Both the position numbers and the translations under genes were made by a program. Below the pieces are notes generated by a model. That model was not told the origin of the DNA. It was given only the letters and a program-made list of their open reading frames with translations, and searched no databases. A stretch of 64,000 nucleotides of DNA from positions 672,001-736,000 of the forward strand of contig CP060223.1 in assembly GCA_023898465.1 (NCBI GenBank), written 5' to 3'. This DNA is from Candidatus Nomurabacteria bacterium (GTDB taxonomy: Bacteria > Patescibacteriota > Patescibacteriia > HK-STAS-PATE-3). Of the stretch, positions 1 to 64,000 are shown piece after piece (positions within the stretch are counted from its first letter, which is position 1; each line of letters starts with the position of its first letter).

Positions 1-584
1 ATGTCGTAATCGAGTACGGAAAAAATTTCCGGATCAGGTCGGAAAATAATCGTCGTGCCTGTGCCCTTAGCGCTCCCAATCGGTTTAATCTTGCTGGTCA
101 CTTTACCGCGGGTGAATTCCATGGCCCAGACTTTACCTTCGCGGCTCACTTCAGCCCGTACAAAATCAGAAAGCGCGTTCACCACAGACAAACCGACACC
201 GTGCAAACCTCCAGACACTTTGTATCCCCCACTGCCAAACTTACCACCAGCGTGCAAAGTGGTCATAACTGTTTCCAGGGCAGACTTCTTGGTGGTGGCA
301 TGCTTCTCAACCGGGATACCACGTCCGTTATCTTGTACCTCAACGCGTCGATCTTTGTGTAAGACCACATGCACCTCAGTACAATGACCGGCCATGGCTT
401 CGTCAATCGAGTTGTCGACCACTTCCCAAATCAAGTGATGCAAACCTGCCTCGGCCGTGTTACCGATGTACATACCCGGACGCTTGCGAACCGGATCTAA
501 TCCTTCGAGGACGGTGATTTGCTTAGCGGAATATTCGCTGGATGCGGACTTCTCTTTCTTGGCTGGGCTAGGTTTTTTTGGCAT
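1..584 (-). CDS. gyrB: DNA gyrase subunit B, N-terminal part (gene continues beyond the window start)
   Basis: Minus-strand translation from ATG at 584 reads MPKKPSPAKKEKSASSEYSAKQITVLEGLDPVRKRPGMYIGNT... followed by the GHKL ATPase motifs of type II topoisomerase B subunits. The ORF track lists only a spurious antisense ORF (55..387 +) here. GyrB versus ParE cannot be strictly separated from this fragment. Confidence 0.8.
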   Translation of the reverse strand, partial: MPKKPSPAKKEKSASSEYSAKQITVLEGLDPVRKRPGMYIGNTAEAGLHHLIWEVVDNSIDEAMAGHCTEVHVVLHKDRRVEVQDNGRGIPVEKHATTKKSALETVMTTLHAGGKFGSGGYKVSGGLHGVGLSVVNALSDFVRAEVSREGKVWAMEFTRGKVTSKIKPIGSAKGTGTTIIFRPDPEIFSVLDYD

Positions 585-598
585 GCGGAATTCTTTCG

Positions 599-2893
599 TT
601 AAGATCTGACTTCAGCGTTCACTTTAGTGCGGAGCGCTTCTCTGAGTTTGTGCATACTGGCGTCGACTTCATCCGAGGATAAGGTGCGATCGGCAGCCCG
701 GAAACTGAGGTGAAAAGCCAGGCTGCGTTTGCCTTCTTTTTCGTAGACATCGAAGAGGGCAAAGTCGGTAATAAGCGGGGTAGCTCGAATAATCCCCTCT
801 ATATCAGTATAGCGTATTTCAGCCTTAATCCATAGGGCTAGGTCACGTTTTACCTCTGGATATGCAGGAATCTCTGTATAGCGTATTTTGGCCTTTTCTA
901 GGGCCTTTTGCAGGGCCTCCAGGCGGAATTCAGCCATCCGTACCAGGCCTGAGAGTTTATGGTTGCGGAGGACGAGTGGAGAGGCCTGAAGTAGGCGCCC
1001 GACGCTCTGTCCTTGCACGAGTATCTTTACCTCATTTTCCCCGGCTTGGAGGCGGAAATCAGTCACCCCAAAGTGGTGCTCCAGCACCGTGCGTAAGAGG
1101 CTGGAAAACTCCATGACCGCCTTTTCGCTCCCCTGCCAAAGCACGAGGAGCATAGGATCTTCGGTAAAAGTATTGCCTGAGCGTTGATATGCTTTACCAA
1201 ATTCAAAAAGGCGTTGGTCAGAATGTGTCTTCGCATTCTTGGCAGCAACTTGGAGCAGACCCGGGATAAGCGAAGTGCGCAGATATTCTTGCTCAGCGCT
1301 TAAAGGATTACTAATGCGTACAGCCTGTTTCAAATCATCTTGCACCATTACTTCAGGCACATACGCATAGCCTATGTGTTCGTGGAAGCCGAGTTGCGCA
1401 AAAGCATCAGCCAAACGGTCAGTCATCACATCTTGCGCTGGCAATGCGACCGGGCGACCCGGTGCCGGTGGGACTGTTCGAATAATCGCATTGTAGCCAG
1501 AGAGACGTGCTACTTCTTCGGCCACATCTTCAGGTAAGCTAATGTCATGTCGCCAGCTTGGCGGTGTAACGCTGAGCGTCTTAGCTGAACCACTTACCTT
1601 CATCCCAAGCGAGCTCAGCAACTTCTTTATCTTCGTGGCAGGAATGTCGGTACCAAGGAATTCATTTAACCAAGTGACAGAAACTCGCACCGGCTTAGCT
1701 GCTTTTGGCAACTTACCAGCTTGTACCACGCCACCCACCGGCTGCGCGCCGGCATGTGCTTGCAAGAGTTGGACGGCGCGCTGCATTGCCAGCCCAGTCA
1801 TTTCTGGATCAATGCCTTTACTGAAACGCTGCGAGCTCTCGGAACTCAGCTGCAGGGCGCGGGAAGTGTGATACACCGAGTCACTGGCAAACACCGCTGC
1901 TTCTAAAATAATATCCGTACTTGTCTCAGTTACACCGCTCTCTTCTCCTCCCATTACACCAGCAATAGCAATCGGATTTTTCGCATCAGCAATAAGCATC
2001 ATGCTGGGCTTCAGACTATAGCGCTTACCATCAAGGGCGAGGAGTGATTCCCCTGCTTTGGCTGGACGGACCTGAATGGTCTCACCTGAGAGTTTCGCCG
2101 CATCAAAAGCGTGCATGGGCTGACCCAGCTCCAACATGACATAGTTCACAATATCTACCACATTGTTAATAGGCCGCACGCCAGCAGCTTGCAAACGCTG
2201 CTGCAGCCAATCCGGACTCGCCTGCACCCGCACCTTCGTCATGCGCTGACCTAAGTACATTGCACAATCCTTATTTTGCAGACGAACTTTGACCGGGCTC
2301 TTACCTTTGCTGCGTAGGCCTTTTGGTGCAGTAGGAAGCTTCTTGCCACTCGCAGCGGCAATCTCGCGCGCAATGCCAAGCACTGAAAGACAGTCTGAGC
2401 GATTCGGGGTAACAGAAATCTCATACACGAGGTCCTTGCCCTTCAGTACCTCGGTGACTGGTCGGCCAATGGGCGCATTATCAGGTAACACGAGTATGCC
2501 AGCGTGGCTCTCACCAATGCCTAGCTCGTCCTCGGCACAGAGCATGCCGGCGGACTCTTCACCGCGGATTTTGCTTCGCTCGATTTTCTGACCATTGGGT
2601 AAGACAGTGCCTGGGGTAGCTACCGCCACCTTTTGCCCTTGCGCCAGGTTTGGGCCACCACAAACAATCCGATGCAATCCCCCGTCACCGATATTTACTT
2701 CAGCAATGCGGAGACGATCAGCATTTGGATGCGCCAGTACATTCAACACATGACCAATAATGACCGTGTCGGCAATTGCCACATCACTCTTGATTGACTC
2801 AACTGGTAAACCAGCTGCATCAAGCAGGGCCCGGACTTGTTCCGGTTTCGGCATGGTGACAAATTCTGCTGCCCAACGATGCGAAACGTGCAT
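599..2893 (-). CDS. pheT: Phenylalanine--tRNA ligase beta subunit
   Basis: Inside the 781-aa ORF 599..2944 the canonical PheT N-terminus MHVSHRWAAEFV begins at ATG 2893, 1 nt after the pheS stop (TAATATG). B3/B4, B5 and anticodon-binding regions are recognisable. Confidence 0.9.
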   Translation of the reverse strand: MHVSHRWAAEFVTMPKPEQVRALLDAAGLPVESIKSDVAIADTVIIGHVLNVLAHPNADRLRIAEVNIGDGGLHRIVCGGPNLAQGQKVAVATPGTVLPNGQKIERSKIRGEESAGMLCAEDELGIGESHAGILVLPDNAPIGRPVTEVLKGKDLVYEISVTPNRSDCLSVLGIAREIAAASGKKLPTAPKGLRSKGKSPVKVRLQNKDCAMYLGQRMTKVRVQASPDWLQQRLQAAGVRPINNVVDIVNYVMLELGQPMHAFDAAKLSGETIQVRPAKAGESLLALDGKRYSLKPSMMLIADAKNPIAIAGVMGGEESGVTETSTDIILEAAVFASDSVYHTSRALQLSSESSQRFSKGIDPEMTGLAMQRAVQLLQAHAGAQPVGGVVQAGKLPKAAKPVRVSVTWLNEFLGTDIPATKIKKLLSSLGMKVSGSAKTLSVTPPSWRHDISLPEDVAEEVARLSGYNAIIRTVPPAPGRPVALPAQDVMTDRLADAFAQLGFHEHIGYAYVPEVMVQDDLKQAVRISNPLSAEQEYLRTSLIPGLLQVAAKNAKTHSDQRLFEFGKAYQRSGNTFTEDPMLLVLWQGSEKAVMEFSSLLRTVLEHHFGVTDFRLQAGENEVKILVQGQSVGRLLQASPLVLRNHKLSGLVRMAEFRLEALQKALEKAKIRYTEIPAYPEVKRDLALWIKAEIRYTDIEGIIRATPLITDFALFDVYEKEGKRSLAFHLSFRAADRTLSSDEVDASMHKLREALRTKVNAEVRS

Positions 2894-2894
2894 A

Positions 2895-3887
2895 TTAGAA
2901 TTGCGACAAGAAACGAAGATCGCCCTGATATGACATACGCACATCAGGCACTTGATAGTAATACATCATGAGGCGATCAATCCCCATGCCAAAAGCAAAG
3001 CCAGAGTACTCCCGAGGATCAACGCGCATATTCCGCAGCACCTCTGGATGAATCATGCCGCAGCCCAGCATCTCCATCCAACCTTTGCCGCCGTTCATCA
3101 GGATTTCCGCGCCTGGCTCCACAAATGGGAAAAAGCTTGGCTGCGCTCGGATTTCTACGTGTTCGCCAAAAAGTGTTTTGAAAAAAGTTTCCAAAGTACC
3201 GAGAAGGTCGCCAAAGGTCAGCCCTTTGGCAATCGCCATACCTTCGCAGTAATGATAGTTCGCCTCATGCGACGCATCAGTTGCCTCGTGACGGAACACA
3301 CGCCCAGGTGAAATGAAACGGATCGGCGGCTGGCGCTCCTCCATCACCCGCACCTGCATCGGAGAAATGTGCGTGCGCAGTAAAGGCTGGTTGGGTCCGC
3401 TCTTCAGCGCACCGTCAATGTAAAAAGTATCCCACTCATCCCGGGCTGGATGATCCTCAGGGATGCGGAGGAAGTCGAAGTTGTACTTGGCCAGCTCAAT
3501 CTCCGGGCCATGCAGCACCTCATAACCCATGCCCATGAAGACCTCCTGAATCCGCCGCTGCATATGACGGAGAGGATGAATTGAACCAAGAGGCAGTTCC
3601 GGCCCCATTAGGGTGAGATCAGCTGCTGCTTTCACGTTCCCCTGCTGCAAAAGCTGCTGCTGTTTCTGCAGCGCTTGTTCCAGCTCTTGCTTCACGCTAT
3701 TCCAAAGTTTGCCCAGCTGCGCGCGGTCGCTCTGCGGCTGGCTGGCAATCGCGGTTGATGCCTGAGCTAAAGCGCCTTTGCGGCCAAGCCAGGTATTGCG
3801 CCACTGCTCCAGTGACTTCGCATCACTCACCTGCTGCAGAGCAGCCATGGCATCACTACGTAGCTTATTGAGTTCGGATTCCATCAT
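2895..3887 (-). CDS. pheS: Phenylalanine--tRNA ligase alpha subunit
   Basis: Class II aaRS core (…FRHEATDASHEANYHYCEGM…GMGIDRLMM). The N-terminus MMESELNKL matches the PheS coiled-coil start. Start chosen at M13/M14 (3887 or 3884); ORF M1 at 3923 is the alternative. Confidence 0.88.
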   Translation of the reverse strand: MMESELNKLRSDAMAALQQVSDAKSLEQWRNTWLGRKGALAQASTAIASQPQSDRAQLGKLWNSVKQELEQALQKQQQLLQQGNVKAAADLTLMGPELPLGSIHPLRHMQRRIQEVFMGMGYEVLHGPEIELAKYNFDFLRIPEDHPARDEWDTFYIDGALKSGPNQPLLRTHISPMQVRVMEERQPPIRFISPGRVFRHEATDASHEANYHYCEGMAIAKGLTFGDLLGTLETFFKTLFGEHVEIRAQPSFFPFVEPGAEILMNGGKGWMEMLGCGMIHPEVLRNMRVDPREYSGFAFGMGIDRLMMYYYQVPDVRMSYQGDLRFLSQF

Positions 3888-4266
3888 GCGGCTTTTGTTC
3901 ACGGGCCAGAGCAAAGAATTCAATCAAAGAAAGGAGGATGAGATAGGCAGCCAGGTTCCACCAACGCAGGAATTCAGACACCTGCATAATGAGCGCGCCG
4001 CTCACCAGGAGACTGAAGAGCGTGCCCTGGCGAAAAGAAATCGCCACCTGCCGGTAGGCCACTGGTTCGCGCACAAAGCGCATCCGCAGACCAAAACCCA
4101 GCAAGGAGAAGCTGCCAATCAAGGCAAAAAACAAGGTTAAAAAAAACGCGGCATGCCCGATGAAGCCCGACACCTCCGGATCAATCGAGAAAAGGACCAG
4201 CGCCCAGAGCGCCCAACTCAGCACCGTGGCCACAGTCATAAGGAGCAGGTAACGTCGAATGCTCAC
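3865..4266 (-). CDS. Small hypothetical integral membrane protein (4 predicted TM helices)
   Basis: 133-aa ORF, highly hydrophobic, no recognisable family; overlaps the pheS start by about 20 nt. Confidence 0.4.
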   Translation of the reverse strand: MSIRRYLLLMTVATVLSWALWALVLFSIDPEVSGFIGHAAFFLTLFFALIGSFSLLGFGLRMRFVREPVAYRQVAISFRQGTLFSLLVSGALIMQVSEFLRWWNLAAYLILLSLIEFFALAREQKPHDGIRTQ

Positions 4267-4491
4267 AAGGCAAAAATTCGGGAGTAATTAGCTAAAACAG
4301 CAGCCTGATTGTACCAGAAATCAGGTGCTGGGGCAAGATAGGATATTTAATTACTTTTTGTTTGGATAACGGGAAAAAAGGAAAATGAATGAATGTTCGT
4401 CGATCAAAATATCTTAGCACTCTTTCTTCAATCCATTCATTTATACCTAATATTTATTTTAGACACATATTATTGACCATACTTAACTCTT

Positions 4492-6819
4492 TCAGTCTTT
4501 CGTCGCATCATTGATAATTTGATAGTGATTTGGTGCGATTTTTTCCATCATCTCAAATAATTCATTCACAATCTTTTTTGTCTCTGGGACGAGCGCTGGA
4601 TTAAAACCGGATCCAGTAATATGTGATTGATCATTTGTAAATTTGTATATGGCGTCTAACTTTTGTTCATCATACCCATTTTGTTTTAACTCCTCTATCT
4701 TTTTATATGATTTTTTTCCATTTGGAACACTGAACATTAAAAACGTATCCCAAACCTTCCTTGCTATATTAGGAATAGGATATGCCTTGGCGATAGAATC
4801 ATCTTGTTCATCGCGAAGATATTTAAGTAATTTAAAGAGATAGTGGTATTCACTTTCATATTCACAAAGCTCTTTATCCATTCTATCAATGTAGGCACAA
4901 CGAATGTTCGAGGGAAAATAATTTTTTATCATAAAGTACCCGGTATTATCTCTCCCGGCACCCCTCCGCCAATTGATCAAAAGTTTCAAGAAATCAAAAC
5001 TATGAGTAAAAATAAACACTTGCCCGCCGTCTTTTACTGCACCCTTCAAAAAACTAAAGGCTTGATAAAGAGAATTTGAATCGAGGCTAGATACAGGATC
5101 GTCAATGAGGATGATTCCATTTTGAAGATCAAAACTCTGATCTTCAAGATGCACCACAAAATATATAAAGGCAATAGCGGTCTTTTCACCTTCGCTTAAA
5201 TATTTTGCAGCAGAGTCATCGCGCATGATATTGTACCCCGAAACAACCTCTTTTTCATCACCATTCTCGCTAATAACCGTTTCGATGCGCGGAACAAATT
5301 TTAGCTCTCTGTGCCCCAAATAAGTTGCTATTTTTTCATTGATGACTTCACAGGCCTTATGTTTCGATGAGATTTTCGCTGTATTTTCTTCAATTCTTTT
5401 ATTTATCTCCTCAATTTCTTTTGTTAATGTGTCTATGTTTTTTGTTAGATTAGAAATATCTGATTCTATTTTTTTTATATCGTCAAAAATTGTACTCAGA
5501 TAGTGGAATTTTATTTTTTCCGCAGCCCTCTGTTTAACGGTATCAAAATCCGCAGTTCGTTTTTTGTGTTCATCAATAATGGCATTTACGCTATCAACAA
5601 CTTTATATAGACCGATACTGCTCAATTTTTTATCATGCTCTACCCTTTCGGTCGTCTTACTTTTCTTACTTTTAATTTTATCCGCAAGATTTGTAATATC
5701 GTTGACAAATTGTTGTTTAGCTAGTTCAAAATTAACTTTTTCTGTCTCTAGGTTTGTTTGTAGGTCTTTATAGAATCTCGTTTTCTCGGGAATTGTTATA
5801 TTTTGAATAACGGAGTAAAGCTTCCTTAATTTTTCAACAAGACTATCCAGGTCTTCTTTTAATTTTTTGTCTGCATTATTAAAATAAAGTGCCAATTGCT
5901 CTACTCTATCATTTGGAATATTTTGTAAACAGTATTCGCAAACATCTGAAGAATGTCTTTTGTGTAATTTTACCCCCTCTTCTACCCATTCTGAAATATC
6001 ATTATTTTCTGCAAGTCGATTAATAATCTCGGACTCAACTTTTTTGTTTAATACGTTTTCTGCCTCGGTATTAATGGAATTTACAATTTCAGAAATTTCG
6101 TAATTGTTTTGATCTATTTCGACTTTCGGAATAAATATTCTATCCAAAAATGGTAGAGATTCCTGCTTTAAAGAGATTAATATATTATTGAGCTCTACTT
6201 CTTCTAGCTCCACCTTCCTATTAATTTTAGAAAAATCACTTTCTGCCTGCGGCCTACGATAATCTCTTAATGCATTTCCTCCGATCGCAGCTCCTATGGT
6301 TTTTGCAATTTCGGTGAATTGACCATCGCGACTTGCTTTAAGCCGCTTATGGTCTTTTTTATAATCTGCCAATCTTGCAATTTTTCCTCTTTGCTTCGGA
6401 TCAGATGAATCGCCGTTGAGTAAAGTTCTATCTTTTTTAATTTGAACAGCGAGATCTTTATTTTCTTCACCGAGTAAAATTGAAATTGAATTTGCACGGC
6501 CTTCTATAAGCTCAATATTTCTTTCTATATAGTCTCTGTTGAAAACTCTGACTTTTGGAGGGAATGTGTCGTTTTGATCGTACCTATTTCCATTCTCGTC
6601 TTCAATTTCATACTCCAGATTTTCAATACTCACCCCGCTTAAAGCATCAAATAAACGGGAGAGTGTTGTTTTGCCGCTTCCATTCCAACCATACACTAAA
6701 TTAAGTTGCTTGAAATTTGGCAAGGTTGATCTAGATCGTATTCCTGAACCCCAGACATAATTAGAAAAAACAAGTCCGAGATTTTTTATTTTATTGATTC
6801 TTTGGATAGCATTACCCAT
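4492..6819 (-). CDS. RloC/PrrC-like ABC-type ATPase with Rad50-like CxxC zinc hook (putative anticodon nuclease / abortive-infection defence protein, AAA_13-like)
   Basis: 775 aa. Walker A LVYGWNGSGKTT near the N-terminus; about 450 aa of predicted coiled coil interrupted by CEYC (CxxC hook); ABC signature LSEGEK; Walker B/D-loop GIILIDDPVSSLD; H-loop FIFTHSFDF; about 170-aa C-terminal extra domain. The gene and its flanks (about 4270-7040) are markedly AT-rich (about 30-35% GC by eye) against about 50% neighbours. Confidence 0.6.
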   Translation of the reverse strand: MGNAIQRINKIKNLGLVFSNYVWGSGIRSRSTLPNFKQLNLVYGWNGSGKTTLSRLFDALSGVSIENLEYEIEDENGNRYDQNDTFPPKVRVFNRDYIERNIELIEGRANSISILLGEENKDLAVQIKKDRTLLNGDSSDPKQRGKIARLADYKKDHKRLKASRDGQFTEIAKTIGAAIGGNALRDYRRPQAESDFSKINRKVELEEVELNNILISLKQESLPFLDRIFIPKVEIDQNNYEISEIVNSINTEAENVLNKKVESEIINRLAENNDISEWVEEGVKLHKRHSSDVCEYCLQNIPNDRVEQLALYFNNADKKLKEDLDSLVEKLRKLYSVIQNITIPEKTRFYKDLQTNLETEKVNFELAKQQFVNDITNLADKIKSKKSKTTERVEHDKKLSSIGLYKVVDSVNAIIDEHKKRTADFDTVKQRAAEKIKFHYLSTIFDDIKKIESDISNLTKNIDTLTKEIEEINKRIEENTAKISSKHKACEVINEKIATYLGHRELKFVPRIETVISENGDEKEVVSGYNIMRDDSAAKYLSEGEKTAIAFIYFVVHLEDQSFDLQNGIILIDDPVSSLDSNSLYQAFSFLKGAVKDGGQVFIFTHSFDFLKLLINWRRGAGRDNTGYFMIKNYFPSNIRCAYIDRMDKELCEYESEYHYLFKLLKYLRDEQDDSIAKAYPIPNIARKVWDTFLMFSVPNGKKSYKKIEELKQNGYDEQKLDAIYKFTNDQSHITGSGFNPALVPETKKIVNELFEMMEKIAPNHYQIINDATKD

Positions 6820-6954
6820 GACGGTAAAAAATTATATTATTGGCAAGTTCACCCCCACCATAAATCACATAGTAACCGATTACACCTTACACCCCTCCTT
6901 AACCTCTTACACCATTCATCTCAAGAAAATATTAAGACCACCCTCCCCTGCCAA

Positions 6955-6985
6955 TAGCAAAAGCGGGTAGCCAACGGCACCCGCT
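6955..6985 (-). terminator. Rho-independent terminator downstream of 7042..7590 gene
   Basis: Minus strand reads AGCGGGTGCCGTTGGCTACCCGCT (7-bp stem AGCGGGT/ACCCGCT) followed by TTTTGCTATT. Confidence 0.5.
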
Positions 6986-7041
6986 CATTACTCCCTCCAT
7001 AGGGTATTTCACCAGAAACAGATTAAGAAAATATTAAGAGG

Positions 7042-7590
7042 CTAAATTGCCTGATAGGTATTTACAATCTGAGTTGCCTCTTGAAGCATATTATCAGCTC
7101 CCTGGCTCCTCGCCGGGATCGTCCATAGCAACATAGCATCACCACTTACCATGTAGTAATGATCAAAACCACCGTCAAAGCTATAATACGCAGTGCTTCC
7201 GTTTGAGAGTGTTATCGCCTGCCAAGTATCCGCTATTTCAGTGTTCGAGCTGATAGTCAGAGATAGTGCTGGCACTTCGCTTGCCTGCTCTGTAGATGTA
7301 GGGGTCGGTACGTTCTTTTCAGTATTCACTGACCAACCCTGAGGGTAACGCACTGAGAAATGATACTCGGGATTTTCTACTACCTTCCAAGCAGAAATAT
7401 CTACATTGCCTGACGACGGTGGTAATACTGACTGAGTGAAATTTTGTTGCACCGCCATGGATGACTCTAGTTCGTTAACCTGAGCACTTAACTCTTGCGC
7501 ATCATTTCGAGCAAGGCTATACATCCACGCTAAACTCACCGTGATAACAACAAGGACAATAAAGGCTATATTCTGGAATTTCTTGGACAT
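7042..7590 (-). CDS. Hypothetical membrane-anchored protein (N-terminal TM helix, extracytoplasmic domain)
   Basis: 182-aa ORF with N-terminal hydrophobic anchor IAFIVLVVITVSLAWMY; no family recognised; own terminator downstream. Confidence 0.55.
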   Translation of the reverse strand: MSKKFQNIAFIVLVVITVSLAWMYSLARNDAQELSAQVNELESSMAVQQNFTQSVLPPSSGNVDISAWKVVENPEYHFSVRYPQGWSVNTEKNVPTPTSTEQASEVPALSLTISSNTEIADTWQAITLSNGSTAYYSFDGGFDHYYMVSGDAMLLWTIPARSQGADNMLQEATQIVNTYQAI

Positions 7591-7754
7591 AGTTGTCTCC
7601 TGCTAATTAATAACAGGGCTATCTTAGCCCAGTAATATCTAATAAGCAAGTCCTATTCTTAATATTTTCTTTAACTACCATATGTAAATTGTCCCTGGGT
7701 GATAACCAGCCTGATTATCACATCTGTGAAGTTCTTTGAAGAAAAGGAAGCAAA

Positions 7755-8108
7755 ATGAGGTATCTTCTCTTCCTGATTGTCGCACTGGTGGCGCTTTCAG
7801 TTGCTAGCCCCGGAGTGAGCCTTGCGACGGACACAACGGTGGAGTACTCCTTCTACGGTCCGTCCGGAGACTACAAGATCGAACTCTTCGAGGTGGGGGC
7901 ACCCTATCCATCTCGACAAGACTACGTCTACGGCTATAGTGGCACTTTCACGTATCGCCGTACTTGGTCATCGATCGTCGCCTACCGATCCTACTTCATC
8001 CGCATCACTGACCTTAACTCGGGAGTCGCAAAGCAGACTGGATCCGTCTACGTTACCTACAATGGTGGGTACTATGCGTGGTCGACCTGCTACTGGAGCT
8101 CAATGTAA
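7755..8108 (+). CDS. Small secreted Tyr/Trp/Ser-rich hypothetical protein
   Basis: 117 aa, classic signal peptide MRYLLFLIVALVALSVASPGVSLA, mature part about 90 aa with 17 Tyr; followed by a terminator at 8137..8172. Confidence 0.6.
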   Translation: MRYLLFLIVALVALSVASPGVSLATDTTVEYSFYGPSGDYKIELFEVGAPYPSRQDYVYGYSGTFTYRRTWSSIVAYRSYFIRITDLNSGVAKQTGSVYVTYNGGYYAWSTCYWSSM

Positions 8109-8136
8109 AGACTTCGACTTCCTGAAGGGTTCTCAA

Positions 8137-8172
8137 CTGCGTCATTTCCTCTAGGGAATGGCGCAGTTTTTT
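8137..8172 (+). terminator. Rho-independent terminator
   Basis: CTGCGTCATTTCC…GGAATGGCGCAG imperfect stem followed by TTTTTT. Confidence 0.5.
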
Positions 8173-8255
8173 ACTAGCAGCTCAAGTAGTGTTTTTTAAA
8201 TAGCAAAGCTAATTATTTCATATTTGCATACCACTGCATTACCCACAAATAAACG

Positions 8256-8284
8256 TTGACAAAAACGCCTCATAGGTTTATATT
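8256..8284 (+). promoter_or_regulatory. Sigma70-like promoter (TTGACA-17nt-TATATT)
   Basis: TTGACA at 8256-8261, 17-nt spacer, TATATT at 8279-8284; about 55 nt upstream of the ATG at 8343 preceded by GGAGG. Confidence 0.4.
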
Positions 8285-8342
8285 GCGGTGTTCTCTAGTG
8301 GCTCTTTTCACACGTGCAAATCAGACAGAGACGGAGGCCTCT

Positions 8343-8618
8343 ATGTTGAGATCAGCTGAGGAAGTCAGCGCCGGAATCCTCGAACGAATACCGGAGTCTG
8401 CTCCGGAACGAGAAATCCTGCGACAACGCTTCGATGAAATCATGCGCGAGATCGGACCCGATCAGAACAGCCTACCCTTCACCTCACCTGAGATGCTGCA
8501 GGGTTACGACGGCTTGAGAATTCAAGGCTTCTGCAACGCTTGCACAGAAACGATCGGCGATCCCAGCGGAAGCGAATGGAAACTCGCGGTAGCAAGCTAC
8601 CTCAGTTCTGGATCCTGA
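8343..8618 (+). CDS. Hypothetical small protein
   Basis: ATG at 8343 preceded by GGAGGCC SD (inside longer track ORF 8256..8618); 91 aa, acidic, no family recognised. Confidence 0.45.
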   Translation: MLRSAEEVSAGILERIPESAPEREILRQRFDEIMREIGPDQNSLPFTSPEMLQGYDGLRIQGFCNACTETIGDPSGSEWKLAVASYLSSGS

Positions 8619-8645
8619 CCCCCAAACCCTTTCCTCGAGGTCGAC

Positions 8646-8840
8646 ATGACAACAAGGACCAGAGGACGGAGTCAGGTCAAAAGGCTCCTCACCCTCATAC
8701 AAGGTTCCTCATGCAGGGACCTAACCCCAGAAGATGATGGCTTCAATGCCCAAGTCCGGAGCCAGATGATGGAGCTCTGGGCAAAGGACCCCAAGCGTGC
8801 CAGACGACACATCATTCGGAGCAGGCCTGTCCGCTCTTGA
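8646..8840 (+). CDS. Hypothetical small basic protein
   Basis: 64-aa ORF immediately followed by a strong terminator (8852..8890); no homology recognised. Confidence 0.3.
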   Translation: MTTRTRGRSQVKRLLTLIQGSSCRDLTPEDDGFNAQVRSQMMELWAKDPKRARRHIIRSRPVRS

Positions 8841-8851
8841 ACCCATCCCTA

Positions 8852-8890
8852 AAGACTGTTGGATACGCTCCAGCAGTCTTTTTCTTTATT
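8852..8890 (+). terminator. Rho-independent terminator
   Basis: AAGACTG…CAGTCTT stem followed by TTTTTCTTTATT. Confidence 0.55.
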
Positions 8891-8906
8891 CAACTTTCTA
8901 AAAATC

Positions 8907-9461
8907 CTACAAAATAATTAGACTCGCCACTACTCCGTAAATGACCACGCTAAGCATGTCCTGCAACACCGTAGCGATCGGTCCGGTGCTCGCTGCTGGA
9001 TCTCGATGAGCTGATTGGAAGAGGTAGGCAATGATGAGTGCTACTACTGGGGCTGTGGTAATAGCAACACATGAAGCAATCGCCACGCTCAATGACAATT
9101 GCGCATCTCCCAACCAAAACCAAGTGATGAGTCCGGAGATAAGACCAAACACGATGCCAATAATTACACCGAGAGAAAACTCTTTGCGGAGATAAACCTT
9201 GAACTTGGCTTTCCCAGTTTTTAAATCACGGGAATAAATAGCCTCGGTTTGCGTCCCCACTGCATCAGAAATATACACAATGAAGGGCATGAAAAAGGCC
9301 ACCTGCACGCTATGGGCCAGCACTTCTTCAAAACGCGAAGTAACAAAAGAAATACCAATGCCTAACATGAGACCAAAAATAAGAGCTGGGGCTCGCAGGT
9401 TTAATAAAGTACCAATGCTCTCATGACCATCATCTGCGTATCGTATTTTTGGCGTTTGCAT
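8907..9461 (-). CDS. MgtE-family divalent-cation transporter, membrane domain only (no N/CBS domains)
   Basis: 184 aa with the PF01769-type motifs (…PFIVYISDAVGTQTEAI… and …DPAASTGPIATVLQDMLSVVIYGVVAS…). Confidence 0.7.
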   Translation of the reverse strand: MQTPKIRYADDGHESIGTLLNLRAPALIFGLMLGIGISFVTSRFEEVLAHSVQVAFFMPFIVYISDAVGTQTEAIYSRDLKTGKAKFKVYLRKEFSLGVIIGIVFGLISGLITWFWLGDAQLSLSVAIASCVAITTAPVVALIIAYLFQSAHRDPAASTGPIATVLQDMLSVVIYGVVASLIIL

Positions 9462-9792
9462 ATATTTTTTAAGAAATAGAGGGGGCGCTTTTTTCAGCTA
9501 CGTGAAACATGGAAGTTTACCTGTCAGAATAATACTCCTCTGCCACGCAAAAACAATATTGGACTGATCAAAATAATTGCTTTTCAATCAGGCTTCGACA
9601 AGTATCGAACAGGGTTGAGATGAGGACTTGAGAAGCTGATTGAATGCTATTCAGGTTCTCAACTTCGCCATCTCGACAAAGCCTCGATGACTGCGTTCGA
9701 ACACTGAATCACCTTTCAGTCTTCGAGCAAGGTCGAGAAGCTGATGTTAATTATATAACTCGGTTCCAACTACGCACGAACACTGAATAACG

Positions 9793-12700
9793 TTATACCG
9801 CCTTGAATGGACAAATCTGTTTGAACTCGCAGCCGCCGCACTTGATGGGATTTGGATCAGCCGTGAAGTCTGCTTCCCGGATTTGTCCAATCTGCTCCAG
9901 CACCCATTCACGAGCCGCTTCCAGGTCTTTCTCCTTTGGCACAAATGAGACCTGACTGTTATCGTCAATATACCAGAAGGTTAACTTCCCTACCTTGCGA
10001 TGCAGCAGATCGCTATCCTGCACGGCTAATGCATAGAGGATGAGCTGGTACTTCGCTTCCTTGCTCGGCTTCTCTTTCGCTGTGCCGGTTTTGTAATCAA
10101 TGATTTCCACTTCCTCGCTATCCTCAATCTGATCAATGCGGTCAATCTTACCGGTCAAGCGAAACTCTTCTGAGAGTTGAATAGTGAAAGGCTGCTCGAG
10201 CGCCAAAGGCACAGGCAGGTCGCCGCTATAGGATGCGTAAAAAGCTTTCAGCGACTCCCAGCCTTTTTGCTTACTCTTCTCCATGTCGCGTTCGCCGTCA
10301 TACCATTCACGAATCCAGTTACGCTCGTACAACTCTTTTAACTCAGCCAGAGAAACGCTCTTAGCTCCAGCCTCCAATATCCCCTCATTTACTTTCGGCG
10401 CTTCAGCGAAAAGAGTGACTTGCCGCTTCTTGCTGCGCTCTTGCACGAGGCGGAAGAAATCGTACAAGGTAGCGTGGACAGATTGCCCATAGGAGAAGCG
10501 CTTGTTCCCAGGCTCTGGCACTTCCAAGGCATAGCGGTAGCGGAATTTCCATGGACAGAGATCATAGGTGCTGATGCGGGAATAGTCATAGCGCGTTTCT
10601 TCGGCCACTTTGCGTAAGATGCTCTCCGGCTCTGATTGCACAGCACTTCGCACACGAGCGTTGAGTAAAGTCGACTGCTGTTTTTTCTCCTCCGCTGCCT
10701 GCTCCTTGGTCACCAATCCCATTTCGATTAAGAAAGGAGAAGGACGCTTCACAGTTGCGCCGCCGTAATCCAAGGCACGGGTTAAGGTGAGTGAATCCTT
10801 TGCGCGAGTGAGGGCAACATAGAAGAGGCGGCGCTCTTCTTGAATATGCACATTCCCCTCTGGCAAACGTTCGTGTACCAAACCATCGGGCAAACTAATC
10901 GCATCACCGCGATCAGAGGATGGGAAACGCCGCTCAACCATATTCACGACAAAGACATGACGGAATTCCAAACCCTTGGCCGCGTGCACGGTCATCAGCT
11001 TCACGCTATCTGGACCTTCTTGCGCCACCGCATCCAACTGCCCCTCTTCCCCGGCATCCATGGAGGCCTGCATAAGAAGGAGGAAGTTTTTCACGCTCGG
11101 TTCGGTGTTGCCGCGCTCAAAGTCAGTCACTTCGCGATAGTACTGTGATAAGTAATGGAGCTGCGCTTGCTTGACCGGATCATCATCATCGCTTAAGTAA
11201 CGCAGATAGCCGGAGTCCTCGAGGAAAGCATAGAGCACGCGGCTGACGTTGCGCCGCTCTTGCAGGGCTAGAGCCGTGTGCGACTCAATCAAACCTAGCA
11301 GACGATCAGCTTCTTGATGTGTTTTTTGACTCAGAGTGGAAATGAGTCCGTGCTCTTTCAATGACTGATAGACTGAGCGGCTTTGGCGACGAGCATCTTG
11401 ATTTAGGGTAATGATATCCTGCGTAGAAAAAGAAAAAATCGGCATGGTCAGCACCCGATGCAAGGCAATGTCCTCGTGATAATTATCCAACATGCGCAGA
11501 TAAGCCAGCACGTCGAGTACGACTGCCTGACGATACAGCCCGCGAGCGGCCACATACTGGTATGGGACGCCTGAGCGTTCGGCAGCGTTCAGAAAAGATT
11601 CCAAGTGCGCGTTTGCTCGAGCCAGAATAGCGAAATCGCTCCACTGCAAATCCTTATCCGCATTCTTCTGAGCCAGGATTTGCTCTACTACTTTTTCCGC
11701 CTCGTCATCTTCAGTCGAGGTGACCAGCTCCTGAATTTTTGCCTCACCCTGACGAGCGGCTTGTAAGCGTTTATTTAAACCCTTGCCGTCATCCTGCAAC
11801 TGCACTTCTAAACGGTTTGGGTTATTGAGTTGAATAAAGTTGTAGGCCGTATCCAGGATGCGTTGATACGAGCGATAGTTTTGGGTCAATACCACGCTGG
11901 TGCAGTCTTTGTAATCTTCGCGGAACTGCATAATGTTAGCAACCGACGCACCACGGAATTTATAAATCGATTGGTCGTCATCACCCACCACGGTTAAATT
12001 GTTTTCCGGTGCAGCTAGGAGCTTCACTAATTCATACTGCGCCCAGTTGGTGTCCTGGAATTCATCAACCAGAATCGCTTTGAATTGATTGCGATAACGC
12101 TGCAGCAATGTCGAGCGAGTTTGAAAAAGCTTGAGTGTCTCCACAATCAGATCACCGAAGTCGACAAAGCCGCGCTCGCGTAGTAAACGATTATAAAGAT
12201 GGAAAGATGAAGCAAGCTCTTGTAAGCGTTGCACATCCTCGCCGGCTGCATCCTTATCCTCTTTTTTAGTAAACTCGCTTTGATCCAGATTAAGTCGCTT
12301 CTCCTCGACAAAGGCAAGGTAACGCTCCGGGCTCACCACTTCATCTTTTAATCGCGAGAAGTGTTTGATAAGTGATTGGAGAAACTTGGTCGGGCGACCG
12401 TGCGGACGATAGTAATCTAGAGAAAGTGCGTCCAAGTGCTGACGCAAAAACATCCACTGCTGCCGCTCGGATAACACTTGGAAGTCACCAGGTAAACCAA
12501 CGTCAATCGCATTCTCCCGCAGCACGCGCTCACCAAATCCGTGAAAGGTTGATACCCAAAGGTCGACATAGCCAGTTGGCAAGCGGCGGTCAATGCGATC
12601 AAGCATTTCATTGGCTGCTTTGTCGGTAAAAGTGAGACAAAGCACCTCGTCAGGCCGCAGTCCCTTCTCAGTAATCAACCAGGCCAGTCGCTCAACAATC

Positions 12701-12858
12701 ACTGTGGTCTTACCCGTGCCTGCGCCAGCCACGATAAGGAGTGGTCCCTGAGCATGCTCAACAGCCTGACGCTGCTCAGCGTTCAATTGCACGTCGAAGG
12801 AATTGGACGCGGCCTTGGCCTCCCCTTTTGCTGCTGCTTTCTTCGCGGTCATAGCCAT
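9793..12858 (-). CDS. UvrD/PcrA-family helicase fused to C-terminal RecB-type PD-(D/E)XK nuclease with Cys cluster (AddA/AdnB-like helicase-nuclease)
   Basis: Walker A AGAGTGKTT, SF1 helicase motifs through to VHAAKGLEF…FVALTRAK. The C-terminus has IDRID…EIIDYKTG…QLILY and a terminal C-x-x-C…C cluster (CGGCEFKQIC). Start chosen at MAMTAKK (12858); ORF M1 is at 12936. Confidence 0.8.
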   Translation of the reverse strand: MAMTAKKAAAKGEAKAASNSFDVQLNAEQRQAVEHAQGPLLIVAGAGTGKTTVIVERLAWLITEKGLRPDEVLCLTFTDKAANEMLDRIDRRLPTGYVDLWVSTFHGFGERVLRENAIDVGLPGDFQVLSERQQWMFLRQHLDALSLDYYRPHGRPTKFLQSLIKHFSRLKDEVVSPERYLAFVEEKRLNLDQSEFTKKEDKDAAGEDVQRLQELASSFHLYNRLLRERGFVDFGDLIVETLKLFQTRSTLLQRYRNQFKAILVDEFQDTNWAQYELVKLLAAPENNLTVVGDDDQSIYKFRGASVANIMQFREDYKDCTSVVLTQNYRSYQRILDTAYNFIQLNNPNRLEVQLQDDGKGLNKRLQAARQGEAKIQELVTSTEDDEAEKVVEQILAQKNADKDLQWSDFAILARANAHLESFLNAAERSGVPYQYVAARGLYRQAVVLDVLAYLRMLDNYHEDIALHRVLTMPIFSFSTQDIITLNQDARRQSRSVYQSLKEHGLISTLSQKTHQEADRLLGLIESHTALALQERRNVSRVLYAFLEDSGYLRYLSDDDDPVKQAQLHYLSQYYREVTDFERGNTEPSVKNFLLLMQASMDAGEEGQLDAVAQEGPDSVKLMTVHAAKGLEFRHVFVVNMVERRFPSSDRGDAISLPDGLVHERLPEGNVHIQEERRLFYVALTRAKDSLTLTRALDYGGATVKRPSPFLIEMGLVTKEQAAEEKKQQSTLLNARVRSAVQSEPESILRKVAEETRYDYSRISTYDLCPWKFRYRYALEVPEPGNKRFSYGQSVHATLYDFFRLVQERSKKRQVTLFAEAPKVNEGILEAGAKSVSLAELKELYERNWIREWYDGERDMEKSKQKGWESLKAFYASYSGDLPVPLALEQPFTIQLSEEFRLTGKIDRIDQIEDSEEVEIIDYKTGTAKEKPSKEAKYQLILYALAVQDSDLLHRKVGKLTFWYIDDNSQVSFVPKEKDLEAAREWVLEQIGQIREADFTADPNPIKCGGCEFKQICPFKAV

Positions 12859-12970
12859 AGGATAGCACAAACAGCATGTCAACACACACTTCCCCCAGCG
12901 TAGGTTTTTAACCTGCGCTGGGAATAAATGCCACACAGCGCAGGCTCTCCTGCCTGCGCTCTTTATAAAC

Positions 12971-13004
12971 CAAAAACCAGCGCGGGTTTGAGAGCCCGCG
13001 CTGG
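12971..13004 (-). terminator. Rho-independent terminator after the surface-protein gene
   Basis: Perfect 10-bp stem CCAGCGCGGG/CCCGCGCTGG, 8-nt loop, followed on the minus strand by TTTTTGG. Confidence 0.7.
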
Positions 13005-13028
13005 TGTGTTTATCTTATTCCTTTAAGT

Positions 13029-16000
13029 CTAGCGATTCAGCGGCATGCTGAAGCGTCGCTTATCGAACAACACAACGAATCCGCTGATTATAGCCATCAT
13101 GCCGAGGCCAAAGGCCGCCACATCACCCCAACCAGATCCAGTATCAGCCAAGGTTGATGCACCAAGGACCTGACCGCGCTTCACTACCACATTCTGGCTG
13201 GCGCGAACTTCGCCGTAATTATCTGCTACGGCTTTTGCTACGTTGAGGTAATTCCCAGACGCAGCATTATCAGCCACCTTCACCTCATAAGTGATAGTGC
13301 GAGTATCGTCAGTAAACATGCTGCCGAGAGTCCAGACACGTTCGGTCAAACCTGAATCAGCAAAGGTAAAGCCCTCAGGTAAGATATCTGTTACGCGCAC
13401 GTTTAAGGCAATGCCATCACCAGCGTTTGTTACCTTCAAGGTGTAGGTCAGATAATCACCTGGCTTTGCCTCGTTGGTGTTCACGCTCTTAGTAAGGAGT
13501 AAGAGCGGCTCAGTGCTGACACCCAGGACAGACCCAAGGCGTACCTCAACGGTTGCTTCATCAGCCACTGGATCGGTGTTATCTGCATCAGCTGTTGCTA
13601 CGTTGTCGTAGAAACCGGCCGCTTGGCTGGTGCTCACAATGACATCATAGGTGACTGTCATGCTTTCATTCGCTGCGAGATCACCGAGTGGGAAGCTGCG
13701 AACTGACAAGCCAGTGTCTACAAAGATGAAACCAGCTGGCAATTGATCAGTCATGACTACATTCACTGCAGTGGATTGGCCAATGTTCTTCACGACCACG
13801 GTGTAGGTTACTGTTGCACCCGGATTCACAAAGGTGTCGACATTGACCGACTTCACAATGCTCAGCTCAGGACTGAGAAGCTTGTTACCAAAGTTATTCG
13901 CATTGGAGACTAAGCCTGAAGTCATCACAATCGGACCAAGGGTGATAGGGCTGGAAGTCTGCTCCCAACCATCTTGCAATGTTTCGCTTAACCAGTAGGT
14001 ACCAGGACCAAGATCAGTGAAGCTGTAATTACCATCAGCGTCAGTTAAGGTATCAGCAATAATTGCACCCGGCTGACCATCCTCATCTTCCCAAAGGTTA
14101 ATCTGCCAATTGGCTAAGCCGCTTTCATCCTCATCCCAGGTGCCGTTGCCATTCACATCATGCCATTTTGCACCGTTGATTGATCCGAGTTGAAAGTTAC
14201 CAAAGTCATTCCCGGTCAAGGTAGTGTTTTCACCCAGCTCGAGCGGACCAATAACTACTGGCTCAGAAGTTTGCATCCAACCATCCACTAATGCCTCGTT
14301 CACCCAGTAGGTACCTGGCTCAAGATCAGTGAAGGCGTAGCTGCCATCGGCTGCAGTCTGCGTCGTGGCAATGATATTGCCCGGGCCGTCTTCACCATCA
14401 TCCCAGAGATTAATAGTCCAGCCCTGGATGCCTGGCTCGCCAACTTGTCGCACGCCATCGCCGTTCAAGTCATTCCACTTGGTACCGGCAATAGTAAGTG
14501 AGCGGGTGTTGCCAAACTCCACATAGGCTGGTTCGCCTTGCACTACTTCAACTTCTACACTGAGTGGCGTGGTGTTCATCCAAGCATCTGGCAGGACTTC
14601 ATTCACTTCGTAGGTACCAGTTGGCAAATTCGCAAAGGAGAAACTGCCATCGCTGGCACTCACTTTGCTTTGCCCATTGCTTAGCTGGATAGTGACACCT
14701 TCGATGCCTTCATCGCCGTCGTCACGTACACCATTCGCATTGTGGTCATAATATTTTACTCCGGTGATTTCTCCGGTGTTGCGGGTATTCTCGAGCACAC
14801 AAGTACCACCCTGGCGACCGGTGTCTAAAGTGATAACACCATTTGCATAACTACAGATTCCACTCGCGTTAGTTAAGGTGTAGAGGTTATCGTAGCTACC
14901 TGAAGTTTCAGTCACCATGTACTGCGTCATTGTCGGCACTGACACTGGAGCGCTTGCTTCAGTGAAATCACCCAAGCCTTCAACATGGAAGGTCCAATCC
15001 TGATCGGTCGATGGTCCGCCGCCTACGACTACTTTATCAAAGTCGATAGTAGTGAAGTCGCGCGCATTACAGAGCGTGATGGATGTTTCCTGATCTTCAA
15101 ATACTTCTACCGGCACAGGCAGGGTCGTGCCTTGCGGATTTGTACATGAGTAATCGGAGATATTTTTGTCATCATACCAACCAACAAAATGCCACCCAGG
15201 CAATTGCGTTTCAGTGATTTGATGAGGGCCAACACCGGTCTCGTTGGGCGTGCCCATATCTCGCATCTTTGTTTCAGTGATATCACTCCACTGGAAACCA
15301 AGTTCATTTGCTCGGACATTACCGCCCTCAAATATACCATCACCGTTTTCATCGACTTTCTTATTCACCGTCAGATCACCAGTCGGGCAATCAAGCGGAG
15401 CGGTCAATGAAGATGCGAAGAGAATAAAGCTCTCACCATTATCATCTTCTGGTGATTCGATTTGATAAGCAAAGTAGGTCGCGTTGGCTGGAATAGTTAC
15501 CGTGACTGTTGGATGATCCCACTCTGGACCTTCGTGCGAAGTGAGCAAGTTATGCAGCAGCTCTGTTGCGCCAGCTTGATCAACCAGGTTTGTTGGAACT
15601 GCACCAGTGGCACTCTTTACCCAGAGCGCATCACCGCGATTAGGGTTCGTGTGATCGCCGCCGCCCACACTCAAGGTAAGTGTTGCTTGTCGATCATAAT
15701 CTACTGGAGCAAAAGAATAACTGTACACTTCAGTGTCTGGACCTTTGGGGAAGTAGGGTCGATTCCAATATGCGGTATCCACTCCTCCCAACCAAGTCAC
15801 CAGAGAGGCATCAACATCTTCAGATGCATATACCACGTAAAGACTCGCTCCTAACATTGTGTAAGGACTGGAGTTCTCTACTGTATATGAATGCGTGCCG
15901 GTACTCACATAGCTGCTTACATTTGCGACGTACGCTACTGCATCCAGCGCCTCGCGATACTCAGTACCATTCACTGCATGTCCGTTAAACACAAAACTTG

Positions 16001-16736
16001 GATCGCTCTCTTCTTCATAGGCGCCCCAAATAAGATAGGCCGCTGCAATAGTACCTGGTACGTCGAGATTGCTTATCACACCACTTCCGTCATCTTCTAA
16101 TCCAACTCCTGCGCTGGCAACCGCATAGCCGGCAGTTTGACCCTGCGAACAAGCTGTTTGAATCGAGAAAAGGTTTTCTAAACCACCGGTAGTACGCCAG
16201 TTACCAAAATCAATCTCCGTGGTCTGACCCGCCGTAACATGTACGTTTTCTGTCACATTACCGGTTGTCACTTCCCAATCAGGAAGCTGGGTTTCTGTGA
16301 CGGTATAGTCTCCGGCATGCAGGTGAGGTACATAAAAACCGGATTCTCCACTCGTATCACCCTCGGCCACAATCTGGTCCTGCATATCACGCACCACAAA
16401 GTGCCAATCGCTCAGCCATGGGTCAGTGTCATGGGCGGTATTACGGATACCGTTACCATTATCGTCATAAAACTTCCGAATGCGGAGGTTGCCAAAGGTA
16501 AGCGCTGAATCGTCTACATTTGTACCCAGGCTAAGGCTTGTACCGCCCTCCTGAGAGTTATCCACAGCTTGAACTGGCAGCTCAGCTGCTTGGGCAGCCA
16601 GCACCGTTCCTAGGCCGGTAGTCTGGAGCACCAAACTAAAGACTGCCACGACGCTCAATAGATTGAATAAGCGCCGACGGACTCCCTTGCTAAGACCCCC
16701 CTGATATTCCCCCCTGAATAGTGATAACGTAGGCAT
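13029..16736 (-). CDS. Large cell-surface protein with signal peptide, Cna-B/SdrD-like and DUF11 repeats, and sortase-type C-terminal anchor (LADTG + TM + KRR)
   Basis: 1235 aa. N-terminal signal peptide/TM; repeated GTY(E/W)VNE…DGW(M/E)QTS units (SD-repeat B-like); two DUF11-like repeats (…PGATVTYTVVVKNIG… / …PGDYLTYTLKVTNAGDG…); C-terminal LADTGSGWGDVAAFGLGMMAIISGFVVLFDKRR. Confidence 0.75.
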   Translation of the reverse strand: MPTLSLFRGEYQGGLSKGVRRRLFNLLSVVAVFSLVLQTTGLGTVLAAQAAELPVQAVDNSQEGGTSLSLGTNVDDSALTFGNLRIRKFYDDNGNGIRNTAHDTDPWLSDWHFVVRDMQDQIVAEGDTSGESGFYVPHLHAGDYTVTETQLPDWEVTTGNVTENVHVTAGQTTEIDFGNWRTTGGLENLFSIQTACSQGQTAGYAVASAGVGLEDDGSGVISNLDVPGTIAAAYLIWGAYEEESDPSFVFNGHAVNGTEYREALDAVAYVANVSSYVSTGTHSYTVENSSPYTMLGASLYVVYASEDVDASLVTWLGGVDTAYWNRPYFPKGPDTEVYSYSFAPVDYDRQATLTLSVGGGDHTNPNRGDALWVKSATGAVPTNLVDQAGATELLHNLLTSHEGPEWDHPTVTVTIPANATYFAYQIESPEDDNGESFILFASSLTAPLDCPTGDLTVNKKVDENGDGIFEGGNVRANELGFQWSDITETKMRDMGTPNETGVGPHQITETQLPGWHFVGWYDDKNISDYSCTNPQGTTLPVPVEVFEDQETSITLCNARDFTTIDFDKVVVGGGPSTDQDWTFHVEGLGDFTEASAPVSVPTMTQYMVTETSGSYDNLYTLTNASGICSYANGVITLDTGRQGGTCVLENTRNTGEITGVKYYDHNANGVRDDGDEGIEGVTIQLSNGQSKVSASDGSFSFANLPTGTYEVNEVLPDAWMNTTPLSVEVEVVQGEPAYVEFGNTRSLTIAGTKWNDLNGDGVRQVGEPGIQGWTINLWDDGEDGPGNIIATTQTAADGSYAFTDLEPGTYWVNEALVDGWMQTSEPVVIGPLELGENTTLTGNDFGNFQLGSINGAKWHDVNGNGTWDEDESGLANWQINLWEDEDGQPGAIIADTLTDADGNYSFTDLGPGTYWLSETLQDGWEQTSSPITLGPIVMTSGLVSNANNFGNKLLSPELSIVKSVNVDTFVNPGATVTYTVVVKNIGQSTAVNVVMTDQLPAGFIFVDTGLSVRSFPLGDLAANESMTVTYDVIVSTSQAAGFYDNVATADADNTDPVADEATVEVRLGSVLGVSTEPLLLLTKSVNTNEAKPGDYLTYTLKVTNAGDGIALNVRVTDILPEGFTFADSGLTERVWTLGSMFTDDTRTITYEVKVADNAASGNYLNVAKAVADNYGEVRASQNVVVKRGQVLGASTLADTGSGWGDVAAFGLGMMAIISGFVVLFDKRRFSMPLNR

Positions 16737-17172
16737 AACTCCTCTGGTTAATGAACTCGTTTATTTGATACAAAAAGCCAACAGCAAGCTATAAAACGAA
16801 AATTCCGCTTTCTAACTTTTTGTTGGCTTTCCTAACTTCCTCCGAAGTTGTAGGGAATGTGCAGTGTTTGAGACGAAAGAACGATACTGAAAGTGTCCGA
16901 CAAGGTGCGATATTTTGGGTTTTTATTTCGGAAAAGATCGATTTTGTCTGTGCTTCACCTTAATGGTTCAGGGCCAATTTGTCAAGCTGAAAAATGTGCC
17001 TCTCCTCAGCGCTTTTTGACCCTATTCCCCACCCAAAGTGGCCAGCTCTTCACATTTTTTTCATATATGGTAGTATGGCCTCGCAAGTCTTTTCGGGATA
17101 TCTCGCCGTAGGGCGTAGAGGTGAAAGGTCTACCGAAACAGATACGCACCTCTTAGTAGTAAGTGGAAGTAA

Positions 17173-17451
17173 ATGGCGAAGAAACTCTACGTCGGAAACC
17201 TTCCGTTCAGCGTCACCGAGGACAGCCTTAAGGAGCATTTCTCCCAGGTTGGACCGGTTGAATCGACTCAGGTCATCCTAGACCGAGCGACCGGACGCTC
17301 ACGCGGATTCGGTTTCGTCGAGATGTCCAACGATGAGGACGCGGCAAAGGCAGTTGAAACCTTCAACGGCCAAGAAATGGAAGGCCGCGCGCTCGTTGTC
17401 AACGAAGCTCGACCAATGACAGATCGTCCAAAGCGAAGCTTTGATAACTAA
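17173..17451 (+). CDS. RNA-binding protein with single RRM domain (glycine-less Rbp type)
   Basis: RNP2 LYVGNL and RNP1 RGFGFVEM motifs; 92 aa; about 95-nt leader. Confidence 0.9.
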   Translation: MAKKLYVGNLPFSVTEDSLKEHFSQVGPVESTQVILDRATGRSRGFGFVEMSNDEDAAKAVETFNGQEMEGRALVVNEARPMTDRPKRSFDN

Positions 17452-17469
17452 AGCAACGTGATGGAATCA

Positions 17470-17505
17470 AAAACTCGGCTGCCTAGGCAGACCGAGTTTT
17501 TGATT
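17470..17505. terminator. Bidirectional rho-independent terminator between convergent RRM gene and atp operon
   Basis: AAAACTCGGCTGCC-TA-GGCAGACCGAGTTTTT; U-tracts on both strands. Confidence 0.65.
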
Positions 17506-17523
17506 ATATTCGAATTCGTGCTC

Positions 17524-18138
17524 TTACTGCATCGCTTCCTTTAATCGCATGATGCTGACCAGGGCGCCTCGCTCCTGCTCATCCAATTTGCTGGAAATGT
17601 ATTTCACATTCCGCTCAATCTCGGGAACAAAGACAAACTCAAGTGCATTCACACGACGACGCGTCTTCTCAATCTCAGCTGAGAGTAAACGAGCTGAGTG
17701 CTCGGTCTGAGCTAACTCCACGATCTTTGGCAGCGCATCTGAGAATGTTTTCAGAGAAGTATCAAGTCCAGAGGAAGTAGTTGCCAAAGAGTAGCTCAGG
17801 AAATCACCTGACTCGGCATACTGAAACTGTGGCACCTGCACACTCATGACGTTCTTGGTTGCCACCTGCAATTGAATTTGCTTCGTGGTGACTGCCAGCG
17901 CTTCCTCGGTTACTTCCGGACGCATATCAGCTGAAGCGATAATGAAACTCTGGAACGCTTGACCGAGCTGAGCCTCTACTTCTTGTCGTAAGCTGCGAGT
18001 CTTTTTGATGATACCTAAGAACTCCTGCATCAAGCCTTCGAGTTTTTCCTCGAGTAAAGAATGACCGCGCTTGGCCATCTTGAGCTTACCCTTGAGTCGG
18101 ATAAGCTCCATGCGTGTTGGGTTAATCGTTTGCGCCAT
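17524..18138 (-). CDS. atpD: V/A-type ATP synthase subunit D
   Basis: MAQTINPTRMELIRLKGKLKMAKRGHSLLEEK… typical NtpD/AtpD N-terminus; last gene of operon. Confidence 0.9.
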   Translation of the reverse strand: MAQTINPTRMELIRLKGKLKMAKRGHSLLEEKLEGLMQEFLGIIKKTRSLRQEVEAQLGQAFQSFIIASADMRPEVTEEALAVTTKQIQLQVATKNVMSVQVPQFQYAESGDFLSYSLATTSSGLDTSLKTFSDALPKIVELAQTEHSARLLSAEIEKTRRRVNALEFVFVPEIERNVKYISSKLDEQERGALVSIMRLKEAMQ

Positions 18139-18221
18139 AGGGTAATGAGTGTTCGAGCGTATCCGCCCAGAGCGGAGAAGTCGAGAACCGAGCTTAGCTT
18201 CTCGACAAGCTCGAAGACTAA

Positions 18222-19628
18222 TTAGGAGTCAGATTTGGGTAAATACTTCTCAATATATTCTTCTTTCACACGCTTCAGTTCAGACTTCGGCAAGATGGAG
18301 AAGAGTTCCCAACCGAGATTCAAGGTCGTGAGAATATCGCGATCCTCATACTCACCTTGGTTGATGTAGCGTGACTCAAACTGCGTGGCAAATTCCACGT
18401 ACTTCTTATCAACGTCGGACAGAGCAGCTTCACCGAGGATAGCGGCTAATTCCTTTGCCTCAGTGCCACGAGCGTAGGCAGCATAGAGCTGGTTAAAGAC
18501 TCCGGAGTGATCCTCACGAGTCTTCTCTTCTCCGATACCCTTCGGCATCAGACGAGAGAGACATGGCAGCACATCAACTGGAGGACGAATACCGCGCTTG
18601 TGCAAGCCGCGGCTTAACATGATTTGTCCTTCGGTAATGTAGCCGGTCAAGTCAGGAATTGGATGTGTCTTATCATCTTCCGGCATGGTAAGAATCGGGA
18701 TCTGGGTAATTGAACCCTTCTTACCCTTGATCATACCAGCGCGCTCGTACAGGGTAGCTAAGTCAGTGTAGAGGTAACCTGGGTAGCCACGGCGACCTGG
18801 GACTTCTTTACGAGCTGCCGCAACTTCACGCAAGGCTTCACAGTAGTTAGTCATGTCGGTCAGGATAACCAAGACGTGCATGTCCTTTTCAAAAGCCAGA
18901 TACTCGGCAGTGGTCAGAGCCAAGCGAGGTAGAGTGATACGTTCAACCACCGGGTCATTTGCCTGGTTCAAGAAGAGTACCGCGCGGCTGATAGCACCGG
19001 TCTTGCGGAATTCATTTACGAAGTATTCTGCTTCTTCAAAGGTGATACCCATAGCGCCAAAGACTACAGCGAATTGGGAATCCTCTGCTTCCACTTTACC
19101 CTGCGGGGAAACGCGAACCACTTTTGCCTGACGAGCGATTTGGGCGGCCATGGCATTGTGTGGCAAACCAGCGCCGGAGAAAATCGGTAGCTTTTGTCCA
19201 CGCACTAAAGTATTCAATCCATCAATCGTGGAAATACCGGTTTGGATAAAGTCATTTGGGAAGTTACGGGAGTATGGGTTAATCGGATTACCGTTCACGT
19301 TCAAACGTGCTTCGGCAATGATTTCGGCTCCACCGTCTTTTGGCTTACCTGAGCCGTCAAAGACGCGACCAAGCATGTCGGTGGAAACTGGCAATTCCAT
19401 AACGCGGCCGAGGAAGCGGGCGGAAGCATCCTGCACGCTAATACCGCGAGTGTCTTCAAACATCTGTACCACTGCCCGATCATTGTCGATTTCGAGCACG
19501 CGGCCGCGGCGAATCTTGCCATCAGGCAATTTCACATCGACCAGCTCTTCGTATTTGACGCCTTCCACTCCCTCAACAATGAGGAGAGGACCAGCGACTT
19601 CACGTAGTGTCTTGTATTCTCGTTCCAT
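18222..19628 (-). CDS. atpB: V/A-type ATP synthase subunit B (regulatory)
   Basis: 468 aa, [23 protein letters not shown]…, non-catalytic nucleotide-binding fold. Confidence 0.92.
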
Positions 19629-19639
19629 ATGCGTGCTCC

Positions 19640-21385
19640 TTAGTTAGCGGCAGCTACGGCGGACGGAATCTCCGTCACCAGCTGCTCCAGCTCCTTAATC
19701 TTCTCTGTCGGCACTTCTTTCATGCGGCCGATGCGCTCTTTGATTGGCAGGTTGACCATCTGCTTCAAGTTCACTCCCCGCTCCAGCGCCTCTTGGGCGG
19801 CGTGGTGGAAGGCCAGGATACCCTTTAACATGTAGTATTGCTTCTGCAGACTGGTGTAGGTATCAACGTCATCGAAGGCGTTTTGCATCAGGAAGTCTTC
19901 GCGTAATGCTCGAGCGGTTTCTAATACTAATTGCTCCTTAGCCGACAAAGCGTCCTGTCCGACCAAGCGAACGATTTCTTCTAGCTCAGACTCTTGCTGC
20001 AGTAAGCGCATAGCTTCACCGCGCAATTCGCCGAAATCACTGCCGGTTTCTTTGCTGAAGAAGCTTTGTAAATCATCTGAGTAGAGTGAGTAGCTGGTTA
20101 ACCAGTTAATTGATGGGAAGTGACGGCGATAGGCCAGCTTCGCTTCGAGTGACCAGAACACTTTTGTCACACGTAAGGTGTTTTGCGTTACTGGCTCAGA
20201 CAAGTCACCGCCAGGAGGAGAAACAGCTCCTACCACAGTGAGTGAACCTTGGCGACCTTCGCTACCGAGTGTTTCCACGATTCCAGCTCGCTCATAAAAG
20301 GCGGCGGTACGGGAACCAAGATAGGCTGGGTAACCTTCTTCACCTGGCATTTCTTCCAGACGACCAGAAATTTCACGCATAGCCTCGGCCCAGCGGGAAG
20401 TTGAGTCAGCCATCAAGGCAACGCTGTAACCCATGTCACGGAAATATTCCGCAATAGTGATACCGGTATACACCGATGCTTCACGAGCTGCCACCGGCAT
20501 ATTGGAGGTGTTGGCAATCAACACTGTGCGTTCCATCAAAGGCTTACCAGTCTTAGGATCTTTTAACTCAGGGAATTCCAGCAACACGTCAGTCATTTCA
20601 TTGCCGCGCTCACCGCAGCCGATGAAGATAACAATGTCCGCATCAGCCCACTTCGCCAGCTGGTGCTGAATCACGGTCTTACCAGCGCCGAAAGGACCAG
20701 GGATACACGCGGCACCGCCCTTCGCAACTGGGAAGAAGGTATCAATAATGCGCTGTCCGGTAATCAGAGGACGCATTGGAGGTAATTTTTGCTTGACCGG
20801 TCGTGGATCGCGAATTGGCCAGCGCTGCAACATGGTGATTTCTTCTTTATCAACCACTGCTACAACTTCGGTAATGTTGTGTTCACCTGTCGCAATTTTT
20901 TTCACAGTACCTTCTTGAATATGTGGAGGTACGAGAATTTTGTGGGTGATCAGGCTGGTTTCTTGCACCTCACCCAGGACATCACCAGCGTGCACGACAT
21001 CACCCTCTTTTACCTTTGGCTGAAAATCCCACTTCTTTTCTTCATCAAGTGGAGCTACATCCAAACCGCGACCGATGAAAGCGCCTGAGCGCTCTTCCAG
21101 CTTCACGAGCGGTCGCTGAATACCATCATAGAACGAGGTCAGCAAACCCGGACCCAGAGTCACGGCCAGAGGGAGCTCAGTGCGGTACACTGGCTCGCCT
21201 GGTCCTAAACCTCCGGTGTCTTCATACACCTGGATATAGGCTTGATCGCCGTCCAGACGGATGATTTCTCCGACCAATTTCTGTTCGGATACTTTCACCA
21301 CTTCATACATTTTCGCTCCTTGCATGCCTTTCGCAACCACGAGAGGGCCGGAGACTTTGGTGATAATTCCTGTGTGTTCTTTCAT
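19640..21385 (-). CDS. atpA: V/A-type ATP synthase subunit A (catalytic)
   Basis: 581 aa, [21 protein letters not shown]…, P-loop GPFGAGKTV. Confidence 0.93.
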
Positions 21386-21450
21386 ATAATTCTCAAGTAT
21401 TCAAGTTGCAAATATCAAGCTACAAATTACTACTTGTCATTTGATACTTG

Positions 21451-21777
21451 CTACTTGTCGTTTTTAAAAAGTATATCGCTACCTACTGCGCGCTCGACAA
21501 TACGACGCAGCTCTCGATCCCCCGCTCCAGTCGAACCAGTTGGCCCAGGGACCACGGTGACTGCTGGCAAAGCTCGAGTACGTAATTCATCTAACTCTGG
21601 ACGCAATTGATCAGCCCAATCCTCGGTGATGAGGAGGATGGCGCATTCTGAAGCAGCGATTTGCTGCAGCACCTCACGACCTTGCTCAGCTGTGGCTACT
21701 GGCCAAGCCCGCACGCCTAGCGCTTTGAAGCCGCCGATGGCATTTGGTGAACCAAGAATAGCGATTGGATGATCCAT
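21451..21777 (-). CDS. atpF: V/A-type ATP synthase subunit F
   Basis: Start at MDHPIAILGSPNAIGGFKALGV (ATG 21777, 1 nt after atpC stop, TAACATG); about 108 aa. Confidence 0.8.
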   Translation of the reverse strand: MDHPIAILGSPNAIGGFKALGVRAWPVATAEQGREVLQQIAASECAILLITEDWADQLRPELDELRTRALPAVTVVPGPTGSTGAGDRELRRIVERAVGSDILFKNDK

Positions 21778-21778
21778 G

Positions 21779-22774
21779 TTAGTAGAGCTCCCGGATGTAA
21801 GGTTTAATAGCGTCGCCTGGCAAACCATTTAACTTGCCTGACATGATTAAACGCACGTTACGAATAGCATTCTTCTTTGCGTAATAATATGCCAAAGGTA
21901 ATTCAGGACCGTAATCAATGAATTGAGCTTCCCGCACATGTGCCAGCTCAGCATTCTCCAGATCACGCTCTAATGTTTCCAGTGAATCAGTTTCGCGGAA
22001 TCGTTCCAGAGCCGGCTGCAGAGATGAGGGCACCAGCGTGGTTAAGCGCTGCAAGGCTTCTTCATTACTTAAGCCCAAGAGTGACTCGTAGTCATCCAAG
22101 GTGACGTTTCCATTCATTAACACTTCCGCGAGGAGGTAACGATCATCGAGCTGGAAGCGACGTCCTCGAATCCAGGTTTTCAGATTAGCCATGTCAATCT
22201 GTAGCACCACTAAATCCATAATCCACTGACTATCGATTTCCTGGGCGATCTGAACGCGTTCAGCAAAGTATTGTCGATCTAGCCAGCGATCAATATAGGC
22301 TGACTGCACTTCCACTGTAGCGGCTTTTTCCTCAACCAGATCAATCCCCCGCTGGATATAGTCAGGCAATTCATGCTGAGCTTCCTGCATCAGGTTTTCT
22401 TGCAAAGTAGCAAATGGGACGGTACTGAGCGGTGAGGCCCAGGCAGTCGCGTCCTGATGAAAGTACTTCTGCTTCATCAACAACTTCAAGTTGTGATAGT
22501 CATGGCGCATAAAGACAAGCGCCACGAGCTTCTCATCAGGACACATTTCAATAATGCGCTCTTTTGCTTGCAATAAATCTGCTTCGAGTGACTGATTAAA
22601 CTCAGCCGGTGCGATATCGCCTACGTTGTCGAAGTAATCGGTGTCATGAAACACGCGAAAAGCTGACTCCATATCTGGAGCATCAACCATGCGTTCCACA
22701 TCGGTCGGATTCAAAAGATTCGACTCAAGGTGTCGTACAACTCCGGCTGCGTAGAGATAATCGTCTCGGCTCAT
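21779..22774 (-). CDS. atpC: V/A-type ATP synthase subunit C (d-like)
   Basis: 331 aa alpha-helical protein in the conserved operon position between E and F. Confidence 0.8.
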   Translation of the reverse strand: MSRDDYLYAAGVVRHLESNLLNPTDVERMVDAPDMESAFRVFHDTDYFDNVGDIAPAEFNQSLEADLLQAKERIIEMCPDEKLVALVFMRHDYHNLKLLMKQKYFHQDATAWASPLSTVPFATLQENLMQEAQHELPDYIQRGIDLVEEKAATVEVQSAYIDRWLDRQYFAERVQIAQEIDSQWIMDLVVLQIDMANLKTWIRGRRFQLDDRYLLAEVLMNGNVTLDDYESLLGLSNEEALQRLTTLVPSSLQPALERFRETDSLETLERDLENAELAHVREAQFIDYGPELPLAYYYAKKNAIRNVRLIMSGKLNGLPGDAIKPYIRELY

Positions 22775-22777
22775 AGT

Positions 22778-23341
22778 TTAGACAAAAAGTTGGGCAGCTA
22801 CCGCCGCTTCAGTTTGCGTGCGGATGTTAGCTAAGAGTGTGGCAAAGCGACAATCGACTTCAATCGCTTCTGAGCGCCAGATAAATCCACCTTCGGCGTC
22901 AACTGACTCTTTGGCTATGGTCCAGTCGCGCTTGAGGCCATGGAGCGCCTTCTTGGTCTGCGCTTCTTTACCCTTGGCTGGGATTATCTCCCCTTTTTCA
23001 TTAGGTAGCTGGGTAAAGAGTTGCTGCAAGAATGCTTCGTAGTCGGCGTCACTTAATTGGCTAAGCTTTTGCAAAGCCTTTTCGTACACCGAAGCTAAAA
23101 CGCGACGCTTCTCAGTTAACACTGATTGACGCAAACGCGATTCAGCGGCGAATCGCTCCATATCACTTTCCTGACGCACAGCCCGATCGGCCTGAGTCAA
23201 CGCTTGGTCACGGGCTTTACTCATACGCCCTTCCCACTCGCTGAGCAGAGCATCGCGCTCTTTGGCATGAGCAGCCTGAATTTGCGCGAGCTCTTTGTCG
23301 GCTTCAGCCTGCACACTCTGGAGAAGTTGATTGAGTGCCAT
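22778..23341 (-). CDS. atpE: V/A-type ATP synthase subunit E (peripheral stalk)
   Basis: 187 aa, long N-terminal coiled coil and globular C-terminus; operon position. Confidence 0.8.
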   Translation of the reverse strand: MALNQLLQSVQAEADKELAQIQAAHAKERDALLSEWEGRMSKARDQALTQADRAVRQESDMERFAAESRLRQSVLTEKRRVLASVYEKALQKLSQLSDADYEAFLQQLFTQLPNEKGEIIPAKGKEAQTKKALHGLKRDWTIAKESVDAEGGFIWRSEAIEVDCRFATLLANIRTQTEAAVAAQLFV

Positions 23342-23347
23342 GGATGC

Positions 23348-23815
23348 TTAGACGGTGATGCCGTTTAAGAGCAAAATGGTAGCGAGCAATCCAAGTACGG
23401 CGTAGGTTTCTACTACCGCAGCGAAGATAATACCCTTACCGGATTCTGACGGTTTCTTTGCCACGATACCGACGCCAGCCGCAGCTACTCGACCCTGGTA
23501 CAAACCAGAGAGTAAGCCGGTGAAGGCAATTGGTAAACAAGCAAAGAAGATTTCCCAACCGGTGTTGACGGAAATCGTTGCTACTTCTCCGCCGAGTAAA
23601 CCGATTTTCTGCAGCGCCATGATAGCACCGAGGAATCCGTAAATACCCTGCGTACCAGGAAGCGCTTGGAGCAAAAGTACGCGTCCAAACTTTTCCGGGT
23701 CAACTGATACGAGGCCAGAGGCAGCTCGACCCACTGTGGCAGTACCGAGAATCGAACCGATTCCGGCGAGGCTGACCGCAGTGATGGCTCCAGCAATTGC
23801 GAATGCGAGTCCCAT
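23348..23815 (-). CDS. atpK: V/A-type ATP synthase subunit K (proteolipid, duplicated 4-TM form)
   Basis: 155 aa, Gly/Ala-rich hydrophobic hairpins, conserved acidic residue context (…VETYAVLGL…). Confidence 0.85.
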   Translation of the reverse strand: MGLAFAIAGAITAVSLAGIGSILGTATVGRAASGLVSVDPEKFGRVLLLQALPGTQGIYGFLGAIMALQKIGLLGGEVATISVNTGWEIFFACLPIAFTGLLSGLYQGRVAAAGVGIVAKKPSESGKGIIFAAVVETYAVLGLLATILLLNGITV

Positions 23816-23831
23816 ATGGTTCTCCTGTTAA

Positions 23832-25871
23832 TTATGCAGATGTCGACTTTGGACCAGAGGCGTCCTGATCGGCATCCATCTTGTTATGAATAAGATCTGA
23901 CTGAGTTAAGGTGTCCACATCAACGTACTTTGCCTGACGAGCAAAGGACTTAAAGCGACTACCGCCGCCTTCCATAAACTTCGGGAAAAATTCCACGTAT
24001 TGCAAACGGCCTGAGTGGATAAAAGAGCCGAGTGCGTTTATAGCAAGATTGAAAAGGTGTCCCCCAACCAAAATTCCGATAGCTACCACCCATCCGAAAA
24101 TCGGGATCATGTCTTTGAAAAGTAAGGCAACCATATTCACCACTACGGCAATGATGCCAGTGGAGAGTCCAAGTGCGAGCAAGCGAGAATATGACATGAC
24201 ATCAGAAAAATAACCGACAATGTTGTACAGACTGAGGATGCCCATTGGAATCTTCAGGAAAATATTTTTTTGGCGACGGCCCTGCGTCAAAACCAAAGTA
24301 GCAAGACCAGCGTACACCCAATACACACCAATTTGCCCTAAGATATCGCTCTGTATCGCCTGCCCGGCAACCAGCCAGAAAACTACACCGATTAAGAGGA
24401 AGAGCCAAGCGCCAGCATCAAAAGCTGCGTCCCAGGACTTCTGGCGAATTTGGTAATACAAATTAATACTCACACCAACAATTACCTGCACCACGCCAAT
24501 AGCGAGGGAGAAAACGAGTAGAGTGAGTGGATTGCTGACCGGATCGATAATCTTCAGGCTGAGTAAAAAGGATGTGATGGCATTCTTTGGTAGATCTTCC
24601 AAAACTAGTCCAAACCAACCACCAAAAGCTGCACCTACTACAAAGGTGGCAATACCAGCGTAGATAAGGAGTCGATAAAAGCCTTGCTTAGCTCGTGGCA
24701 ACTTAAAAAGTTTAATAGCGAGGAAAGAAAAACCAGCCAAAATAATGCCATAGCCGGCGTCTGACAAACACATGGCAAAATAGAAAATGAAAAACGGTGC
24801 CAGATAAGGTGTCGGGTCTAGTTCATTTGGCTTAGGTGCACCATAAATACTAGTAACTGATTCAAAAGGCTGCACTAAATTAGTATTTGTAAGCAGTACT
24901 GGAGGCTCTTCATCCTCTGCTAAAGCCAGCTCAAGGAGGGTAGCGCTCGTGCTCACCTTATGTAGAGCTTCTTCTAGCTCAACAAAACGAGAAGCTGGAA
25001 TGTATCCGCTCAACGCAAAGGTACGCTCTTGCGAAGCTGCGTTTAAAGAGGCGGCAACTTTATCACGTTGCCAAGTCAGGCCGTCAAAAATAATCTGTAG
25101 GTCGTGTACGTGCTGAGAAAGCTTTGTCGCTTCTGCTTGGGCAGTTTCCAATAAAGCAGCTAAGCGCAACATTTCCTTTTCTCGCTCAGTAATCGCCTCT
25201 TGGACAGTGCCCTGATGCTCAGGCAAGTTTACTTCTTGGAAATGATATTCCGTCAGCGCATTCTGCAACCAAGCCTCAGCTGAACGATGACTGACAATAT
25301 ATACCTTTACCTGCTTATCTGTACCAGGTAAGCGTTGTAGCTCAATTGCTTGATGCTCTTTGGTAATAGCTGCTTCAAGAAGCATGAGCTGCTCTTCAGT
25401 GAAAGTGCCGATGCGTACCTGTGCGCTCTCTAGTTTTTGATCTAAGCGCAGCGATAAATCTGACCAATGAGCGAGTAATAGCTGTTCTGCGCGCATCCGA
25501 TTGATATCAGACTGGTAGCTATTCATATCAGCTTCCAGTTTTTCTACCTGCTGGATGAAAGGCGCCAAATCAAATTCCTGCAATAACTTGGCCACTTCTT
25601 CATGTGAAACCGTAATTCCCTGGCTACCCATCGCAGCCAAACGCTCTCGAAAGCTCTGTTTTTGCTTCGGGGTATAGCGAGCAAGGAAATCCAAAGCAAA
25701 CTTTACACCAGCCAAGCGATACTCAATCTGGGATAATGCTTCATTTTGTTCCTCAGCTCCATCCATATGGATAAGCTGCATTTGGCCAAAATCATAGAGC
25801 AGTTCGAGCATTTTCTGCCGATCTGCCTGGAGACCGAGGACAAGGATTTTCTTTACCGGAGCTACTGCCAT
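23832..25871 (-). CDS. atpI: V/A-type ATP synthase subunit I (a-subunit)
   Basis: 679 aa, cytoplasmic N-terminal half plus C-terminal multi-TM domain with conserved Arg region (…SYSRLLALGL…). Confidence 0.88.
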   Translation of the reverse strand: MAVAPVKKILVLGLQADRQKMLELLYDFGQMQLIHMDGAEEQNEALSQIEYRLAGVKFALDFLARYTPKQKQSFRERLAAMGSQGITVSHEEVAKLLQEFDLAPFIQQVEKLEADMNSYQSDINRMRAEQLLLAHWSDLSLRLDQKLESAQVRIGTFTEEQLMLLEAAITKEHQAIELQRLPGTDKQVKVYIVSHRSAEAWLQNALTEYHFQEVNLPEHQGTVQEAITEREKEMLRLAALLETAQAEATKLSQHVHDLQIIFDGLTWQRDKVAASLNAASQERTFALSGYIPASRFVELEEALHKVSTSATLLELALAEDEEPPVLLTNTNLVQPFESVTSIYGAPKPNELDPTPYLAPFFIFYFAMCLSDAGYGIILAGFSFLAIKLFKLPRAKQGFYRLLIYAGIATFVVGAAFGGWFGLVLEDLPKNAITSFLLSLKIIDPVSNPLTLLVFSLAIGVVQVIVGVSINLYYQIRQKSWDAAFDAGAWLFLLIGVVFWLVAGQAIQSDILGQIGVYWVYAGLATLVLTQGRRQKNIFLKIPMGILSLYNIVGYFSDVMSYSRLLALGLSTGIIAVVVNMVALLFKDMIPIFGWVVAIGILVGGHLFNLAINALGSFIHSGRLQYVEFFPKFMEGGGSRFKSFARQAKYVDVDTLTQSDLIHNKMDADQDASGPKSTSA

Positions 25872-26201
25872 TTATGCGTTCTCCGTCCCCTCTTGTAATA
25901 GCTCTTTGATCACTGTATCGGCAGCACTTTCCATGCGCGCACCATCAATAGACTGCAAGGCGGCAATCCGATCAGCATAGGTTTTTTCTAAATCAGCAAT
26001 GACTTTCTTAGTCTCAGCTTGGATTTTGGCCTTTGTTTCCTCTACTTCTGGGGCTATTTCGGCCTGAATCTTACTCAAACGCTCTTCTTGCTGTTGTTGA
26101 ATCTGGCTTAATTCCTGCTGAGCTTTCGATTTTGCCTGGGCAATCTTGCTATCTAGCTCTTCTTCCAGGGCTTTGATCTGTTGAAGTGGATCCTGCGACA
26201 T
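25872..26201 (-). CDS. V/A-type ATP synthase small coiled-coil stalk subunit (G/H-type)
   Basis: 109-aa all-helical charged protein, first gene of operon, contiguous with atpI (stop/start adjacent). Confidence 0.65.
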   Translation of the reverse strand: MSQDPLQQIKALEEELDSKIAQAKSKAQQELSQIQQQQEERLSKIQAEIAPEVEETKAKIQAETKKVIADLEKTYADRIAALQSIDGARMESAADTVIKELLQEGTENA

Positions 26202-26502
26202 GGTTTTTTCCTAAATTTCGCCAAAAAATGAAAAAATCTCTATTTGAAACGCGTATAGGATACAGATTTCCTGAAAAACCGTCAACGGTGCCAAAAAAAT
26301 ACCCCTCTTGACTTTTCAACCAATTTCCCCATGCCCTGTAAATTGGAAATTTTACCCATGCTTTGCTCTTGCCGAAATAAAAAATCTGTGGCCCAATGTA
26401 AGAAGAAATACCAAACACTAAACGCTAAATCCTAAATATCCTGTATATTTATATATGTCATTATTTAGTATTTAGCTATTCAAATTTAGAACTTACTTCA
26501 CT

Positions 26503-27501
26503 ATGGAAATCCTTATCCTCGTTATCCTTGGCCTCCTCGTTATTACCGTTATTGCTGGAATTGCCCTTTTTACCCAGAGAATGCGGCAATTTGCCCAACC
26601 AAAAGATGAGCAATCCATGGCCATGCTGCATCAGTCTATCCAGGGCATGCAGAATCGTTTAGATGCACAAATCGGTGAAAGTACTCGGATTATCCAAAAT
26701 GTAACTGAGCGCCTGACACGTTTGGATGAAACAAATAAGCAGGTTATGGGCTTTGCGGACCAGCTCCAGCAACTGCAGGATATCCTAAAAAATCCGAAGC
26801 AACGCGGCGTCCTGGGTGAGTATTACCTCGAAACGGTATTGAAGAATGTGCTGCCACCTTCGGCTTTTAAACTGCAGTATGGATTTAAAAATGGTGAAAT
26901 TGTTGATGCTGCCGTGTTTGTGCAGGACAAAATCATTCCGATTGATGCGAAATTCTCGCTAGAAAATTACAATCGCATCGCGCAAGAGTCTGACCCGAAT
27001 CGAAAAGCTGACTTAGAAAAGCAATTTAAGCAGGATTTGAAGCTACGAATCGATGAAACCTCTAAGTATATTCGACCAAGCGAGAATACAATGGACTTTG
27101 CTTTCATGTTTATTCCGTCTGAGGGCATTTACTATGACTTGTTGGTCAATTCAGTTGGAACAGTAAAAGTATCGGCCCGCGATCTCATTGAATACGCTTT
27201 TAAAGAAAAGCACGTTATCATCGTCTCCCCCACCTCCTTCTTTGCCTACCTACAAACAGTGCTGCAGGGTTTGCGCGCGTTGCAGATTGAGGAATCAGCA
27301 AAAGAGATTCGCAAAAATGTTGAAAAGCTCGGTCGTCATCTCATGAACTACGAGGAATACTTACGAAAACTAGGCGGACATCTCAACACCACAGTGAATG
27401 CGTATAAATCTGCGTATAGCGAATTCCAAAAGGTAGATAAGGATGTCATGAAGATTGCGCCGGAAGTAGAGGCGGAGAAGTTGGAACAGACAGAAGAGTA
27501 A
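26503..27501 (+). CDS. rmuC: DNA recombination protein RmuC
   Basis: N-terminal TM helix, coiled coil, and RmuC core (…RGVLGEYYLETVL… IPIDAKFSLENY…). Confidence 0.85.
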   Translation: MEILILVILGLLVITVIAGIALFTQRMRQFAQPKDEQSMAMLHQSIQGMQNRLDAQIGESTRIIQNVTERLTRLDETNKQVMGFADQLQQLQDILKNPKQRGVLGEYYLETVLKNVLPPSAFKLQYGFKNGEIVDAAVFVQDKIIPIDAKFSLENYNRIAQESDPNRKADLEKQFKQDLKLRIDETSKYIRPSENTMDFAFMFIPSEGIYYDLLVNSVGTVKVSARDLIEYAFKEKHVIIVSPTSFFAYLQTVLQGLRALQIEESAKEIRKNVEKLGRHLMNYEEYLRKLGGHLNTTVNAYKSAYSEFQKVDKDVMKIAPEVEAEKLEQTEE

Positions 27502-27514
27502 AATATACACAAAA

Positions 27515-27560
27515 CCCCCATAGTGCACCTTGGGGGACCTTTGTGTTTGTGTTGTTTTTT
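27515..27560 (+). terminator. Rho-independent terminator after rmuC
   Basis: CCCCCA-tagtgcacct-TGGGGG followed by a T-rich run TTTGTGTTTGTGTTGTTTTTT. Confidence 0.6.
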
Positions 27561-27841
27561 GCGCGCGCTGACTTGTTAACGATCACTCCGGAGTGCGGAG
27601 TCTAACTCATGCAGCATATCGCGGAGACTCGAGAGTACGCCACCAGGATCATGACTTTGGTGCGCCGATTTTGACTGGCGCCGTTTTCCTGGATGAGAAC
27701 CTTCTGCCTCGTGCAATGTAGTGGAATCAGTCGAGAGAGAAATCGGTCGACTTTCCTCCTTTCCTTGCCTTTAAAGAACGAAATGTTCCGACACATGTAT
27801 CGGAACCATCACTAGTATAGCGTATTTTGACCTTCTCGTAA

Positions 27842-27876
27842 AGACAAAATGTATGAACTTGTCATACATTTTGTCT
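27842..27876. repeat. Perfect 15-bp inverted repeat (palindrome) with 5-nt spacer
   Basis: AGACAAAATGTATGA-acttg-TCATACATTTTGTCT, 25 nt downstream of the 27901..29598 gene end; no U-tract on either strand. Confidence 0.6.
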
Positions 27877-27900
27877 AACTTAAATTATGCTTAAACGCTA

Positions 27901-29598
27901 CTAATGAAGCACGCCGCCCCATTCAACAACAGTAAATCCTTTCCTCTCTGGTGTGCGAATATGATATGACGAAACATTGATAGGCTCGTCTAACTCTTGG
28001 TAATCCATGAGAACACGAATTACCGTGTCGGGCTTCGGGGTAATATCAAGTGGAGCAAGTTGATTCATAACCGGATTACCCATAAAGGTTATAAAATAAT
28101 ACGGTGCAGATTGCATTTTTGGTTCCCAGAATTCTTGAAAATCTGCGGTCTCCTGCGAATTGAGCCCCAGCTTCGCTAGTGTGGTATTGAGAAAATCGTG
28201 CACACGATCCTTCTTAATTACCCAGCCTTGCTTTGGTGTCTCATATATACTTGTGCTACGACCTTCCCAGAACAAATATGGATATTGCTTACCTGATGCC
28301 AGCTCGGTCAAGTCTCCATTGGGCTGAGCAAATACCTTCCAACCATTGCCGTACTCAGGTACTGTCTTACTGAAACCTCCGCTTGGTGCAACCTTAACCT
28401 CTACCTCAGTACTCTGCTCAGGGTAAAGATAAATAACTGGCTTGCCACACTCTGCCAAGGGTTTATACAAATCATTTTGTCCTTTTAAGAGACGGTCAAA
28501 GGGATCCTTATAGAAAATGATCGGGCGCTGGGTAATAAACTCCGCATATGAGGTAACATATGATCCATCGGAATGATACCCTGCATACGTTTCATACAGG
28601 TCTTTCAGCATCTTACTCTCAGAGTCCTTAAAACCGTAAATGATATCACCCTTGCTACTAGTACCAATTTGTTCCAACTCACTCATACTGACATCATCAC
28701 TACTTACCACTTCGGCATAGTTTGTCGCACCGCAGCCTCCGTATCCAACGAAGGTATATTGTTGATAGTTTTTTTTGCCATCCGTCCAAGTTATGCTCGG
28801 CGTATTTTCACTACCAGCAAAATCTACTAAGAGTCGATAGGCACGCACTGTCCCGTCAGCTGCTTTCATATAAAACCCATTTCGTCCGTAAAATTTCAAG
28901 TCATTCGACTCAGCACTTGTATACACCGTGCCATACTTTGGGTCTTGATAAGCTGTTACTAAACCATCTTCAGAGAAAAAAGCATTCACATACGTATCAC
29001 GCTCAAATAGATATCGCGCATTCGCACTGCTAGTGAAAATGCTTGGATAATCAAGTGTCGGAACAATCGTCTCGGAATCTGTGCTGAACTTTGTATCATC
29101 AAGTTGCCAAGTACCATCATCAGAATAAAGCGACAAAAATACCAGCGAGTCATCACTTTGCTGCACAAAGCGAAAATAAAGAGGATAACGATATGGACCC
29201 TCGGGTCGAACAGAAAGGAGAAGCATATGACTTCCGGCATATTTTGTACCCTGCAACGCTGCTGTGCCGGTGTCATAGGACTCTACGTAGTTATTCACGA
29301 GACCTGAAACAAAAACAAGCGGCGTGTCTATCTCTTGCACAGTAGTTGGCACAACGGTTGGAGTATTTACAGGCAATTCATCAACAACCGTTTCATTTGT
29401 ATTACTCACACTCTCATTTACTGCGAGATTCGCATTCTCTAAAGTAGTAAAGTTCGTATTTGCTACAACGTTATTTGTATTGAGATTGGATTCTGGAGCT
29501 TCTTCTTGCGACTGGAAAAGCCAAAAGCCTAAGGCAACCCCAACGCATAAGGCGGCACAACCAATGAGTAGAGTGAGCCACAAACGAGTATTTTGCAT
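27901..29598 (-). CDS. Hypothetical membrane-anchored extracytoplasmic protein
   Basis: 565 aa, N-terminal TM anchor, Asn/Thr-rich linker, large Tyr-rich domain; somewhat AT-rich gene; no family recognised. Confidence 0.6.
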   Translation of the reverse strand: MQNTRLWLTLLIGCAALCVGVALGFWLFQSQEEAPESNLNTNNVVANTNFTTLENANLAVNESVSNTNETVVDELPVNTPTVVPTTVQEIDTPLVFVSGLVNNYVESYDTGTAALQGTKYAGSHMLLLSVRPEGPYRYPLYFRFVQQSDDSLVFLSLYSDDGTWQLDDTKFSTDSETIVPTLDYPSIFTSSANARYLFERDTYVNAFFSEDGLVTAYQDPKYGTVYTSAESNDLKFYGRNGFYMKAADGTVRAYRLLVDFAGSENTPSITWTDGKKNYQQYTFVGYGGCGATNYAEVVSSDDVSMSELEQIGTSSKGDIIYGFKDSESKMLKDLYETYAGYHSDGSYVTSYAEFITQRPIIFYKDPFDRLLKGQNDLYKPLAECGKPVIYLYPEQSTEVEVKVAPSGGFSKTVPEYGNGWKVFAQPNGDLTELASGKQYPYLFWEGRSTSIYETPKQGWVIKKDRVHDFLNTTLAKLGLNSQETADFQEFWEPKMQSAPYYFITFMGNPVMNQLAPLDITPKPDTVIRVLMDYQELDEPINVSSYHIRTPERKGFTVVEWGGVLH

Positions 29599-29645
29599 AT
29601 TCGTATAATAAGAAATTAACTATCTAAATAAAGTATATCATTCTC

Positions 29646-30509
29646 TTAACGGGAAAAGAAGCCAACAATATAGCTGGTATTTTCCTCTGCTGCAGCGCTT
29701 GGGAAACGTTGTGCAGAGCTATCACGATCTATCAAATGGAATCTGCCAGCGCCCCTAAGTCGACTTAATTCTAGAAATAATGCAATCCCCGCTTGTGAAT
29801 CAACAGTCACCTCGCTCGCCTTTGTGCTATCCAATGCCTGAAGTACTTTCAAGCTTCTTGCATCCTTTTCCTGCGCTTCTGACTCTGAAATGTAGTGGGA
29901 GAAATCAAAGGAACCAATTACCAAGGTGTTGGGCAGGGTACGACGGTCTATCATTTTTGCCATCTCCCGTGCTACCTCAATTGGCACATTATCTTTCACA
30001 ATAATAGGGATCACTGGAACCCCCGGGTAAGTAGCGGCAATGAAGGGCATGATGTTGTACACCCCGTGTTCGGTATAAAACGGTCCCTCATCATCTGCAA
30101 AATACTGAAGGGTAGCGAGGGCTTGGACATGCACGCTATCGCTTCGGACGGGGCCGAAGCTTGTTTGCCAATTTTTTGATGTAGTTAGGAAGGGTTTGCT
30201 ACCATTTTGAAAATGATTAGGGCTAACGAGAATAATTGCATCAGGCATTTGACTTGATGCTGTTTGGAAAGTTCGGGCAATAAGATCGTCAGCTAAAAGG
30301 TGGTGATTAACTAGGATAGCTTGCACATCTTCGTTCACGACAGGCTGCTTTTTTGCCTTGTCCAACACACCCTCTTCATGCAAGCGCGTAAAAGGAAAGG
30401 CCGACAAACTTTTATGATTTTTCCTCTCTCCTTGAAGGTCGTGGACAATTATTGTTCCAAAAAAACCGACGCAGATACATACGACGGTTAAAACAAGAAG
30501 ACGCTTCAT
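29646..30509 (-). CDS. MEMO1/AmmeMemoRadiSam-system-protein-B-like protein, membrane anchored
   Basis: 287 aa; N-terminal TM; motifs resembling the Memo family (…ILVSPNHF… and …VIGSFDFSHY…). Confidence 0.45.
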   Translation of the reverse strand: MKRLLVLTVVCICVGFFGTIIVHDLQGERKNHKSLSAFPFTRLHEEGVLDKAKKQPVVNEDVQAILVNHHLLADDLIARTFQTASSQMPDAIILVSPNHFQNGSKPFLTTSKNWQTSFGPVRSDSVHVQALATLQYFADDEGPFYTEHGVYNIMPFIAATYPGVPVIPIIVKDNVPIEVAREMAKMIDRRTLPNTLVIGSFDFSHYISESEAQEKDARSLKVLQALDSTKASEVTVDSQAGIALFLELSRLRGAGRFHLIDRDSSAQRFPSAAAEENTSYIVGFFSR

Positions 30510-30513
30510 ACGT

Positions 30514-31212
30514 TTAGCATACTGCTGTCGCTTGTTCTTTGTCTAATACCTGCACGTGCACCTCTCCCCCGCAGTGCTCCTGGATAAGTTTCGTGCATTC
30601 ATCTAGCGCTGCTTGTAAACGTGTTGCATCATAACCGCCTAAGGTTTCGATTTCCAAAATCGCGTTACGAGTCGATTCAGTCAGCTTTGTACGATCAGCT
30701 TCCCGCCAATTCCATCGTCGACACAGCACACCCAGCTCGTCTTTATATACCACCTCACCAGGATCAGGCGGCTCGTTTTCTTCACCACCTAAACGAATGA
30801 AAGGCTCATCACCTTTTGCCTGATCTAATACAATAGCACCTTGCACCGCATCTAAATCCTCGCCACCGATTGGCACGACATACTTTAGCGAAATGTAATT
30901 ATAAATATCTACTAGCGCATTAATATGCATGGGCGGCTCGCCTTTTAAGGTGCGGCGAACCAGCGCTTCTACTGAGCAACGATATTTTTGCGGATCAGTG
31001 CCAAAAGTTTTGTACGCCTGCCGCCAGGCCAAAATATGCGGATGTCGTGACGGCGCTTCATAGCTATCGAAGTGTTTTACTAATTCCTGCTGCATCGCAT
31101 CCCAAGGTAGATCAATTTTTTCTTTTGTGTTCTCAATACCCTTTGCCACAATAACGCCGCAACGAAAATCCGGATAGGTATGAAAAATGCTTGGCTGAAT
31201 GTGTAGTGGCAT
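30514..31212 (-). CDS. Stand-alone B3/B4 tRNA-binding domain protein (PheT-related)
   Basis: 232 aa containing the PF03483-like B3_4 region (…HPHILAWRQAYKTFGTDPQKYRCSVEALVRR…VVPIGGEDLD…). Confidence 0.6.
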   Translation of the reverse strand: MPLHIQPSIFHTYPDFRCGVIVAKGIENTKEKIDLPWDAMQQELVKHFDSYEAPSRHPHILAWRQAYKTFGTDPQKYRCSVEALVRRTLKGEPPMHINALVDIYNYISLKYVVPIGGEDLDAVQGAIVLDQAKGDEPFIRLGGEENEPPDPGEVVYKDELGVLCRRWNWREADRTKLTESTRNAILEIETLGGYDATRLQAALDECTKLIQEHCGGEVHVQVLDKEQATAVC

Positions 31213-31256
31213 AGTGAAACCTTATTGCCGATGCATCTTTGCCTCGGTGAAGTGTG

Positions 31257-32051
31257 TTATTCTTTTATTCCAAAAACTGTGTGCGCGTTTTCCCAGGTTG
31301 CTTCCACTACTTCCTCATAACGTAAACCTTTGAGCTCCGCAATTTTACGGGCAACAAACTCAACGTACAGGGGTTCATTACGCTTCCCGCGATGTGGGAC
31401 CGGGGTGAGATACGGCGCATCAGTCTCAAGCAATATACGATCAAGCGGCACTTCTTTCACCACTTCCAATAATTCTGGTGTGGCATTTTTGAATGTGATG
31501 ACACCGGTAAAGCCCATGTAGGAACCAAAAGCCATGAAGCGCTTTGCCTGCGCTCGATTCCCCATGAAGCAATGAATAAGATGGCGCCCTTGAATGCCTC
31601 GCTCTTCTATCACATCAAGCAACTGATCATACGCATCACGACAATGCATGATAACAGTTTTCTTCGCCTGCTCAGCAATTGCCAGCTGTTGCAAAAAGAC
31701 TTTCTTCTGCTTGATAAAAATTTGCTCTTCCTCCTCCGGTGTTTCTGCCCAAATGCGATACTTATCTAAACCGATTTCACCCACCCCCACAGTATGCTCG
31801 TCCTGGGCCAGTCGCAAATATTCAGCCTCATCTAATTCTTCATCTACCACGTGAATAGGATGCAGACCAACACCTGCGTAGATGTCAGGATATTTGGTAG
31901 CAAAAGCAACAGCCTTCTGACTGGTGTCCAGCTGTGAGCTCGGCATAACCATTTTCATACCTGCCTCGAAACAACGAGCGATCACTGCATCGTGATCCTC
32001 ATCAAACTTCTCAAACTGCAGGTGACAGTGCGTGTCAAAGAGTCGCGGCAT
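31257..32051 (-). CDS. tatD: TatD-family metal-dependent DNase/hydrolase
   Basis: MPRLFDTHCHLQ… N-terminal His motif and conserved …GVGEIGLD… / …HCR… / …LETDAPYL… motifs. Confidence 0.9.
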   Translation of the reverse strand: MPRLFDTHCHLQFEKFDEDHDAVIARCFEAGMKMVMPSSQLDTSQKAVAFATKYPDIYAGVGLHPIHVVDEELDEAEYLRLAQDEHTVGVGEIGLDKYRIWAETPEEEEQIFIKQKKVFLQQLAIAEQAKKTVIMHCRDAYDQLLDVIEERGIQGRHLIHCFMGNRAQAKRFMAFGSYMGFTGVITFKNATPELLEVVKEVPLDRILLETDAPYLTPVPHRGKRNEPLYVEFVARKIAELKGLRYEEVVEATWENAHTVFGIKE

Positions 32052-32053
32052 GT

Positions 32054-32569
32054 CTATGTGAAAATGGAGGTTACACTCTCAATCGCCTTTGGGAAAAGCG
32101 GTACTAGCCAGGCGCTCACTGCAGTAAAATATCCAACCACATCTGATTCTGCCAAACGGTTTGCCCAATCCTCCGATAAAGGTAATCGGCCGATAAACTG
32201 CAGGGTCACTCCAACGATCAAACTTCCTTCAATGAAACCTAGAATCGCACCGCCGACTCGATTGAGTAATTTCATGCCAGGTAGGATGGCGAAGATATGA
32301 AATATCTTATTCGCAAACCAAAAAAGTAAACCCACTGCCTGAGTGACTACAAAGTACACTAAGATAAATCCAACAATATCTGCAACAAGCGCATTCCCGC
32401 CCACGATCGGCTGCACCCAATTAGACACTGAGTCATACCAAATACCGGCGAAGAAGATACCAACAAATACACCGACGAGTGAGCCAATGGTCCGTATGAG
32501 CCCAGACCAAAAACCAGCCCAAACAAAACCGAATACGAGCAAAATGAGAATAATATCGAGTAGTGTCAT
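32054..32569 (-). CDS. cvpA: CvpA-family membrane protein
   Basis: 171 aa, 4 TM helices, typical CvpA N-terminus MTLLDIILILLVFGFVWAGFWSGLIR. Confidence 0.75.
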   Translation of the reverse strand: MTLLDIILILLVFGFVWAGFWSGLIRTIGSLVGVFVGIFFAGIWYDSVSNWVQPIVGGNALVADIVGFILVYFVVTQAVGLLFWFANKIFHIFAILPGMKLLNRVGGAILGFIEGSLIVGVTLQFIGRLPLSEDWANRLAESDVVGYFTAVSAWLVPLFPKAIESVTSIFT

Positions 32570-32611
32570 ATACTCTAGCCTAGCATAGAAAGCTCGACTC
32601 GTCAGCTCAAT

Positions 32612-34057
32612 CTACGCGACAATGCGTGGAAACAAACCCTCACCCTTTACAATTTTTTCCGCCTCTAGCTGCTGACGCATCTTCTCCCCTGCTTCTGGCA
32701 TAAAAGGGCTCACCAAAGGATGTAGGGTGCGCAGACAAAGGATGTAACGTGACAAAGCTGAACGAAGTTCCTCACTCTTTTCCTCTTTCGCCAGCTGCCA
32801 CGGTTTTACTTTTTCGATTTCCTCGTCAATAAGACTGATGGCTTGCTGCAACTTCTGGAGGGCGGTAAAGAAATCAAGCTGCTCAATAGCCTGTCCTATC
32901 TCTGTCGGGAAATGCGTAAAGTCATCGATGGCAACACTCGCGTCAATCTCTCCGTCTAAATATTGCTCTACCATCTTTGTTACCCGCGCAACTACATTAC
33001 CTAAGCCATTAGCTAGAGCGGCCTGATACTGCTCGGCAAAAGCTTCTTCTTTGATATCGCCATCCTGACCAAAGGGAAATTGCGCCAGGAGGAGATAACG
33101 AGTCGCATCAGCGCCATATTGATCAACCAGCGCATTTGGGTCAATGGCATTGCCAAGCGATTTTGACATCTTCTGTCCGTTCACGGTGAAGAAGCCATGG
33201 ATGAATTCCGCTTCAGGTAAAGGTAGATCAGCCGCCAATAACATAGCTGGCCAATACACTGCATGGAATTTCAAAATATCCTTGGCCATCAGATGATACT
33301 GCGCCGGCCACCACTGCTTTACTTTTTCCTCATCGCTGCCGTAGCCAATTGCCGTGAGATAATTGGTCAGCGCTTCTACCCAGACGTAAATGCGCTGCGA
33401 CTCGTCCCAAGGCAAAGGAATCCCCCACTGCACCTTTTCACGACTGACAGAAAAATCAGCTAGGTCCTGTTTAAATAAACCAAGCACTTCTTTCTTGGCC
33501 CATTCTGGTTGAATCTTGATCTTATCTTGTTCGATCGCCTCTTTTACCTTTGGCAACCATTCTTTTAGCTTGAAGAAATAATTTTTTTCTTGAATCTTTT
33601 CCGGCACCGTATTGTGCAGTGGACACTTACCATCCACTAACTCTTTTTCGGTTAAGAAGCGTTCGCAACCGATGCAGTACAAACCTTCGTATTGATCTTC
33701 ATACAAAGCACCTTTCTCGTGGAGTAGGCTAAGGAATTTTTGTGCACCAATTTTATGCCGCTCCTCGGTGGTGCGGAGAAAGTCATTATGAGAAATATTC
33801 AGCTTTTGCCAAGCTGCTCGAAACTGCGCACTCACCTCGTCAGTAAACTGCTCCGGCGTCTTACCCTCCTTTACTGCGCTCTCGGCTACCTTAGCGCCGT
33901 GTTCATCCGTACCGGTGAGAAAGAATACCTGATCATCACCTAACTTACCGCGCCAATAGCGAGCTAAGACATCGGCGGCAATTGTCGTATACGCGCTGCC
34001 AATATGCGGACGCGCATTTACGTAATAAATTGGTGTAGTGACGTAGAATTTCTCCAT
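32612..34057 (-). CDS. metG: Methionine--tRNA ligase (short form, no C-terminal tRNA-binding domain)
   Basis: HIGH motif as PHIGSAY, KMSKS motif KMSKSLGN, MetRS zinc-knuckle region; 481 aa. Confidence 0.92.
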   Translation of the reverse strand: MEKFYVTTPIYYVNARPHIGSAYTTIAADVLARYWRGKLGDDQVFFLTGTDEHGAKVAESAVKEGKTPEQFTDEVSAQFRAAWQKLNISHNDFLRTTEERHKIGAQKFLSLLHEKGALYEDQYEGLYCIGCERFLTEKELVDGKCPLHNTVPEKIQEKNYFFKLKEWLPKVKEAIEQDKIKIQPEWAKKEVLGLFKQDLADFSVSREKVQWGIPLPWDESQRIYVWVEALTNYLTAIGYGSDEEKVKQWWPAQYHLMAKDILKFHAVYWPAMLLAADLPLPEAEFIHGFFTVNGQKMSKSLGNAIDPNALVDQYGADATRYLLLAQFPFGQDGDIKEEAFAEQYQAALANGLGNVVARVTKMVEQYLDGEIDASVAIDDFTHFPTEIGQAIEQLDFFTALQKLQQAISLIDEEIEKVKPWQLAKEEKSEELRSALSRYILCLRTLHPLVSPFMPEAGEKMRQQLEAEKIVKGEGLFPRIVA

Positions 34058-34066
34058 AGCAGCACT

Positions 34067-34741
34067 TTAGCTCGGCGCGACTAAAAGCACAAATTCACCC
34101 TTTTGCGAGGGGCGCTTGGCAATGACTGTGGAGACCTCTGCTAGGCTTCCACGAATAATCTCCTCAAACTGCTTGGTAAGCTCGCGACCTACGACGCACT
34201 TCGCTTCAGGCAAACGTTCGGCCAAGGCTTCAAGCGTTTTTACAATACGATGAGGTGACTCAAAAAGGAGGACTGGGTAGACACTCGAGGCGATTTCATT
34301 CAATAAGGTCTCTCTCCCCTTCTTGTGAGGTAAGAAACCAAGGAAGGTGTAGCGATCTACGGAGAATCCGGCAACAGAAAGTAAAGCAGTCACTGCACTT
34401 GGTCCAGGAATCGGCACAATCGGAATACCAGCCGCCACTGCAGCAGCAACCACTTGATTGCCCGGGTCAGACACGCCCGGCGTACCAGCGTCAGTAACCA
34501 AGGCAGCTGAGGTGCCTGACTGCAACTCCTCAATCATCTTATCCAAACGAGCTAGACGGCTGTGCTGATGAAAAGAAACAAGCCTCTTCTTCACATCATA
34601 ACGCTGCAATAACTTCTGCGTTACCCGGGTATCTTCGCAAATAACAAAATCCACTTCATTGAGGACACGAAGTGCTCGCTGACTGAGATCCTCCAGATTC
34701 CCAATCGGGGTTGCTGCAATAAAGAGTGTTCCGGTGCTCAC
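34067..34741 (-). CDS. rsmI: 16S rRNA (cytidine1402-2'-O)-methyltransferase
   Basis: Tetrapyrrole-methylase fold motifs (…AATPIGNLEDLS…DFVICEDTR…GTPGVSDPG…). Confidence 0.88.
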   Translation of the reverse strand: MSTGTLFIAATPIGNLEDLSQRALRVLNEVDFVICEDTRVTQKLLQRYDVKKRLVSFHQHSRLARLDKMIEELQSGTSAALVTDAGTPGVSDPGNQVVAAAVAAGIPIVPIPGPSAVTALLSVAGFSVDRYTFLGFLPHKKGRETLLNEIASSVYPVLLFESPHRIVKTLEALAERLPEAKCVVGRELTKQFEEIIRGSLAEVSTVIAKRPSQKGEFVLLVAPS

Positions 34742-35805
34742 GACTCTAAACGATTTTGCTCAGCTTTTTTCTCTTTGAGGAAATCCTCTAAAAAGGCATT
34801 GGCAATAATAGTTACCGGGATCGCTAAGATCACACCAACGATACCAGCCAACTTCGCGCCAATTAACATCACCACAATCACCACGACAGGATTTAAGCCA
34901 GTTACCTTTTGCATCACCTTTGGCACGATCAAATTATTCTCCAACTGCTGGATAATAATATAGAGAATAATAACCAAGAGCGCTTTAATCGGCGATTGGG
35001 TAAAGGCAACCAAGACGGCCGGAATAGCTCCGATGAAAGGACCAGCAATTGGAATAAACTCGGTGATGCCAGCGATCAGAGAAAGCACAATTGCAAAATT
35101 CACACCAAGGATACTCAAACCAATGAAGGTCATCACTCCAATGATCAAGCTGAGAATTAACTGTCCGCGCAACCATAGCCCGAGGCGATGCTGAATACGA
35201 TTAATCACTTGGATGATGTAGGGCTGCCAATGAGCCGGGGCAACCGACTGCACAAACTTCTTAATACCCTGCTCCTCCAGCGTCATATAGAAGGTAAGCA
35301 CCAAGACGCCGAAGAGCGTGAAGATGCCACCGAAAAGATTTACCACGCCGGCAAAAATACTTCCGGTAATTTTCACCAGAGATTGGTTTAATGCGTTTAG
35401 CGTTTCTTGAATATTCTGCAGCAGGGTTTGATCACCTGCATCGTTCTGAATATTCAAGCCATTAATCACATTATTATAAATTGTCGGGAATTTATCAGAA
35501 AAGGACTTCACTTGATCAGCCACCAGCGGCACAAAGAGTACTACCGTTAAACTAATCACGCCGAGTAAAATCGTGTAAAGGATGATAATACCCAATACGC
35601 GAGGAATGCCCTTACGCTGTAGCCAGTCCACCCAAGGATCAAGCGCCGAGGCAAAAACCAAAGAAATAAAGACAATCGCAATCACATCGCGAATGAGGAA
35701 AAGCGCCGCTACGAACAATAAAATCACCAGCACTTTTACAATGCCGCTCGTGGTAACTCGTAAAAAGACTTCGTTGTTATTGTTTTGCGTGGCCATACGA
35801 CACAA
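34738..35805 (-). CDS. AI-2E family transporter (PerM/YhhT-like)
   Basis: 355 aa, 7-8 TM helices, UPF0118 pattern; start may be a few codons downstream of ORF M1. Confidence 0.8.
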   Translation of the reverse strand: MCRMATQNNNNEVFLRVTTSGIVKVLVILLFVAALFLIRDVIAIVFISLVFASALDPWVDWLQRKGIPRVLGIIILYTILLGVISLTVVLFVPLVADQVKSFSDKFPTIYNNVINGLNIQNDAGDQTLLQNIQETLNALNQSLVKITGSIFAGVVNLFGGIFTLFGVLVLTFYMTLEEQGIKKFVQSVAPAHWQPYIIQVINRIQHRLGLWLRGQLILSLIIGVMTFIGLSILGVNFAIVLSLIAGITEFIPIAGPFIGAIPAVLVAFTQSPIKALLVIILYIIIQQLENNLIVPKVMQKVTGLNPVVVIVVMLIGAKLAGIVGVILAIPVTIIANAFLEDFLKEKKAEQNRLES

Positions 35806-35887
35806 AGTATAGCTTTGTTTCTAAAAATAGCCAAATCTTCCCGGCAAGTGTCAATAACAAATCAACGAGTAGCGAAAAGACTTTTTA

Positions 35888-37183
35888 TTACTTCTTCACC
35901 AGGTTCTCGAAGCGCTTTGCGTCCTTATAGGGCCCAATAATTGCGAGATTCATCTTCTGCGGATTGATAATTTTGCGAGCCAGAGCATTTACCTCTTCCC
36001 TCGTCACCCGTTGAATCTTTGCCATCTTTTCAGCCGGAGTTTCAATCTTCTTGGTGAGTAGCCACTGCTTCCCAAACCAGGCGCCAATATGATCAGAATC
36101 TTCTAATTCCAGAACCAGCTTACCTTTAATAAATTCCTTCGCTCGTTTCAATTCCGCTTCCGTGATCCCCTGTTTCCGAATCTTCTCCAGCTCCACCAAG
36201 ATTGCCTTGATCGCTTCCTCGGTTCGCTCTTTTGCCACACCGGCTTGAATATAGAGATTGCCAGTATCCTCATACACGGTTGGCGTACAGCGAATAGCAT
36301 AGGCCAGACCGCGGCGCTCTCGGATTTGGATGAAAAGACGTGAGCTCATGTTGCCACCAAGGATGGAAGTCAGTAAAGACAGGGCGGGTAAACTCTTATC
36401 AAAGTAAGAGGCTGCCGGATAACCAATGCCAATCTGAGCCTGCTCAGTCTCTTTGTACATAACCCGCACTCGCGGCTTGGTGCCCGTGTAACGAAAAGGC
36501 TTGAAGGTAAGCTCCTTCTGCTTGGTAGCTGGCACCGTGAAAAGTTTTGCCAATTGCTCATCAATAGTCTCTTCATTATAGCGACCCGATACGACCACCA
36601 TCATATTGCTGGGGAAGTAGTGCGTCTTGTAGAACTTCAAAATAGTGTCGCGAGTCACATTACGAATCACCGAACGAGGCCCGGCGATTAATTGACCAAG
36701 CGTCGAGCCAGCGTACATGGTTTCCTCAAAAATATCCTCGAGGTACATGAGCGGGTTATCCTCGTACATGCTTATCTCTTCGATAATCACAGTGCGCTCT
36801 CGATCGATTTCCTTGGCGTCAAATTTAGAGTTCGCCAACATGTCTGCAATAACATCCAGGGCAAGGTGAAGGTGTTCCGAATTAATTTTAATGTAGTAGC
36901 CCGTGTGATCCTTGCCGGTGAAAGCATTGTACTCCGCTCCCACACCATCCAGTAGGCGTGAAATTGATAAAGTGCTGGGTCGTCGCTTCGTGCCCTTAAA
37001 CATCAAGTGCTCAACAAAGTGGGAAATACCATTTACAGGCTTGCTCTCATGTCGTGAACCAACTTTGGTTAAGACAAGCACAGTCACCGCTTTTGTCTCG
37101 TGCAAAGGCACCTTAAGTACCCGCATACCGTTTTTAAGGACCGAGGTCTGGTATGGCTTCCCTGTCGCAGATTGTTTAGGCAT
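35888..37183 (-). CDS. M16-family zinc peptidase (pitrilysin/insulinase-like)
   Basis: Inverted zinc motif HFVEHLMFKGT (HxxEH); start set at MPKQSATGK (ATG 37183) with AGGAGA SD; track ORF extends to 37255. Confidence 0.8.
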   Translation of the reverse strand: MPKQSATGKPYQTSVLKNGMRVLKVPLHETKAVTVLVLTKVGSRHESKPVNGISHFVEHLMFKGTKRRPSTLSISRLLDGVGAEYNAFTGKDHTGYYIKINSEHLHLALDVIADMLANSKFDAKEIDRERTVIIEEISMYEDNPLMYLEDIFEETMYAGSTLGQLIAGPRSVIRNVTRDTILKFYKTHYFPSNMMVVVSGRYNEETIDEQLAKLFTVPATKQKELTFKPFRYTGTKPRVRVMYKETEQAQIGIGYPAASYFDKSLPALSLLTSILGGNMSSRLFIQIRERRGLAYAIRCTPTVYEDTGNLYIQAGVAKERTEEAIKAILVELEKIRKQGITEAELKRAKEFIKGKLVLELEDSDHIGAWFGKQWLLTKKIETPAEKMAKIQRVTREEVNALARKIINPQKMNLAIIGPYKDAKRFENLVKK

Positions 37184-38486
37184 GAAATTTCTCCTGGAAA
37201 AATGATGGTAGGTCTGCCAGTGCCACGCGTTCCTGTCCCATAGTATCGCGATCACGCACTGTTACTTTTTTATCTTCAGGTGTATCGAAATCAACTGTGA
37301 CGCAATATGGCGTGCCAATCTCATCCTGGCGTCGATAGCGACGACCAATTGAGGCGACTTCATCGTACGCGCACACAAAGTTCGATTTCAACGAGTCAAA
37401 TACTTCAGCAGCTACTTTGGTAAGTGGCTCTTTTTTTGACAATGGCAATATGGCGATTTTAATAGGAGCTAAGTCTTTATGCAGACGCAGCATGACTTCC
37501 TCCTCTTTATTACTCTCTGTAGTGGTTGTCCGTCCGCCCTCTACAACTTCGTAAGCATCGAGGAGAAAGGCTAAGGCAGAGCGCTCTACGCCGAAAGAAG
37601 GTTCAATAACGTATGGAGTAATCTTACCCTTCTCATCAGGGTATTCCATCCCATGTGCTTTCAAATCGTAATCAGTCCGGTTGGAAATACCAATTAACTC
37701 TCCCCAACCTTTGAAGGGCCAGTTATATTCCAGATCAACCGTTGCCTTGGCATAGTGGGCCAGCTCTTCTTTTTTCTGTTTGTACTCACGGACGCTGTTT
37801 TCCTTAATGCCCAGCGACTTAAACCAGGCAATGGATTCCTTCACCCAGTAGTCAAACCACTCCCCGTCTTCACCGGGTCGGACAAAAAACTCTAGCTCCA
37901 TTTGCTCAAATTCCCGTGAACGGAAAATAAAATTACCTGGGGTGATTTCGTTACGAAACGCTTTACCAATCTGCGCAATACCAAATGGTAATTTCATGCG
38001 CATGCTCTGCTGTACGGTTTCGAAGTTTACAAAAATGTTTTGAGCTGTTTCTGGACGTAGATACGCTGTAGAAGCATCGTCCTGCACCGGACCAACAAAG
38101 GTGCGAAACATAAGATTAAAGGCTCTTGCTTCTTCAAATTCTTTCTTGCCACAATTTGGGCAAGTCTCACTCATGTCTTCTTCTTTGAAACGCTGATGGC
38201 AAGATTTGCACTCTACTAGCTTGTCGCTAAATCCGCCCATGTGTCCGCTTTTTTGCCAAACAGTCGGGTTGGTCACAATGGCGCTGTCCAAACCAACCAC
38301 ATCGCGTCGCTCTTGAACAAAGTGTTTCCACCAGGCGCGCTTGATATTATTCTTTAGCTCAACCCCCAGCGGACCCCAATCCCAAAAGCCGCCCAGGCCA
38401 CCGTATTTTTCCGCAGTAGGAAAAATAAAACCACGGCGCTTTGCCAAAGATACCAACCGTTCCATCAAATCAGTTTGCGCGTTCAT
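37176..38486 (-). CDS. glyQS: Glycine--tRNA ligase (alpha2 dimeric type)
   Basis: MNAQTDLMERLVSLAKRRGFIFPTAEKYGGLGGFWDWGPLG is the canonical GlyQS N-terminus; class II motifs; Cys-rich insertion. Start at 38486 (alternative 38465); track ORF M1 at 38588 is unlikely. Confidence 0.9.
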   Translation of the reverse strand: MNAQTDLMERLVSLAKRRGFIFPTAEKYGGLGGFWDWGPLGVELKNNIKRAWWKHFVQERRDVVGLDSAIVTNPTVWQKSGHMGGFSDKLVECKSCHQRFKEEDMSETCPNCGKKEFEEARAFNLMFRTFVGPVQDDASTAYLRPETAQNIFVNFETVQQSMRMKLPFGIAQIGKAFRNEITPGNFIFRSREFEQMELEFFVRPGEDGEWFDYWVKESIAWFKSLGIKENSVREYKQKKEELAHYAKATVDLEYNWPFKGWGELIGISNRTDYDLKAHGMEYPDEKGKITPYVIEPSFGVERSALAFLLDAYEVVEGGRTTTTESNKEEEVMLRLHKDLAPIKIAILPLSKKEPLTKVAAEVFDSLKSNFVCAYDEVASIGRRYRRQDEIGTPYCVTVDFDTPEDKKVTVRDRDTMGQERVALADLPSFFQEKFHA

Positions 38487-38860
38487 ACATAAGGAGTATA
38501 GCCGATGCCTCCCTGCTTCGGCAAGGTTCAAATATTCTACCAGGCGTCCCTGCCTTCGCAAGGCTATAAATAGAAAGCCCCGCCTCATCTCAATACAAAG
38601 TGTTGTGATGGACGGGGCATGGGTTTAGGACGACGCATCGTCATCCTTCTTCTCTGGGTCGGGCTTCTCCTCCTCATCTTTTGGAGGATCACCACTCCCC
38701 CCGCTCGGTCGCCAATCCGTTGCAAAACGAACTGGCTCAATGAGCACTGGAGCTTCAGGTTCAGGCTCTTCCGGCGGCGGCTGTTCTGGAATTTTCATCA
38801 CGCGCTCCTTTTCGCCTCCATGGCATCAGCATCTTTCACCAAGTTGAAAAAGAAGTCAAT

Positions 38861-38921
38861 AAGAAAAAGCCTCGCCTCGCACTTCGCTCACCCAAGGGTG
38901 AAAGAAGATACGAGACGAGGC
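38861..38921 (-). terminator. Long-hairpin rho-independent terminator (repeat copy 1)
   Basis: Minus strand: GCCTCGTCTCG-…TCACCCTTGGGTGA…-CGAGGCGAGGC followed by TTTTTCTTATT. Near-identical to the copy at 40316..40376. Confidence 0.65.
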
Positions 38922-38939
38922 GCTAGCAATGTGCAATCC

Positions 38940-39494
38940 TCACAGCGCATCGAAGCTGATCAGTCGACCATCAGGACCAAAAACCCAAAGTCGACTCAGC
39001 CGCTCTAATGTTTGACGGAAGTTTTCCCTGTACTGCTCCAGCGTCGCCCGAACGATTTCCTGGCAATCCTCACCCTGAAGATTCGGGTCTGACTTCAGGG
39101 CAATGATATCGTCCCGGTAGCTTATCGCCGCCTGACGAAGCGCTGCAGCAATCCGACCATTCTGCTCGTGCACAAACTCCCTTCTCAATTGGCCTATGTA
39201 GGCCGCAGCCTGCTGCTCATAGTACTCGATGATCGCCCTGGACACTGCTTCAGCAACACTCAAACGAGTGGCGTAGTGAAGCTTGATCAGCTCCAGTGCT
39301 CTGGAATGGATTTGCCGGCGAAGCCTCCAGTCAAAACCAAAGTGTCCGAGACCTCGACAACGCTCCCTGGCTTCAGCTACTACCGCGTCAACATCCAGAT
39401 CGTTCAGCCCACTCTCCAAGGCCTGCGGCGAGGCACGTACCAAAGCAGATGAGTCAGTTGAGATAAACTCCCAGTTATCCTCTTCTCTACCCAT
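38940..39494 (-). CDS. Hypothetical protein (third gene of a 3-gene operon)
   Basis: Start set at MGREEDNWEF (ATG 39494) with GGAGG SD overlapping the stop of the upstream gene; track ORF extends to 39581. No family recognised. Confidence 0.5.
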   Translation of the reverse strand: MGREEDNWEFISTDSSALVRASPQALESGLNDLDVDAVVAEARERCRGLGHFGFDWRLRRQIHSRALELIKLHYATRLSVAEAVSRAIIEYYEQQAAAYIGQLRREFVHEQNGRIAAALRQAAISYRDDIIALKSDPNLQGEDCQEIVRATLEQYRENFRQTLERLSRLWVFGPDGRLISFDAL

Positions 39495-39498
39495 AGGT

Positions 39499-39750
39499 CT
39501 AACCTCCTGGCAGAAGGAGCTGGCCTGCACCAAGTCTCCGTATCTGCTGATCATAGGATTGAAGCTGTCGTTCACGCTCACCAGATGCTAGACCCAATTT
39601 CGTCAGCTCAGCATCGAGCTTTCTTCGCTCCTCAATCAGGACTTCGGCAATTCGCTGCCGCGCTTCCTTCTGTATTCCCTCAACTTCGTCTCGGGTATGT
39701 TGTACGATTGTCCGAATGGACGCTAAGACCTCACTCTCTTCCACGGGCAC
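39499..39750 (-). CDS. Hypothetical small coiled-coil protein
   Basis: 83 aa, Glu/Arg-rich helix; tightly coupled to flanking genes (3-4-nt gaps). Confidence 0.45.
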   Translation of the reverse strand: MPVEESEVLASIRTIVQHTRDEVEGIQKEARQRIAEVLIEERRKLDAELTKLGLASGERERQLQSYDQQIRRLGAGQLLLPGG

Positions 39751-39753
39751 ACC

Positions 39754-40275
39754 TCATGCTCGATTAATGTCATCACGTGCCGTACCAAATGCATCTCGAT
39801 GGCGCCGCCGCTCTTCCTCAGACAAAGAGCCTTCCAAGCTGGCGAGATTCCGCCAGCCTCGCCGCTTTGCCTCAGCCTCACTCAGCTCCACTTCTCGAGC
39901 AGTATTGTTCATTGCTCCTAGGACTCGAATTCTACTTTCCTCAGTAGAGCGTGTGGCTGCCGTCCTTTGATCCATGCTATCTATCATAGCTTGCAACTTT
40001 GCAGAAGTTCGCAAAGAGTCAGCACGGCGCTTCTCAACTGCATTCTGAAACCACACGCGCTCTTCTTCTTCCCTCTTCTGTATCCGGCTTACGGCTCCAA
40101 CAAAAAGAAGGACGAGAATGATTGGCCAGAACTTTGCTACCAGAAACGCAAACAACAGAAACACGATGATTCCTATGACTGCCATAAGGCACACTCCCTG
40201 TGTCACGGTGTAATAACCAAAAGAAGAAAGGGCATGCGCCCCTTGCGTATTTTCAAGGTCCTTTCCGTTCTTCAC
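39754..40275 (-). CDS. Hypothetical membrane protein with cytoplasmic Arg/Glu-rich coiled coil
   Basis: 173 aa; two TM helices (MAVIGIIVFLLFAFLVAKFWPIILVLLFVGAV); the track start at 40275 is a GTG codon; internal ATG (M31) is the alternative. Confidence 0.5.
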   Translation of the reverse strand: MKNGKDLENTQGAHALSSFGYYTVTQGVCLMAVIGIIVFLLFAFLVAKFWPIILVLLFVGAVSRIQKREEEERVWFQNAVEKRRADSLRTSAKLQAMIDSMDQRTAATRSTEESRIRVLGAMNNTAREVELSEAEAKRRGWRNLASLEGSLSEEERRRHRDAFGTARDDINRA

Positions 40276-40315
40276 TTTTTGTATAACTCTAATATCTTAG
40301 GAAGTCAATGGATAA

Positions 40316-40376
40316 GAAAAAGAGCCCCGCCTCGCACTTCGCTCACCCGAGGGTGAAAGAAGATACGAGACGGGGC
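40316..40376 (-). terminator. Long-hairpin rho-independent terminator (repeat copy 2)
   Basis: Minus strand: GCCCCGTCTCG-…TCACCCTCGGGTGA…-CGAGGCGGGGC + TCTTTTTCTTATCC. The T->C change in one arm is matched by A->G in the other relative to copy 1. Confidence 0.65.
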
Positions 40377-40407
40377 AAGGAGGCAGAGCTCGCCTGGTCG
40401 AAGATGA

Positions 40408-40959
40408 TCAGCCGAGCGTGGAGCTTCCGTGAAGCGTCTTCACGTCGATCTGCAGTGCCGCCGGGCCTCGAAAGTCACCGAGACGAAGTGACACTTCTTC
40501 TTGAACGTCGATCTGGTAGGAGCAGTCCATCTGGGTTTCATCACCCGCGTCCGGCAGGCGATCCCAGATGATGTACTGCGCCGTAGCATCCGGACCGGAT
40601 CGCGCAGTGACCTCCGGCACCGTGGTCCCATAGTGGCTGACGATGATGCTCTGAGTCCCCGGTTGTTCCGGCCGAGACGTCAGAACAGACTCGACCTGTA
40701 CCCACGGAGTCAGGGCGAAGTCGATCTGGACCTGATTGAAGCTGCTCTGATCCGAAGCCGGCAACAGAACAACCTCACCACCTGCGGAAGCGTAGAGACC
40801 GTCGGGAGCGATGGTGTTGTCGTCCATAGCGTACGTCGCCGCCATTTGAGACACACCCGGATCGTCCCCTCCGGCCGCGTAGATCGGCGGAGCGTGTGAA
40901 AGAGCGTAGCCGCACAGAACGATCAACGCGATCGCCCAGAGCGACAACTTCCTGAGCAT
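40408..40959 (-). CDS. Hypothetical secreted protein (signal peptide), GC-rich gene
   Basis: MLRKLSLWAIALIVLCGYALSHA signal peptide; GGAGG SD 7 nt upstream; no family recognised. Confidence 0.6.
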   Translation of the reverse strand: MLRKLSLWAIALIVLCGYALSHAPPIYAAGGDDPGVSQMAATYAMDDNTIAPDGLYASAGGEVVLLPASDQSSFNQVQIDFALTPWVQVESVLTSRPEQPGTQSIIVSHYGTTVPEVTARSGPDATAQYIIWDRLPDAGDETQMDCSYQIDVQEEVSLRLGDFRGPAALQIDVKTLHGSSTLG

Positions 40960-41092
40960 GTGGACCTCCTAAGGCGAAGTTCCATCTCGTAAGCAACGTT
41001 GCTACTCCCACAATACTTTTGTGGTGAGCATTCACATGGTAACTAAAAGCTTCTCGAGTAGTCAATAGAAGAAGATACACAGTGAATACTGC

Positions 41093-43807
41093 CTATAACT
41101 CAGGCGCCTGCTCGACTCGGATAACCCCACCAACCTCTAAAATCGCTTTATCACGACGACCTAACTGACCCTTTAAGAGATAGTCAGCTAATGCGTTATC
41201 AACTCGCTCTTGAATAACACGGCGCAAAGGTCGAGCACCAAAGACCGGATCAAATCCAATCTCAGCTAATTCCTGCACCGCAGCTTCAGTTGCTTCAAAA
41301 GTAATACCGCGACCCTCTAATTGTCGTTGCACCTTTGCAAGAAGTAGGCGCACGATCTGCACAATCTCATCCTTTTGCAATGGGCGGAATACGGTAATCT
41401 TATCAAAACGGTTGAGAAATTCTGGGCGATAATATTGATTCAGCACGGAGTTGATGAGCTCCTGCGTAATACCTTCAATCGTGGCCTTTTCTTGAATGCG
41501 TTTTTGAATCAGGTCTGAACCTGCGTTGGAGGTTGAAATGATAATCGTATTGGTGAAGTCGATCGTACGACCAATGCCATCAGTTAATCGGCCATCATCA
41601 AACACCTGCAGGAAAATATTCAACACATCAGGATGCGCCTTTTCCAATTCATCAAGCAAGACGAGAGAGAAGGGACTCTTGCGCACCGCTTCAGTTAAGT
41701 AACCGCCTACTGGACCCTGCGTGCCTTGATTACTACCGATCAGGCGAGAAATACTGCTCGGCTCCTGATACTCCGACATGTCGAGACGGATCATCGCATC
41801 CTCGGATCCAAAATACGCTTCGGCTAAAGTTTTTGCCAGCTCGGTTTTACCTACACCAGTCGGACCAAGGAAAAGGAAGGTGGCAATCGGTCGCTTTTGA
41901 TCACGCAATTCTGCTCGAGCACGACGGAGCGCTGCGGCAACTGCTTTGACTGCCTCATCCTGACCAATGATGCGCTGATGCATGGTTGATTCCAAGTTGA
42001 GTAACTTCTCAGACTCGGACTCATTCACTTTAGTTACTGCCACATGCGTTTTACTAGAAACAATCTTTGCCACATCTTCACCGTCTACAAAACTATTCTT
42101 ACCTTTGTGCTTATGAGCATCAACTGCAACTTCTTCCAGCAAGCTAATCGCTTTTTCCGGCAAGTAGCGATCGTGCATGTAGCGCTGTGAAAGGACTACG
42201 GTTTTTTCTAATGCATCGTAGGTAAAGAAAATGTGATGCTTATATTCAAGCGGACCGGCCTTCACCATAAGTATGCGCACCGCTCCATCAGTATCTACTT
42301 CCTGGCAATCAACTTTGGTAAAGGTGCTGGTGAGTGAAGATTGGTTTTCAATATAGCGCGTGTAGTCAATTGGATTAGTGGTGCCGATCACCTGCACTCG
42401 TCCGGTCTCCAGTGCCTGACTCAACACATCAGAGAGATCAAAACTCTCTCCACCGGCTGAAGAAATACCAACAATGTTTTGAATATTATCAATGAGTAAA
42501 ATGATATTTCCTGACTTCACCACTTCAGACAAAATCTGATTCAAGCGTCCTTCTAATTCTCCAGTTGACCCGGCATTACCAACCAGAGCTGCCACAGATA
42601 ATGAAACCAGGCGCTTATCTTTCAAAACATCCGGCACTTCCTCGGTCACCATGCGGCGAGCAATGCCATCGACAATCGCAGTCTTCCCTACGCCAGGATT
42701 ACCAACCAACATGGGACTGCCGCCTCGCTCCAAAACGCGAAACATTTCATCCAGCACTTCCTCACGTCCGACAGTCATCGGGACAGCGCCCCGTTGCGCT
42801 AAATCAGTTAAGTCATGGCTGTACTGATTCAGCATTCGAGTTTCTTGTGCCGTCATGGCCCGGTTCATACCACGCTTCGGTCGCCAAGCTGCCCGCTTAC
42901 GGAAACGCTTATACTGCTCGCACAAATCTTCCTCAATATGCGCCCAAGCCACAACGTGTCGCAGCTTGTTCTCATCTACTTCTAGGTCATAAAGAATATC
43001 CTGGGTGTGCGTTTCTGAAGTAGCTAAGGCGACCAAGACTTCCAGCACGCCAACTTGTTGACGCTTCGTTGCATAGGCTTCTCGATAGGCAGCGCAGAGT
43101 AGCTTTTTTGTTGAAGTGGAAAGATGCGGCTCCCCTGGCCAATCCTGTGGCATGCCAGTGAAAAGTTTCCCAATGCGTTGCTTCAATTGCTCGTACTGAA
43201 TATTTAAACGGGCAAAAAGTACAGCCGCTGTCCGCGTAGTTAACATTGCCGCTAAAATATGCGAGGGCCAAATTTCACGATGATTTAAATGATTCGCAAT
43301 ATCCCAAGCCTGCTGCAGCATGTGCTCTAACTCGTTGTCGAGCAAAGCTGGTAGGTCCTCTACTTTGTCGGCAAAATCTGCCTCGGAGATTTGCTCCAAG
43401 GACAATACCGTCTCCATCTCAGCTGGAGTCTGTCGCGTAATTTTCTTTCGCGGTTTTAACTCTCGCTCAATGCGAAAGTAGGCGTAACAGTCAGTTGCTA
43501 ATGAAATCCAAAAGATCAACATAGCTGGGCTGCGCAAATCCCAAAGGTCGAGCAGTGAAGCGCCGCCCTGAAGCAGTTGATACAACTCCCAAAAACCAAT
43601 GAGGAAACCCGCCAGACCAAAGAAGACTAGGAAACCGTTTATAAAGGCACGTAATCCTCGAGCAAACTTTTCGCCACTTACTTCGCTGCGACCAAATGTT
43701 TTATCCCAGTACAAAATCCGACTGCCAAACATCTCAGAGTAAGGCGCTGGTCGCTGGCCCTTTGGACTGGCCGGTGCTGGATTAGAAAAGCTGTCGGATG
43801 ATGGCAT
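41093..43807 (-). CDS. ClpA/B/C-family AAA+ chaperone ATPase with N-terminal 2-TM membrane anchor
   Basis: 904 aa. About 130-aa N-terminal extension with two hydrophobic helices; Clp_N repeats; AAA-1 (GNPGVGKTA, Walker B IILLIDNIQ); AAA-2 (GPTGVGKTE, LVLLDELEKAH, sensor motifs). No obvious long ClpB middle domain. Confidence 0.85.
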   Translation of the reverse strand: MPSSDSFSNPAPASPKGQRPAPYSEMFGSRILYWDKTFGRSEVSGEKFARGLRAFINGFLVFFGLAGFLIGFWELYQLLQGGASLLDLWDLRSPAMLIFWISLATDCYAYFRIERELKPRKKITRQTPAEMETVLSLEQISEADFADKVEDLPALLDNELEHMLQQAWDIANHLNHREIWPSHILAAMLTTRTAAVLFARLNIQYEQLKQRIGKLFTGMPQDWPGEPHLSTSTKKLLCAAYREAYATKRQQVGVLEVLVALATSETHTQDILYDLEVDENKLRHVVAWAHIEEDLCEQYKRFRKRAAWRPKRGMNRAMTAQETRMLNQYSHDLTDLAQRGAVPMTVGREEVLDEMFRVLERGGSPMLVGNPGVGKTAIVDGIARRMVTEEVPDVLKDKRLVSLSVAALVGNAGSTGELEGRLNQILSEVVKSGNIILLIDNIQNIVGISSAGGESFDLSDVLSQALETGRVQVIGTTNPIDYTRYIENQSSLTSTFTKVDCQEVDTDGAVRILMVKAGPLEYKHHIFFTYDALEKTVVLSQRYMHDRYLPEKAISLLEEVAVDAHKHKGKNSFVDGEDVAKIVSSKTHVAVTKVNESESEKLLNLESTMHQRIIGQDEAVKAVAAALRRARAELRDQKRPIATFLFLGPTGVGKTELAKTLAEAYFGSEDAMIRLDMSEYQEPSSISRLIGSNQGTQGPVGGYLTEAVRKSPFSLVLLDELEKAHPDVLNIFLQVFDDGRLTDGIGRTIDFTNTIIISTSNAGSDLIQKRIQEKATIEGITQELINSVLNQYYRPEFLNRFDKITVFRPLQKDEIVQIVRLLLAKVQRQLEGRGITFEATEAAVQELAEIGFDPVFGARPLRRVIQERVDNALADYLLKGQLGRRDKAILEVGGVIRVEQAPEL

Positions 43808-44189
43808 AGGTAATAATTGGTGGTGTGGCTAACCACACTATGACGAAAACGCTCATGATGAGGAACCAAAGCACAAAGACAAAGAGGCGTCCGACTAGGA
43901 CCACAATACGCAAGAAGAAACTAATAATACGACCGCTCTTGGTGTAGTCGCCGTACATTGGCGTGAACATGTTACGCAGCCAAATGCGTAACGATAACTG
44001 TTCAGCCCGGCCGCGCATCTGCGACAACCAGAAACGACCTAATTGCATGAGGCCACCGCTATACCACCAAAATGGAAAGCGAACAACGTCAAAAAGCAGC
44101 TCCTGGAATAAGAAGCTGAAGGAATATTGCGTCTGGCTTCGCGATCGATACATGGCTTGTGTTTTTCTTTTCACTTTTACTTTACGCAT
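43782..44189 (-). CDS. Hypothetical small membrane protein
   Basis: 135-aa ORF, 2-3 TM helices, overlaps the clpC-like start by 26 nt; start uncertain (M13 alternative). Confidence 0.4.
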   Translation of the reverse strand: MRKVKVKRKTQAMYRSRSQTQYSFSFLFQELLFDVVRFPFWWYSGGLMQLGRFWLSQMRGRAEQLSLRIWLRNMFTPMYGDYTKSGRIISFFLRIVVLVGRLFVFVLWFLIMSVFVIVWLATPPIITYAIIRQLF

Positions 44190-44267
44190 GCATTATAGCA
44201 TTTTTTTTCGCGTTTGGCAAGACTCTATTCTTTTAGCTTCCTTTCTTTTGAAGGAAAAGGAGGAATA

Positions 44268-44300
44268 ACAAAAACCGCGACAAGGCGGGGACGCCCTGTC
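44268..44300 (-). terminator. Rho-independent terminator after tgt
   Basis: Minus: GACAGGGCG-TCCC-CGCCTTGTC followed by GCGGTTTTTGTTATT. Confidence 0.6.
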
Positions 44301-44309
44301 TACAAGAAA

Positions 44310-45413
44310 CTATAACTGCCCTAGGCGAATCTGTGCTCGAATCTTCTCCATCAAGCGGAGATAGAATCGCACATTATGGATGGTGCACAAGCGCTGCGCC
44401 AAAGGATCCTCTGTGGCAAACAAATGCCGGATGTAGGCGCGTGTTGTTGTCTGGCAAGTTGCACAATCACAGCTGGTATCAATCGGACGCAAATCAGACT
44501 TATATTTTGCATTGGCAATTTTTAGCACCTCGTAAAATTTCCCACGCAGCTCATCACGCTTCCAGACAAATAAAGAACCATGGCGTGCGTTTCGGGTTGG
44601 CACTACGCAGTCAAACATATCAACACCTTGCTGCACCGCTTCCACAATTTGCTCGGGCGGACCAACGCCCATGAGGTAATGTGCTGAGTCCTGCGGCAAC
44701 TCGGGTACGGTCCACTCTAAAACGCGATACATTTCCTTGGCCGTCTCACCCACCGCTAATCCACCAATCGCAAATCCATCAAAGGGCATCTCGCGCAAGG
44801 TCTGCGCATGCGCGATACGGAGATCTTTCTCCCCCGCTCCCTGCACAATAGCAAAACGTAATTGCCCCTGGGTGCGCTTCACCTTGGTACTGCGCTCAGC
44901 CCAGTGCGTGGTTAAAGCAATTGATCGCTCTATCTCCGCACGCGAACTATGAAAAGGCGGACACACATCAAGCAGCATTGCAATGTCAGTACCTAAACGT
45001 GATTGAATATCCAGTGCCCGCTCTGGAGTCAGGAAATGTTTACTGCCATCAACCGTATCTCGGAAACGAACGCCGCGCCGGCTGAGCACGCGGTGCTTGG
45101 CCAAACTAAACACCTGATAGCCGCCCGAGTCAGTTAAGATGGGACCTTGCCATCCCATGAAGTCATGCAGGTCGCCAGCTTTTTGAATGACCGAGAGACC
45201 CGGCCGCAGCCACAGATGATAGGTGTTTGATAAAATAATGTGTGCACCCAGTCCGCGCATAGAGGAAATTTCTAAAGCCCGAACTGAACCACGTGTCGCG
45301 ATCGGCATAAAAAAAGGCGTGGGAATATTCCCATGCGCAGTCGTGAGGCGGCCGAGGCGCGCCTGACTTTTTCGCGATGTTTTGAGCAGCCGAAACGCTT
45401 TATTCCGTGCCAT
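44310..45413 (-). CDS. tgt: Queuine tRNA-ribosyltransferase (tRNA-guanine transglycosylase)
   Basis: …ARLGRLTTAHGNIPTPFFMPIATRGSV… canonical Tgt N-terminus; zinc site C-x-C-x2-C…H near the C-terminus. Confidence 0.92.
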   Translation of the reverse strand: MARNKAFRLLKTSRKSQARLGRLTTAHGNIPTPFFMPIATRGSVRALEISSMRGLGAHIILSNTYHLWLRPGLSVIQKAGDLHDFMGWQGPILTDSGGYQVFSLAKHRVLSRRGVRFRDTVDGSKHFLTPERALDIQSRLGTDIAMLLDVCPPFHSSRAEIERSIALTTHWAERSTKVKRTQGQLRFAIVQGAGEKDLRIAHAQTLREMPFDGFAIGGLAVGETAKEMYRVLEWTVPELPQDSAHYLMGVGPPEQIVEAVQQGVDMFDCVVPTRNARHGSLFVWKRDELRGKFYEVLKIANAKYKSDLRPIDTSCDCATCQTTTRAYIRHLFATEDPLAQRLCTIHNVRFYLRLMEKIRAQIRLGQL

Positions 45414-47376
45414 TGTTGCCGTCTGTCACTACACCCTGACCGGTGGCATATTGATCCGCATCAAGGTTAGTGGTGAGTGAATCGTCAGAGACGCTTAAGG
45501 CCTCGTTGGTAAAACTGTCAGTGCCCTCTAACTTGGATGCATCAAGTAAAACCATAACCTTACCCAGGTCACTAGCATTTGGCGTCACCGCAACTTCAAA
45601 GCTGGCGCTTAATGCGTCACTGCTATAACCAACCCCGGCTGGTACGCGGCTAAATTGCCAAGTGATAGTCCGATCGCTGGGGGTAAAGGTAATTGATCCC
45701 AAGCTAGTGGAAATATTTTTCCCAGCCCAAAATACATTGCTCGGTAAGGTGGCGGAAATCTTCACGTTTCCCAATTCATTTACTGTATTGCTCACCTTCC
45801 AAAACAAACGATAGGTTGTAGTTTCTCCAACTTGCGGAGGCAAGGGCCCATCGCCAATTTTAGTAAAGTCTTCGGAATAGTAGCGCGCCTCGGCCGCCAA
45901 AGATGCCTGAGTGATGAGCTTCACAGTAATCGGCTGACTACTCGCCTGCACCTGACTTGCACCGAGCTCCTCTGCCTCACCCTCTATACTCGCCTGCCCA
46001 ATAAGCTCTGGGTTAGTCACTGAACTGTCGCTGGCTAAGCTATCAAGTAATTGCACGCTAATGGTAAATTCATCCTTGCTGCCAGAACGCAACTCGCCTA
46101 AGTCCTCAATTTGCTCCTTGGTCCATATCAAGGTATTTCCCTCGCGCTGAGCTGAATGCGGCTCAACCAAGCTGTCCCAATCAACCAAATCTCCATCGAG
46201 CTGAACCCGTAGCGTTACATCTCGAATCACTTCATCAGTTTGATTCGCATAGCTCAAGGTATATTGCAGAGTGCTACCAAAAGTTAACGCGCGATCTTCA
46301 TGTCCGCTGTTTAGACTGAGGTCTACATTGAGTTCCGGTCGTACCAACTGCACAATAATGCGCTGCTCGGTTTGTAATTGAAAGCTGCCTGTGTTGGATA
46401 AGATGCCCACCCGCGCGACAAGCTCCTGCAAAGAATCAACATCACCGCTCAATTGAGCAGTCACCTGCACCCGCTCTTCATCACCGGGCGCTAAATCCGC
46501 AAAGGTCCACGTCTTCCCCACCTCGGCTGCTGGGTCACTCGACTTCATGCTAAACCCGTCTGGAGTATCTAAAGTTAGTCGCGCCTGGCTGATATCTTCC
46601 TCTGAATTATTTTTCACCAGGAGCTCATACTGCACTTCGCTATCTGGAATCACGCGAGAGGGGCCGTCAAACTGCAGTCCGAGATTAGACTGGGAAATGG
46701 TGAAACTCTCACTAGACTGAGTCACGAATTCTGAGTTAAAGGTCGCTGGCACATAGCTGAGAATAGCCGTGATGCTATGTTCGCTGCCCACATCACCGAC
46801 CACGGTACCGGTGATGGTTATGCGTCGTCCATAACCTGAATCCATATCACCGAGCAGGAAGGAATTTTTTGCATCATTAGCCGGCGCAATGCTCGTATTG
46901 GTTACCTTGAAGCCGTCAGGATAGTTAATATTGAGCTCAGCTGATCGCAGCTTCACTGCTTCACCATTCTGTATAAGTAATTCAAAACTTAGTTCGCCAC
47001 CCGAAGCTACATCGGTCGGCACTTCCATCTTCACTTGTACTTTATTGCCCGTGAAACGCTGCCCGGAAGTGAAATAGAAAAAGCCGGCCACTGCTGCCAC
47101 GACAATCAAGCTCAGGATGCTAAAGAAGGCGATCTTACCCCAAGGCTTTCGCGTCGACTTCTTCCGCGTTATGGTGGTCATGTCCGTCTTCTCCGCCTTT
47201 TCCTCGGCCTGCAAAACTTCAGCAAAGGCTTGCAAGCGTTCGTCGGTCATTTCGTCATCCTGTTTGATGTCGATTTTTTTTGGCTCGTTTTCCTTCTTTG
47301 CTTCTGCCGGCTTCTCAGGAGTTTCCGGTGCTTTCGGTGCAGACTTTTTCTCGGTTTTTCGTGAAGATTTTGCCAT
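45400..47376 (-). CDS. Hypothetical membrane-anchored protein with Lys/Glu-rich N-terminus and repeated beta-rich extracytoplasmic domains
   Basis: 658 aa; single TM (IAFFSILSLIVVAAVAGFFYF) after an about 80-aa charged cytoplasmic tail; overlaps tgt start by 14 nt. Confidence 0.6.
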   Translation of the reverse strand: MAKSSRKTEKKSAPKAPETPEKPAEAKKENEPKKIDIKQDDEMTDERLQAFAEVLQAEEKAEKTDMTTITRKKSTRKPWGKIAFFSILSLIVVAAVAGFFYFTSGQRFTGNKVQVKMEVPTDVASGGELSFELLIQNGEAVKLRSAELNINYPDGFKVTNTSIAPANDAKNSFLLGDMDSGYGRRITITGTVVGDVGSEHSITAILSYVPATFNSEFVTQSSESFTISQSNLGLQFDGPSRVIPDSEVQYELLVKNNSEEDISQARLTLDTPDGFSMKSSDPAAEVGKTWTFADLAPGDEERVQVTAQLSGDVDSLQELVARVGILSNTGSFQLQTEQRIIVQLVRPELNVDLSLNSGHEDRALTFGSTLQYTLSYANQTDEVIRDVTLRVQLDGDLVDWDSLVEPHSAQREGNTLIWTKEQIEDLGELRSGSKDEFTISVQLLDSLASDSSVTNPELIGQASIEGEAEELGASQVQASSQPITVKLITQASLAAEARYYSEDFTKIGDGPLPPQVGETTTYRLFWKVSNTVNELGNVKISATLPSNVFWAGKNISTSLGSITFTPSDRTITWQFSRVPAGVGYSSDALSASFEVAVTPNASDLGKVMVLLDASKLEGTDSFTNEALSVSDDSLTTNLDADQYATGQGVVTDGNNGTE

Positions 47377-47746
47377 AGCCTGTACAGTATAGCAGGAAAA
47401 TTGTACTTACGTCAGACCTCATGCTCCCCTTTGCCCCTAGAAAAAAACCCATGGCAGCTCCTTTAGATATCAACTCCATGTCTATCTGAGCTTAGGGGTT
47501 TGGGGATCATTCATTAAGTGAGAAGTCTCTGTCTCTTTGTCGCCGCTAGAAAAAACCCGTGGCATTCTGCCGCGAGTTGTGACGCTCCCGTCTTGGGCGG
47601 GACAGCTTTGCTTTGTCTGACGATACGAGGCTTCGAGTGAGGAGTTGCAAAGCTGAGGAGCAGACGAGCAAAGATATGCCCGAGTTTTTGAGCGCGGCGA
47701 ATGTTTCTTTTGTCCTCCTTTTCTTTTCCAAAGAAAAGGAGGGCTC

Positions 47747-48484
47747 CTATTTCACTTTCCGCATCTGCACCCAAAAATATTCCGTGGGTAGCTTTGCACC
47801 CAGCTGCACCCGTAATGTCTGTTCAATCACTTTCGCCACCAGGTCATTTGCCTCACGCGGAATCACCTCGGTATCCAAAGTATGTAAAGCGAGGAGCTGC
47901 TGACGCACATCATCCGGCAAAGCAAAAGCGCCTACCTGCTCTTTGGCACACTTTGCGCAAAGAGCTCCGCCCGCATCTGCGCTGTAATAGGATTCTTGAC
48001 CTAGGTCTTTGCCACAACGTGCACAAATGTCGAGACGAGGTTGTAAGCCTAGTAGCGTGAACAGCTTCCACAAAAAACGTCGGACAATCGGGCTCGCTTG
48101 CTCAGGCTGCGCATCCATATCCAGGAGGCTCTGTCGCAGAGATGTGAAAAGTTCCAGGTCAGGATGATTTGGCTGCGTGAGACGGGTTACCACCTGGGCC
48201 AAAAAGTTGGCTGCAGCAAAGGCATCAAGGTTGTTTCGTAATCCAGCGAGACTATGCAGCATGACACTCCCAATCACCCGATCAAATCTTCCGCGAGCAA
48301 TGTGCAGGCGTATTTCTGATAAGGGCTCGAGCGAACCAGCCAACTTGCTGCTGATCTTCTGCGTGCCCTTGGCGATCAACTCCAGCTTACCCAACTCTTT
48401 GGTAAACACCACAATGCGCCGATCATGCTCGCGCAATGGTCGCCGCTCCAGAACAATGGCATGGGTTTCGGTGGTGAGGGACAT
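47747..48484 (-). CDS. recO: DNA repair protein RecO
   Basis: N-terminal OB fold (…AIVLERRPLREHDRRIVVFTKELGKL…) and C-terminal Cys4 zinc finger (CARCG…CAKC). Confidence 0.85.
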   Translation of the reverse strand: MSLTTETHAIVLERRPLREHDRRIVVFTKELGKLELIAKGTQKISSKLAGSLEPLSEIRLHIARGRFDRVIGSVMLHSLAGLRNNLDAFAAANFLAQVVTRLTQPNHPDLELFTSLRQSLLDMDAQPEQASPIVRRFLWKLFTLLGLQPRLDICARCGKDLGQESYYSADAGGALCAKCAKEQVGAFALPDDVRQQLLALHTLDTEVIPREANDLVAKVIEQTLRVQLGAKLPTEYFWVQMRKVK

Positions 48485-48495
48485 AAGCTTATTCG

Positions 48496-49056
48496 CTAGG
48501 TAGAAAGCGCACTACGAACACTTGCAAATAAGGAACTATAGTCAATTTCTTCGGGTTTAGTGGTGTCTATCTCAATCACACTTCCCTCAACTTGAAGCTG
48601 ATCAACTTGAGCATTTAAGAGTTCGACGGAAAATTCGTCGTAATTGGTCTGATCAACATGTCCCGGGTGTCGCTGTCCTGACTCAGCCCGATCTTTAAAG
48701 CGCTGGAGCAAAACCTTACCATCTGCTGTACAAATAATCTGGATAATTCGGGCGCCATAACGTTTCTGTAATTCTTGCATTTTAAGGTTATCATTTTCAG
48801 AACGAAAATTACTTTCAACAATACATGAGATACCTGCCTGAAGCATCTTCTCAAGCGTAAAGTACAGAATTGAATATGAAGCAATGCCCAACTTTCGTGA
48901 CCAGGCACGATCACTCCAACCTAAAGTATCAAATAACTGCTCCTTGATATCATCCCGAGCTATAAGAGGAAAATGAAATTCATCAACAATCTTTCGAGCT
49001 AAAGTTGTTTTTCCCGAGCCGGGCAAACCGGTAATGAGGATAAGAAGCGGCGACAT
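48496..49056 (-). CDS. P-loop NTPase / predicted kinase (AAA_33 / zeta-toxin-like fold)
   Basis: Start set at MSPLLILITGLPGSGKTT (ATG 49056); Walker A GLPGSGKT, Walker B-like …CIVESNF…; 186 aa. Confidence 0.6.
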   Translation of the reverse strand: MSPLLILITGLPGSGKTTLARKIVDEFHFPLIARDDIKEQLFDTLGWSDRAWSRKLGIASYSILYFTLEKMLQAGISCIVESNFRSENDNLKMQELQKRYGARIIQIICTADGKVLLQRFKDRAESGQRHPGHVDQTNYDEFSVELLNAQVDQLQVEGSVIEIDTTKPEEIDYSSLFASVRSALST

Positions 49057-49130
49057 AAAATCTCTAGTCTTGAATAGGAAGTATGGAAACTTGACTATAG
49101 CATTAATGCCTGACAAGAAAGAATGACTAC

Positions 49131-49159
49131 TTGACAAAATGTATAATATATGCTATACT
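49131..49159 (+). promoter_or_regulatory. Near-consensus sigma70 promoter with extended -10 (TTGACA-17-TGcTATACT)
   Basis: TTGACA 49131-49136; 17-nt AT-rich spacer; TG at 49151-52; TATACT 49154-49159; additional TTGAC-like repeats just upstream. Confidence 0.55.
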
Positions 49160-49205
49160 TATTATTGTACCTGAAACGTTCCTTCCCCTATCATAGGAGG
49201 ACTCC

Positions 49206-49358
49206 ATGCAGAAGAAGCTGCACTTCGTTGGCGAGCAACTGCTCGAAGTCGGTCGAGACATTCTCGGCCTTCCCCGTGGCTACGTCGTTGACGGCGAGCC
49301 TGGGGAACGACCGCCGACGCATCTGCGCACGGCACTCAAGGGCCTCTTCACCCGCTAG
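49206..49358 (+). CDS. Unannotated 50-aa ORF with strong SD (AGGAGG-6nt-ATG)
   Basis: Product MQKKLHFVGEQLLEVGRDILGLPRGYVVDGEPGERPPTHLRTALKGLFTR. Below the track's length cut-off; GC-rich; its own terminator at 49380..49416. Confidence 0.45.
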   Translation: MQKKLHFVGEQLLEVGRDILGLPRGYVVDGEPGERPPTHLRTALKGLFTR

Positions 49359-49379
49359 ACCTCGCACTTTCCTCAAACC

Positions 49380-49416
49380 GACGGCTGCACTACACGTGTG
49401 GCCGTCTTTCTTTATC
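49380..49416 (+). terminator. Rho-independent terminator after the 50-aa ORF
   Basis: GACGGC…GCCGTC stem followed by TTTCTTTATC. Confidence 0.45.
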
Positions 49417-49445
49417 AAAACACCGCCCAAGCTCAAGGCTTGGGC
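49414..49445 (-). terminator. Rho-independent terminator after ileS
   Basis: Minus: GCCCAAGC-CTTGA-GCTTGGGC followed by GGTGTTTTGAT; a third hairpin (49462..49490) lies between it and the ileS stop. Confidence 0.55.
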
Positions 49446-49508
49446 TACGTATTGTCTTTCTAGGCCTCGCAGCCAAGGCATTGAGCCTTGCTGCATTGTA
49501 TTCAAAGG

Positions 49509-52382
49509 CTACACCTTTAATACAAGCACATTTACTCCTTGCTCATCCAACTTCACTTCTTTCCCATTCTCTAGCTGATCAACTGCCTCCAGTTTCTCAG
49601 CCAGCACAGCAGACTTTAACTCATCAGCGTAACGATCAAATAAACCTCGCACAGTCCCATCCTCAGTGTGATACTGCACGCTGATTTTGTCAGTGCGGTC
49701 CAGACCCATCTTCTTCCGCTCGTCATTTATTTGTCGGGCCAGTTCGCGCACCCAACCAGCTTCCCGGAGCTCGTCTGTGATCGTGGTGTCCAGCGCCACC
49801 TGCAAACCATTATTATCCTTTTGCTTCCAGTCGTCGTCACTCGGTAAAGAGGATTTGTAAAGCACTTCGCGGACATTCACCTCATCTTGAATCAGCTCAG
49901 TAAACTCGGGTTGCAGTTGCTCACCTTTGACCACAACTTGACCCAAAGGCTGACGAACCTTTACTCCGGCTTCAGCCCGAAGCGCGTGAGCCGTCTCTAC
50001 AATCGCACGAACTTGCTGCATGGATTTCAAAACTGCCTCGTCAATGTCTGACTTTGTCTCAGGCCAACTTACCAAGTGCACGCTTTCCTCCGGCCCATCA
50101 ATGTCACTATAAAACGCGTCAGCTAACATAGGCGAGAAGGGCGCCAGTAAAACACAGACTCGCTCGAGTACAGTGTACAACATCGCCCGAGCAGCTTCTT
50201 TATCCGGACCATCTTCTCGGAAGCGATCCCGGCTCCGACGCACATACCACGTAGACAGCTCAGTAATAAAATCCGCGATGGCCCGACTGGCTGTAGTGAT
50301 ATCATAGGCTTCCAGTGAAGCAGTCACTTTCCCAGTCACTTGCTCCAAGTTAGCCATCACCCAACGGTCCAGCACATGCTGAGGCGACGCAGACGGTTCA
50401 GGCCGCTTGTCAGTATGCAGCGAATAAAAGGACACGACATTTGCGAAAATACGAAAGACTTTTTTCGACACTTCATCCGTCCCCTTCTTGTCATACAGTT
50501 TATAGTCTCCGGGTTGGTTCATGCTAAAGAATTGGAAACGGAGCACGTCCGCGCCAAACTCATCAATCACTTCCCACGGATCAACCACGTTCCCAATGTG
50601 CTTGGACATTTTCCGGCCTTTGGCATCAAGAATATGACTCAAGCAAATCACGTTCTTATACGGCGCTTCTTTGCCTAAAACCGTGGCCACAGCTAAGAGG
50701 GTATAAAACCAACCGCGAGTTTGATCTATGGCTTCGGAAATGTAATCAGCCGGATAGCTTACGCCTTCGTCAATGCGTTTTTTCCCGTCATCAGTGTGCG
50801 GATAATACCATTGGGCAAAAGGCATCGAGCCTGAGTCAAACCATACATCGCAAACATCTTGCACCCGGCGATATTCTTTCCCGTCTTTCACTAGCACCAC
50901 ATCGTCAACAAAAGGCCGATGCGGATCAAAATCATCACCAACTTGCTTCGGGTCTTTAGCGAGCTCGCGCAGTTCAGCAAATGAACCAATGCAGATCCGA
51001 TCACCATCTTCCGATTCCCAAATCGGCAACGGTGTGCCCCAATAACGTTCGCGAGAAAAAGCCCAGTCCTTTACTTCATTAAGCCACTCGCCCATTCGGC
51101 CTTCCTTAATATGCCCCGGCACCCAATTAATACTCTCGTTATTCTTTTTCAGTTCTTCGCGTAAGCTGGACATCCGTACAAACCAGGATGACTTCGCGTA
51201 ATAGAGCAAAGGGTTATGACAACGCCAGCAGTGCGGATACTCGTGTTCGTATTGCTCTTGCTGCAACAGCTGATTGTTTGATTGGAGATGCTCGAGAATC
51301 TTGTCCTCGGTTTCTTTAGCTTTGACATAGAGACCAGCTAAGTCCGGCACCTCGTCAGTGAAATGTCCGTCCGTGGTAACCGTATGATGCTTGGGCAGTC
51401 CGATTTCTGTGCCCAGGTTATAGTCATCTTCTCCGTACATGACTGCGGTGTGGACCACGCCAGTTCCATCTTCGGTGGTAACGAAGTTTGCCTCATATAT
51501 ATGATAGGCCTTGTCACTCTCAGTAAAGGTCTTAATTGAGAATAAGGGCTTATATGCTTTCCCAACTAAGTCAGACCCTTTCATGGTTTCCACCACTTCA
51601 GGTTGCTCATCAAAAATCTCTACGCGGTTTTTGGCTAAGATGTAATGCTCGTCTTGTACTTTTACTTTTACGTAGTCAATATCTGCACCAACTGCCAACG
51701 CTAAGTTACCAGGCAGCGTCCACGGTGTGGTGGTCCAAGCCAACACAAAAGTTCCTGGCTCATCTACTAACTCAAGCTTCATATACACCGATGTGTCTTT
51801 CACTGTCTCATAGCCTTGCGCAACTTCATGCGACGACAACGCAGTTCCACAGCGCGGACAGTGCGGCACAACTTTATGACCAGTGTAGAGTAATTCTTTT
51901 TCCCACATCTGCTGAATAATCCACCAAAGTGACTCGACATACTTTGGATCATAGGTAACGTAGGGATGTTCCAGGTCTAACCAAAAACCAATTCGTTGCG
52001 TCAGTCTCTCCCACTCCTCTTGGTATTTCCATACGCTTTTACGGCAGGCTTCATTGAACTTGGCAATTCCATAGGCCTCAATGTCTTTTTTGCTTTTCAG
52101 GCCTAAGTCTTTTTCTACCAGCAGCTCCACTGGCAGACCGTGTGTATCCCAACCAGCTTTCCGTTCCACGTAAAAACCCTGCATGGTTTTGAAACGCGGG
52201 ATAATATCTTTAAAAGCACGGGCCAGAATGTGATGAATGCCAGGTCGGCCATTCGCTGTGGGCGGGCCTTCGTAAAACACAAAACGCGGACCGTCTTTTG
52301 TCCGCTCTAAGGTTTTCTCAAACACTTTGTCTTTGGCCCAGCGTTCGAGGACTGCTTGTTCGCGTTCGGGAAAGGATTGCAT
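49509..52382 (-). CDS. ileS: Isoleucine--tRNA ligase, type 2 (eukaryote/archaea-like)
   Basis: 957 aa; …PPTANGRPGIHHILARAFKD… (HIGH-type) followed by GWDTHGLPVE, characteristic of IleRS rather than ValRS/LeuRS; KMSKS motif as KMSKHIGN; CP1 editing domain; zinc-binding Cys pairs. Confidence 0.8.
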   Translation of the reverse strand: MQSFPEREQAVLERWAKDKVFEKTLERTKDGPRFVFYEGPPTANGRPGIHHILARAFKDIIPRFKTMQGFYVERKAGWDTHGLPVELLVEKDLGLKSKKDIEAYGIAKFNEACRKSVWKYQEEWERLTQRIGFWLDLEHPYVTYDPKYVESLWWIIQQMWEKELLYTGHKVVPHCPRCGTALSSHEVAQGYETVKDTSVYMKLELVDEPGTFVLAWTTTPWTLPGNLALAVGADIDYVKVKVQDEHYILAKNRVEIFDEQPEVVETMKGSDLVGKAYKPLFSIKTFTESDKAYHIYEANFVTTEDGTGVVHTAVMYGEDDYNLGTEIGLPKHHTVTTDGHFTDEVPDLAGLYVKAKETEDKILEHLQSNNQLLQQEQYEHEYPHCWRCHNPLLYYAKSSWFVRMSSLREELKKNNESINWVPGHIKEGRMGEWLNEVKDWAFSRERYWGTPLPIWESEDGDRICIGSFAELRELAKDPKQVGDDFDPHRPFVDDVVLVKDGKEYRRVQDVCDVWFDSGSMPFAQWYYPHTDDGKKRIDEGVSYPADYISEAIDQTRGWFYTLLAVATVLGKEAPYKNVICLSHILDAKGRKMSKHIGNVVDPWEVIDEFGADVLRFQFFSMNQPGDYKLYDKKGTDEVSKKVFRIFANVVSFYSLHTDKRPEPSASPQHVLDRWVMANLEQVTGKVTASLEAYDITTASRAIADFITELSTWYVRRSRDRFREDGPDKEAARAMLYTVLERVCVLLAPFSPMLADAFYSDIDGPEESVHLVSWPETKSDIDEAVLKSMQQVRAIVETAHALRAEAGVKVRQPLGQVVVKGEQLQPEFTELIQDEVNVREVLYKSSLPSDDDWKQKDNNGLQVALDTTITDELREAGWVRELARQINDERKKMGLDRTDKISVQYHTEDGTVRGLFDRYADELKSAVLAEKLEAVDQLENGKEVKLDEQGVNVLVLKV

Positions 52383-52534
52383 GTCAGGAATTCAATTCAG
52401 TACGCCTACTATAGAAGATTCAGGCCGGCTTCGCAAGGCCTAAGCATTGACAAAAAGCCCAAATTGACATACATTGCCTTGTTCATTTTCGCACCTTCCA
52501 TCCTAAGGCTCTCGAGTAGAAAGGAAGCGAACTC

Positions 52535-53047
52535 GTGACAGATGCACCTCATCCCCATTCAGAATCCCCAGATGATCCTCACTTCTGGATCAAGTTCTAC
52601 CCCCACCTCTCAGGCGCAGTCCAGTCTGTCTTGGAGCGAGTCTACCAACTCGGTCTGCCGCAACACCCAGGCATCATCCACGTTCTGTTCGTACACCGTG
52701 GTCAAGACCAGCCTCAGATCACCACGTTTCCAGGGCGGCGCCAAATCGATCTTCGGGTCGGCATGACCCTTCCGCCTTGTCGGGACGCTTTGAAGTCCGA
52801 CCCAGACAGGAAGTGGGCTACCAACATGTGGGACGGCGACCCCGAAGGCAAAATCGGTGCCGCAGCTCTCCGCATCACTCCGGCTGGCCACATCCTCGGT
52901 ATCGTAGGCGAGCATCTGATTCTTGAACACGCGCTGGCCATTCTCTACCTGGCGCTGGCTCGCAGCGGCTTGATCAGCGCTGACGAACTGACCAAGCTCG
53001 AAGTCGACGGCAACCTTACCTACATGGTCTTGCGCGCTCGTGACTAG
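52535..53047 (+). CDS. Hypothetical protein (paralog A of a tandem pair), GTG start
   Basis: 170 aa; GTG at 52535 with AAGGAAG SD; possible TTGACA-17-TACATT promoter at about 52447-52475; GC-rich. Confidence 0.5.
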   Translation: MTDAPHPHSESPDDPHFWIKFYPHLSGAVQSVLERVYQLGLPQHPGIIHVLFVHRGQDQPQITTFPGRRQIDLRVGMTLPPCRDALKSDPDRKWATNMWDGDPEGKIGAAALRITPAGHILGIVGEHLILEHALAILYLALARSGLISADELTKLEVDGNLTYMVLRARD

Positions 53048-53209
53048 CACAAATCCTCCCAACAAGACTCCTCATGCCCTGGGGAGTCTTTCTTTATCCT
53101 CGACGGACTTCGTATATGTAATAAATTGACACCTGCACTACAAGCGCTATACTGCGACCACACTTTTTGCACCTTCCTACAAACCGCGCCTGAAGAAACC
53201 AAGGAGTAC

Positions 53210-53719
53210 CGGATGAAATCTGAAGGAAGCGCTGGTCTTTGGCGGCAACTTACTCCGGAGCTGCACAAGGCTATCGCGAGTATTCACATCTATGCTGAGG
53301 ATCGTGATAGCAGCGGACCTAAGCCTGAAGCATGCCTTCTTGGACTGTCCATAGATGGCACCGTAGTGTACGCTCATGCCTGGCCACCCCGTGGTCCCAT
53401 CTCGCCGAACATGACTACGCACCTCAATACTCTGTGCGCCGTCCTGGCAAGGCGTCGCAGTAAAGGTTTCGCAATCGAAGCGGTTGACGACCGCATCGAT
53501 GCCTACACCGTGGCCGCTGCAGTGCGCATCGCTGGCACCAGCATGATCATCGGCTGCATCGGCAAGAACTTCTATCCCGAGGGTGGGCTGACTGTCCTCC
53601 TCACCGGAATGAAGAACGCGGGGATCATCGATGCGGAGACAGCAAGTCAAATCGCCACACAAGCGAAGTGCCGCTGGTACTACGAGATCAACGAGCTTCC
53701 AATCCCGCGAAGGATATAG
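53210..53719 (+). CDS. Hypothetical protein (paralog B of the tandem pair)
   Basis: Start at MKSEGSAGL (ATG 53210) with AAGGAG SD; the C-terminal about 90 aa align by eye to paralog A (AAALRITPAGHILGIVGEH ~ AAAVRIAGTSMIIGCIGKN; LAILYLALARSGLISADELTKL ~ LTVLLTGMKNAGIIDAETASQI). Confidence 0.5.
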   Translation, partial: RMKSEGSAGLWRQLTPELHKAIASIHIYAEDRDSSGPKPEACLLGLSIDGTVVYAHAWPPRGPISPNMTTHLNTLCAVLARRRSKGFAIEAVDDRIDAYTVAAAVRIAGTSMIIGCIGKNFYPEGGLTVLLTGMKNAGIIDAETASQIATQAKCRWYYEINELPIPRRI

Positions 53720-53760
53720 GAAGCACCTAAAGACTCCTCAACTCTGAGGGGTCTTTCTCT

Positions 53761-54900
53761 TTATTGCGCTCGGCGAATTTTTTCGTACACTGCAATTGTT
53801 CGCAGAGCTACTTTATCCCAACTGAAACGTCGCGCTTGCTCTAAACCTTGCTGACTTAAACGCTGGCGCAGATTATCGTCAAAGGCGAGTCGAGCTAAGC
53901 CATTGGCGATTGCATTCACTTCCTCGGGATCAACCAGATAGGCTGCCCCGCCGGTGATTTCTGGAAGCGAGGAAATATCGCTGGTCAAAACTGGAGTCCC
54001 CAACGCCATGGCCTCGATGACTGGCAAACCAAAACCTTCATAGAGTGAAGGAAACACAAAGGCTCGCGCGTGACGAATGAGCTCCAGTTTTTCATTCTTA
54101 CTAATGTAGCCAAGGTAATGCACATTGTCCTGAATTCCCTCTTGCTCGAGCGCGGCAAACACCTCGGCCGACTGCCAACCCTTTTTCCCAGCTAAGACAA
54201 GTGGAATGTTATGGAAGCGCACATCTTGGCGAAGGGCTTGTGCATAGGCACGAATGAGACGCGGCAAATTTTTTCGTGGCTCTAGGGTACCGACAAAGCA
54301 GAGGTAGTCGTCAGGCAGATTGAAACGTTCACGCGGATCAGGTTGTGGCTCCCCCGGATTAGGTCGGACATCAACTCCTTCATAAATGACACTGATCTTT
54401 TCACTTGGGACTTTAAAGAGCTCACGGAGATCCTCAGCCGTGCTCTCTGATACCGCAATAATTCGCTCAGCTCGAGTCAGTGATTTGGGAACCAGCAGCT
54501 TGGTAGAAAAAATTTGCCGCGGAAACCACGAGGGGTTTTTGTAAATCGCTAAGTCGTGAATAGTCACTACAGCTGGGCCGGTATACCCGAGTGGAATAAT
54601 ATTAGCCGGTGCGTGAAAAAGATCTAGGCGCTCCGTTTGCATTGCCCGAGCAGTTAAAACATGTGAATACGCAAAAGGCAAATAGCGACGACGCTCGGAA
54701 AATGGAAAATACTTTGGGGTCGCATTGTCGCGCCGGAAAGGACGTAAATCCTTCATGCTGGAGTCAAAAAACAGGACATACTCGTTCCGCTTGTCCTGCT
54801 GCAGCAAGTTCTTAATCAAAAAATAGGTGTAGTGGCCTACCCCGGCACCCTCGCCAACGCTTGGGTTAAGGATTGTGCGGCAGTCAATTCCGATGCGCAT
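53761..54900 (-). CDS. GT4-family glycosyltransferase (GT-B fold)
   Basis: 379 aa; C-terminal …EGFGLPVIEAMALGTPVLTSD… E-x7-E type motif. Confidence 0.85.
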   Translation of the reverse strand: MRIGIDCRTILNPSVGEGAGVGHYTYFLIKNLLQQDKRNEYVLFFDSSMKDLRPFRRDNATPKYFPFSERRRYLPFAYSHVLTARAMQTERLDLFHAPANIIPLGYTGPAVVTIHDLAIYKNPSWFPRQIFSTKLLVPKSLTRAERIIAVSESTAEDLRELFKVPSEKISVIYEGVDVRPNPGEPQPDPRERFNLPDDYLCFVGTLEPRKNLPRLIRAYAQALRQDVRFHNIPLVLAGKKGWQSAEVFAALEQEGIQDNVHYLGYISKNEKLELIRHARAFVFPSLYEGFGLPVIEAMALGTPVLTSDISSLPEITGGAAYLVDPEEVNAIANGLARLAFDDNLRQRLSQQGLEQARRFSWDKVALRTIAVYEKIRRAQ

Positions 54901-54919
54901 AAATGCGGGTCCTCCGTTC

Positions 54920-56584
54920 TCATGATGCCTGCTCCTCTGTTCGTTCCATTTTCTCTGGTGCGTGAATTCCCATAAGTGCTAATGTCTTTTGTAGCACAAG
55001 CTTGGACGCCTGGCAAAGTTCATACGCTGGCAAAGAAACCTGCTCGTTATCAATCACGCGCACTTTGGTATAAAAATTGTGAAAAGCCGTAGCTAAAGAC
55101 ATGGCGTATTGCGGCAACTCATGCACGCTGGAGCGACGTGCTACCTGCGCCACCAGCTCGGGGAAACGGAGTAACTGCTTTACTAATTCATCGGCGCTTG
55201 GCTCTTGTAAGGCAGCCTTGGTGGTCTTCCCTTTTTTGACCAGCGGATCAGCCTTACGCAAAATGCTGGCAATGCGAGCATGCGCATACTGCACATAGTA
55301 CACGGGGTTCTTGTCGGACTGCTCGCGGGCCAGATTCAAATCAAAATCCATATGCGTATTCATGCCTGACATGAGGAAGAAGAAGCGCGCCGCATCAATG
55401 CCCACATCCTTAATCAATTCATCAATGGTGACAAAGGTGCCACTGCGCTTGGACATGCGCACCTCTTTACCATCTTCCATTAGGCGAACGAGCTGGAAAA
55501 TGTGAATAGTCAGACGCCCTTCCCAACCCAAGGCCCGCATCGCTGCTTGCATGCGTCCTACATACCCATGATGATCAGCACCCAGGAGGAGTATGGCGCG
55601 CGGGTAACGTCGTACCGCAAACTTATCAAAGAGATAGGCCAGGTCAGACAGGAAGTAAGTTTTTTCGCCATCACTCTTCTTAATTGCTCTATCTTTATCA
55701 TCGCCAAAAGCTGTGGTGCGCATCCACAGCGCGCCATCTTTTTCATACAGCAGTTCGCGCGCTTCCAGCATGCGTAGGACCCGGTCAGTTAATTTCTTTG
55801 TGTGCAATTCTGACTCAAAAAAGAAATTATCAAAATCAATGCGCATCACTTTACTCAGTGTCTGCTTAATCTGCTTCATCATGGCGCGCAAAGCCTGACC
55901 GCGTAGTTTTTTCTTTGCTCGGTCAATGTACTGAATCTGCACGCCAGAAAAATCCAGCGTCTTGGCTAATTCCTTCACATACTCACCCTGGTAGCAGGTG
56001 TCAGGATACGGGACCGGGATACCCTGCTCCTGGAAGTAACGGCGAATGATTGATTCAGCTAAAGTATCAACCTGCTTCCCAATGTCATTTACATAGTACT
56101 CTCGATACACACGATAGCCGGCCATCTCCAACACATTTCCCAAGGTGTCGCCTGTAAAACCTCCACGGCCGTTTCCTAAATGCAGCGGACCAGTCGGGTT
56201 AGCTGAAATAAACTCCAAATGCACGCGCTCACCTTGTCCCACTTCGAGGTGTCCATAGTGATTGCCGCTAAGGAGAATGCGCTTCGCTTGCTTCCGGAGC
56301 CAGTCTGTCTTCAGGTAGATATTAATGAAGCCCGGCGGCACCACATCAAGCTTGCCCACTGAGGCAAGTGGAATACCCGGAGCAATAATCTTCTGTGCAA
56401 TATCAACTGGTGCCATTTTTAAGCGAGCAGCCAATTGCATTGCAATGTTGCTGGAAAAATCGCCGTGTCGTGCATCTGCTGGCGGCTCAATCAGCACCTC
56501 GGGCAAATCGCCTTCTAATTCGGGCCAAACAGTCAAAATATTCTTGACCAGGCGCTTCCGTATCTGATCACTCAGTAATAACAT
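54920..56584 (-). CDS. argS: Arginine--tRNA ligase
   Basis: …SANPTGPLHLGNGRGGFTGDTLGNVL… (HIGH-type) and C-terminal DALR anticodon-binding domain; start chosen at MLLLSDQIRKRL (56584), alternative M1 at 56653. Confidence 0.88.
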   Translation of the reverse strand: MLLLSDQIRKRLVKNILTVWPELEGDLPEVLIEPPADARHGDFSSNIAMQLAARLKMAPVDIAQKIIAPGIPLASVGKLDVVPPGFINIYLKTDWLRKQAKRILLSGNHYGHLEVGQGERVHLEFISANPTGPLHLGNGRGGFTGDTLGNVLEMAGYRVYREYYVNDIGKQVDTLAESIIRRYFQEQGIPVPYPDTCYQGEYVKELAKTLDFSGVQIQYIDRAKKKLRGQALRAMMKQIKQTLSKVMRIDFDNFFFESELHTKKLTDRVLRMLEARELLYEKDGALWMRTTAFGDDKDRAIKKSDGEKTYFLSDLAYLFDKFAVRRYPRAILLLGADHHGYVGRMQAAMRALGWEGRLTIHIFQLVRLMEDGKEVRMSKRSGTFVTIDELIKDVGIDAARFFFLMSGMNTHMDFDLNLAREQSDKNPVYYVQYAHARIASILRKADPLVKKGKTTKAALQEPSADELVKQLLRFPELVAQVARRSSVHELPQYAMSLATAFHNFYTKVRVIDNEQVSLPAYELCQASKLVLQKTLALMGIHAPEKMERTEEQAS

Positions 56585-56760
56585 AGTGTTTCTAGTATAT
56601 AGAGAAAAGTCGCTCGGTGGAAGATGTGGGAAAAGAAAAAGCAGCTCTCGCATACACGAAAGCTGCTTGTAGTTGACGCCGGACGAGCAAATGCTAGTCT
56701 GGCCTTGGGGAAGCAGGAAGACCTAGGGCCGCAAAACCATTGGTCTCCTCCTTCTCTTTG

Positions 56761-58041
56761 CTACGAAGTAATCACTGCACCAAGCTGCAGACAATCGGTC
56801 GCACCATGCACGCTGCGATCCTGCCGAGCCGTCACCACAATGTCGGCAACTTCACGACCAGCAAAATGCACTGTCACCCGGGTGAACCACTCAGCACTCT
56901 GGCAAGCACCCGTGTCAGTGAAGTACTCAAAGCGCCGTGCACGATTCTGCACTTCTCGCTGCAACACCGCCCGACCCCGCGCCTTGACCGCCTTTGCCAA
57001 AGCTGCCGAGAAACGCGCATCACTGCTGAAGATGGTTCCTTTCATGCCGCTGGAAATTGACTCCTTCAGCACGAAATTCCCATCAGCACACAAGGCCTGC
57101 CAATACTCCGGTCGCTTGCTTTTGTCGACCAAGTAGGTCGGCGGGATGAAAGCGCGGATGCACTGGAGCGCTTCCGAGGAAATGAAAGCATGCAACATTG
57201 CCTCAAGCTGAGGATCAGCTTCATCATTCCGCAAGATGGCCATGACCGCCTTTGAGCCCAGGAAGGGCTTTGGTGGGAAAAGGAAGTCGAGGCGTCCACA
57301 CTCATACCCTTCACACAAAACCTGATTGAGCGCTTGGTTTTTGTACATGAAGGGAAAATCGAGTAAGGGTGCCAGCGACAAAGCATCGAGCAAGTGCGAT
57401 GTGTCGCCCGTACAGACAGCATCCAACTCGCTCATGAGCTGAAGATCGATACCAAGTCCCTTCAATTCATCCTGCAGGATGAGGAACTCCGGCCGATAGA
57501 AACGCTCTTGGTCTGCATAGAGTAAGATGGCCTGGTTCGTGCCCTTCGCCCGGATTGCTTCAGCCACTTTGACTGCCGCGCCCGGGAAACTCGCGTGGCC
57601 ATTCTGTGAAAGACGTCGTGTACGGGCTGCCAAGGTTGAGTAGCCGAGTCCATGTTTGTTGTGACCATCGATCTCAGCTATCCAGAGTCGCCCACTCGGA
57701 TCTTCCATGAAATCCACCTTGCACACTGCTGGTACTCGACCAGGCTCGCGCAGTTGAATCTCGTGATAGGCCGGCGGCACCCCGGTCTGTGACACACGCT
57801 TCAACATCCCCCAAGTTTTACCATGCACCAACTTGGGTTGTGCCGATGTCGCGACCATGCGCCCGATCCCAGACATACAGTCATACAGAGCCGGCGCCAA
57901 GGCTCGCAGATCTTCGGCCTGTTGAGCAGTCAACTCCAGCACACTGGGCGACAACACGAAACCATGCTGCCGACGAGACCCGTTCGTCCAGATACCAGAA
58001 GCTTCTACTACCTCCAGCACCTCTTGATACGATGGAGACAT
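56761..58041 (-). CDS. Hypothetical enzyme, possibly circularly-permuted ATP-grasp / glutathionylspermidine-synthase-like
   Basis: Start at MSPSYQEVLEVV (ATG 58041) with AAGGAGGAG SD; 426 aa; weak resemblance only (…FVLKESISSGMKGTIF…). Confidence 0.35.
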   Translation of the reverse strand: MSPSYQEVLEVVEASGIWTNGSRRQHGFVLSPSVLELTAQQAEDLRALAPALYDCMSGIGRMVATSAQPKLVHGKTWGMLKRVSQTGVPPAYHEIQLREPGRVPAVCKVDFMEDPSGRLWIAEIDGHNKHGLGYSTLAARTRRLSQNGHASFPGAAVKVAEAIRAKGTNQAILLYADQERFYRPEFLILQDELKGLGIDLQLMSELDAVCTGDTSHLLDALSLAPLLDFPFMYKNQALNQVLCEGYECGRLDFLFPPKPFLGSKAVMAILRNDEADPQLEAMLHAFISSEALQCIRAFIPPTYLVDKSKRPEYWQALCADGNFVLKESISSGMKGTIFSSDARFSAALAKAVKARGRAVLQREVQNRARRFEYFTDTGACQSAEWFTRVTVHFAGREVADIVVTARQDRSVHGATDCLQLGAVITS

Positions 58042-58081
58042 CTTCTCCTCCTTTGCTTCGTAGCGAATTGTGAATGAACAC

Positions 58082-58516
58082 CTAGGGCAGAATTTCGAGT
58101 ATGTCCTGCAACCTAGAGACAGTGAAGGTGGGTTGTTCTTCGGCACTACGAGGAAGTTCAGAGGCGAACTTTCCTTGTCGCACCCACACTGTCTGCAGAC
58201 CGAGACGATTTCCTAGCGCGATTTCTTTGCGCACCCGATCACCAATCACGAAACTATTTCCTATGGCACACCCTTTCACGATGCGCTGAAGCTCGCGTTG
58301 ACTCTTCCTCCGCGAAACAACTATTTCTGAGAAAAAGGAAGCCAAACCCAGTGAACGAATAAGCTCAGTCCGAGTCGGGATAGCTCGACTGAAAAGCGCT
58401 AAAGTATAGCGACGCTGTAGTCTTGCAAGTACTTCAAGGGCACCAGGCACCAAGGCGCCTTGCGCGGGATCGTACAAAGTACGATTGAAATCAAAAACGA
58501 TAACGTGTTGAGACAT
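58082..58516 (-). CDS. HAD-superfamily hydrolase (small, capless)
   Basis: Motif I VIVFDFNRTLYD (DxD), motif IV GD…; 144 aa. Confidence 0.7.
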   Translation of the reverse strand: MSQHVIVFDFNRTLYDPAQGALVPGALEVLARLQRRYTLALFSRAIPTRTELIRSLGLASFFSEIVVSRRKSQRELQRIVKGCAIGNSFVIGDRVRKEIALGNRLGLQTVWVRQGKFASELPRSAEEQPTFTVSRLQDILEILP

Positions 58517-58695
58517 ACAAAAACACCGACCCTCGCGGGTCAGCTGTGATGAACGTTACTTGAGTAAAAAACTACTTACACGTCAACAGCAACTGTGCCG
58601 CGAGGCCAGCTTTGCTAAACCAGAAATAATGGTTGTGCTGTTGAAGATTGTTCATTGCTGCCTAGTCTAACTGAGTAAATGGTCCTGTCAAGCCC

Positions 58696-58736
58696 TAAAG
58701 GAAAAGACGGCTCACTGCTTAGGCAGAAAGCCGTCG
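58696..58736 (-). terminator. Rho-independent terminator overlapping the stop of 58719..59162
   Basis: Minus: GACGGCTTTCTGCC-TAAG-CAGTGAGCCGTC followed by TTTTCCTTT. Confidence 0.5.
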
Positions 58737-59162
58737 TTTGAAATCACTACGCCACTGATCCACTCGCCAGGTCCACTGCAAGTAAGGACCAAAGAGAAAG
58801 TAGCTCAGACGCTCAGTCACCAACCACGGCCCCCAATAGCAGAGCACATGGAGTGGGTGTGCATAGATTGCATAGCGCCGTAGAGTCTTCACGGCCCCCT
58901 CATCAAGCCAAAGCAAGATCCAAAGCGCTATCCAGCAAGGAAGAAAGAGATAGAAACAGCAAACTGTTTTCCACTCTATCAAGCCCTGAGCAACTTCAGC
59001 GAAGCTTTGCTTCTTCCCGGTGAGGAGATCAAGTAGCATTCCAAGCATCACCAACCACATCATCAGCGCGAGACTACCAAGGTACGCCCAAGCAAAGGGC
59101 TGACATCGTCTCATGCGACGTCGCCAGAGCAATGAGCGGATGCTCACCACTTTTCCAGACAT
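58719..59162 (-). CDS. Hypothetical membrane protein (Trp/Cys-rich, 3-4 TM)
   Basis: 147-aa ORF, strongly hydrophobic; no family recognised. Confidence 0.45.
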   Translation of the reverse strand: MSGKVVSIRSLLWRRRMRRCQPFAWAYLGSLALMMWLVMLGMLLDLLTGKKQSFAEVAQGLIEWKTVCCFYLFLPCWIALWILLWLDEGAVKTLRRYAIYAHPLHVLCYWGPWLVTERLSYFLFGPYLQWTWRVDQWRSDFKRRLSA

Positions 59163-59283
59163 CTACCCTCCTTGCTATCGACATCAAATGAAAGAACAAG
59201 CTAGACTCTATTTTTCATTCTCTTGTCGTTATCGTCAATCCCTCTTTTCATTTTTGCCGACTCATGGCTATACTGACCTCGCT

Positions 59284-59730
59284 ATGCCAACACTCGCCGT
59301 CAACAAATCTGTGGGCTTCAGCTTCGAAATTCAAGAGAAATTCGAGGCTGGTATTGCATTGTCTGGCCCAGAGGTAAAGGCGGCCAAGCAAGGCAACATC
59401 AGCTTGAAAGGAAGCTACATCACTATCCGGCCTGATGGCGCTTGGCTCATTGGCTGCTATATCTCCCCTTATAAGCCGGCGCAAGCTACCCAGCAAGGCT
59501 ATACCCCGACCCGAGATCGCCACCTCTTACTCCGTCAGAGCGAACTCAGCCGATTAGTGGGTGCTGCCAGCGCAAAAGGCTTGACAGTACTGCCTATTTC
59601 CTTTTATACTAAAGGAGGCTTGATAAAGGTTGAAGTCGCTATTGCTAAAGGCAAAAAAAAGGCAGACAAGCGGGAAAGCATTAAAAAACGTGATATTGAG
59701 CGGCGCATCCGCCAATCAGTCCATCACTAA
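59284..59730 (+). CDS. smpB: SsrA-binding protein
   Basis: MPTLAVNKSVGFSFEIQEKFEAGIALSGPEVKAAKQGNISLKGSYI… canonical SmpB; the track ORF starts 171 nt too early; TATACT -10-like element 15 nt upstream of ATG. Confidence 0.9.
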   Translation: MPTLAVNKSVGFSFEIQEKFEAGIALSGPEVKAAKQGNISLKGSYITIRPDGAWLIGCYISPYKPAQATQQGYTPTRDRHLLLRQSELSRLVGAASAKGLTVLPISFYTKGGLIKVEVAIAKGKKKADKRESIKKRDIERRIRQSVHH

Positions 59731-59777
59731 ACTTTGAGCCTTCACCCAGTCGACTGGAGCGTGTTTCCAACTGACCG

Positions 59778-60180
59778 GGGGGATGCCCAATAATCGATCG
59801 ATCGTTCACAATCTGTGCAGGCAAGCCGGTCACCCAGGTCTCCCGTAACAGGCCCTGGAAAAAGCAAGTGTCAATTCATTTGCCAGCAAGGTAAAGAACT
59901 CCATTGCTAACGCAATGCAGTCACTCCAACTTGCGCCAGTTGTCGCGTAAAAACCGATAACCATCTATGCTTACGATGTCCTGAGTTGTTCGCATGGGTG
60001 CTACACTTATCAGGATAGGAACCTACCTTGTCTCGGGTTTGTTCCGAACTATTGAGACTAGGAAATAAATGATTTCGTTCGTTTCATACATTTGTTTCTG
60101 AAGCATTAAAGCGAACTAGGCTTGTAGAATGTACACGATTGTACGATGAGACGCGGGCGTGATACCCGCCATCTCCACCA
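59778..60180 (+). ncRNA. ssrA: tmRNA (ssrA), predicted
   Basis: About 400-nt ORF-free gap right after smpB. 5' GGGGAUG pairs with 3' CAUCUCC-A-CCA, giving a 7-bp acceptor stem with G3:U wobble (the Ala identity element) and encoded CCA. T-arm GCGGG-CGUGAUA-CCCGC sits just before it (same stem as E. coli, deviant loop). 5' AUCGAUCGUUCACAAUC is complementary to 3' GAUUGUACGAU (P2). Perfect 8-bp terminator hairpin immediately follows at 60182-60207. Candidate tag frame ends …LAPVVA-UAA. Confidence 0.6.
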
Positions 60181-60181
60181 A

Positions 60182-60207
60182 CCTTCGCTGTATTGAGCGA
60201 AGGTTGT
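60182..60207 (+). terminator. Terminator hairpin after ssrA
   Basis: CCTTCGCT-GTATTG-AGCGAAGG followed by TTGT. Confidence 0.5.
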
Positions 60208-60236
60208 CCGCCGAAGCTTTATGCGAAGGTGGACAA

Positions 60237-60839
60237 ATGAATGTACATCAACAAGTATGCGGTAACGCAGCTTCGGTTGGCACGGCCATCCGAGATATGC
60301 ATTCAAACATTTATTCATTAACCACTCCGGCAATTCAGAAAAGGCTTCGCATCAATCACTTTATTCGGATTCCTGAAGTTCGCTTGATTGACGAACAAAA
60401 TACACAGGTGGGGGTTGTTCCAACTTCAGATGCCTTACGCATGGCAGAAGAACGGGGCCTCGACCTTGTTGAGGTTGCACCACAAGCTCAACCGCCGGTC
60501 TGTCGCCTACTCGACTACGGCGCCTATCAATATCAACAGGAACGCCAAGAACGAAAAGCCAAAGCCAAACAAAAGAAGTCTGAAGTCAAAGGAATTCGCA
60601 TCTCTTTCAAAATCGGTGAACATGATCTGGATGTTCGCCAGAAGCAAGCCCAGAAGTTCCTCGAGCAGGGTCACAAAGTGAAATTAGAAATGCTACTGCG
60701 TGGTCGAGAAAAGGCCATGAAGCATCTCGCTGAAGAAAAGCTCCGTAATTTTGTGAGCACGCTCGGTGAATCCGTCACCATTGATCAAGATATTACCCGC
60801 CAAGGAGGAAAATTTTTCCTCGTAGTCCGTAAAAAATAA
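60237..60839 (+). CDS. infC: Translation initiation factor IF-3
   Basis: …IRIPEVRLIDEQNTQVGVVPTSDALRMAEERGLDLVEVAPQAQPPVCRLLDYG… typical IF3. Start uncertain: ATG 60237 has AAGGTGG SD; ATG 60297 or a non-AUG (ATT) start, as in many infC genes, are alternatives; track ORF starts at 60159. Confidence 0.85.
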   Translation: MNVHQQVCGNAASVGTAIRDMHSNIYSLTTPAIQKRLRINHFIRIPEVRLIDEQNTQVGVVPTSDALRMAEERGLDLVEVAPQAQPPVCRLLDYGAYQYQQERQERKAKAKQKKSEVKGIRISFKIGEHDLDVRQKQAQKFLEQGHKVKLEMLLRGREKAMKHLAEEKLRNFVSTLGESVTIDQDITRQGGKFFLVVRKK

Positions 60840-60841
60840 GT

Positions 60842-61039
60842 ATGCCTAAGCTCAAGACCCACAAAGCAACTGCCAAGCGTTTCACCTTTACGAAAAAAGG
60901 TAAAATCCAACGCCGCAAAACCGGCCAGGATCATTTCAATGCACGAGAATCAAGTCGTACCACCATGCGGAAGCGACGAGACAGCTCAGCAGCTAAAGCC
61001 GACGTACGGAAAATCCGCAACGTCCTACCCTATCACTAA
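60842..61039 (+). CDS. rpmI: 50S ribosomal protein L35
   Basis: MPKLKTHKATAKRFTFTKKGKIQRRKTGQDH…. Confidence 0.92.
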   Translation: MPKLKTHKATAKRFTFTKKGKIQRRKTGQDHFNARESSRTTMRKRRDSSAAKADVRKIRNVLPYH

Positions 61040-61051
61040 TGCACGAAACAC

Positions 61052-61390
61052 ATGCGAGTTAAGCGCGGTACATCACACATCAAACGACGTAAGAATTTAC
61101 TCAGTCGAGCCAAGGGCTTTCGCTGGGGACGTAAAAGTCATCCTAAGCTAGCCCGAACTGCAGTACTGAAAGCTGGTGCTCACGCCTACCGAGATCGACG
61201 CAAGAAAAAGCGTGATTTCCGCAGCCTCTGGAACATCAAGATCAATGCTGCTTCACGAGAACAGGGCGTTACCTACCATGAACTGATTGATAAGCTGAAG
61301 AAGGGTAACATCAACCTCAATCGAAAAGTATTGGCTGAGCTAGCCGAACATGAACCAGCAGTCTTTGCTGAAGTAGTGAAACAGGCCTAA
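61052..61390 (+). CDS. rplT: 50S ribosomal protein L20
   Basis: MRVKRGTSHIKRRKNLLSRAKGFRWGRKS… canonical L20. Confidence 0.92.
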   Translation: MRVKRGTSHIKRRKNLLSRAKGFRWGRKSHPKLARTAVLKAGAHAYRDRRKKKRDFRSLWNIKINAASREQGVTYHELIDKLKKGNINLNRKVLAELAEHEPAVFAEVVKQA

Positions 61391-61403
61391 GACGTTACCT
61401 TAC

Positions 61404-61447
61404 GAAAAAAAAGAAACAGTCCCCTAGCGGGACTGTTTTGCTTTATG
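61404..61447. terminator. Bidirectional terminator between rplT and vanZ
   Basis: AAAAAAAAG-AACAGTCCC-ctagc-GGGACTGTT-TTGCTTT; the vanZ stop codon lies in the loop. Confidence 0.65.
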
Positions 61448-61828
61448 CGCATACCAATGTCGAAGCACATCTGCTCCAATGAATGCACCAATTGCGTCTA
61501 TACCAACGTCGTGCCAAGCCGGCACTCGATCTTGCACAAAACCCTGATGCCACTCATCGCTGGCCGCATAGAGTGCAGCGAGTAAAAAGGCTAAGAATAG
61601 ACGTCGGGGGCTTAAGTGATTTCCCTGCTGGCTAAGCGCTCGATAAAGCAAAGCCGACAAAATGCCAAACTCCGTGGCATGCGCAAACTTACGTAAAATA
61701 AAATCTATGTTACTAGGGAAACTACTTCGCAATCCTGCAATTGAGGAGAGTCCGAAAATGAGGCCCGCCCAAAGAAGTACAGGTATCCATAATGAAACGA
61801 GATGGGCTAGGGAGGAAGACGATTTCAT
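61424..61828 (-). CDS. VanZ-family membrane protein
   Basis: 134 aa, 4 TM, …ASDEWHQGFVQDRVPAWHDVGIDAIGAFIGA… VanZ-like motif. Confidence 0.7.
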   Translation of the reverse strand: MKSSSSLAHLVSLWIPVLLWAGLIFGLSSIAGLRSSFPSNIDFILRKFAHATEFGILSALLYRALSQQGNHLSPRRLFLAFLLAALYAASDEWHQGFVQDRVPAWHDVGIDAIGAFIGADVLRHWYAHKAKQSR

Positions 61829-61829
61829 C

Positions 61830-62570
61830 TTAGAGCGGCGGATTGAAAGAGCTCACGCGTAAAAGCCAGTCCGACAAAACTCCCAACTGACCAATGACCA
61901 TAAGAAATCCTATGAGGAGTAAAAGTGCTCCAGCCACTCGCTGCACATAATACGCTGCTCGTTGGAAACGACGTATCCAATTCGCGAGATGATCAATAGC
62001 CAGGCTCAGTAAGAGGAAAGGTGTCGCAATACCTAGCGCAAACACGAGAAGTAAGAAACCACCTGACCACATACTCTCAGACTGACTGGCTAAGAAGAGA
62101 ATCGTCGCTAACACCGGACCAATACAGGGCGTCCAAGCAAAGCCAAAACTTAGGCCGATTAAAAACGCATTCACGCCATGCGACTTGGTAAAGTACTTAT
62201 GCAAATCAAACTTTGCTTCTCGATAAAGCCAAGGCGCCCGGAAAGCACCAAGGAGAAAAAGTCCAAAGAGGAAGAAGAACACACCGGCAATCTGGGCAAT
62301 AAGATCCCGATGACGTAAAAACATGCTACCGATCGAGCTCGCACCTAAGCCAAGTAAAACAAAGATAAGCACAAACCCAGCTACAAAAAAGAGGCTATGA
62401 CGAAAAACCTGCCAGCGAACTCTGGCTAACTGCTCTGCTGGGGCATTTATTGCCACTCCGCCGAAATAACTTAAGTAGGCCGGGATTAAGGGAAAAACAC
62501 AGGGCGCAAAAAAGGCTACTAGGCCTCCGACAAATGCTGCAACAATATGGACATTGGTTCCGTCAAACAC
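61830..62570 (-). CDS. ccdA: Cytochrome c-type biogenesis / thiol-disulfide transfer membrane protein CcdA (DsbD beta-domain family)
   Basis: FFAPCVFPLIPAYLSY (first Cys motif) and …WTPCIGPVLATIL… (second Cys motif); 6 TM. Confidence 0.85.
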   Translation of the reverse strand: MFDGTNVHIVAAFVGGLVAFFAPCVFPLIPAYLSYFGGVAINAPAEQLARVRWQVFRHSLFFVAGFVLIFVLLGLGASSIGSMFLRHRDLIAQIAGVFFFLFGLFLLGAFRAPWLYREAKFDLHKYFTKSHGVNAFLIGLSFGFAWTPCIGPVLATILFLASQSESMWSGGFLLLVFALGIATPFLLLSLAIDHLANWIRRFQRAAYYVQRVAGALLLLIGFLMVIGQLGVLSDWLLRVSSFNPPL

Positions 62571-62648
62571 CCCAATATCGTACTCGTAGACCGAAAAATG
62601 GTCAATCTAAAAACAACCAGTCTACACTGGCCTGTCTTGTTGTCCATT

Positions 62649-62726
62649 TGGCGGGCCCGACCGGATTCGAACCGGCGATCTTCTCCGTGACAGGGAGACG
62701 TGTTAACCGGGCTACACCACGAGCCC
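62649..62726 (-). tRNA. tRNA-Asp (anticodon GUC)
   Basis: Minus strand: GGGCTCG-TG-GTGT-AGCCCGGTTA-ACAC-G-TCTCC-CTGTCAC-GGAGA-AGATC-GCCGG-TTCGAAT-CCGGT-CGGGCCC-G-CCA; clean cloverleaf, anticodon loop CUGUCAC, encoded CCA; TATACT -10-like element about 40 nt upstream. Confidence 0.9.
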
Positions 62727-62804
62727 ATCAAATAGACAACAAAATCTAGGAAATACGGATGAGAGTATATCAGTAACTTATTAAGCTGTCTAGGGTTTTA
62801 TTAG

Positions 62805-63845
62805 CCTTGAAAACCCCACCCTCCCCGGACCGCCGGAACAACTGACTGCGTCTCAGAAACACATGAGGAGAGAGTTCAATGCGCTTCAAGGAATACAGTC
62901 GGCTCCTGGCGGCCTGGGGAGAGGGTAACGACTAGGCGTTACCCTGTGTGTTGCTAGAGGTAGTGAGGCACGAAGAGAGGGCGTCGGCCGAAGTCAGGCC
63001 CTTTCCCTACGGGCTTAACAACCCGTCGTGTGAAACTCCTTCGATCTGTGTAGGTCGTCGCGATGCAGAGCTTATAACCCCGCTCCTCTGCGACCTGATC
63101 AGGATCGAAGTCAAAAACATCGACAGTGGACTTTGGCATGCAGACCTCCTCGGGTACTCAGCCTCTAGGGTTTGTACAAACTATTCCTCCTCTCACGCCT
63201 CCTCAAAAGAAGAAGTGAGAGGAGGAGAGCAAGTCAGTCGAAACTGCTTGCTCTCCAAAGAAAGATCAACAGTGGTAGGTCTTCGGTCTCTGGCCTCCGA
63301 AAAGGCCGCGGTGCAGACCAGCGTCCGACCTCCTCGTCCTGCGCGGATTCAACCCGTCCTTGGGCGTACATCCGCGAGAAGTGTAGGTCGTCTGTCTCTG
63401 TGCGCCACCTACCCATGGAGCGTAGTTGACGCCGAGGTCGAGCTTCTCCCGAACCGAGAGGCTCGAGAGATCAACAGGACCGATTTGAGGATCGGATTTC
63501 GATTCCGGAGTGAAGTGATCCGTGACCTTCAGCCACGAACCATTCCCTTCTATCCGAACTGACCCTGGACGCGCGTGAATTCTACACATGCCTTCCCCCA
63601 TCTGCTTGCACTGATCCATCAGTGCATGTAAAGGTCCATCTCTACTCCCAACCCCTTCTCACATTCCTGTGAAATGGGATAGGGGTACTTTAGCGGAAGC
63701 GCCTGCTTCTCGCAAGAATCAGCCACCTCCCCTGGACACTCCTCCTCAATGAGGATTGCCCGGGGGAGGCCACGTACACCGATGCATAAGCCTCCGGTGG
63801 ACGTGGCTAAAACAGTGAGTGGTACCAGGACCAAAGCTCAGCGCC
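62805..63845. other. About 1 kb GC-rich, hairpin-dense region without convincing protein-coding signal (candidate large structured ncRNA; unclassified)
   Basis: Numerous perfect or near-perfect GC stems, e.g. GCCACGT-A-CACCG…CGGTG-G-ACGTGGC (63768-63807), GGCCT-ccgaaa-AGGCC (63291-63306), TCACA-ttcc-TGTGA (63658-63671), GAAGC-gcct-GCTTC (63694-63707); a C-UUCG-G tetraloop at 63279-63286; a 12-mer GTGTAGGTCGTC present twice (63047, 63381). The long ORFs on both strands are low-complexity (S/R/G-rich) and mutually overlapping. Confidence 0.35.
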
Positions 63846-64000
63846 CTTGAACAGAGCGAGAACTGCTGCTGGTGCCAGTAAAGAACCAAATGGAAGAGCT
63901 GCCGAGCTGCTCGCCCTGCCGAAGCGGATCAAGCTCAAGCCCAAGATACTACCAGCAGTAGACGCTAGCAGTACGGCAGCCAAGAAAGCAGCTGGACCAA

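Follow-up and report, generated by a model that had tools for sequence, protein, structure and literature searches.

A self-contained promoter-ORF-terminator cassette next to ileS in a Candidatus Nomurabacteria chromosome, probably a strain-specific orphan small-protein gene

Autonomous promoter-ORF-terminator insertions are known from lambdoid prophages, where they are called morons. In Patescibacteria, the AGNOSTOS survey classed 45,788 of 54,343 clusters as lineage-specific unknown genes at the species level (PMC9132574). The unit described here, cassette A (49131-49416, + strand), lies in a 64,000-nt stretch of a Candidatus Nomurabacteria chromosome, which we analysed as a whole and refer to as the window; its neighbours are ileS, recO, tgt, clpB and argS. 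Like a moron, it is self-contained, with a strong promoter and an intrinsic terminator of its own flanking the ORF. Its composition is unlike that of its neighbours, it is present or absent at one and the same junction between close relatives, and the protein it would encode is small, with no function assigned. The elements listed for it in the initial annotation are all there, and jointly they exceed chance expectation. Our results suggest that cassette A is probably a genuine gene for an orphan small protein, specific to the strain; a role as small RNA is less likely.

The promoter is composed of the -35 hexamer TTGACA (49131..49136) and the extended -10 TGcTATACT (49151..49159), both read from the sequence on the + strand with a 17-nt spacer, just as originally described. 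Matching the consensus at 11/12 positions and carrying the TG extension, it is the top sigma-70 match in the window. Five sites with at least 11/12 matches occur in the window, against 0.62 +/- 0.73 in dinucleotide shuffles (an 8-fold enrichment), and two of the sites at this threshold have the TG extension, against 0.05 in the shuffles. The excess of such sites over expectation means that a near-consensus sigma-70 promoter is meaningful in this genome. Sites with at least 11/12 or with 10/12 matches are located upstream of two further cassettes described below (C and D), ssrA, clpB and tRNA-Asp, and tRNA-Asp, ssrA and cassette C likewise have TATACT as their -10; the expression signals of cassette A are like those used elsewhere in the same organism. 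A second perfect extended -10, TGTATAAT, can be read at 49140-49147 on the + strand.

Transcription would start at about 49166, leaving a 5′ leader of about 40 nt (49166..49205, + strand). This leader contains an anti-SD-like CCTTCC (49181-49186) with predicted pairing to the SD AGGAGG (49195-49200). The minimum-free-energy hairpin joins both motifs, and the predicted probability of being unpaired is 0-0.5 for the SD bases, a folding that points to a possible regulatory role of the leader, occlusion of the SD included. The AGGAGG precedes ATG 49206 by 5 nt and not by the 6 nt first reported, the motif and the start codon themselves being where they were placed. Within 21 nt upstream of the start, AGGAGG is found for 2 of the 36 ORF starts of the window, namely the cassette A ORF and a GC-rich orphan at 40959.

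The 50-codon ORF (MQKKLHFVGEQLLEVGRDILGLPRGYVVDGEPGERPPTHLRTALKGLFTR, TAG stop; 49206..49358, + strand) reads as it had been translated. It had been taken to be unannotated, but it already has an NCBI entry, H6760_03575 / USN53231.1, as a hypothetical protein from a MAG of Candidatus Nomurabacteria. In DNA of 63% GC, an open frame of 50 codons is by itself no evidence; the same DNA holds four further overlapping ORFs of 44-142 aa, and different gene callers chose three different ORFs there. GC at the three codon positions of the ORF is 0.76/0.39/0.73 (chi-square p=1.3e-4), and this three-base periodicity and the codon fit extend along its full length. Under a host codon model the ATG frame scores -5.84 (host mean -5.71, sd 0.11) and the other five frames -6.0 to -6.8. 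Under a model based on the sister cassettes it reaches +0.23 bits/codon, and in-frame windows of proven genes of the class give 0.15 +/- 0.12. Comparison of the six frames thus ranks the ATG frame first under both models, the antisense frame having equal periodicity by symmetry and a score only somewhat lower. GC in the window peaks at the ORF (0.647 over 150 nt; the mean is 0.485), which contrasts with both flanking genes, its GC of 0.63 and GC3 of 0.73 comparing with 0.49 and 0.51 for ileS and with 0.42 and 0.35 for a divergent kinase gene. A single-sequence AlphaFold2 model, of low confidence (pLDDT 68.8, pTM 0.37), contains two helices (residues 8-20 and 38-49), and the protein is predicted to hold a Gly/Pro-rich loop between them.

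Downstream of the ORF, a hairpin at 49380-49406 (11 bp, 7 of them GC) followed by TTTCTTTATC forms an intrinsic terminator (49380..49416, + strand), and bears out the hairpin and T-run of the initial annotation. Three hairpins had further been ascribed to the region downstream of the cassette and to the 3′ end of the convergent ileS. Strong hairpins are indeed present at 49380-49406, 49425-49445 and 49469-49494, with folding z-scores of -6.2 (+ strand) and -3.1 (- strand). The first of the three is the terminator of cassette A itself. The second (49425..49445, - strand), followed by GGTGTTTTGA on that strand, is the ileS terminator hairpin and is conserved in a relative, L013. The third, a fold prediction directly past the ileS stop (49469..49494, - strand), is retained in L013, where two pairs have changed in a compensatory way (C-G to A-T, and G-C to A-T), as read by eye from the alignment. 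On the - strand, a frame remains open for about 105 codons past the ileS stop. A C-terminal extension or readthrough of IleS was rejected: DUF5915 is matched to profile position 194/195 at residue 956/957, and the extension frame is not conserved, the 3′ region of the relative having an indel of 2 nt and the remainder being missing there.

The surroundings had been described as a compact housekeeping region. This is not purely so, similar orphan cassettes being found beyond ileS, and cassette A is the smallest of four look-alikes. Cassette B (52447..53098, + strand) consists of TTGACA-17-TACATT, a 170-aa orphan ORF (52535..53047) and a terminator with GTCTTTCTTTATC. Cassette C (53126..53764, + strand) has TTGACA-16-TATACT, a 168-aa orphan ORF (53213..53719) and a terminator with GTCTTTCTCTTTAT, and cassette D (8256..8889, + strand) has TTGACA-17-TATATT, two orphan ORFs (8343..8618 and 8646..8840) and a terminator with GTCTTTTTCTTTAT. 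Common to all four are a near-consensus promoter, an SD-type ribosome site, one or more GC3-rich orphan ORFs, a terminator signature and an orientation opposite to that of the housekeeping genes. The signature, GTCTTT(N0-2)CTTTAT, which in cassette A is GTCTTTCTTTAT (49404-49415, + strand), occurs in the 64 kb at exactly 4 places, all on the + strand and all at the 3′ ends of cassettes A-D, where 0.04 would be expected. GC3 of the orphan class is 0.58-0.73, against about 0.5 in host genes, and the distance from stop codon to terminator in cassette A is similar to that in its sisters. The leaders of B and C carry CACCTTCC, and that of C is 100% conserved in a relative.

Sequence changes in B and C, biased to third positions, argue that both evolve as proteins under purifying selection: dN/dS is 0.225 for the + frame of B (against relative L012) and 0.245 for C, whose differences fall 10/9/27 on the three codon positions and whose protein keeps 88% amino-acid identity in a relative. 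Neither B nor C is present between the GT4 gene and ileS in another relative, L008. BLASTP of the cassette A peptide against the B and C proteins gave no alignment at E up to 100, and cassette A as a truncated paralogue of B or C was rejected, no similarity being seen in any alignment.

Homologues of the 50-aa peptide were sought widely. A word-indexed search of 5.8 billion (5.8e9) clustered proteins returned the peptide itself only, and exhaustive phmmer on 1.84 billion (1.84e9) representatives gave no homologue. No relative of the peptide was found in viral contigs and plasmid and phage collections, and no DNA similarity of the cassette to plasmids or phages. Pfam (run also on the main alternative frames), PHROGs (run also on the 104-aa antisense ORF), NCBIfam and PADLOC yielded nothing for the peptide, and clustering at 90% leaves each of the ORFs called in the region on its own, in a cluster of size 1. 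Two multi-stretch phmmer matches were rejected as repeat junk, and a JGI metagenome scan brought up one FtsA fragment sharing PRGYVVDGEPG, which had no Pfam FtsA support and was judged a by-product of 8-mer seeding. The best PDB match is the N-terminal region of the TrfB/KorA repressor (5CLV, 2N5G), with QLLEVGRDILGLPRGYVVDGEP in the peptide facing QGLEVGQQTIEIARGVLVDGKP. It is not significant (E=0.27) and comes with no Pfam match, and the peptide stops short of a complete helix-turn-helix.

The sequence from 49040 to 49600 is 100% identical in three further assemblies (SRR23493594, ERZ28655665 and ERZ27309337), and a contig of SRR12358675 shows identity over 12 kb. Since independent assemblies are identical, the sequence of cassette A is no assembly artefact; the four available copies show zero variation among them. 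At the ileS-recO junction of L013, whose recO is 86.6% identical in nucleotides, neither cassette A nor the kinase gene next to it is present, and about 140 nt separate the ileS 3′ hairpins from the start codon of recO. The sole intergenic part shared with L013 is the 12-mer TTGACTATAGCA (49091-49102), located there 6 nt from the recO start. A likely extended -10 (TGCTATAGT; 49093..49101, - strand) would serve the divergent kinase-recO operon. An inverted repeat of 13 nt around a CTATAG palindrome (48536-48548 and 49088-49100) overlaps the conserved 12-mer; flanking repeats as insertion scars were rejected, this inverted repeat being the only one, and repeats as long as this being expected about 0.5 times in the region by chance. 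IleS synteny reached only relatives of 40-53% in a GTDB scan, and in the protein database the nearest relatives are 63-65% identical and have different genes downstream of ileS. Conservation of the reading frame in relatives, proposed at the outset as a check, was thus not found: the whole cassette is missing from the junction of the closest available relative, and the databases searched hold no homologue. It follows that cassette A is very young, strain- or species-specific, and not a conserved small protein. As the nearest relative's junction lacks the cassette, purifying selection on A itself cannot be shown.

The initial annotation had proposed a small protein or else a leader peptide or sRNA. 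The intrinsic signals speak for the small protein. A leader peptide is rejected, with no co-oriented gene past the terminator, convergent ileS coming next and no + strand gene before 52535. Nor is a known sRNA supported: the Rfam scan that had been recommended gave no family match in the cassette A region. Rfam 15 at gathering thresholds, run on the window and including 6S, SRP, RNase P, riboswitches and T-box, returned nothing there; a scan of 49050-49560 that allowed E up to 10 had suhB/mmgR as its one match (E=9.6, 12 bits against a gathering threshold of 41), confined to the terminator. It is rather unlikely, in our estimate, that the unit is a structured small RNA or dual-function RNA of about 250 nt, with functional GC-rich hairpins and an incidental or secondary ORF. 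The GC maximum of the window falls in the cassette, its transcript folds at z=-3.8, a value that no shuffle equals, and the MFE of the ORF (-66.3 kcal/mol) is below that of 98% of synonymous-codon permutations (z=-2.3) and of all 13 control windows; the promoter is similar to those of tRNA-Asp and ssrA, and most of the SD is predicted to be base-paired. Yet GC periodicity of this significance (p=1.3e-4) and a frame-specific codon fit are unexpected in a non-coding RNA, a perfect SD at ideal spacing before the ATG argues against an RNA-only unit, and the sister cassettes, which carry the same signals, are genes for proteins. Base-pairing or antisense regulation of the kinase 5′ region was rejected, the duplex energy with cassette A RNA being no better than that of shuffles (p=0.16).

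That kinase, a 186-aa P-loop protein of the AAA_33 family (48496..49056, - strand; PDB 2RHM 'putative kinase', E=6e-41), raises a further reading, in which the small ORF is its antitoxin or regulator partner in one gained or lost zeta/epsilon-like two-gene module. Both are missing from the L013 junction, and the kinase matches Pfam Zeta_toxin (E=1e-10). We nonetheless hold such a module to be very improbable: AAA_33 fits better (E=4e-18), the match to stand-alone 2RHM is full-length, PADLOC gives P-loop-level matches only, the two genes are divergent and not co-transcribed, as a zeta kinase and its upstream antitoxin gene would be, their compositions are opposite (GC3 0.35 and 0.73), no RNA complementarity joins them, and no family of antitoxins or defence proteins is matched by the peptide. 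The conserved 12-mer sits between kinase and cassette, and this points to two separate gain or loss events. Cassette A could also be neutral, either newly arisen or in decay; it would then be a proto-gene or what is left of a larger accessory gene, perhaps expressed and without selected function. This is unlikely too. In its favour, the peptide is a singleton without homologue, the orthologous junction of a relative with a recO 87% identical lacks the cassette, the ORF is far shorter than those of B and C (168-170 aa), and lineage-specific unknowns at the species level are, by the counts given above, very common in Patescibacteria (PMC9132574). Against it stand the intact and near-optimal promoter, SD, ATG and stop-to-terminator spacing, a periodicity and codon fit over the whole ORF that would be unexpected for random or long-decayed sequence, and the lack of detectable likeness to B or C in alignments.

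With somewhat better than even confidence, we favour cassette A as an autonomous transcription unit producing an mRNA of about 250 nt for a soluble small protein of 50 residues. The near-consensus extended -10 sigma-70 promoter would initiate transcription at about 49166, and the leader CCUUCC would fold onto the AGGAGG SD and may throttle translation, which would run from ATG 49206 to TAG 49358. The 11-bp hairpin and T-run would end the transcript 22 nt past the stop, and the two further hairpins, those of convergent ileS, would block read-through between both units. Transcription, translation, SD occlusion and any function of the cassette are deduced here from its sequence. If the peptide is made, it would be a strongly expressed strain-specific small protein in a genome of roughly 1 Mb, in which each kept gene likely counts, for instance in host attachment, interference or stress response. 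At present it is a hypothetical protein, already annotated, whose signals are good but which comparison with relatives does not back; it is a candidate rather than a discovery, and its chief interest is that it exemplifies very young gene content.

The common promoter, leader and terminator style of cassettes A-D may reflect the way in which genes recently gained by this lineage are packaged, and the terminator signature is a simple handle to find all such cassettes genome-wide. A more speculative view, which we consider doubtful, is that the four represent a previously undescribed mobile or duplicative kind of 'expression cassette' in Patescibacteria chromosomes, of which A would be the smallest and most recently gained. 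Its equally doubtful hallmarks would be a near-consensus promoter, an anti-SD-like leader, an SD site, one or more GC3-rich orphan ORFs and a GAC...GTCTTT-CTTTAT terminator; such cassettes might, with no greater assurance, insert opposite housekeeping operons and turn over among close relatives. If true, this would make cassette A a window on how CPR bacteria acquire or invent new small proteins.

Compared with phage morons, cassette A stands between the housekeeping genes ileS and recO of a Patescibacteria chromosome and not in a prophage; no PHROG matches, phage genes or viral and phage relatives were found around it. The stereotyped terminator common to the four cassettes is likewise not a defining feature of morons. 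Like trans-acting bacterial sRNA genes, it stands alone in an intergenic region, spans about 250 nt, is rich in GC, folds well and has a strong promoter and a terminator; it differs from them by its perfect SD-ATG, a frame with coding periodicity and the lack of an Rfam match. Its ORF resembles the Patescibacteria unknowns of the AGNOSTOS survey (PMC9132574) in being an orphan, taxonomically restricted and unannotatable, in a CPR genome, and departs from them in being a singleton, unusually short, and equipped with unusually complete expression signals.

Cassette A, on the plus strand, comprises a -35 TTGACA box (49131-49136), an extended -10 TGcTATACT (49151-49159) after a 17-nt spacer, a leader of ~40 nt between promoter and ATG (49206), a 50-codon ORF closed by a TAG (49356-49358), and an 11-bp hairpin (7 GC; 49380-49406) followed by TTTCTTTATC. 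All these elements, reported in the initial annotation, are present on reading the sequence. The SD AGGAGG (49195-49200) is there too, 5 nt before the ATG and not 6 as had been stated. The ORF had also been described as unannotated, which is incorrect: NCBI lists the peptide under USN53231.1, from a 1.08-Mb contig, with the title 'MAG: hypothetical protein H6760_03575 [Candidatus Nomurabacteria bacterium]'. Positions 49040-49600 are 100% identical in three other assemblies (SRR23493594, ERZ28655665 and ERZ27309337), and an SRR12358675 contig is identical to the window over 12 kb. This identity across independent assemblies rules out an assembly artefact in the sequence of cassette A.

The promoter of cassette A is the top sigma-70 match within the window. 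Sites of at least 11/12 occur five times, against 0.62 ± 0.73 in dinucleotide shuffles, and together with the 10/12 sites they stand upstream of tRNA-Asp, ssrA, clpB and the other cassettes, that is, in places where promoters are expected. Enrichment and location both indicate that the sigma-70 consensus is meaningful in this organism. AGGAGG is exceptional here, being found upstream of 2 of 36 ORF starts, that of cassette A among them, and the leader carries GTTCCTTCC, predicted to pair with it. Counting SD cores of at least 4 bases within 21 nt upstream, we found them at only 13 of the window's 36 ORF starts, most housekeeping genes having none (start codons were uncurated). Of seven GC3-rich orphan ORFs, six are preceded by SD-type purine-rich sites: those of A, B and C, 40408-40959, and two out of three in the D region.

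On the same DNA, other gene callers chose a 142-aa ORF on the plus strand or a 96-aa ORF on the minus strand, and these differing choices reveal the ambiguity of ORF calling in this 63% GC patch, the GC maximum of the window (mean 48.5%). GC at the three codon positions of the ATG frame is 0.76/0.39/0.73 (chi-square p=1.3e-4), a periodicity that the exact antisense frame shares by symmetry. Under the host codon model (host mean -5.71, s.d. 0.11), the ATG frame scores -5.84, the antisense frame -6.0 and the four remaining frames -6.5 to -6.8. A second model, built from the GC3-rich sister ORFs, ranks the ATG frame first of the six at +0.23 bits/codon, above the 0.15 ± 0.12 that true frames average in leave-one-out scoring. 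The codon models tell the sense strand of cassette A from its antisense strand. AlphaFold2, run on the single sequence, folds the peptide as two helices (8-20 and 38-49) with low confidence (pLDDT 68.8), and the tryptic peptides of the protein would include LHFVGEQLLEVGR, DILGLPR, GYVVDGEPGER and PPTHLR. The antisense frame of the ORF is also that of the convergent ileS gene, which stays open for ~105 codons past its TAG stop (49191-49511, minus strand). A C-terminal extension of IleS was rejected because the DUF5915 domain is complete at residue 956/957, at the stop, and the relative L013 carries a frame-breaking indel in the extension region; the open frame is thus a coincidence of GC-rich DNA.

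Three further plus strand units lie amid the mostly minus strand housekeeping genes of the window: cassette B (promoter 52447; ORF 52535-53047, 170 aa), cassette C (promoter 53126; ORF 53213-53719, 168 aa) and cassette D (promoter 8256; ORFs 8343-8618 and 8646-8840). Their ORFs are orphans in which no Pfam family was found, with GC3 of 0.58-0.66, compared with 0.73 in cassette A and ~0.5 in host genes. The terminators of A-D align with one another, and the signature GTCTTT(N0-2)CTTTAT has exactly four matches in the 64 kb (0.04 expected), all on the plus strand and at the 3' ends of D, A, B and C (8876, 49404, 53086 and 53751); it is not found in the window's other strong terminators. The stems of B, C and D start with AAAGACT and finish with AGTCTTT or GGTCTTT. 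Two more GC3-rich orphan ORFs, 40408-40959 (minus strand, GC3 0.71) and 7755-8108 (plus strand, GC3 0.66), have N-termini resembling signal peptides (MLRKLSLWAIAL... and MRYLLFLIVALVALSVASPG...), and their products are probably secreted lineage-specific proteins. A 775-aa ORF at 4492-6819 (minus strand), with GC 0.34 and GC3 0.29 against a window mean GC of 0.485, may be another compositionally foreign gene.

Cassettes B and C occupy the interval from a GT4 glycosyltransferase gene to ileS, and each possesses a strong promoter and a terminator of its own. These weak paralogues (BLASTP E=1e-6) share the anti-SD-like octamer CACCTTCC in their leaders, and cassette A has no detectable similarity to either. 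A locus from another sample (L012, 84.6% nucleotide identity) keeps the end of B and the whole of C. Comparison with it yields a dN/dS of 0.225 for the plus frame of B and of 0.245 for C, where differences by codon position are 10/9/27; with dN/dS near 0.23, both genes evolve under purifying selection. For the DNA of B, gene calling by Logan and ENA had picked a 146-aa minus strand ORF (52610-53050); stop codons interrupt it in the relative, so the real gene is the plus strand ORF. The -10 box and 5' leader of C (53148-53190, TATACTGCGACCACACTTTTTGCACCTTCCTACAAACC) are 100% identical in L012, the C ORF being 91% identical, which suggests a constrained regulatory leader holding CACCTTCC. Selection on B and C and conservation of this leader show the cassette class to be made up of genuine protein genes whose leaders are constrained.

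The peptide of cassette A is not a conserved protein. A word-indexed search of 5.8 billion clustered proteins matched it to itself only, and exhaustive phmmer against 1.84 billion representatives added just two repetitive junk sequences, dismissed since their scores were summed from many weak repeat matches. There was no match in viral contigs, plasmids, phages, Pfam, PHROGs, NCBIfam or PADLOC, and the top PDB match (TrfB/KorA, E=0.27) was not significant. The sole match in a JGI metagenome scan, an FtsA fragment sharing PRGYVVDGEPG, was rejected because Pfam finds no FtsA signal in the peptide, and we regard it as a consequence of 8-mer seeding. The conservation in relatives that the initial annotation had proposed to look for was thus absent from every collection searched, and also from the ileS-recO junction of the closest relative available. 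In the protein database IleS identity reaches no more than 63-65%, and these nearest relatives have other genes downstream of ileS. In one of them (L008, 63%) the GT4 gene abuts ileS and B and C are absent from the junction, which makes them lineage-specific insertions. A closer relative, L013, was found through the recO 90% cluster (recO 86.6% identical in nucleotides). There ~140 nt separate the ileS 3' hairpins, in a match covering 49413-49491, from the start codon of recO, with neither cassette A nor the 186-aa kinase gene in between, so cassette A is strain- or species-specific. The sole other piece that the window shares with L013 at this junction is the 12-mer TTGACTATAGCA (49091-49102), whose minus strand reading, TGCTATAGT, is probably the -10 box of the recO operon. 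Relatives with ~85-87% nucleotide identity come from SRR33663688 and SRR17818317.

The three consecutive hairpins described initially do fold: beyond the cassette A terminator, two more (49425-49445 and 49469-49494, minus strand) precede the ileS stop codon (49509-49511), the former being the convergent ileS terminator. The latter, directly after the stop, lacks a T-run and so may serve to stabilise or process the 3' UTR rather than to terminate transcription; in L013 its stem is kept via two compensatory pair changes, read by eye.

From the promoter, SD, codon usage and terminator, the most likely reading, which we favour with some reservation, is that cassette A is a genuine gene, expressed autonomously, whose product would be an orphan protein of 50 residues. 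The unit could instead make an sRNA or dual-function RNA. The transcript has a folding z of -3.8, and the ORF (MFE -66.3 kcal/mol) folds better than 98% of synonymous-codon permutations (z=-2.3), against a mean z of -0.5 and a minimum of -1.83 for 13 windows from sister ORFs; this is modest evidence for an RNA role. The Rfam scan suggested earlier returned no known RNA family for the region: at gathering thresholds the window contains tmRNA (59779-60180) and tRNA-Asp only, and relaxing the threshold to E=10 yields one match in the region, suhB/mmgR at 12 bits, on the terminator only. We hold the RNA reading to be unlikely. That cassette A, orphan and strain- or species-specific as it is, represents a neutral proto-gene or remnant is rather unlikely. 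As to the tmRNA, it was found by Rfam (74 bits) and missed by ARAGORN, and an 11/12 promoter, TTGACA-18-TATACT (59581-59610), lies ~170 nt upstream, within the smpB 3' end.

A functional link between the peptide and the neighbouring P-loop kinase (48496-49056, minus strand) is very improbable. The kinase is AAA_33 / 2RHM-like rather than clearly a zeta toxin, its gene and that of the peptide diverge, their base compositions are opposite (the kinase GC3, 0.35, is one of the window's two lowest), the conserved 12-mer separates them and no RNA-level complementarity exists between them. The motif TGCTATAGTCAA stands 6 nt from the recO start in L013, and an inverted copy, CTATAGTCAATTT (48536-48548), lies within the 3' end of the kinase gene.

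The sole feature deserving pursuit is the common cassette architecture of A-D. On the favoured reading, cassette A is the smallest of these moron-like accessory cassettes, which form a local class. In Patescibacteria, genes that are orphans at the species level are the rule (PMC9132574), and cassette A would hence be one more case of a known kind of gene.

What the first reader, a model, noticed from the sequence alone, without database searches (positions are those of the whole stretch)
52440..53719. Tandem paralogous pair of GC-rich unknown genes on the opposite strand to all neighbours
52535..53047 (GTG start) and 53210..53719 share a recognisably similar C-terminal about 90 residues and each has its own SD. 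A TTGACA-17-TACATT promoter-like element precedes the first. They are plus-strand and GC-rich in a minus-strand housekeeping neighbourhood (ileS, glycosyltransferase), suggesting an inserted two-gene module (e.g. duplicated effector/immunity or enzyme pair).
Basis: partly seen in the sequence, partly recalled or inferred. Interest (0 to 1): 0.5.

Follow-up and report, generated by a model that had tools for sequence, protein, structure and literature searches.

The report
Duplicated orphan gene cassette in Nomurabacteria
Two neighbouring genes for small proteins found only in one lineage arose when a whole promoter-gene-terminator unit was duplicated in a variable spot between two housekeeping genes of a Candidatus Nomurabacteria genome; they are real genes but ordinary, and their biochemical function is unknown.

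Summary
The similarity is significant over about 57 residues (BLASTP E=1e-6) and the full-length alignment is 23% identical.

The whole transcription unit was duplicated with a period of about 670 bp: promoter, a 14-nt leader motif in register, Shine-Dalgarno site, coding sequence and terminator hairpin.

Both are real genes. ORF B has dN/dS 0.25 against an 89%-identical relative. That relative conserves ORF A's protein, and its antisense frames carry stops. Public annotation truncates ORF A to 73 aa or calls its antisense strand.

No relatives turned up in 1.84 billion representative proteins, Pfam, NCBIfam, PADLOC, PHROGs, PDB, phages, plasmids or metagenome contigs.

In 86 related ileS loci, argS and ileS are often directly adjacent. 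Four loci carry a GT4 gene followed by a variable gap. None encodes a homolog, so this is a lineage-specific insertion.

Structure models are poor (pLDDT 43-49). Their fold matches are weak and disagree with each other. A GlcG-like lead failed profile tests.

There is no support for an effector/immunity pair. Interest is low to moderate.

The parts
52447..52475 (+). Promoter-like element of ORF A (TTGACA-17-TACATT)
   Evidence: 10/12 match. It aligns in register with the ORF B promoter. Function is inferred.
52486..52499 (+). Conserved leader motif TTTTCGCACCTTCC, copy A, starting 11 nt after the -10 hexamer
   Evidence: Within the 64-kb window it occurs, with no mismatch, only here and at 53164.
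52523..52527 (+). Shine-Dalgarno site GGAAG of ORF A, 7 nt before the GTG
   Evidence: Read directly.
52535..53047 (+). ORF A, 170 aa, GTG start; orphan protein, paralog of ORF B
   Evidence: The C-terminal 84 codons are conserved at protein level in L001 (51% identity), and all antisense frames there carry stops. The N-terminal extent is inferred from the paralog alignment and from the promoter/leader register. NCBI calls only the last 73 aa (P0003).
53064..53100 (+). Intrinsic terminator of ORF A (11-bp stem followed by a T-rich tail)
   Evidence: It is homologous to the ORF B terminator and to both terminators in L001.
53126..53153 (+). Promoter-like element of ORF B (TTGACA-16-TATACT)
   Evidence: 11/12 match. 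It is conserved in L001.
53164..53177 (+). Conserved leader motif TTTTTGCACCTTCC, copy B
   Evidence: It is identical in L001.
53201..53206 (+). Shine-Dalgarno site AAGGAG of ORF B, 6 nt before the ATG
   Evidence: Read directly.
53213..53719 (+). ORF B, 168 aa, ATG start; orphan protein (NCBI H6760_03590)
   Evidence: dN/dS is 0.245 against L001, and differences by codon position are 10/9/27.
53729..53765 (+). Intrinsic terminator of ORF B (12-bp stem followed by a T-rich tail), lying in the 41-bp gap to the convergent GT4 gene

Best explanation
What it is: a complete, self-contained transcription unit was duplicated in tandem with a period of about 666-678 bp. The unit consists of a sigma-70-like promoter, a leader of about 52 nt carrying a conserved 14-nt motif, a Shine-Dalgarno site, a coding sequence of about 170 codons, and an intrinsic terminator.

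The two copies have since diverged to 23% protein identity. They encode a family of small, soluble, probably alpha/beta proteins with no signal peptide and no membrane segment. The family is known only from this Candidatus Nomurabacteria lineage and from one relative at 89% DNA identity.

The pair sits head-on in a variable spot between the GT4 glycosyltransferase gene and ileS, inside an otherwise conserved argS-(GT4)-ileS arrangement. Its own promoters and terminators insulate it from those genes.

Shown: the paralogy, the duplication of the regulatory elements, coding on the plus strand, purifying selection on ORF B, absence from relatives, and absence from all searched protein, phage and plasmid collections.

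Inferred: the retained promoter and leader elements mean the two genes are regulated together. My best guess at the mechanism is that they are strain-variable accessory cytoplasmic proteins built on a two-layer alpha/beta sandwich, acting as a binding or regulatory module, possibly as a homo- or heterodimer of the paralogs. I give that mechanistic guess about 0.3. Their biochemical activity is not determined.
For: Paralogy.

Unit-level duplication:
- two promoters;
- a 14-nt leader motif that is unique in the window and in the same register in both copies;
- homologous terminator hairpins;
- repeat spacings of 665-678 nt.

Real genes:
- ORF B has dN/dS 0.245, with differences by codon position of 10/9/27; the binomial P for so few nonsynonymous changes is 3e-5.
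- ORF A's C-terminus is 51% identical at protein level in L001, where DNA identity is only about 65% and every antisense frame has stops.

Orphan status:
- The profile search of 1.84e9 representatives found only self-hits plus one artefact.
- Word-index searches found only P0001-P0003.
- There were no hits in Pfam, NCBIfam, PADLOC or PHROGs; NCBIfam gave only one row, far below its cutoff.
- There were no hits to PDB sequences, JGI metagenome contigs, viral contigs, or plasmids and phages by tblastn.

Insertion in a variable spot.

Composition.

Soluble alpha/beta prediction.
Against: - The structure models are of low confidence: pLDDT 48.6 and 42.7.
- The N-terminal 86 codons of ORF A have no cross-species support, because L001 ends there.
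- Promoters and terminators are consensus matches, not measured.
- The nearest ileS relatives available are only 50-65% identical, so the time of insertion is poorly bounded.
- Leader folding is no better than shuffled sequence, so there is no evidence that the shared motif acts at the RNA level.
Confidence: 0.7

Rival explanations
1. Conflict or defence-type accessory genes. In this reading the pair is a strain-variable module involved in phage, host or competitor interactions, for example immunity-like or anti-defence proteins, with ORF A as the fast-diverging partner.
For: - ORF A is far more diverged between the two lineages than its neighbours: 51% amino-acid identity, against 88% for ORF B and 97% for GT4. 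The step in DNA identity is sharp at about 53100-53150.
- The pair sits in a variable spot.
- Its GC content is atypical.
- The cassettes are self-contained, like phage morons.
Against: - No PADLOC, PHROGs or Pfam match.
- No phage or plasmid homolog.
- No toxin or effector gene next to the pair.
- dN/dS is below 1 for both genes.
Confidence: 0.2
2. Remote members of a profilin-like alpha/beta superfamily (GlcG/DUF336-like or roadblock/longin-like), acting as small-ligand-binding or regulatory dimers.
For: - The predicted order of secondary-structure elements is alpha-beta-beta-(beta)-alpha-beta-beta-(beta)-alpha-alpha in both models.
- hhalign places the conserved hairpin AAxRI..IlGivG on the GGvPv..iiGavG hairpin of GlcG.
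Against: - hhalign probability is 0.55% and 0.23%, which is no support.
- No Pfam hit at E <= 1.
- No small-GTPase partner lies within +/-10 kb.
Confidence: 0.15
3. Metal-dependent hydrolases of YbeY or minigluzincin type.
For: - ORF A has 10 histidines.
Against: - The model has pLDDT 42.7 and pTM 0.37.
- No HExxH or H-x3-H-x5-H motif is present. In the helix concerned only E131 is invariant among A, B, the L001 copy of A and P0002.
- ORF B's model does not give these matches.
Confidence: 0.05
4. The ORFs are not real plus-strand genes. Either the antisense ORFs are the genes (52610-53065 minus, which Logan's gene caller chose, and 53177-53662 minus), or the region is non-coding.
For: - Public gene calls place a 146-aa minus-strand gene over ORF A.
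- Long antisense ORFs exist on both genes.
- The ORF opposite ORF B stays open in L001.
Against: - In L001 all three antisense frames opposite ORF A contain stops, while the plus-strand frame is conserved as protein.
- ORF B's substitutions fall 10/9/27 by sense codon position but 24/7/8 in the antisense frame.
- dN/dS is 0.25.
- The Shine-Dalgarno sites, promoters and terminators are all on the plus strand.
Confidence: 0.03

Closest known systems
Moron-type cassettes of temperate phages: a gene with its own promoter and terminator inserted between unrelated genes (concept from my own knowledge of lambdoid phage genomics)
   Same: Each copy is a self-contained promoter-ORF-terminator unit of atypical GC content, inserted between genes that are adjacent in relatives.
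   Different: The unit is not in a prophage. There are no phage homologs by sequence or fold, and it is tandemly duplicated.
GlcG / DUF336 (Pfam PF03928) heme-binding-like proteins
   Same: Similar size. The predicted order of helices and hairpins is colinear. The conserved hairpin motif (AAxRI...IiGxiG against GGxPv..iiGavGvSG) is the region that hhalign aligns.
   Different: There is no statistical support: probability below 1% and no Pfam hit. The family's GVSG and Asp signature is absent.
Roadblock/LC7 and longin domains (MglB, LAMTOR, SRX, AP sigma)
Toxin-antitoxin or effector-immunity gene pairs
   Same: Two small adjacent genes in an accessory, compositionally atypical insertion.
   Different: The partners are paralogs of each other. 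They are transcribed separately, each with its own terminator. Neither matches any toxin, antitoxin, immunity or defence profile.

Membership tests
GlcG / DUF336 (PF03928) | Significant match to the family profile | tested here: not met
   Pfam scan at E <= 1 found nothing for either protein. hhalign of A1 against E. coli GlcG gave probability 0.55%. Against a 5-member GlcG alignment taken from PDB sequences it gave 0.23%.
GlcG / DUF336 (PF03928) | Fold match to solved DUF336 structures (2A2L, 4NKP, 3FPV, 6BWS) | tested here: inconclusive
Roadblock/LC7 - longin | Sequence profile match (PF03259 and relatives) | tested here: not met
   No Pfam family at E <= 1.
Roadblock/LC7 - longin | Alpha-beta-beta-alpha-beta-beta-beta sandwich with a significant structural match | tested here: inconclusive
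Roadblock/LC7 - longin | Neighbouring small Ras-like GTPase partner (typical of bacterial MglB-type systems) | tested here: not met
   The Pfam annotation of called genes within +/-10 kb shows no GTPase.
YbeY / zincin metallohydrolases | Conserved metal-binding His motif (H-x3-H-x5-H or HExxH) | tested here: not met
   In the alignment of A, B, P0002 and the L001 fragment, only E131 is invariant in the candidate helix. H127 and H132 are not conserved.
YbeY / zincin metallohydrolases | Significant fold match | tested here: inconclusive
Toxin-antitoxin / effector-immunity pair | Two distinct proteins co-transcribed as an operon | tested here: not met
   The proteins are paralogs. A terminator and a second promoter lie between them.
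Toxin-antitoxin / effector-immunity pair | Match to known toxin, immunity or defence families | tested here: not met
   Pfam, NCBIfam, PADLOC and PHROGs gave no hits, apart from one NCBIfam row far below its cutoff.
Phage moron / prophage cargo | Self-contained promoter-ORF-terminator cassette | tested here: met
   One search shows a promoter-like site upstream and a terminator-like hairpin downstream of each ORF. These are consensus matches, not measured.
Phage moron / prophage cargo | Location in a prophage, or homologs in phages | tested here: not met
   The neighbours are ileS, GT4, argS and recO. There are no phage homologs.

The most novel reading that the evidence does not exclude
The pair represents a previously unseen family, possibly with a new fold, of strain-variable small proteins in CPR bacteria. 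In this reading the genes are carried in insulated, co-regulated cassettes. One locus (ORF A) is exchanged or diversified between close lineages, while its paralog (ORF B) is kept or recently swept. That would suggest a heterodimeric recognition or conflict module specific to these episymbiotic bacteria. Relatives may be hidden from protein databases, because gene callers truncate ORF A or call its antisense strand.
Probability: 0.12. Interest if true: 0.55.

Novelty: new member of a known kind. Interest (0 to 1): 0.25.

Why it matters
The main value is practical.
- It corrects the annotation of one gene. ORF A is 170 aa on the plus strand, not a 73-aa fragment and not a 146-aa antisense ORF.
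- It shows how GC-rich orphan genes in CPR genomes can drop out of protein databases through wrong gene calls.
- It documents the GT4/argS-ileS junction as a variable insertion spot in this clade.

The duplication of a complete promoter-leader-gene-terminator unit is a tidy example of how accessory genes are insulated when they land head-on among housekeeping genes. Its regulatory elements have stayed more alike than the proteins.

If the family turned out to be a new binding or conflict module of episymbiotic CPR bacteria, it would be of moderate interest. Nothing here shows that.

Tried and rejected
1. The cadherin-repeat protein P0004 (E=2.9e-8) is rejected. Its score is the sum of 8 weak repeat matches, and the best single domain scores 11.9 bits with an i-Evalue of 1.5e4.
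2. GlcG/DUF336 homology was a lead from memory, based on the hairpin motif. hhalign against E. coli GlcG and against a 5-sequence family alignment gave probabilities below 1%. Rejected as unsupported.
4. Phage or plasmid origin: no hits in PHROGs, IMG/VR, INPHARED, PLSDB or BFVD.
5. A defence system: no PADLOC hit.
6. An RNA element in the leaders: no Rfam hit, and folding is no better than shuffled sequence, with z of +0.3 to +0.5.
7. The antisense ORFs as the real genes: rejected.
8. Further paralogs in the window: none in a six-frame hmmsearch.
9. Mobile-element hallmarks: there is no flanking tRNA (the only tRNA is at 62.6 kb), and no target-site-like flanking repeats.
10. The afdb50 fold library was not available.

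Full report
**Observation**

The two ORFs exist as described. ORF A runs 52535-53047 (+, GTG, 170 aa). ORF B is identical to NCBI protein H6760_03590 of a Candidatus Nomurabacteria MAG, on a 1.08-Mb contig.

BLASTP between the two proteins gives 25% identity over 55 C-terminal residues, E=1e-6. The local score of 70 compares with 28.7 +/- 4.5 in 2000 shuffles, and no shuffle reached it. hhalign of the two ortholog pairs gives E=2.5e-5 locally over 57 columns, and E=5.7e-6 globally over 146 columns at 23% identity. The N-terminal match (W..P.L..A..S) is colinear but not significant alone. The significant core is therefore about 57 residues rather than 90.

Both Shine-Dalgarno sites are present: GGAAG 7 nt before the GTG, and AAGGAG 6 nt before the ATG. 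The TTGACA-17-TACATT element is present at 52447-52475.

**Anatomy: a whole transcription unit was duplicated**

ORF B has its own, stronger promoter-like site, TTGACA-16-TATACT at 53126-53153. Each ORF is followed by an intrinsic-terminator-like hairpin, at 53064-53090 and at 53729-53756.

The non-coding parts are homologous and in register:
- The -35 and -10 hexamers align between the two copies.
- A 14-nt motif, TTTT(C/T)GCACCTTCC, starts 11 nt after the -10 hexamer in both copies (52486 and 53164). With no mismatch it occurs nowhere else in the 64-kb window.
- The terminator stems share AAGACTCCTCA...GGGGAGTCTTTCT.

Repeat spacings of 665-678 nt give the period of the duplication.

Within the coding sequences the two copies are only 40% identical at nucleotide level and 23% at protein level. 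The regulatory elements are therefore better preserved than the proteins. The leaders do not fold better than shuffled sequence and match no Rfam family. How the shared motif acts is open. It could be an operator in the DNA, or a sequence resembling the anti-Shine-Dalgarno tail of 16S rRNA. This remains unexplained.

**Are they genes, and on which strand?**

Public annotation disagrees with itself. NCBI calls only the last 73 aa of ORF A (H6760_03585, which is P0003). The gene caller used on the Logan assemblies calls a 146-aa ORF on the opposite strand.

A 1578-bp contig from another sample (L001) settles the question. It is about 90% identical in DNA from 53150 onward, across ORF B and GT4.
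- ORF B there is 88% identical at protein level, with dN/dS of 0.245. Differences fall 10/9/27 by codon position. The binomial P for so few nonsynonymous changes is 3e-5.
- The antisense ORF opposite ORF B stays open, but substitutions in its frame fall 24/7/8, which is not a coding pattern.
- Upstream, L001 carries the C-terminal 84 codons of an ORF A homolog. DNA identity is only about 65% and is not detected by blastn, yet the protein is 51% identical. All three antisense frames contain stops.
- That ORF also runs past the position of NCBI's internal Met start.

Plus-strand coding is therefore shown for both genes. The full 170-aa extent of ORF A is inferred from three things: its alignment with ORF B, the two proteins' near-equal length, and the shared promoter/leader register.

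**Uneven divergence**

At codons where the amino acid is the same in the window and in L001, the fraction carrying a synonymous change differs between neighbouring genes:

| Gene | Fraction with a synonymous change |
|---|---|
| ORF A | 0.49 +/- 0.08 |
| GT4 | 0.29 +/- 0.03 |
| ORF B | 0.14 +/- 0.03 |

The step in DNA identity is sharp, at about 53100-53150. Neighbouring genes therefore have different histories. ORF A may be an older or replaced allele. ORF B may have been exchanged more recently, or may be constrained at synonymous sites. This is inference from a single comparison.

**Distribution**

The family is an orphan.
- A profile of A, B and P0002 searched against 1.84 billion representative proteins returned only ORF B, the 73-aa ORF A fragment, and a 2018-aa cadherin-repeat protein.
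- The cadherin hit is an artefact of adding up eight weak repeat matches; its best domain scores 11.9 bits.
- Word-index searches gave only P0001-P0003.
- Pfam, PADLOC and PHROGs gave nothing, and NCBIfam gave only one row far below its cutoff.
- PDB sequences, JGI metagenome contigs, IMG/VR, and plasmid and phage tblastn also gave nothing.
- No third copy exists in the window.

**Synteny**

I collected 86 loci carrying an IleS that is 40-65% identical.
- In many, argS lies directly upstream of ileS in the same orientation, with a gap as small as 13 nt.
- In four (L012, L013, L020, L072) the order is argS-GT4-ileS, with a GT4-ileS gap of 0.3-5.6 kb. The gap holds unrelated cargo: a DUF167-like protein plus a secreted protein; a lipoprotein; or PitA, a PhoU-like protein, a transposase-like protein and a NUDIX protein.
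- tblastn found no ORF A or ORF B homolog in any locus; the best E-value was 0.33.

The pair is therefore a lineage-specific insertion at a variable junction. It is older than the split from L001.

Its GC content (0.587 and 0.564 against 0.485) and GC3 (0.66 and 0.61 against a mean of 0.51, sd 0.077) are moderately high. It lies on the strand opposite to about 20 kb of neighbours on either side. No tRNA, integrase or flanking repeats mark a mobile element.

**Function**

Both proteins are soluble. Their pI values are 6.2 and 8.4, and neither has a hydrophobic segment or a signal peptide.

The AlphaFold models are poor: pLDDT 48.6 with pTM 0.54 for ORF B, and pLDDT 42.7 with pTM 0.37 for ORF A. 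Both show an alpha-beta-beta-(beta)-alpha-beta-beta-(beta)-alpha-alpha order of elements.

- ORF A's best matches are YbeY at 5.5 and 5.2, and minigluzincins.
- The two lists disagree. No metal-binding motif is conserved; only E131 is invariant in the candidate helix.
- BFVD gave nothing.

A lead from memory was that the conserved hairpin AAxRI..IiGxiG resembles the GGxPv..iiGavGvSG hairpin of GlcG/DUF336. I tested it with hhalign against E. coli GlcG and against a five-member family alignment. The same region aligned, but at probabilities of 0.55% and 0.23%. That is no support.

**Verdict**

Shown: a tandemly duplicated, self-contained cassette of orphan genes, inserted head-on at a variable junction of housekeeping genes. 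Both copies are protein-coding, and ORF B is under purifying selection.

Inferred: the two genes are regulated together through the retained promoter and leader. Their products are accessory cytoplasmic alpha/beta proteins that may act as a dimeric binding or regulatory module. I give that guess about 0.3, against about 0.2 for a conflict-type role.

The effector/immunity idea is not supported. The finding is real but ordinary for a CPR genome rich in hypothetical proteins. Its most useful outputs are the annotation correction and the synteny result.

Noticed in passing
window 52535-53047 (both strands): Public gene calls for ORF A are wrong in two different ways. NCBI annotates only the last 73 aa (H6760_03585). 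The Logan gene caller annotates a 146-aa antisense ORF. GC-rich orphan genes like this one can therefore be invisible to searches of protein databases.
   Followed up: yes
window 52793-54390 against L001: Synonymous divergence from the 89%-identical relative differs sharply between adjacent genes: ORF A 0.49, GT4 0.29, ORF B 0.14 of identical-amino-acid codons changed. There is a step in DNA identity at about 53100-53150, which suggests recombination or allele replacement inside the module.
   Followed up: partly
window 52486-52499 and 53164-53177: The 14-nt leader motif TTTTNGCACCTTCC resembles the anti-Shine-Dalgarno tail of 16S rRNA and could pair with each gene's own Shine-Dalgarno site. 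However, the leaders fold no better than shuffled sequence, so the motif's role (DNA operator or RNA element) is unexplained.
   Followed up: partly
window 4492-6819 (-): A 775-aa ORF of very low GC (0.343; GC3 0.29) matches Pfam AAA_13 at full length (E=7e-118). This is an ABC-type ATPase family common in defence systems. It is a much stronger compositional outlier than the finding itself.
   Followed up: partly
window 48496-49137 (-): A low-GC (0.407) gene for a Zeta-toxin/AAA_33-like kinase lies between ileS and recO. It is another likely acquired gene in this housekeeping run.
   Followed up: no
window 40408-40959 (-): The most GC-rich ORF in the window (GC 0.605, GC3 0.71) encodes a 183-aa orphan protein with an N-terminal signal-peptide-like segment. 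It has no Pfam hit and is unrelated to ORF A and ORF B.
   Followed up: partly
window 56761-58146 (-), 58719-59162 (-), 38940-39581 (-), 39754-40275 (-): Several further ORFs of 147-461 aa have no Pfam match. The first of them is also GC-rich (0.55). Orphan genes are frequent in this genome.
   Followed up: no
L012 2400-8000; L013 6970-7950; L020 610-2070: In related CPR contigs the GT4-ileS gap holds different cargo in each case: PitA, a PhoU-like protein, a transposase-like protein and a NUDIX protein; a lipoprotein plus a small Cys-rich protein; or a DUF167-like protein plus a secreted protein. The junction is a recurrent insertion spot.
   Followed up: partly
L006, L007 (genome contigs): The two closest IleS matches among species representatives are labelled 'uncultured Gammaproteobacteria' MAGs. 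Their argS-ileS arrangement and their 51-53% IleS identity to this Nomurabacteria window suggest the taxonomic label may be wrong.
   Followed up: no

What the first reader, a model, noticed from the sequence alone, without database searches (positions are those of the whole stretch)
59731..60236. Predicted tmRNA next to smpB with a non-canonical T-loop and an atypical tag end
The acceptor stem (G3:U wobble), encoded CCA, P2 complementarity, the following terminator and smpB adjacency all fit ssrA. However, the T-loop reads CGUGAUA instead of the near-universal UUCRANU, and the only plausible tag frame ends …LAPVVA rather than …LAA. Either the tag/T-loop are lineage-specific variants or my boundaries are slightly off. 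The linkage smpB-ssrA-infC-rpmI-rplT is also notable.
Basis: partly seen in the sequence, partly recalled or inferred. Interest (0 to 1): 0.5.

Follow-up and report, generated by a model that had tools for sequence, protein, structure and literature searches.

The report
Real tmRNA gene, lineage-variant elbow
This is a genuine ribosome-rescue RNA (tmRNA) gene sitting next to its partner gene smpB in an uncultured ultra-small (Patescibacteria) bacterium; its odd T-loop and odd tag ending are normal variants for that lineage, which also explains why a standard gene finder misses it.

Summary
Rfam RF00023 gives one full-length tmRNA at 59779-60180 (+), 74 bits against a cut-off of 47, 48 nt after smpB and followed by infC-rpmI-rplT. 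ARAGORN misses it.

The T-loop is CGUGAUA, closed by a perfect 5-bp stem. An independent assembly of the same species carries the same T-loop, so it is not an error.

The tag is VNSFASKVKNSIANAMQSLQLAPVVA, with resume codon GUC at 59870 and the stop inside the helix-5 loop. It is homologous to relatives' tags, which mostly end in x-A rather than A-A; three of 39 end in VVA.

About 44% of 66 related Patescibacteria tmRNAs have non-canonical T-loops. These track the D-loop:
- UUCRANN loops have GG at the G18G19 position (36/37).
- YGNRANN loops, the window's class, have A-N there (28/30).

This looks like a G18·U55 to A18·G55 swap, and two-piece tmRNAs show it too. CGUGA also fits the general T-loop motif (a C:A handle plus a GNR turn).

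Verdict: an ordinary functional ssrA with lineage-specific elbow, resume codon and tag. Only C54 is rare. Interest is low to moderate.

The parts
59284..59730 (+). smpB (SsrA-binding protein, 148 aa)
   Evidence: Pfam PF01668 SmpB, E 1.8e-45, profile positions 2-141 of 143. 1205 homologues were found; the best named ones are Patescibacteria (Buchananbacteria, Kerfeldbacteria) at 50-62% identity.
59731..59778 (+). 48-nt spacer, the presumed 5' leader removed by RNase P (inferred)
   Evidence: Lies between the smpB stop and G1 of the tmRNA. The only strong sigma-70-like match nearby (TTGACA-18-TATACT, 11/12) is at 59581-59610, inside smpB. That is a consensus match only.
59779..60180 (+). ssrA: standard one-piece tmRNA, 402 nt including the encoded CCA
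   Evidence: Rfam RF00023, 74 bits (gathering score 47), E 7e-27, model positions 1-374 of 374, not truncated. ARAGORN finds nothing here.
59779..59785 (+). Acceptor stem, 5' strand GGGGAUG (G3 of the G3·U70 alanine identity pair)
   Evidence: Seven pairs with 60170-60176, read directly from the sequence. L009 shows three compensatory changes in this stem.
59786..59797 (+). D-loop analogue CCCAAUAAUCGA. A59790-U59791 occupy the position of the usual GG (G18G19 equivalents). The UCGA box is at 59794-97.
   Evidence: Register taken from the conserved UCGA box. Canonical relatives have GG here in 36/37 cases; YGNRANN-class relatives have A-N in 28/30.
59801..59826 (+). Helix 2, 5' strand
   Evidence: Direct complementarity: 59801-05 with 60143-47, 59808-13 with 60137-42, 59814-19 with 60130-35, and 59822-26 with 60120-24. 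Consistent with the Rfam structure line.
59827..59858 (+). Pseudoknot 1
   Evidence: Rfam alignment. CCAGG at 59834-38 pairs with CCUGG at 59854-58, and CGG at 59827-29 pairs with CCG at 59843-45, both read from the sequence. It is followed by an 11-nt single-stranded spacer, as in E. coli.
59870..59950 (+). Tag reading frame: resume codon GUC (Val) at 59870-72, 26 codons VNSFASKVKNSIANAMQSLQLAPVVA, stop UAA at 59948-50
   Evidence: - The Rfam alignment puts GUC under the consensus resume GCA.
- ARAGORN calls exactly this frame once the gene is 'normalised' in silico.
- The tag is homologous to relatives' tags (ANSFVSKV..., VNSFASKVKTLV...).
- Both tag differences between the window and L081 are synonymous.
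59939..59961 (+). Helix 5, with the stop codon in its loop
   Evidence: GUUGUCG at 59939-45 pairs with CGAUAAC at 59955-61. The 9-nt loop contains UAA.
59962..60116 (+). Pseudoknots 2-4
   Evidence: Rfam alignment. The PK2 stem (59962-67 with 59995-60000) and the PK4 stem (60077-84 with 60109-16) are recovered by RNAalifold with many compensatory changes among 20 relatives.
60120..60147 (+). Helix 2, 3' strand
   Evidence: Complementary to 59801-59826.
60153..60169 (+). T-arm: stem GCGGG/CCCGC and 7-nt T-loop C54 G55 U56 G57 A58 U59 A60 at 60158-60164
   Evidence: - Perfect 5-bp stem.
- The stem covaries at 3 of 5 pairs among 20 relatives.
- Identical in the independent assembly L081.
- Nearest T-loops are UGCAAUA (L082) and UGUGAUU (L008, L138).
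60170..60180 (+). Acceptor stem 3' strand CAUCUCC, discriminator A60177, encoded CCA at 60178-80
   Evidence: Read directly from the sequence.
60179..60235 (+). Two stable hairpins just after the CCA. They may act in 3' processing or termination, but there is no U-tract.
   Evidence: An 11-bp perfect inverted repeat at 60179-89 and 60196-206. Folding gives -32.6 kcal/mol, z -6.35. Not called as an intrinsic terminator. The position is not conserved in L082 or L084.
60297..61390 (+). infC (about 60297-60839), rpmI (60842-61039) and rplT (61052-61390)
   Evidence: Pfam IF3_N/IF3_C, Ribosomal_L35p and Ribosomal_L20. An IF3 gene lies in 53 of 85 related loci, mostly directly downstream of ssrA on the same strand.

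Best explanation
This is the functional ssrA gene (a standard one-piece tmRNA) of a Patescibacteria (CPR) bacterium.

**Inferred mode of action, from the well-established trans-translation pathway:**
1. The transcript is trimmed to 59779-60180.
2. SmpB, encoded immediately upstream, binds the tRNA-like domain.
3. AlaRS charges the RNA through G3·U70 and A73.
4. EF-Tu delivers it to the empty A site of a stalled ribosome.
5. The nascent chain is transferred to Ala.
6. Translation resumes on GUC at 59870 and adds VNSFASKVKNSIANAMQSLQLAPVVA before stopping at UAA.
7. The ribosome is released and the protein is marked for proteolysis.

**The unusual features are lineage variants, not defects:**
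- The T-loop CGUGAUA still satisfies the general T-loop motif. It has a 54:58 trans Watson-Crick/Hoogsteen 'handle', here C:A instead of U:A. It also has a GNR turn in place of the UNR turn.
- The change is coupled to the D-loop. The usual G18G19 is A-U here, and across relatives G18 with U55 is replaced by A18 with G55.
- The G19-C56 pair is not kept in this gene (U19, U56).
- With C54 and G55, the m5U54 and pseudouridine-55 modifications known from E. coli tmRNA cannot be made.

**Status of the evidence:** the gene, its architecture, its conservation, the coding constraint on the tag and the D/T-loop covariation are shown. Expression, charging, tagging and the actual 3D geometry of the elbow are inferred.
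For: **Gene identity**
- Full-length RF00023 hit at 74 bits, and the only tmRNA in the 64 kb.
- An intact smpB lies 48 nt upstream.
- ssrA directly follows smpB in 18 of the 20 closest related loci, and in most of the other related loci scanned.
- G3·U70, A73, CCA, helix 2, PK1 and helix 5 with the stop in its loop are all read from the sequence.
- The acceptor, T-stem, PK2 and PK4 stems show compensatory changes among 20 relatives.

**Not an error or a pseudogene**
- An independent assembly (L081, Logan SRR17818317, SmpB 99% identical) has the same T-loop and D-loop.
- It differs at only 4 of 402 nt. Two of those are in the tag, and both are synonymous.
- The tag is 17/26 identical to that of L082, where SmpB is only 62% identical, with many synonymous differences.

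**Tag is typical of the lineage**
- Of 39 ARAGORN-called Patescibacteria tags, only 2 end in AA. Nine end in LA and six in VA, and three end in VVA.
- Lengths run from 8 to 28 codons, with a median near 21.
- GUC resume codons also occur in L082 and L147. Val resume codons occur in 2 of 39 ARAGORN calls.

**Elbow**
- 29 of 66 related tmRNAs have non-canonical T-loops.
- GG in the D-loop goes with UUCRANN in 36/37, and is absent in 26/29 of the others. Fisher p = 5.5e-14, not corrected for phylogeny.
- At the register-defined G18G19 position, YGNRANN loops have A-N in 28/30. When position 19 is G, position 56 is C in 8/8.
- Five permuted tmRNA genes with G55 also have A-G at that position (read).

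**Literature**
- T-loops are a UA_handle plus a UNR or GNR turn. The handle is U:A in 92% of cases and C:A in 4% (PMC2615604).
- A U342-to-G change is already recorded in Caulobacter tmRNA (PMC1168896).
Against: - There are no expression, processing, aminoacylation or tagging data.
- Only 64 kb of the genome is visible, so a second, canonical ssrA elsewhere cannot be excluded.
- The Rfam score (74 bits) is at the low end for the lineage, where relatives score 62-147 bits.
[quoted passage not shown] A remodelled elbow therefore needs explaining.
- C54 is rare. It was seen only in this species and in one 79-nt mini-tmRNA, L156.
- The D/T covariation statistics are not phylogenetically corrected, and the D-loop register rests on the UCGA box alone.
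- The U19/U56 combination cannot form a Watson-Crick pair.
Confidence: 0.88

Rival explanations
1. The tRNA-type elbow has been lost. The loop N-GNRA-NN folds as a GNRA-like tetraloop and no longer docks with the D-loop, so SmpB or other contacts alone hold the tRNA-like domain in shape.
For: - All 13 G55 loops in the unbiased genome set read GNRA at positions 55-58.
- Position 56 is free (C 8, U 3, A 2), whereas it is invariant C in 37 canonical loops.
- GG is absent from every D-loop of this class.
- SmpB of this class differs in the loop at window residues 64-71, with an insertion and Gln70 in 11/13.
Against: - R57 and A58 are conserved in canonical T-loops too, so 'GNRA' needs only the single change U55 to G.
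- U54 is kept in 12/13, which suggests the 54:58 handle is retained.
- A at the G18 position in 28/30 argues for a maintained D-loop contact.
- G19-C56 is kept whenever position 19 is G (8/8).
- GNR turns are a normal part of T-loop motifs (PMC2615604).
- The SmpB differences are confounded by phylogeny.
Confidence: 0.2
2. The gene is a decaying or non-functional ssrA copy, and its odd T-loop, D-loop and resume codon are degenerative mutations.
For: ARAGORN fails on it. The Rfam score is low for the lineage. Three separate departures from the usual pattern coincide in one gene.
Against: - All helices are intact.
- The tag frame is open and conserved at the amino-acid level, with only synonymous changes relative to L081 and many relative to L082.
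- smpB is intact and adjacent.
- The same classes of departure are shared by dozens of related species and many metagenome contigs.
Confidence: 0.04
3. The T-loop reading is an artefact: a sequencing or assembly error, a wrong register, or an unnoticed intron in the T-loop.
For: Group I introns do occur in the tmRNA T-loops of some bacteria (PMC11915505).
Against: - The T-arm is identical in an independent assembly from another sample.
- The Rfam alignment is contiguous through the 3' end.
- A perfect 5-bp covarying stem closes exactly 7 nt and lies directly next to the acceptor strand.
Confidence: 0.01

Closest known systems
Standard one-piece tmRNA (Rfam RF00023; E. coli SsrA as the reference)
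   Same: - Gene order runs 5' acceptor, D-loop, helix 2, PK1, tag ORF, helix 5, PK2-4, helix 2, T-arm, acceptor, CCA.
- It has G3·U70 and A73.
- The spacer between PK1 and the resume codon is 11 nt.
- The stop codon sits in the helix-5 loop.
- The partner gene smpB is adjacent.
   Different: - T-loop is CGUGAUA rather than UUCAACU. The E. coli positions U341 and U342 are named in PMC1168896.
- D-loop has A-U where E. coli has GG.
- Resume codon is GUC (Val) rather than GCA (Ala).
- Tag is 26 codons ending VVA, rather than 10 ending LAA (PMC3968760 for the E. coli tag).
- m5U54 and pseudouridine-55 are impossible with C54 and G55.
tmRNAs of related Patescibacteria (L082 from GCA_964637345.1, L138, L008, L084, L002 and others)
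   Same: - They share the YGNRANN T-loop class with an A-N D-loop. L082 has CCUAAUAAUCGA with UGCAAUA; L138 has UCAAAUAAUCGA with UGUGAUU.
- The long tags are homologous, of the form (A/V)(N/K)SF.SKVK...LAP.VA.
- They share the smpB-ssrA(-infC) synteny.
- ARAGORN misses 12 of the 14 in this class.
   Different: The window and its conspecific L081 have C54 instead of U54, plus A60. L082 has C56 where the window has U56.
Two-piece (permuted) tmRNAs of the alpha-proteobacterial type, such as Caulobacter crescentus
   Same: G at T-loop position 2 (U342 to G in Caulobacter, PMC1168896). Five permuted genes found here carry UGCRAUU-type loops together with A-G at the D-loop GG position.
   Different: Their genes are circularly permuted and mature into two RNA pieces, with short ...ALAA-type tags. 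The window gene is colinear and one-piece (the tmRNA_permuted model scores only 16 bits, E 0.44).
General T-loop motif (UA_handle plus UNR/GNR turn) as found in rRNA, RNase P and riboswitches
   Same: C54-G55-U56-G57-A58 fits the pattern of a 1:5 handle (C:A is the commonest substitute for U:A, at 4%) followed by a GNR turn (PMC2615604).
   Different: This is a sequence-level fit only. No structure or probing data exist for this RNA.

Membership tests
tmRNA, standard one-piece form (RF00023) | Covariance-model score above the curated gathering threshold over the full model | tested here: met
   74 bits against 47, E 7e-27, model positions 1-374 of 374, not truncated. Reproduced.
tmRNA, standard one-piece form (RF00023) | 7-bp acceptor stem formed by the 5' and 3' ends, with G3·U70, discriminator A and CCA (alanine identity) | tested here: met
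   59779-85 pairs with 60170-76 including G59781·U60174. A60177 and CCA at 60178-80.
tmRNA, standard one-piece form (RF00023) | T-arm: a 5-bp stem and a 7-nt loop directly next to the acceptor 3' strand | tested here: met
   GCGGG / 7 nt / CCCGC at 60153-69. The stem covaries at 3 of 5 pairs in 20 relatives.
tmRNA, standard one-piece form (RF00023) | Canonical T-loop sequence UUCRANY (the substrate for m5U54 and pseudouridine-55) and GG in the D-loop | tested here: not met
   The T-loop is CGUGAUA and the D-loop has A-U at the GG position. This feature is typical rather than strictly defining. 29 of 66 related tmRNAs also lack it, and Caulobacter has G at position 2 (PMC1168896).
tmRNA, standard one-piece form (RF00023) | Stemless D-loop with the conserved UCGA box, a GAC before the T-stem, and a long helix 2 joining the tRNA-like domain to PK1 | tested here: met
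   UCGA at 59794-97, GAC at 60150-52, and 21 Watson-Crick or G·U pairs in four blocks of helix 2.
tmRNA, standard one-piece form (RF00023) | Internal tag ORF without a start codon, beginning about 11 nt after PK1 and ending at a stop codon in the helix-5 loop, with a hydrophobic C-terminus ending in Ala | tested here: met
   59870-59950. ARAGORN calls the same frame after in-silico normalisation. The tag is homologous in relatives and shows synonymous-only changes against L081. It ends ...LAPVVA.
tmRNA, standard one-piece form (RF00023) | Pseudoknots PK1-PK4 | tested here: inconclusive
   All four are aligned by the Rfam model, with some non-canonical pairs. One stem each of PK2 and PK4 shows strong covariation. 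PK1 is supported by complementarity only. PK3 and the second stems were not tested, because the MAFFT alignment is too poor there.
tmRNA, standard one-piece form (RF00023) | Co-occurrence with SmpB | tested here: met
   Intact smpB 48 nt upstream. The adjacency is conserved across the lineage.
tmRNA, standard one-piece form (RF00023) | Expression, alanylation and tagging activity | not testable with these tools
   No transcript, biochemical or proteomic data are available.
Permuted (two-piece) tmRNA (RF04321 and relatives) | The acceptor or CCA piece is encoded upstream of the 5' coding piece | tested here: not met
   The gene is colinear. The tmRNA_permuted model gives only 16.4 bits, E 0.44, for a truncated match.
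Intron-containing tmRNA | Group I intron interrupting the T-loop | tested here: not met
   The T-arm is contiguous, with a 7-nt loop and no insertion.
T-loop structural motif (UA_handle plus U/G-turn) | A 1:5 trans Watson-Crick/Hoogsteen pair (U:A, rarely C:A), a UNR or GNR turn at positions 2-4, and an intercalating base between positions 4 and 5 | tested here: inconclusive
   The sequence fits: C54:A58 and G55-U56-G57 (PMC2615604). A at the G18-equivalent position covaries with G55 in 28/30.

The most novel reading that the evidence does not exclude
A sizeable part of the Patescibacteria, including this organism, uses a differently built tmRNA elbow.

- The universal tRNA-type lock (G18·pseudouridine-55 and G19-C56, with m5U54:A58) is replaced by A18·G55.
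- Here a C54:A58 handle is added, and there is no 19-56 Watson-Crick platform.
- The elbow therefore cannot carry the usual modifications.
- It presents a different face to the partners that read tRNA elbows: RNase P, 23S helix 38, L5 and the L1 stalk.
- Co-adapted changes in an SmpB loop (window residues 64-71) may go with it.

If true, E. coli's requirement for D/T-loop pairing would be met by an alternative tertiary pair rather than abandoned. The 18/55 covariation would then be a general rule of tmRNA, shared with two-piece tmRNAs.
Probability: 0.3. Interest if true: 0.45.

Novelty: new member of a known kind. Interest (0 to 1): 0.28.

Why it matters
**For annotation.** ARAGORN missed this gene and 41 of 80 related smpB loci, some of which are cut off by contig ends. 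It missed 12 of 14 with the window's T-loop class. tmRNA will therefore be reported as 'absent' from many CPR genomes unless covariance models are used.

**For biology.** The case shows that the tmRNA elbow, usually treated as near-invariant, tolerates a coordinated D-loop/T-loop change. That includes loss of the U54 and U55 modification sites. The tag's C-terminus is x-A rather than A-A across the lineage, which bears on which protease reads the tag in these reduced genomes.

None of this changes the basic picture of trans-translation.

Tried and rejected
1. **Single in-silico repairs.** Repairing the T-loop alone (11 variants) or the D-loop GG alone did not restore ARAGORN detection. Detection returned only when the canonical T-loop and a GUC-to-GCC resume codon were combined with a third change. 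That third change was either D-loop GG or a G before the GAC. The T-loop alone therefore does not explain the miss. Lowering ARAGORN's threshold only produced a spurious permuted call on the opposite strand.
2. **Island attachment-site search.** A search for a duplicated tmRNA 3' end found only a 14/16 match at 56118-56133, inside the arginyl-tRNA synthetase ORF. I treat it as chance.
3. **Other RNA families.** Rfam at permissive E-values around the gene found nothing else, so the trailing hairpins are not a known L20 or IF3 leader.
4. **MAFFT plus RNAalifold on 20 relatives.** This did not recover helix 2, PK1 or PK3, because the alignment is poor in the variable parts. Helix 2 was verified by direct complementarity instead. 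A full-length custom covariance model was not attempted, because a 400-nt model exceeds the calibration limit.
5. **Metagenome pattern scan.** Only about 32 of 80 returned loci were real tmRNA 3' ends. The rest were chance matches without a T-stem.
6. **SmpB residue association with T-loop class.** A cluster appeared at residues 64-71, but it is confounded by phylogeny. One independent contrast (L009 against L014) agrees and another (L077 against L045) does not. It is kept only as a lead.
7. **The 'GNRA tetraloop' reading.** I considered it and ranked it below the T-loop-motif reading (see rivals).
8. **Bessho 2007.** The TLD-SmpB crystal structure paper is not in the held library, so contact residues could not be checked.
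Full report
**What is there.** Rfam places one full-length tmRNA (RF00023) at 59779-60180 on the + strand. It scores 74 bits against a gathering score of 47, E 7e-27, covering model positions 1-374 of 374 (repeated). It is the only tmRNA hit in the 64 kb. ARAGORN finds only a tRNA-Asp in the window and no tmRNA.

- The acceptor stem GGGGAUG (59779-85) pairs with CAUCUCC (60170-76), including G3·U70.
- The discriminator A is at 60177 and an encoded CCA at 60178-80.
- The T-arm is GCGGG / CGUGAUA / CCCGC at 60153-69.
- A long helix 2 forms from four complementary blocks between 59801-26 and 60120-47.
- PK1 is followed by an 11-nt spacer.
- Helix 5 (59939-45 with 59955-61) carries the stop codon UAA (59948-50) in its loop.

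Upstream, 59284-59730 encodes a complete SmpB (Pfam E 1.8e-45). Downstream lie infC, rpmI and rplT. The 'terminator' is only partly right. Two very stable hairpins follow the CCA (11-bp perfect repeat; -32.6 kcal/mol, z -6.35). There is no U-run, however, and the terminator scan does not call it.

**Whose gene it is.** SmpB homologues place the organism in the Patescibacteria (CPR). The closest relative outside this species is 62% identical. Named hits are Candidatus Buchananbacteria, Kerfeldbacteria and 'Patescibacteria group'.

I took 80 related smpB loci from species-representative genomes. In 18 of the 20 closest, ssrA follows smpB directly, and the same is true of most of the remaining loci that were scanned. 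An IF3 gene lies in 53 of 85 loci, mostly just downstream. The smpB-ssrA-infC linkage is therefore the normal arrangement for the lineage, not a peculiarity of this genome.

**Is the odd T-loop real?** Yes, for three reasons:
- An independent assembly from a different sample (L081, Logan SRR17818317, SmpB 99% identical) has the identical D-loop and T-arm. It differs from the window at only 4 of 402 positions.
- The 5-bp T-stem covaries at three of its five pairs among 20 relatives, while always closing a 7-nt loop next to the acceptor strand. The register is therefore correct.
- There is no intron or insertion in the arm.

**The tag.**
- The Rfam alignment puts GUC (59870-72) under the consensus resume codon.
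- This leaves the same 11-nt spacer after PK1 as in E. coli. The upstream in-frame GCA would leave only 5 nt.
- When the gene is 'normalised' in silico, ARAGORN calls exactly this frame.
- The product is VNSFASKVKNSIANAMQSLQLAPVVA.
- It is plainly homologous to relatives' tags, such as L082 VNSFASKVKTLVARAFQPMQLASAVA, L009 ANSFVSKVANAMRNAFAPSFATVAA and L008 ANSLSARVKNAFGKLALAPAVA.
- Both tag differences between the window and L081 are synonymous third-position changes. The frame is therefore under coding constraint.
- Of 39 Patescibacteria tags that ARAGORN does call, only 2 end in AA. Nine end in LA and six in VA (three of those in VVA). Lengths run from 8 to 28 codons.
- A Val resume codon recurs in L082 and L147, and in 2 of 39 ARAGORN calls.

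The 'atypical' tag end is thus typical here.

**The elbow.** I extracted the D-loop and T-loop from 66 non-redundant related tmRNAs.
- 37 have the canonical UUCRANN loop.
- 13 have YGNRANN, the window's class. Examples are UGCAAUA in the closest relative L082 and UGUGAUU in L008.
- 7 have other 7-nt loops, mostly CUCAUUA in the Buchananbacteria group.
- 9 have 6-nt loops.

On an SmpB tree the window sits inside a clade of YGNRANN genes. The T-loop class tracks the D-loop. GG is present with 36 of 37 canonical loops and absent from 26 of 29 others (Fisher p = 5.5e-14, not corrected for phylogeny).

I used the conserved UCGA box as the register and added 17 full-length metagenome tmRNAs from a pattern scan. 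The dinucleotide at the G18G19 position is then GG in 36/37 canonical genes but A-N in 28/30 YGNRANN genes. Whenever position 19 is G, position 56 is C (8/8). Five permuted two-piece tmRNA genes that surfaced in the same scan also combine G55 with A-G.

This is the pattern expected if the tertiary contact G18·U55 is replaced by A18·G55, while G19-C56 becomes optional. In the window the relevant bases are A59790-U59791 and C60158-G60159-U60160-G60161-A60162.

**Fit with what is known.**
- In tRNA, G18 intercalates between 57 and 58 and hydrogen-bonds to pseudouridine-55.
- G19-C56 forms the flat outer face that helix 38, L5, the L1 stalk and RNase P read (PMC4810234).
- In E. coli tmRNA the T-loop carries m5U and pseudouridine. 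D/T-loop interactions are reported to be needed for SmpB binding and function (PMC3968760, citing Barends 2002).
- T-loop motifs in general are a U:A trans Watson-Crick/Hoogsteen 'handle' plus a UNR or GNR turn. C:A is the commonest substitute for U:A, at 4% against 92% (PMC2615604).
- CGUGA therefore still reads as a legitimate T-loop: a C54:A58 handle and a G55-U56-G57 turn.
- G at the second T-loop position was already noted for Caulobacter two-piece tmRNA, and GG for the Reclinomonas mitochondrial one (PMC1168896).

What appears rare is C54. I saw it only in this species and in one 79-nt mini-tmRNA (L156). A direct consequence of the sequence is that neither m5U54 nor pseudouridine-55 can be made on this RNA. 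The window's own tRNA-Asp keeps the canonical GG and UUCGAAU, so the change is specific to tmRNA.

**Why ARAGORN fails.** Restoring a canonical T-loop alone, or GG alone, does not rescue detection. Detection returns only when the canonical T-loop and a GUC-to-GCC resume codon are combined with a third change. That change is either D-loop GG or a G before the GAC. Across the lineage ARAGORN finds 32/37 canonical genes but only 2/14 of the YGNRANN class. Overall it finds no tmRNA in 41 of 80 loci, some of which are truncated by contig ends. The 2025 tmRNA database paper describes an extra Rfam-based search in taxa where ARAGORN and BLAST had failed. It does not discuss T-loop variation (PMC11915505). 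I found no paper in the held library describing this elbow variation in Patescibacteria.

**Mechanism.** The best-supported reading is ordinary trans-translation:
1. SmpB binds the tRNA-like domain.
2. AlaRS charges the RNA through G3·U70 and A73.
3. EF-Tu delivers it to a stalled ribosome.
4. The ribosome resumes on GUC and appends A-VNSF...LAPVVA.
5. It terminates at UAA.

All of this is inferred from architecture and conservation. None of it is measured here. The elbow model (A18·G55, C54:A58) is an inference from covariation and motif rules.

**Rivals.**
- A GNRA-like undocked loop is possible but less likely (0.2). U54 and A18 are conserved, and G19-C56 is kept whenever G19 is present.
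- A decaying pseudogene is unlikely (0.04).
- A sequence artefact is very unlikely (0.01).

**Verdict.** This is a real, standard-form ssrA with lineage-specific variants of the T-loop and D-loop, the resume codon and the tag. It is a new member of a known kind. Its main value is practical, for annotating CPR genomes. There is a modest structural lead in the D/T-loop covariation.

Noticed in passing
L145:98-195 (-) and L156:250-328 (-): Two metagenome contigs carry 'mini-tmRNA' genes of 98 and 79 nt. Each has a tmRNA-type acceptor, D-loop, a short helix-2 hairpin and a T-arm with a G55 T-loop, but no tag ORF or pseudoknots. Rfam scores them 51.4 and 45.8 bits as tmRNA with the middle deleted. 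L156 sits next to two tRNA genes, which suggests a phage. They resemble the CDS-less forms mentioned in PMC11915505.
   Followed up: partly
80 related loci L001-L080: Patescibacteria tmRNA T-loops fall into at least four classes: UUCRANN, YGNRANN, CUCAUUA and 6-nt loops such as UUCAAU, UCCACC and CUCGCC. Each has a characteristic D-loop: GG, A-N, or Y-G/N-G respectively. ARAGORN finds no tmRNA in 41 of the 80 loci.
   Followed up: partly
window 59473-59496 (SmpB residues 64-71, KPAQATQQ): This SmpB loop differs between tmRNA elbow classes. There is a one-residue insertion, absent in 35/36 canonical-class proteins, and Gln70 in 11/13 of the G55 class where canonical proteins mostly have Pro. 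The sister pair L009/L014 agrees, but L077/L045 does not. The signal is confounded by phylogeny.
   Followed up: partly
window 4492-6819 (-), within the low-GC stretch 4001-8000: A 775-aa AAA_13-family ATPase (E 7e-118, with a weak AbiEii-like AAA_21 match) lies in a region of 37-41% GC, against about 50% elsewhere. It may be a horizontally acquired defence-type gene.
   Followed up: no
window 19640-21385 (-) and 23832-25871 (-): V/A-type ATPase genes: a catalytic A-type subunit (ATP-synt_ab plus ATP-synt_VA_C) and a subunit-I-like protein. This is a V/A-type rather than an F-type ATPase in this CPR genome.
   Followed up: no
window 13029-16736 (-) and 45400-47376 (-): Large predicted surface proteins with SdrD_B, DUF11, SpaA and DUF7507 repeat domains.
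   Followed up: no
window 41093-43807 (-): A 904-aa two-AAA Clp-type ATPase (AAA_2, ClpB_D2-small). It could be relevant to the handling of tagged proteins, but whether it is ClpB-like or ClpC-like was not examined.
   Followed up: no
window 59581-59610 (+): The best sigma-70-like match near ssrA (TTGACA-18-TATACT, 11/12) lies inside the 3' part of smpB, about 170 nt upstream of the tmRNA 5' end. It could be an internal ssrA promoter. It is a consensus match only.
   Followed up: no
window 56118-56133 (+): A 14/16 match to the tmRNA 3' end (CCGGCCATCTCCAACA) lies inside the arginyl-tRNA synthetase ORF. I judge it to be chance, not an island attachment-site repeat.
   Followed up: yes
Genome contigs record titles of L002, L003, L007, L016 and others: Many MAG records whose smpB-ssrA loci are clearly of Patescibacteria type are titled 'uncultured Gammaproteobacteria' or 'Candidatus Saccharibacteria'. 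Record titles in that collection are not a reliable guide to taxonomy.
   Followed up: no
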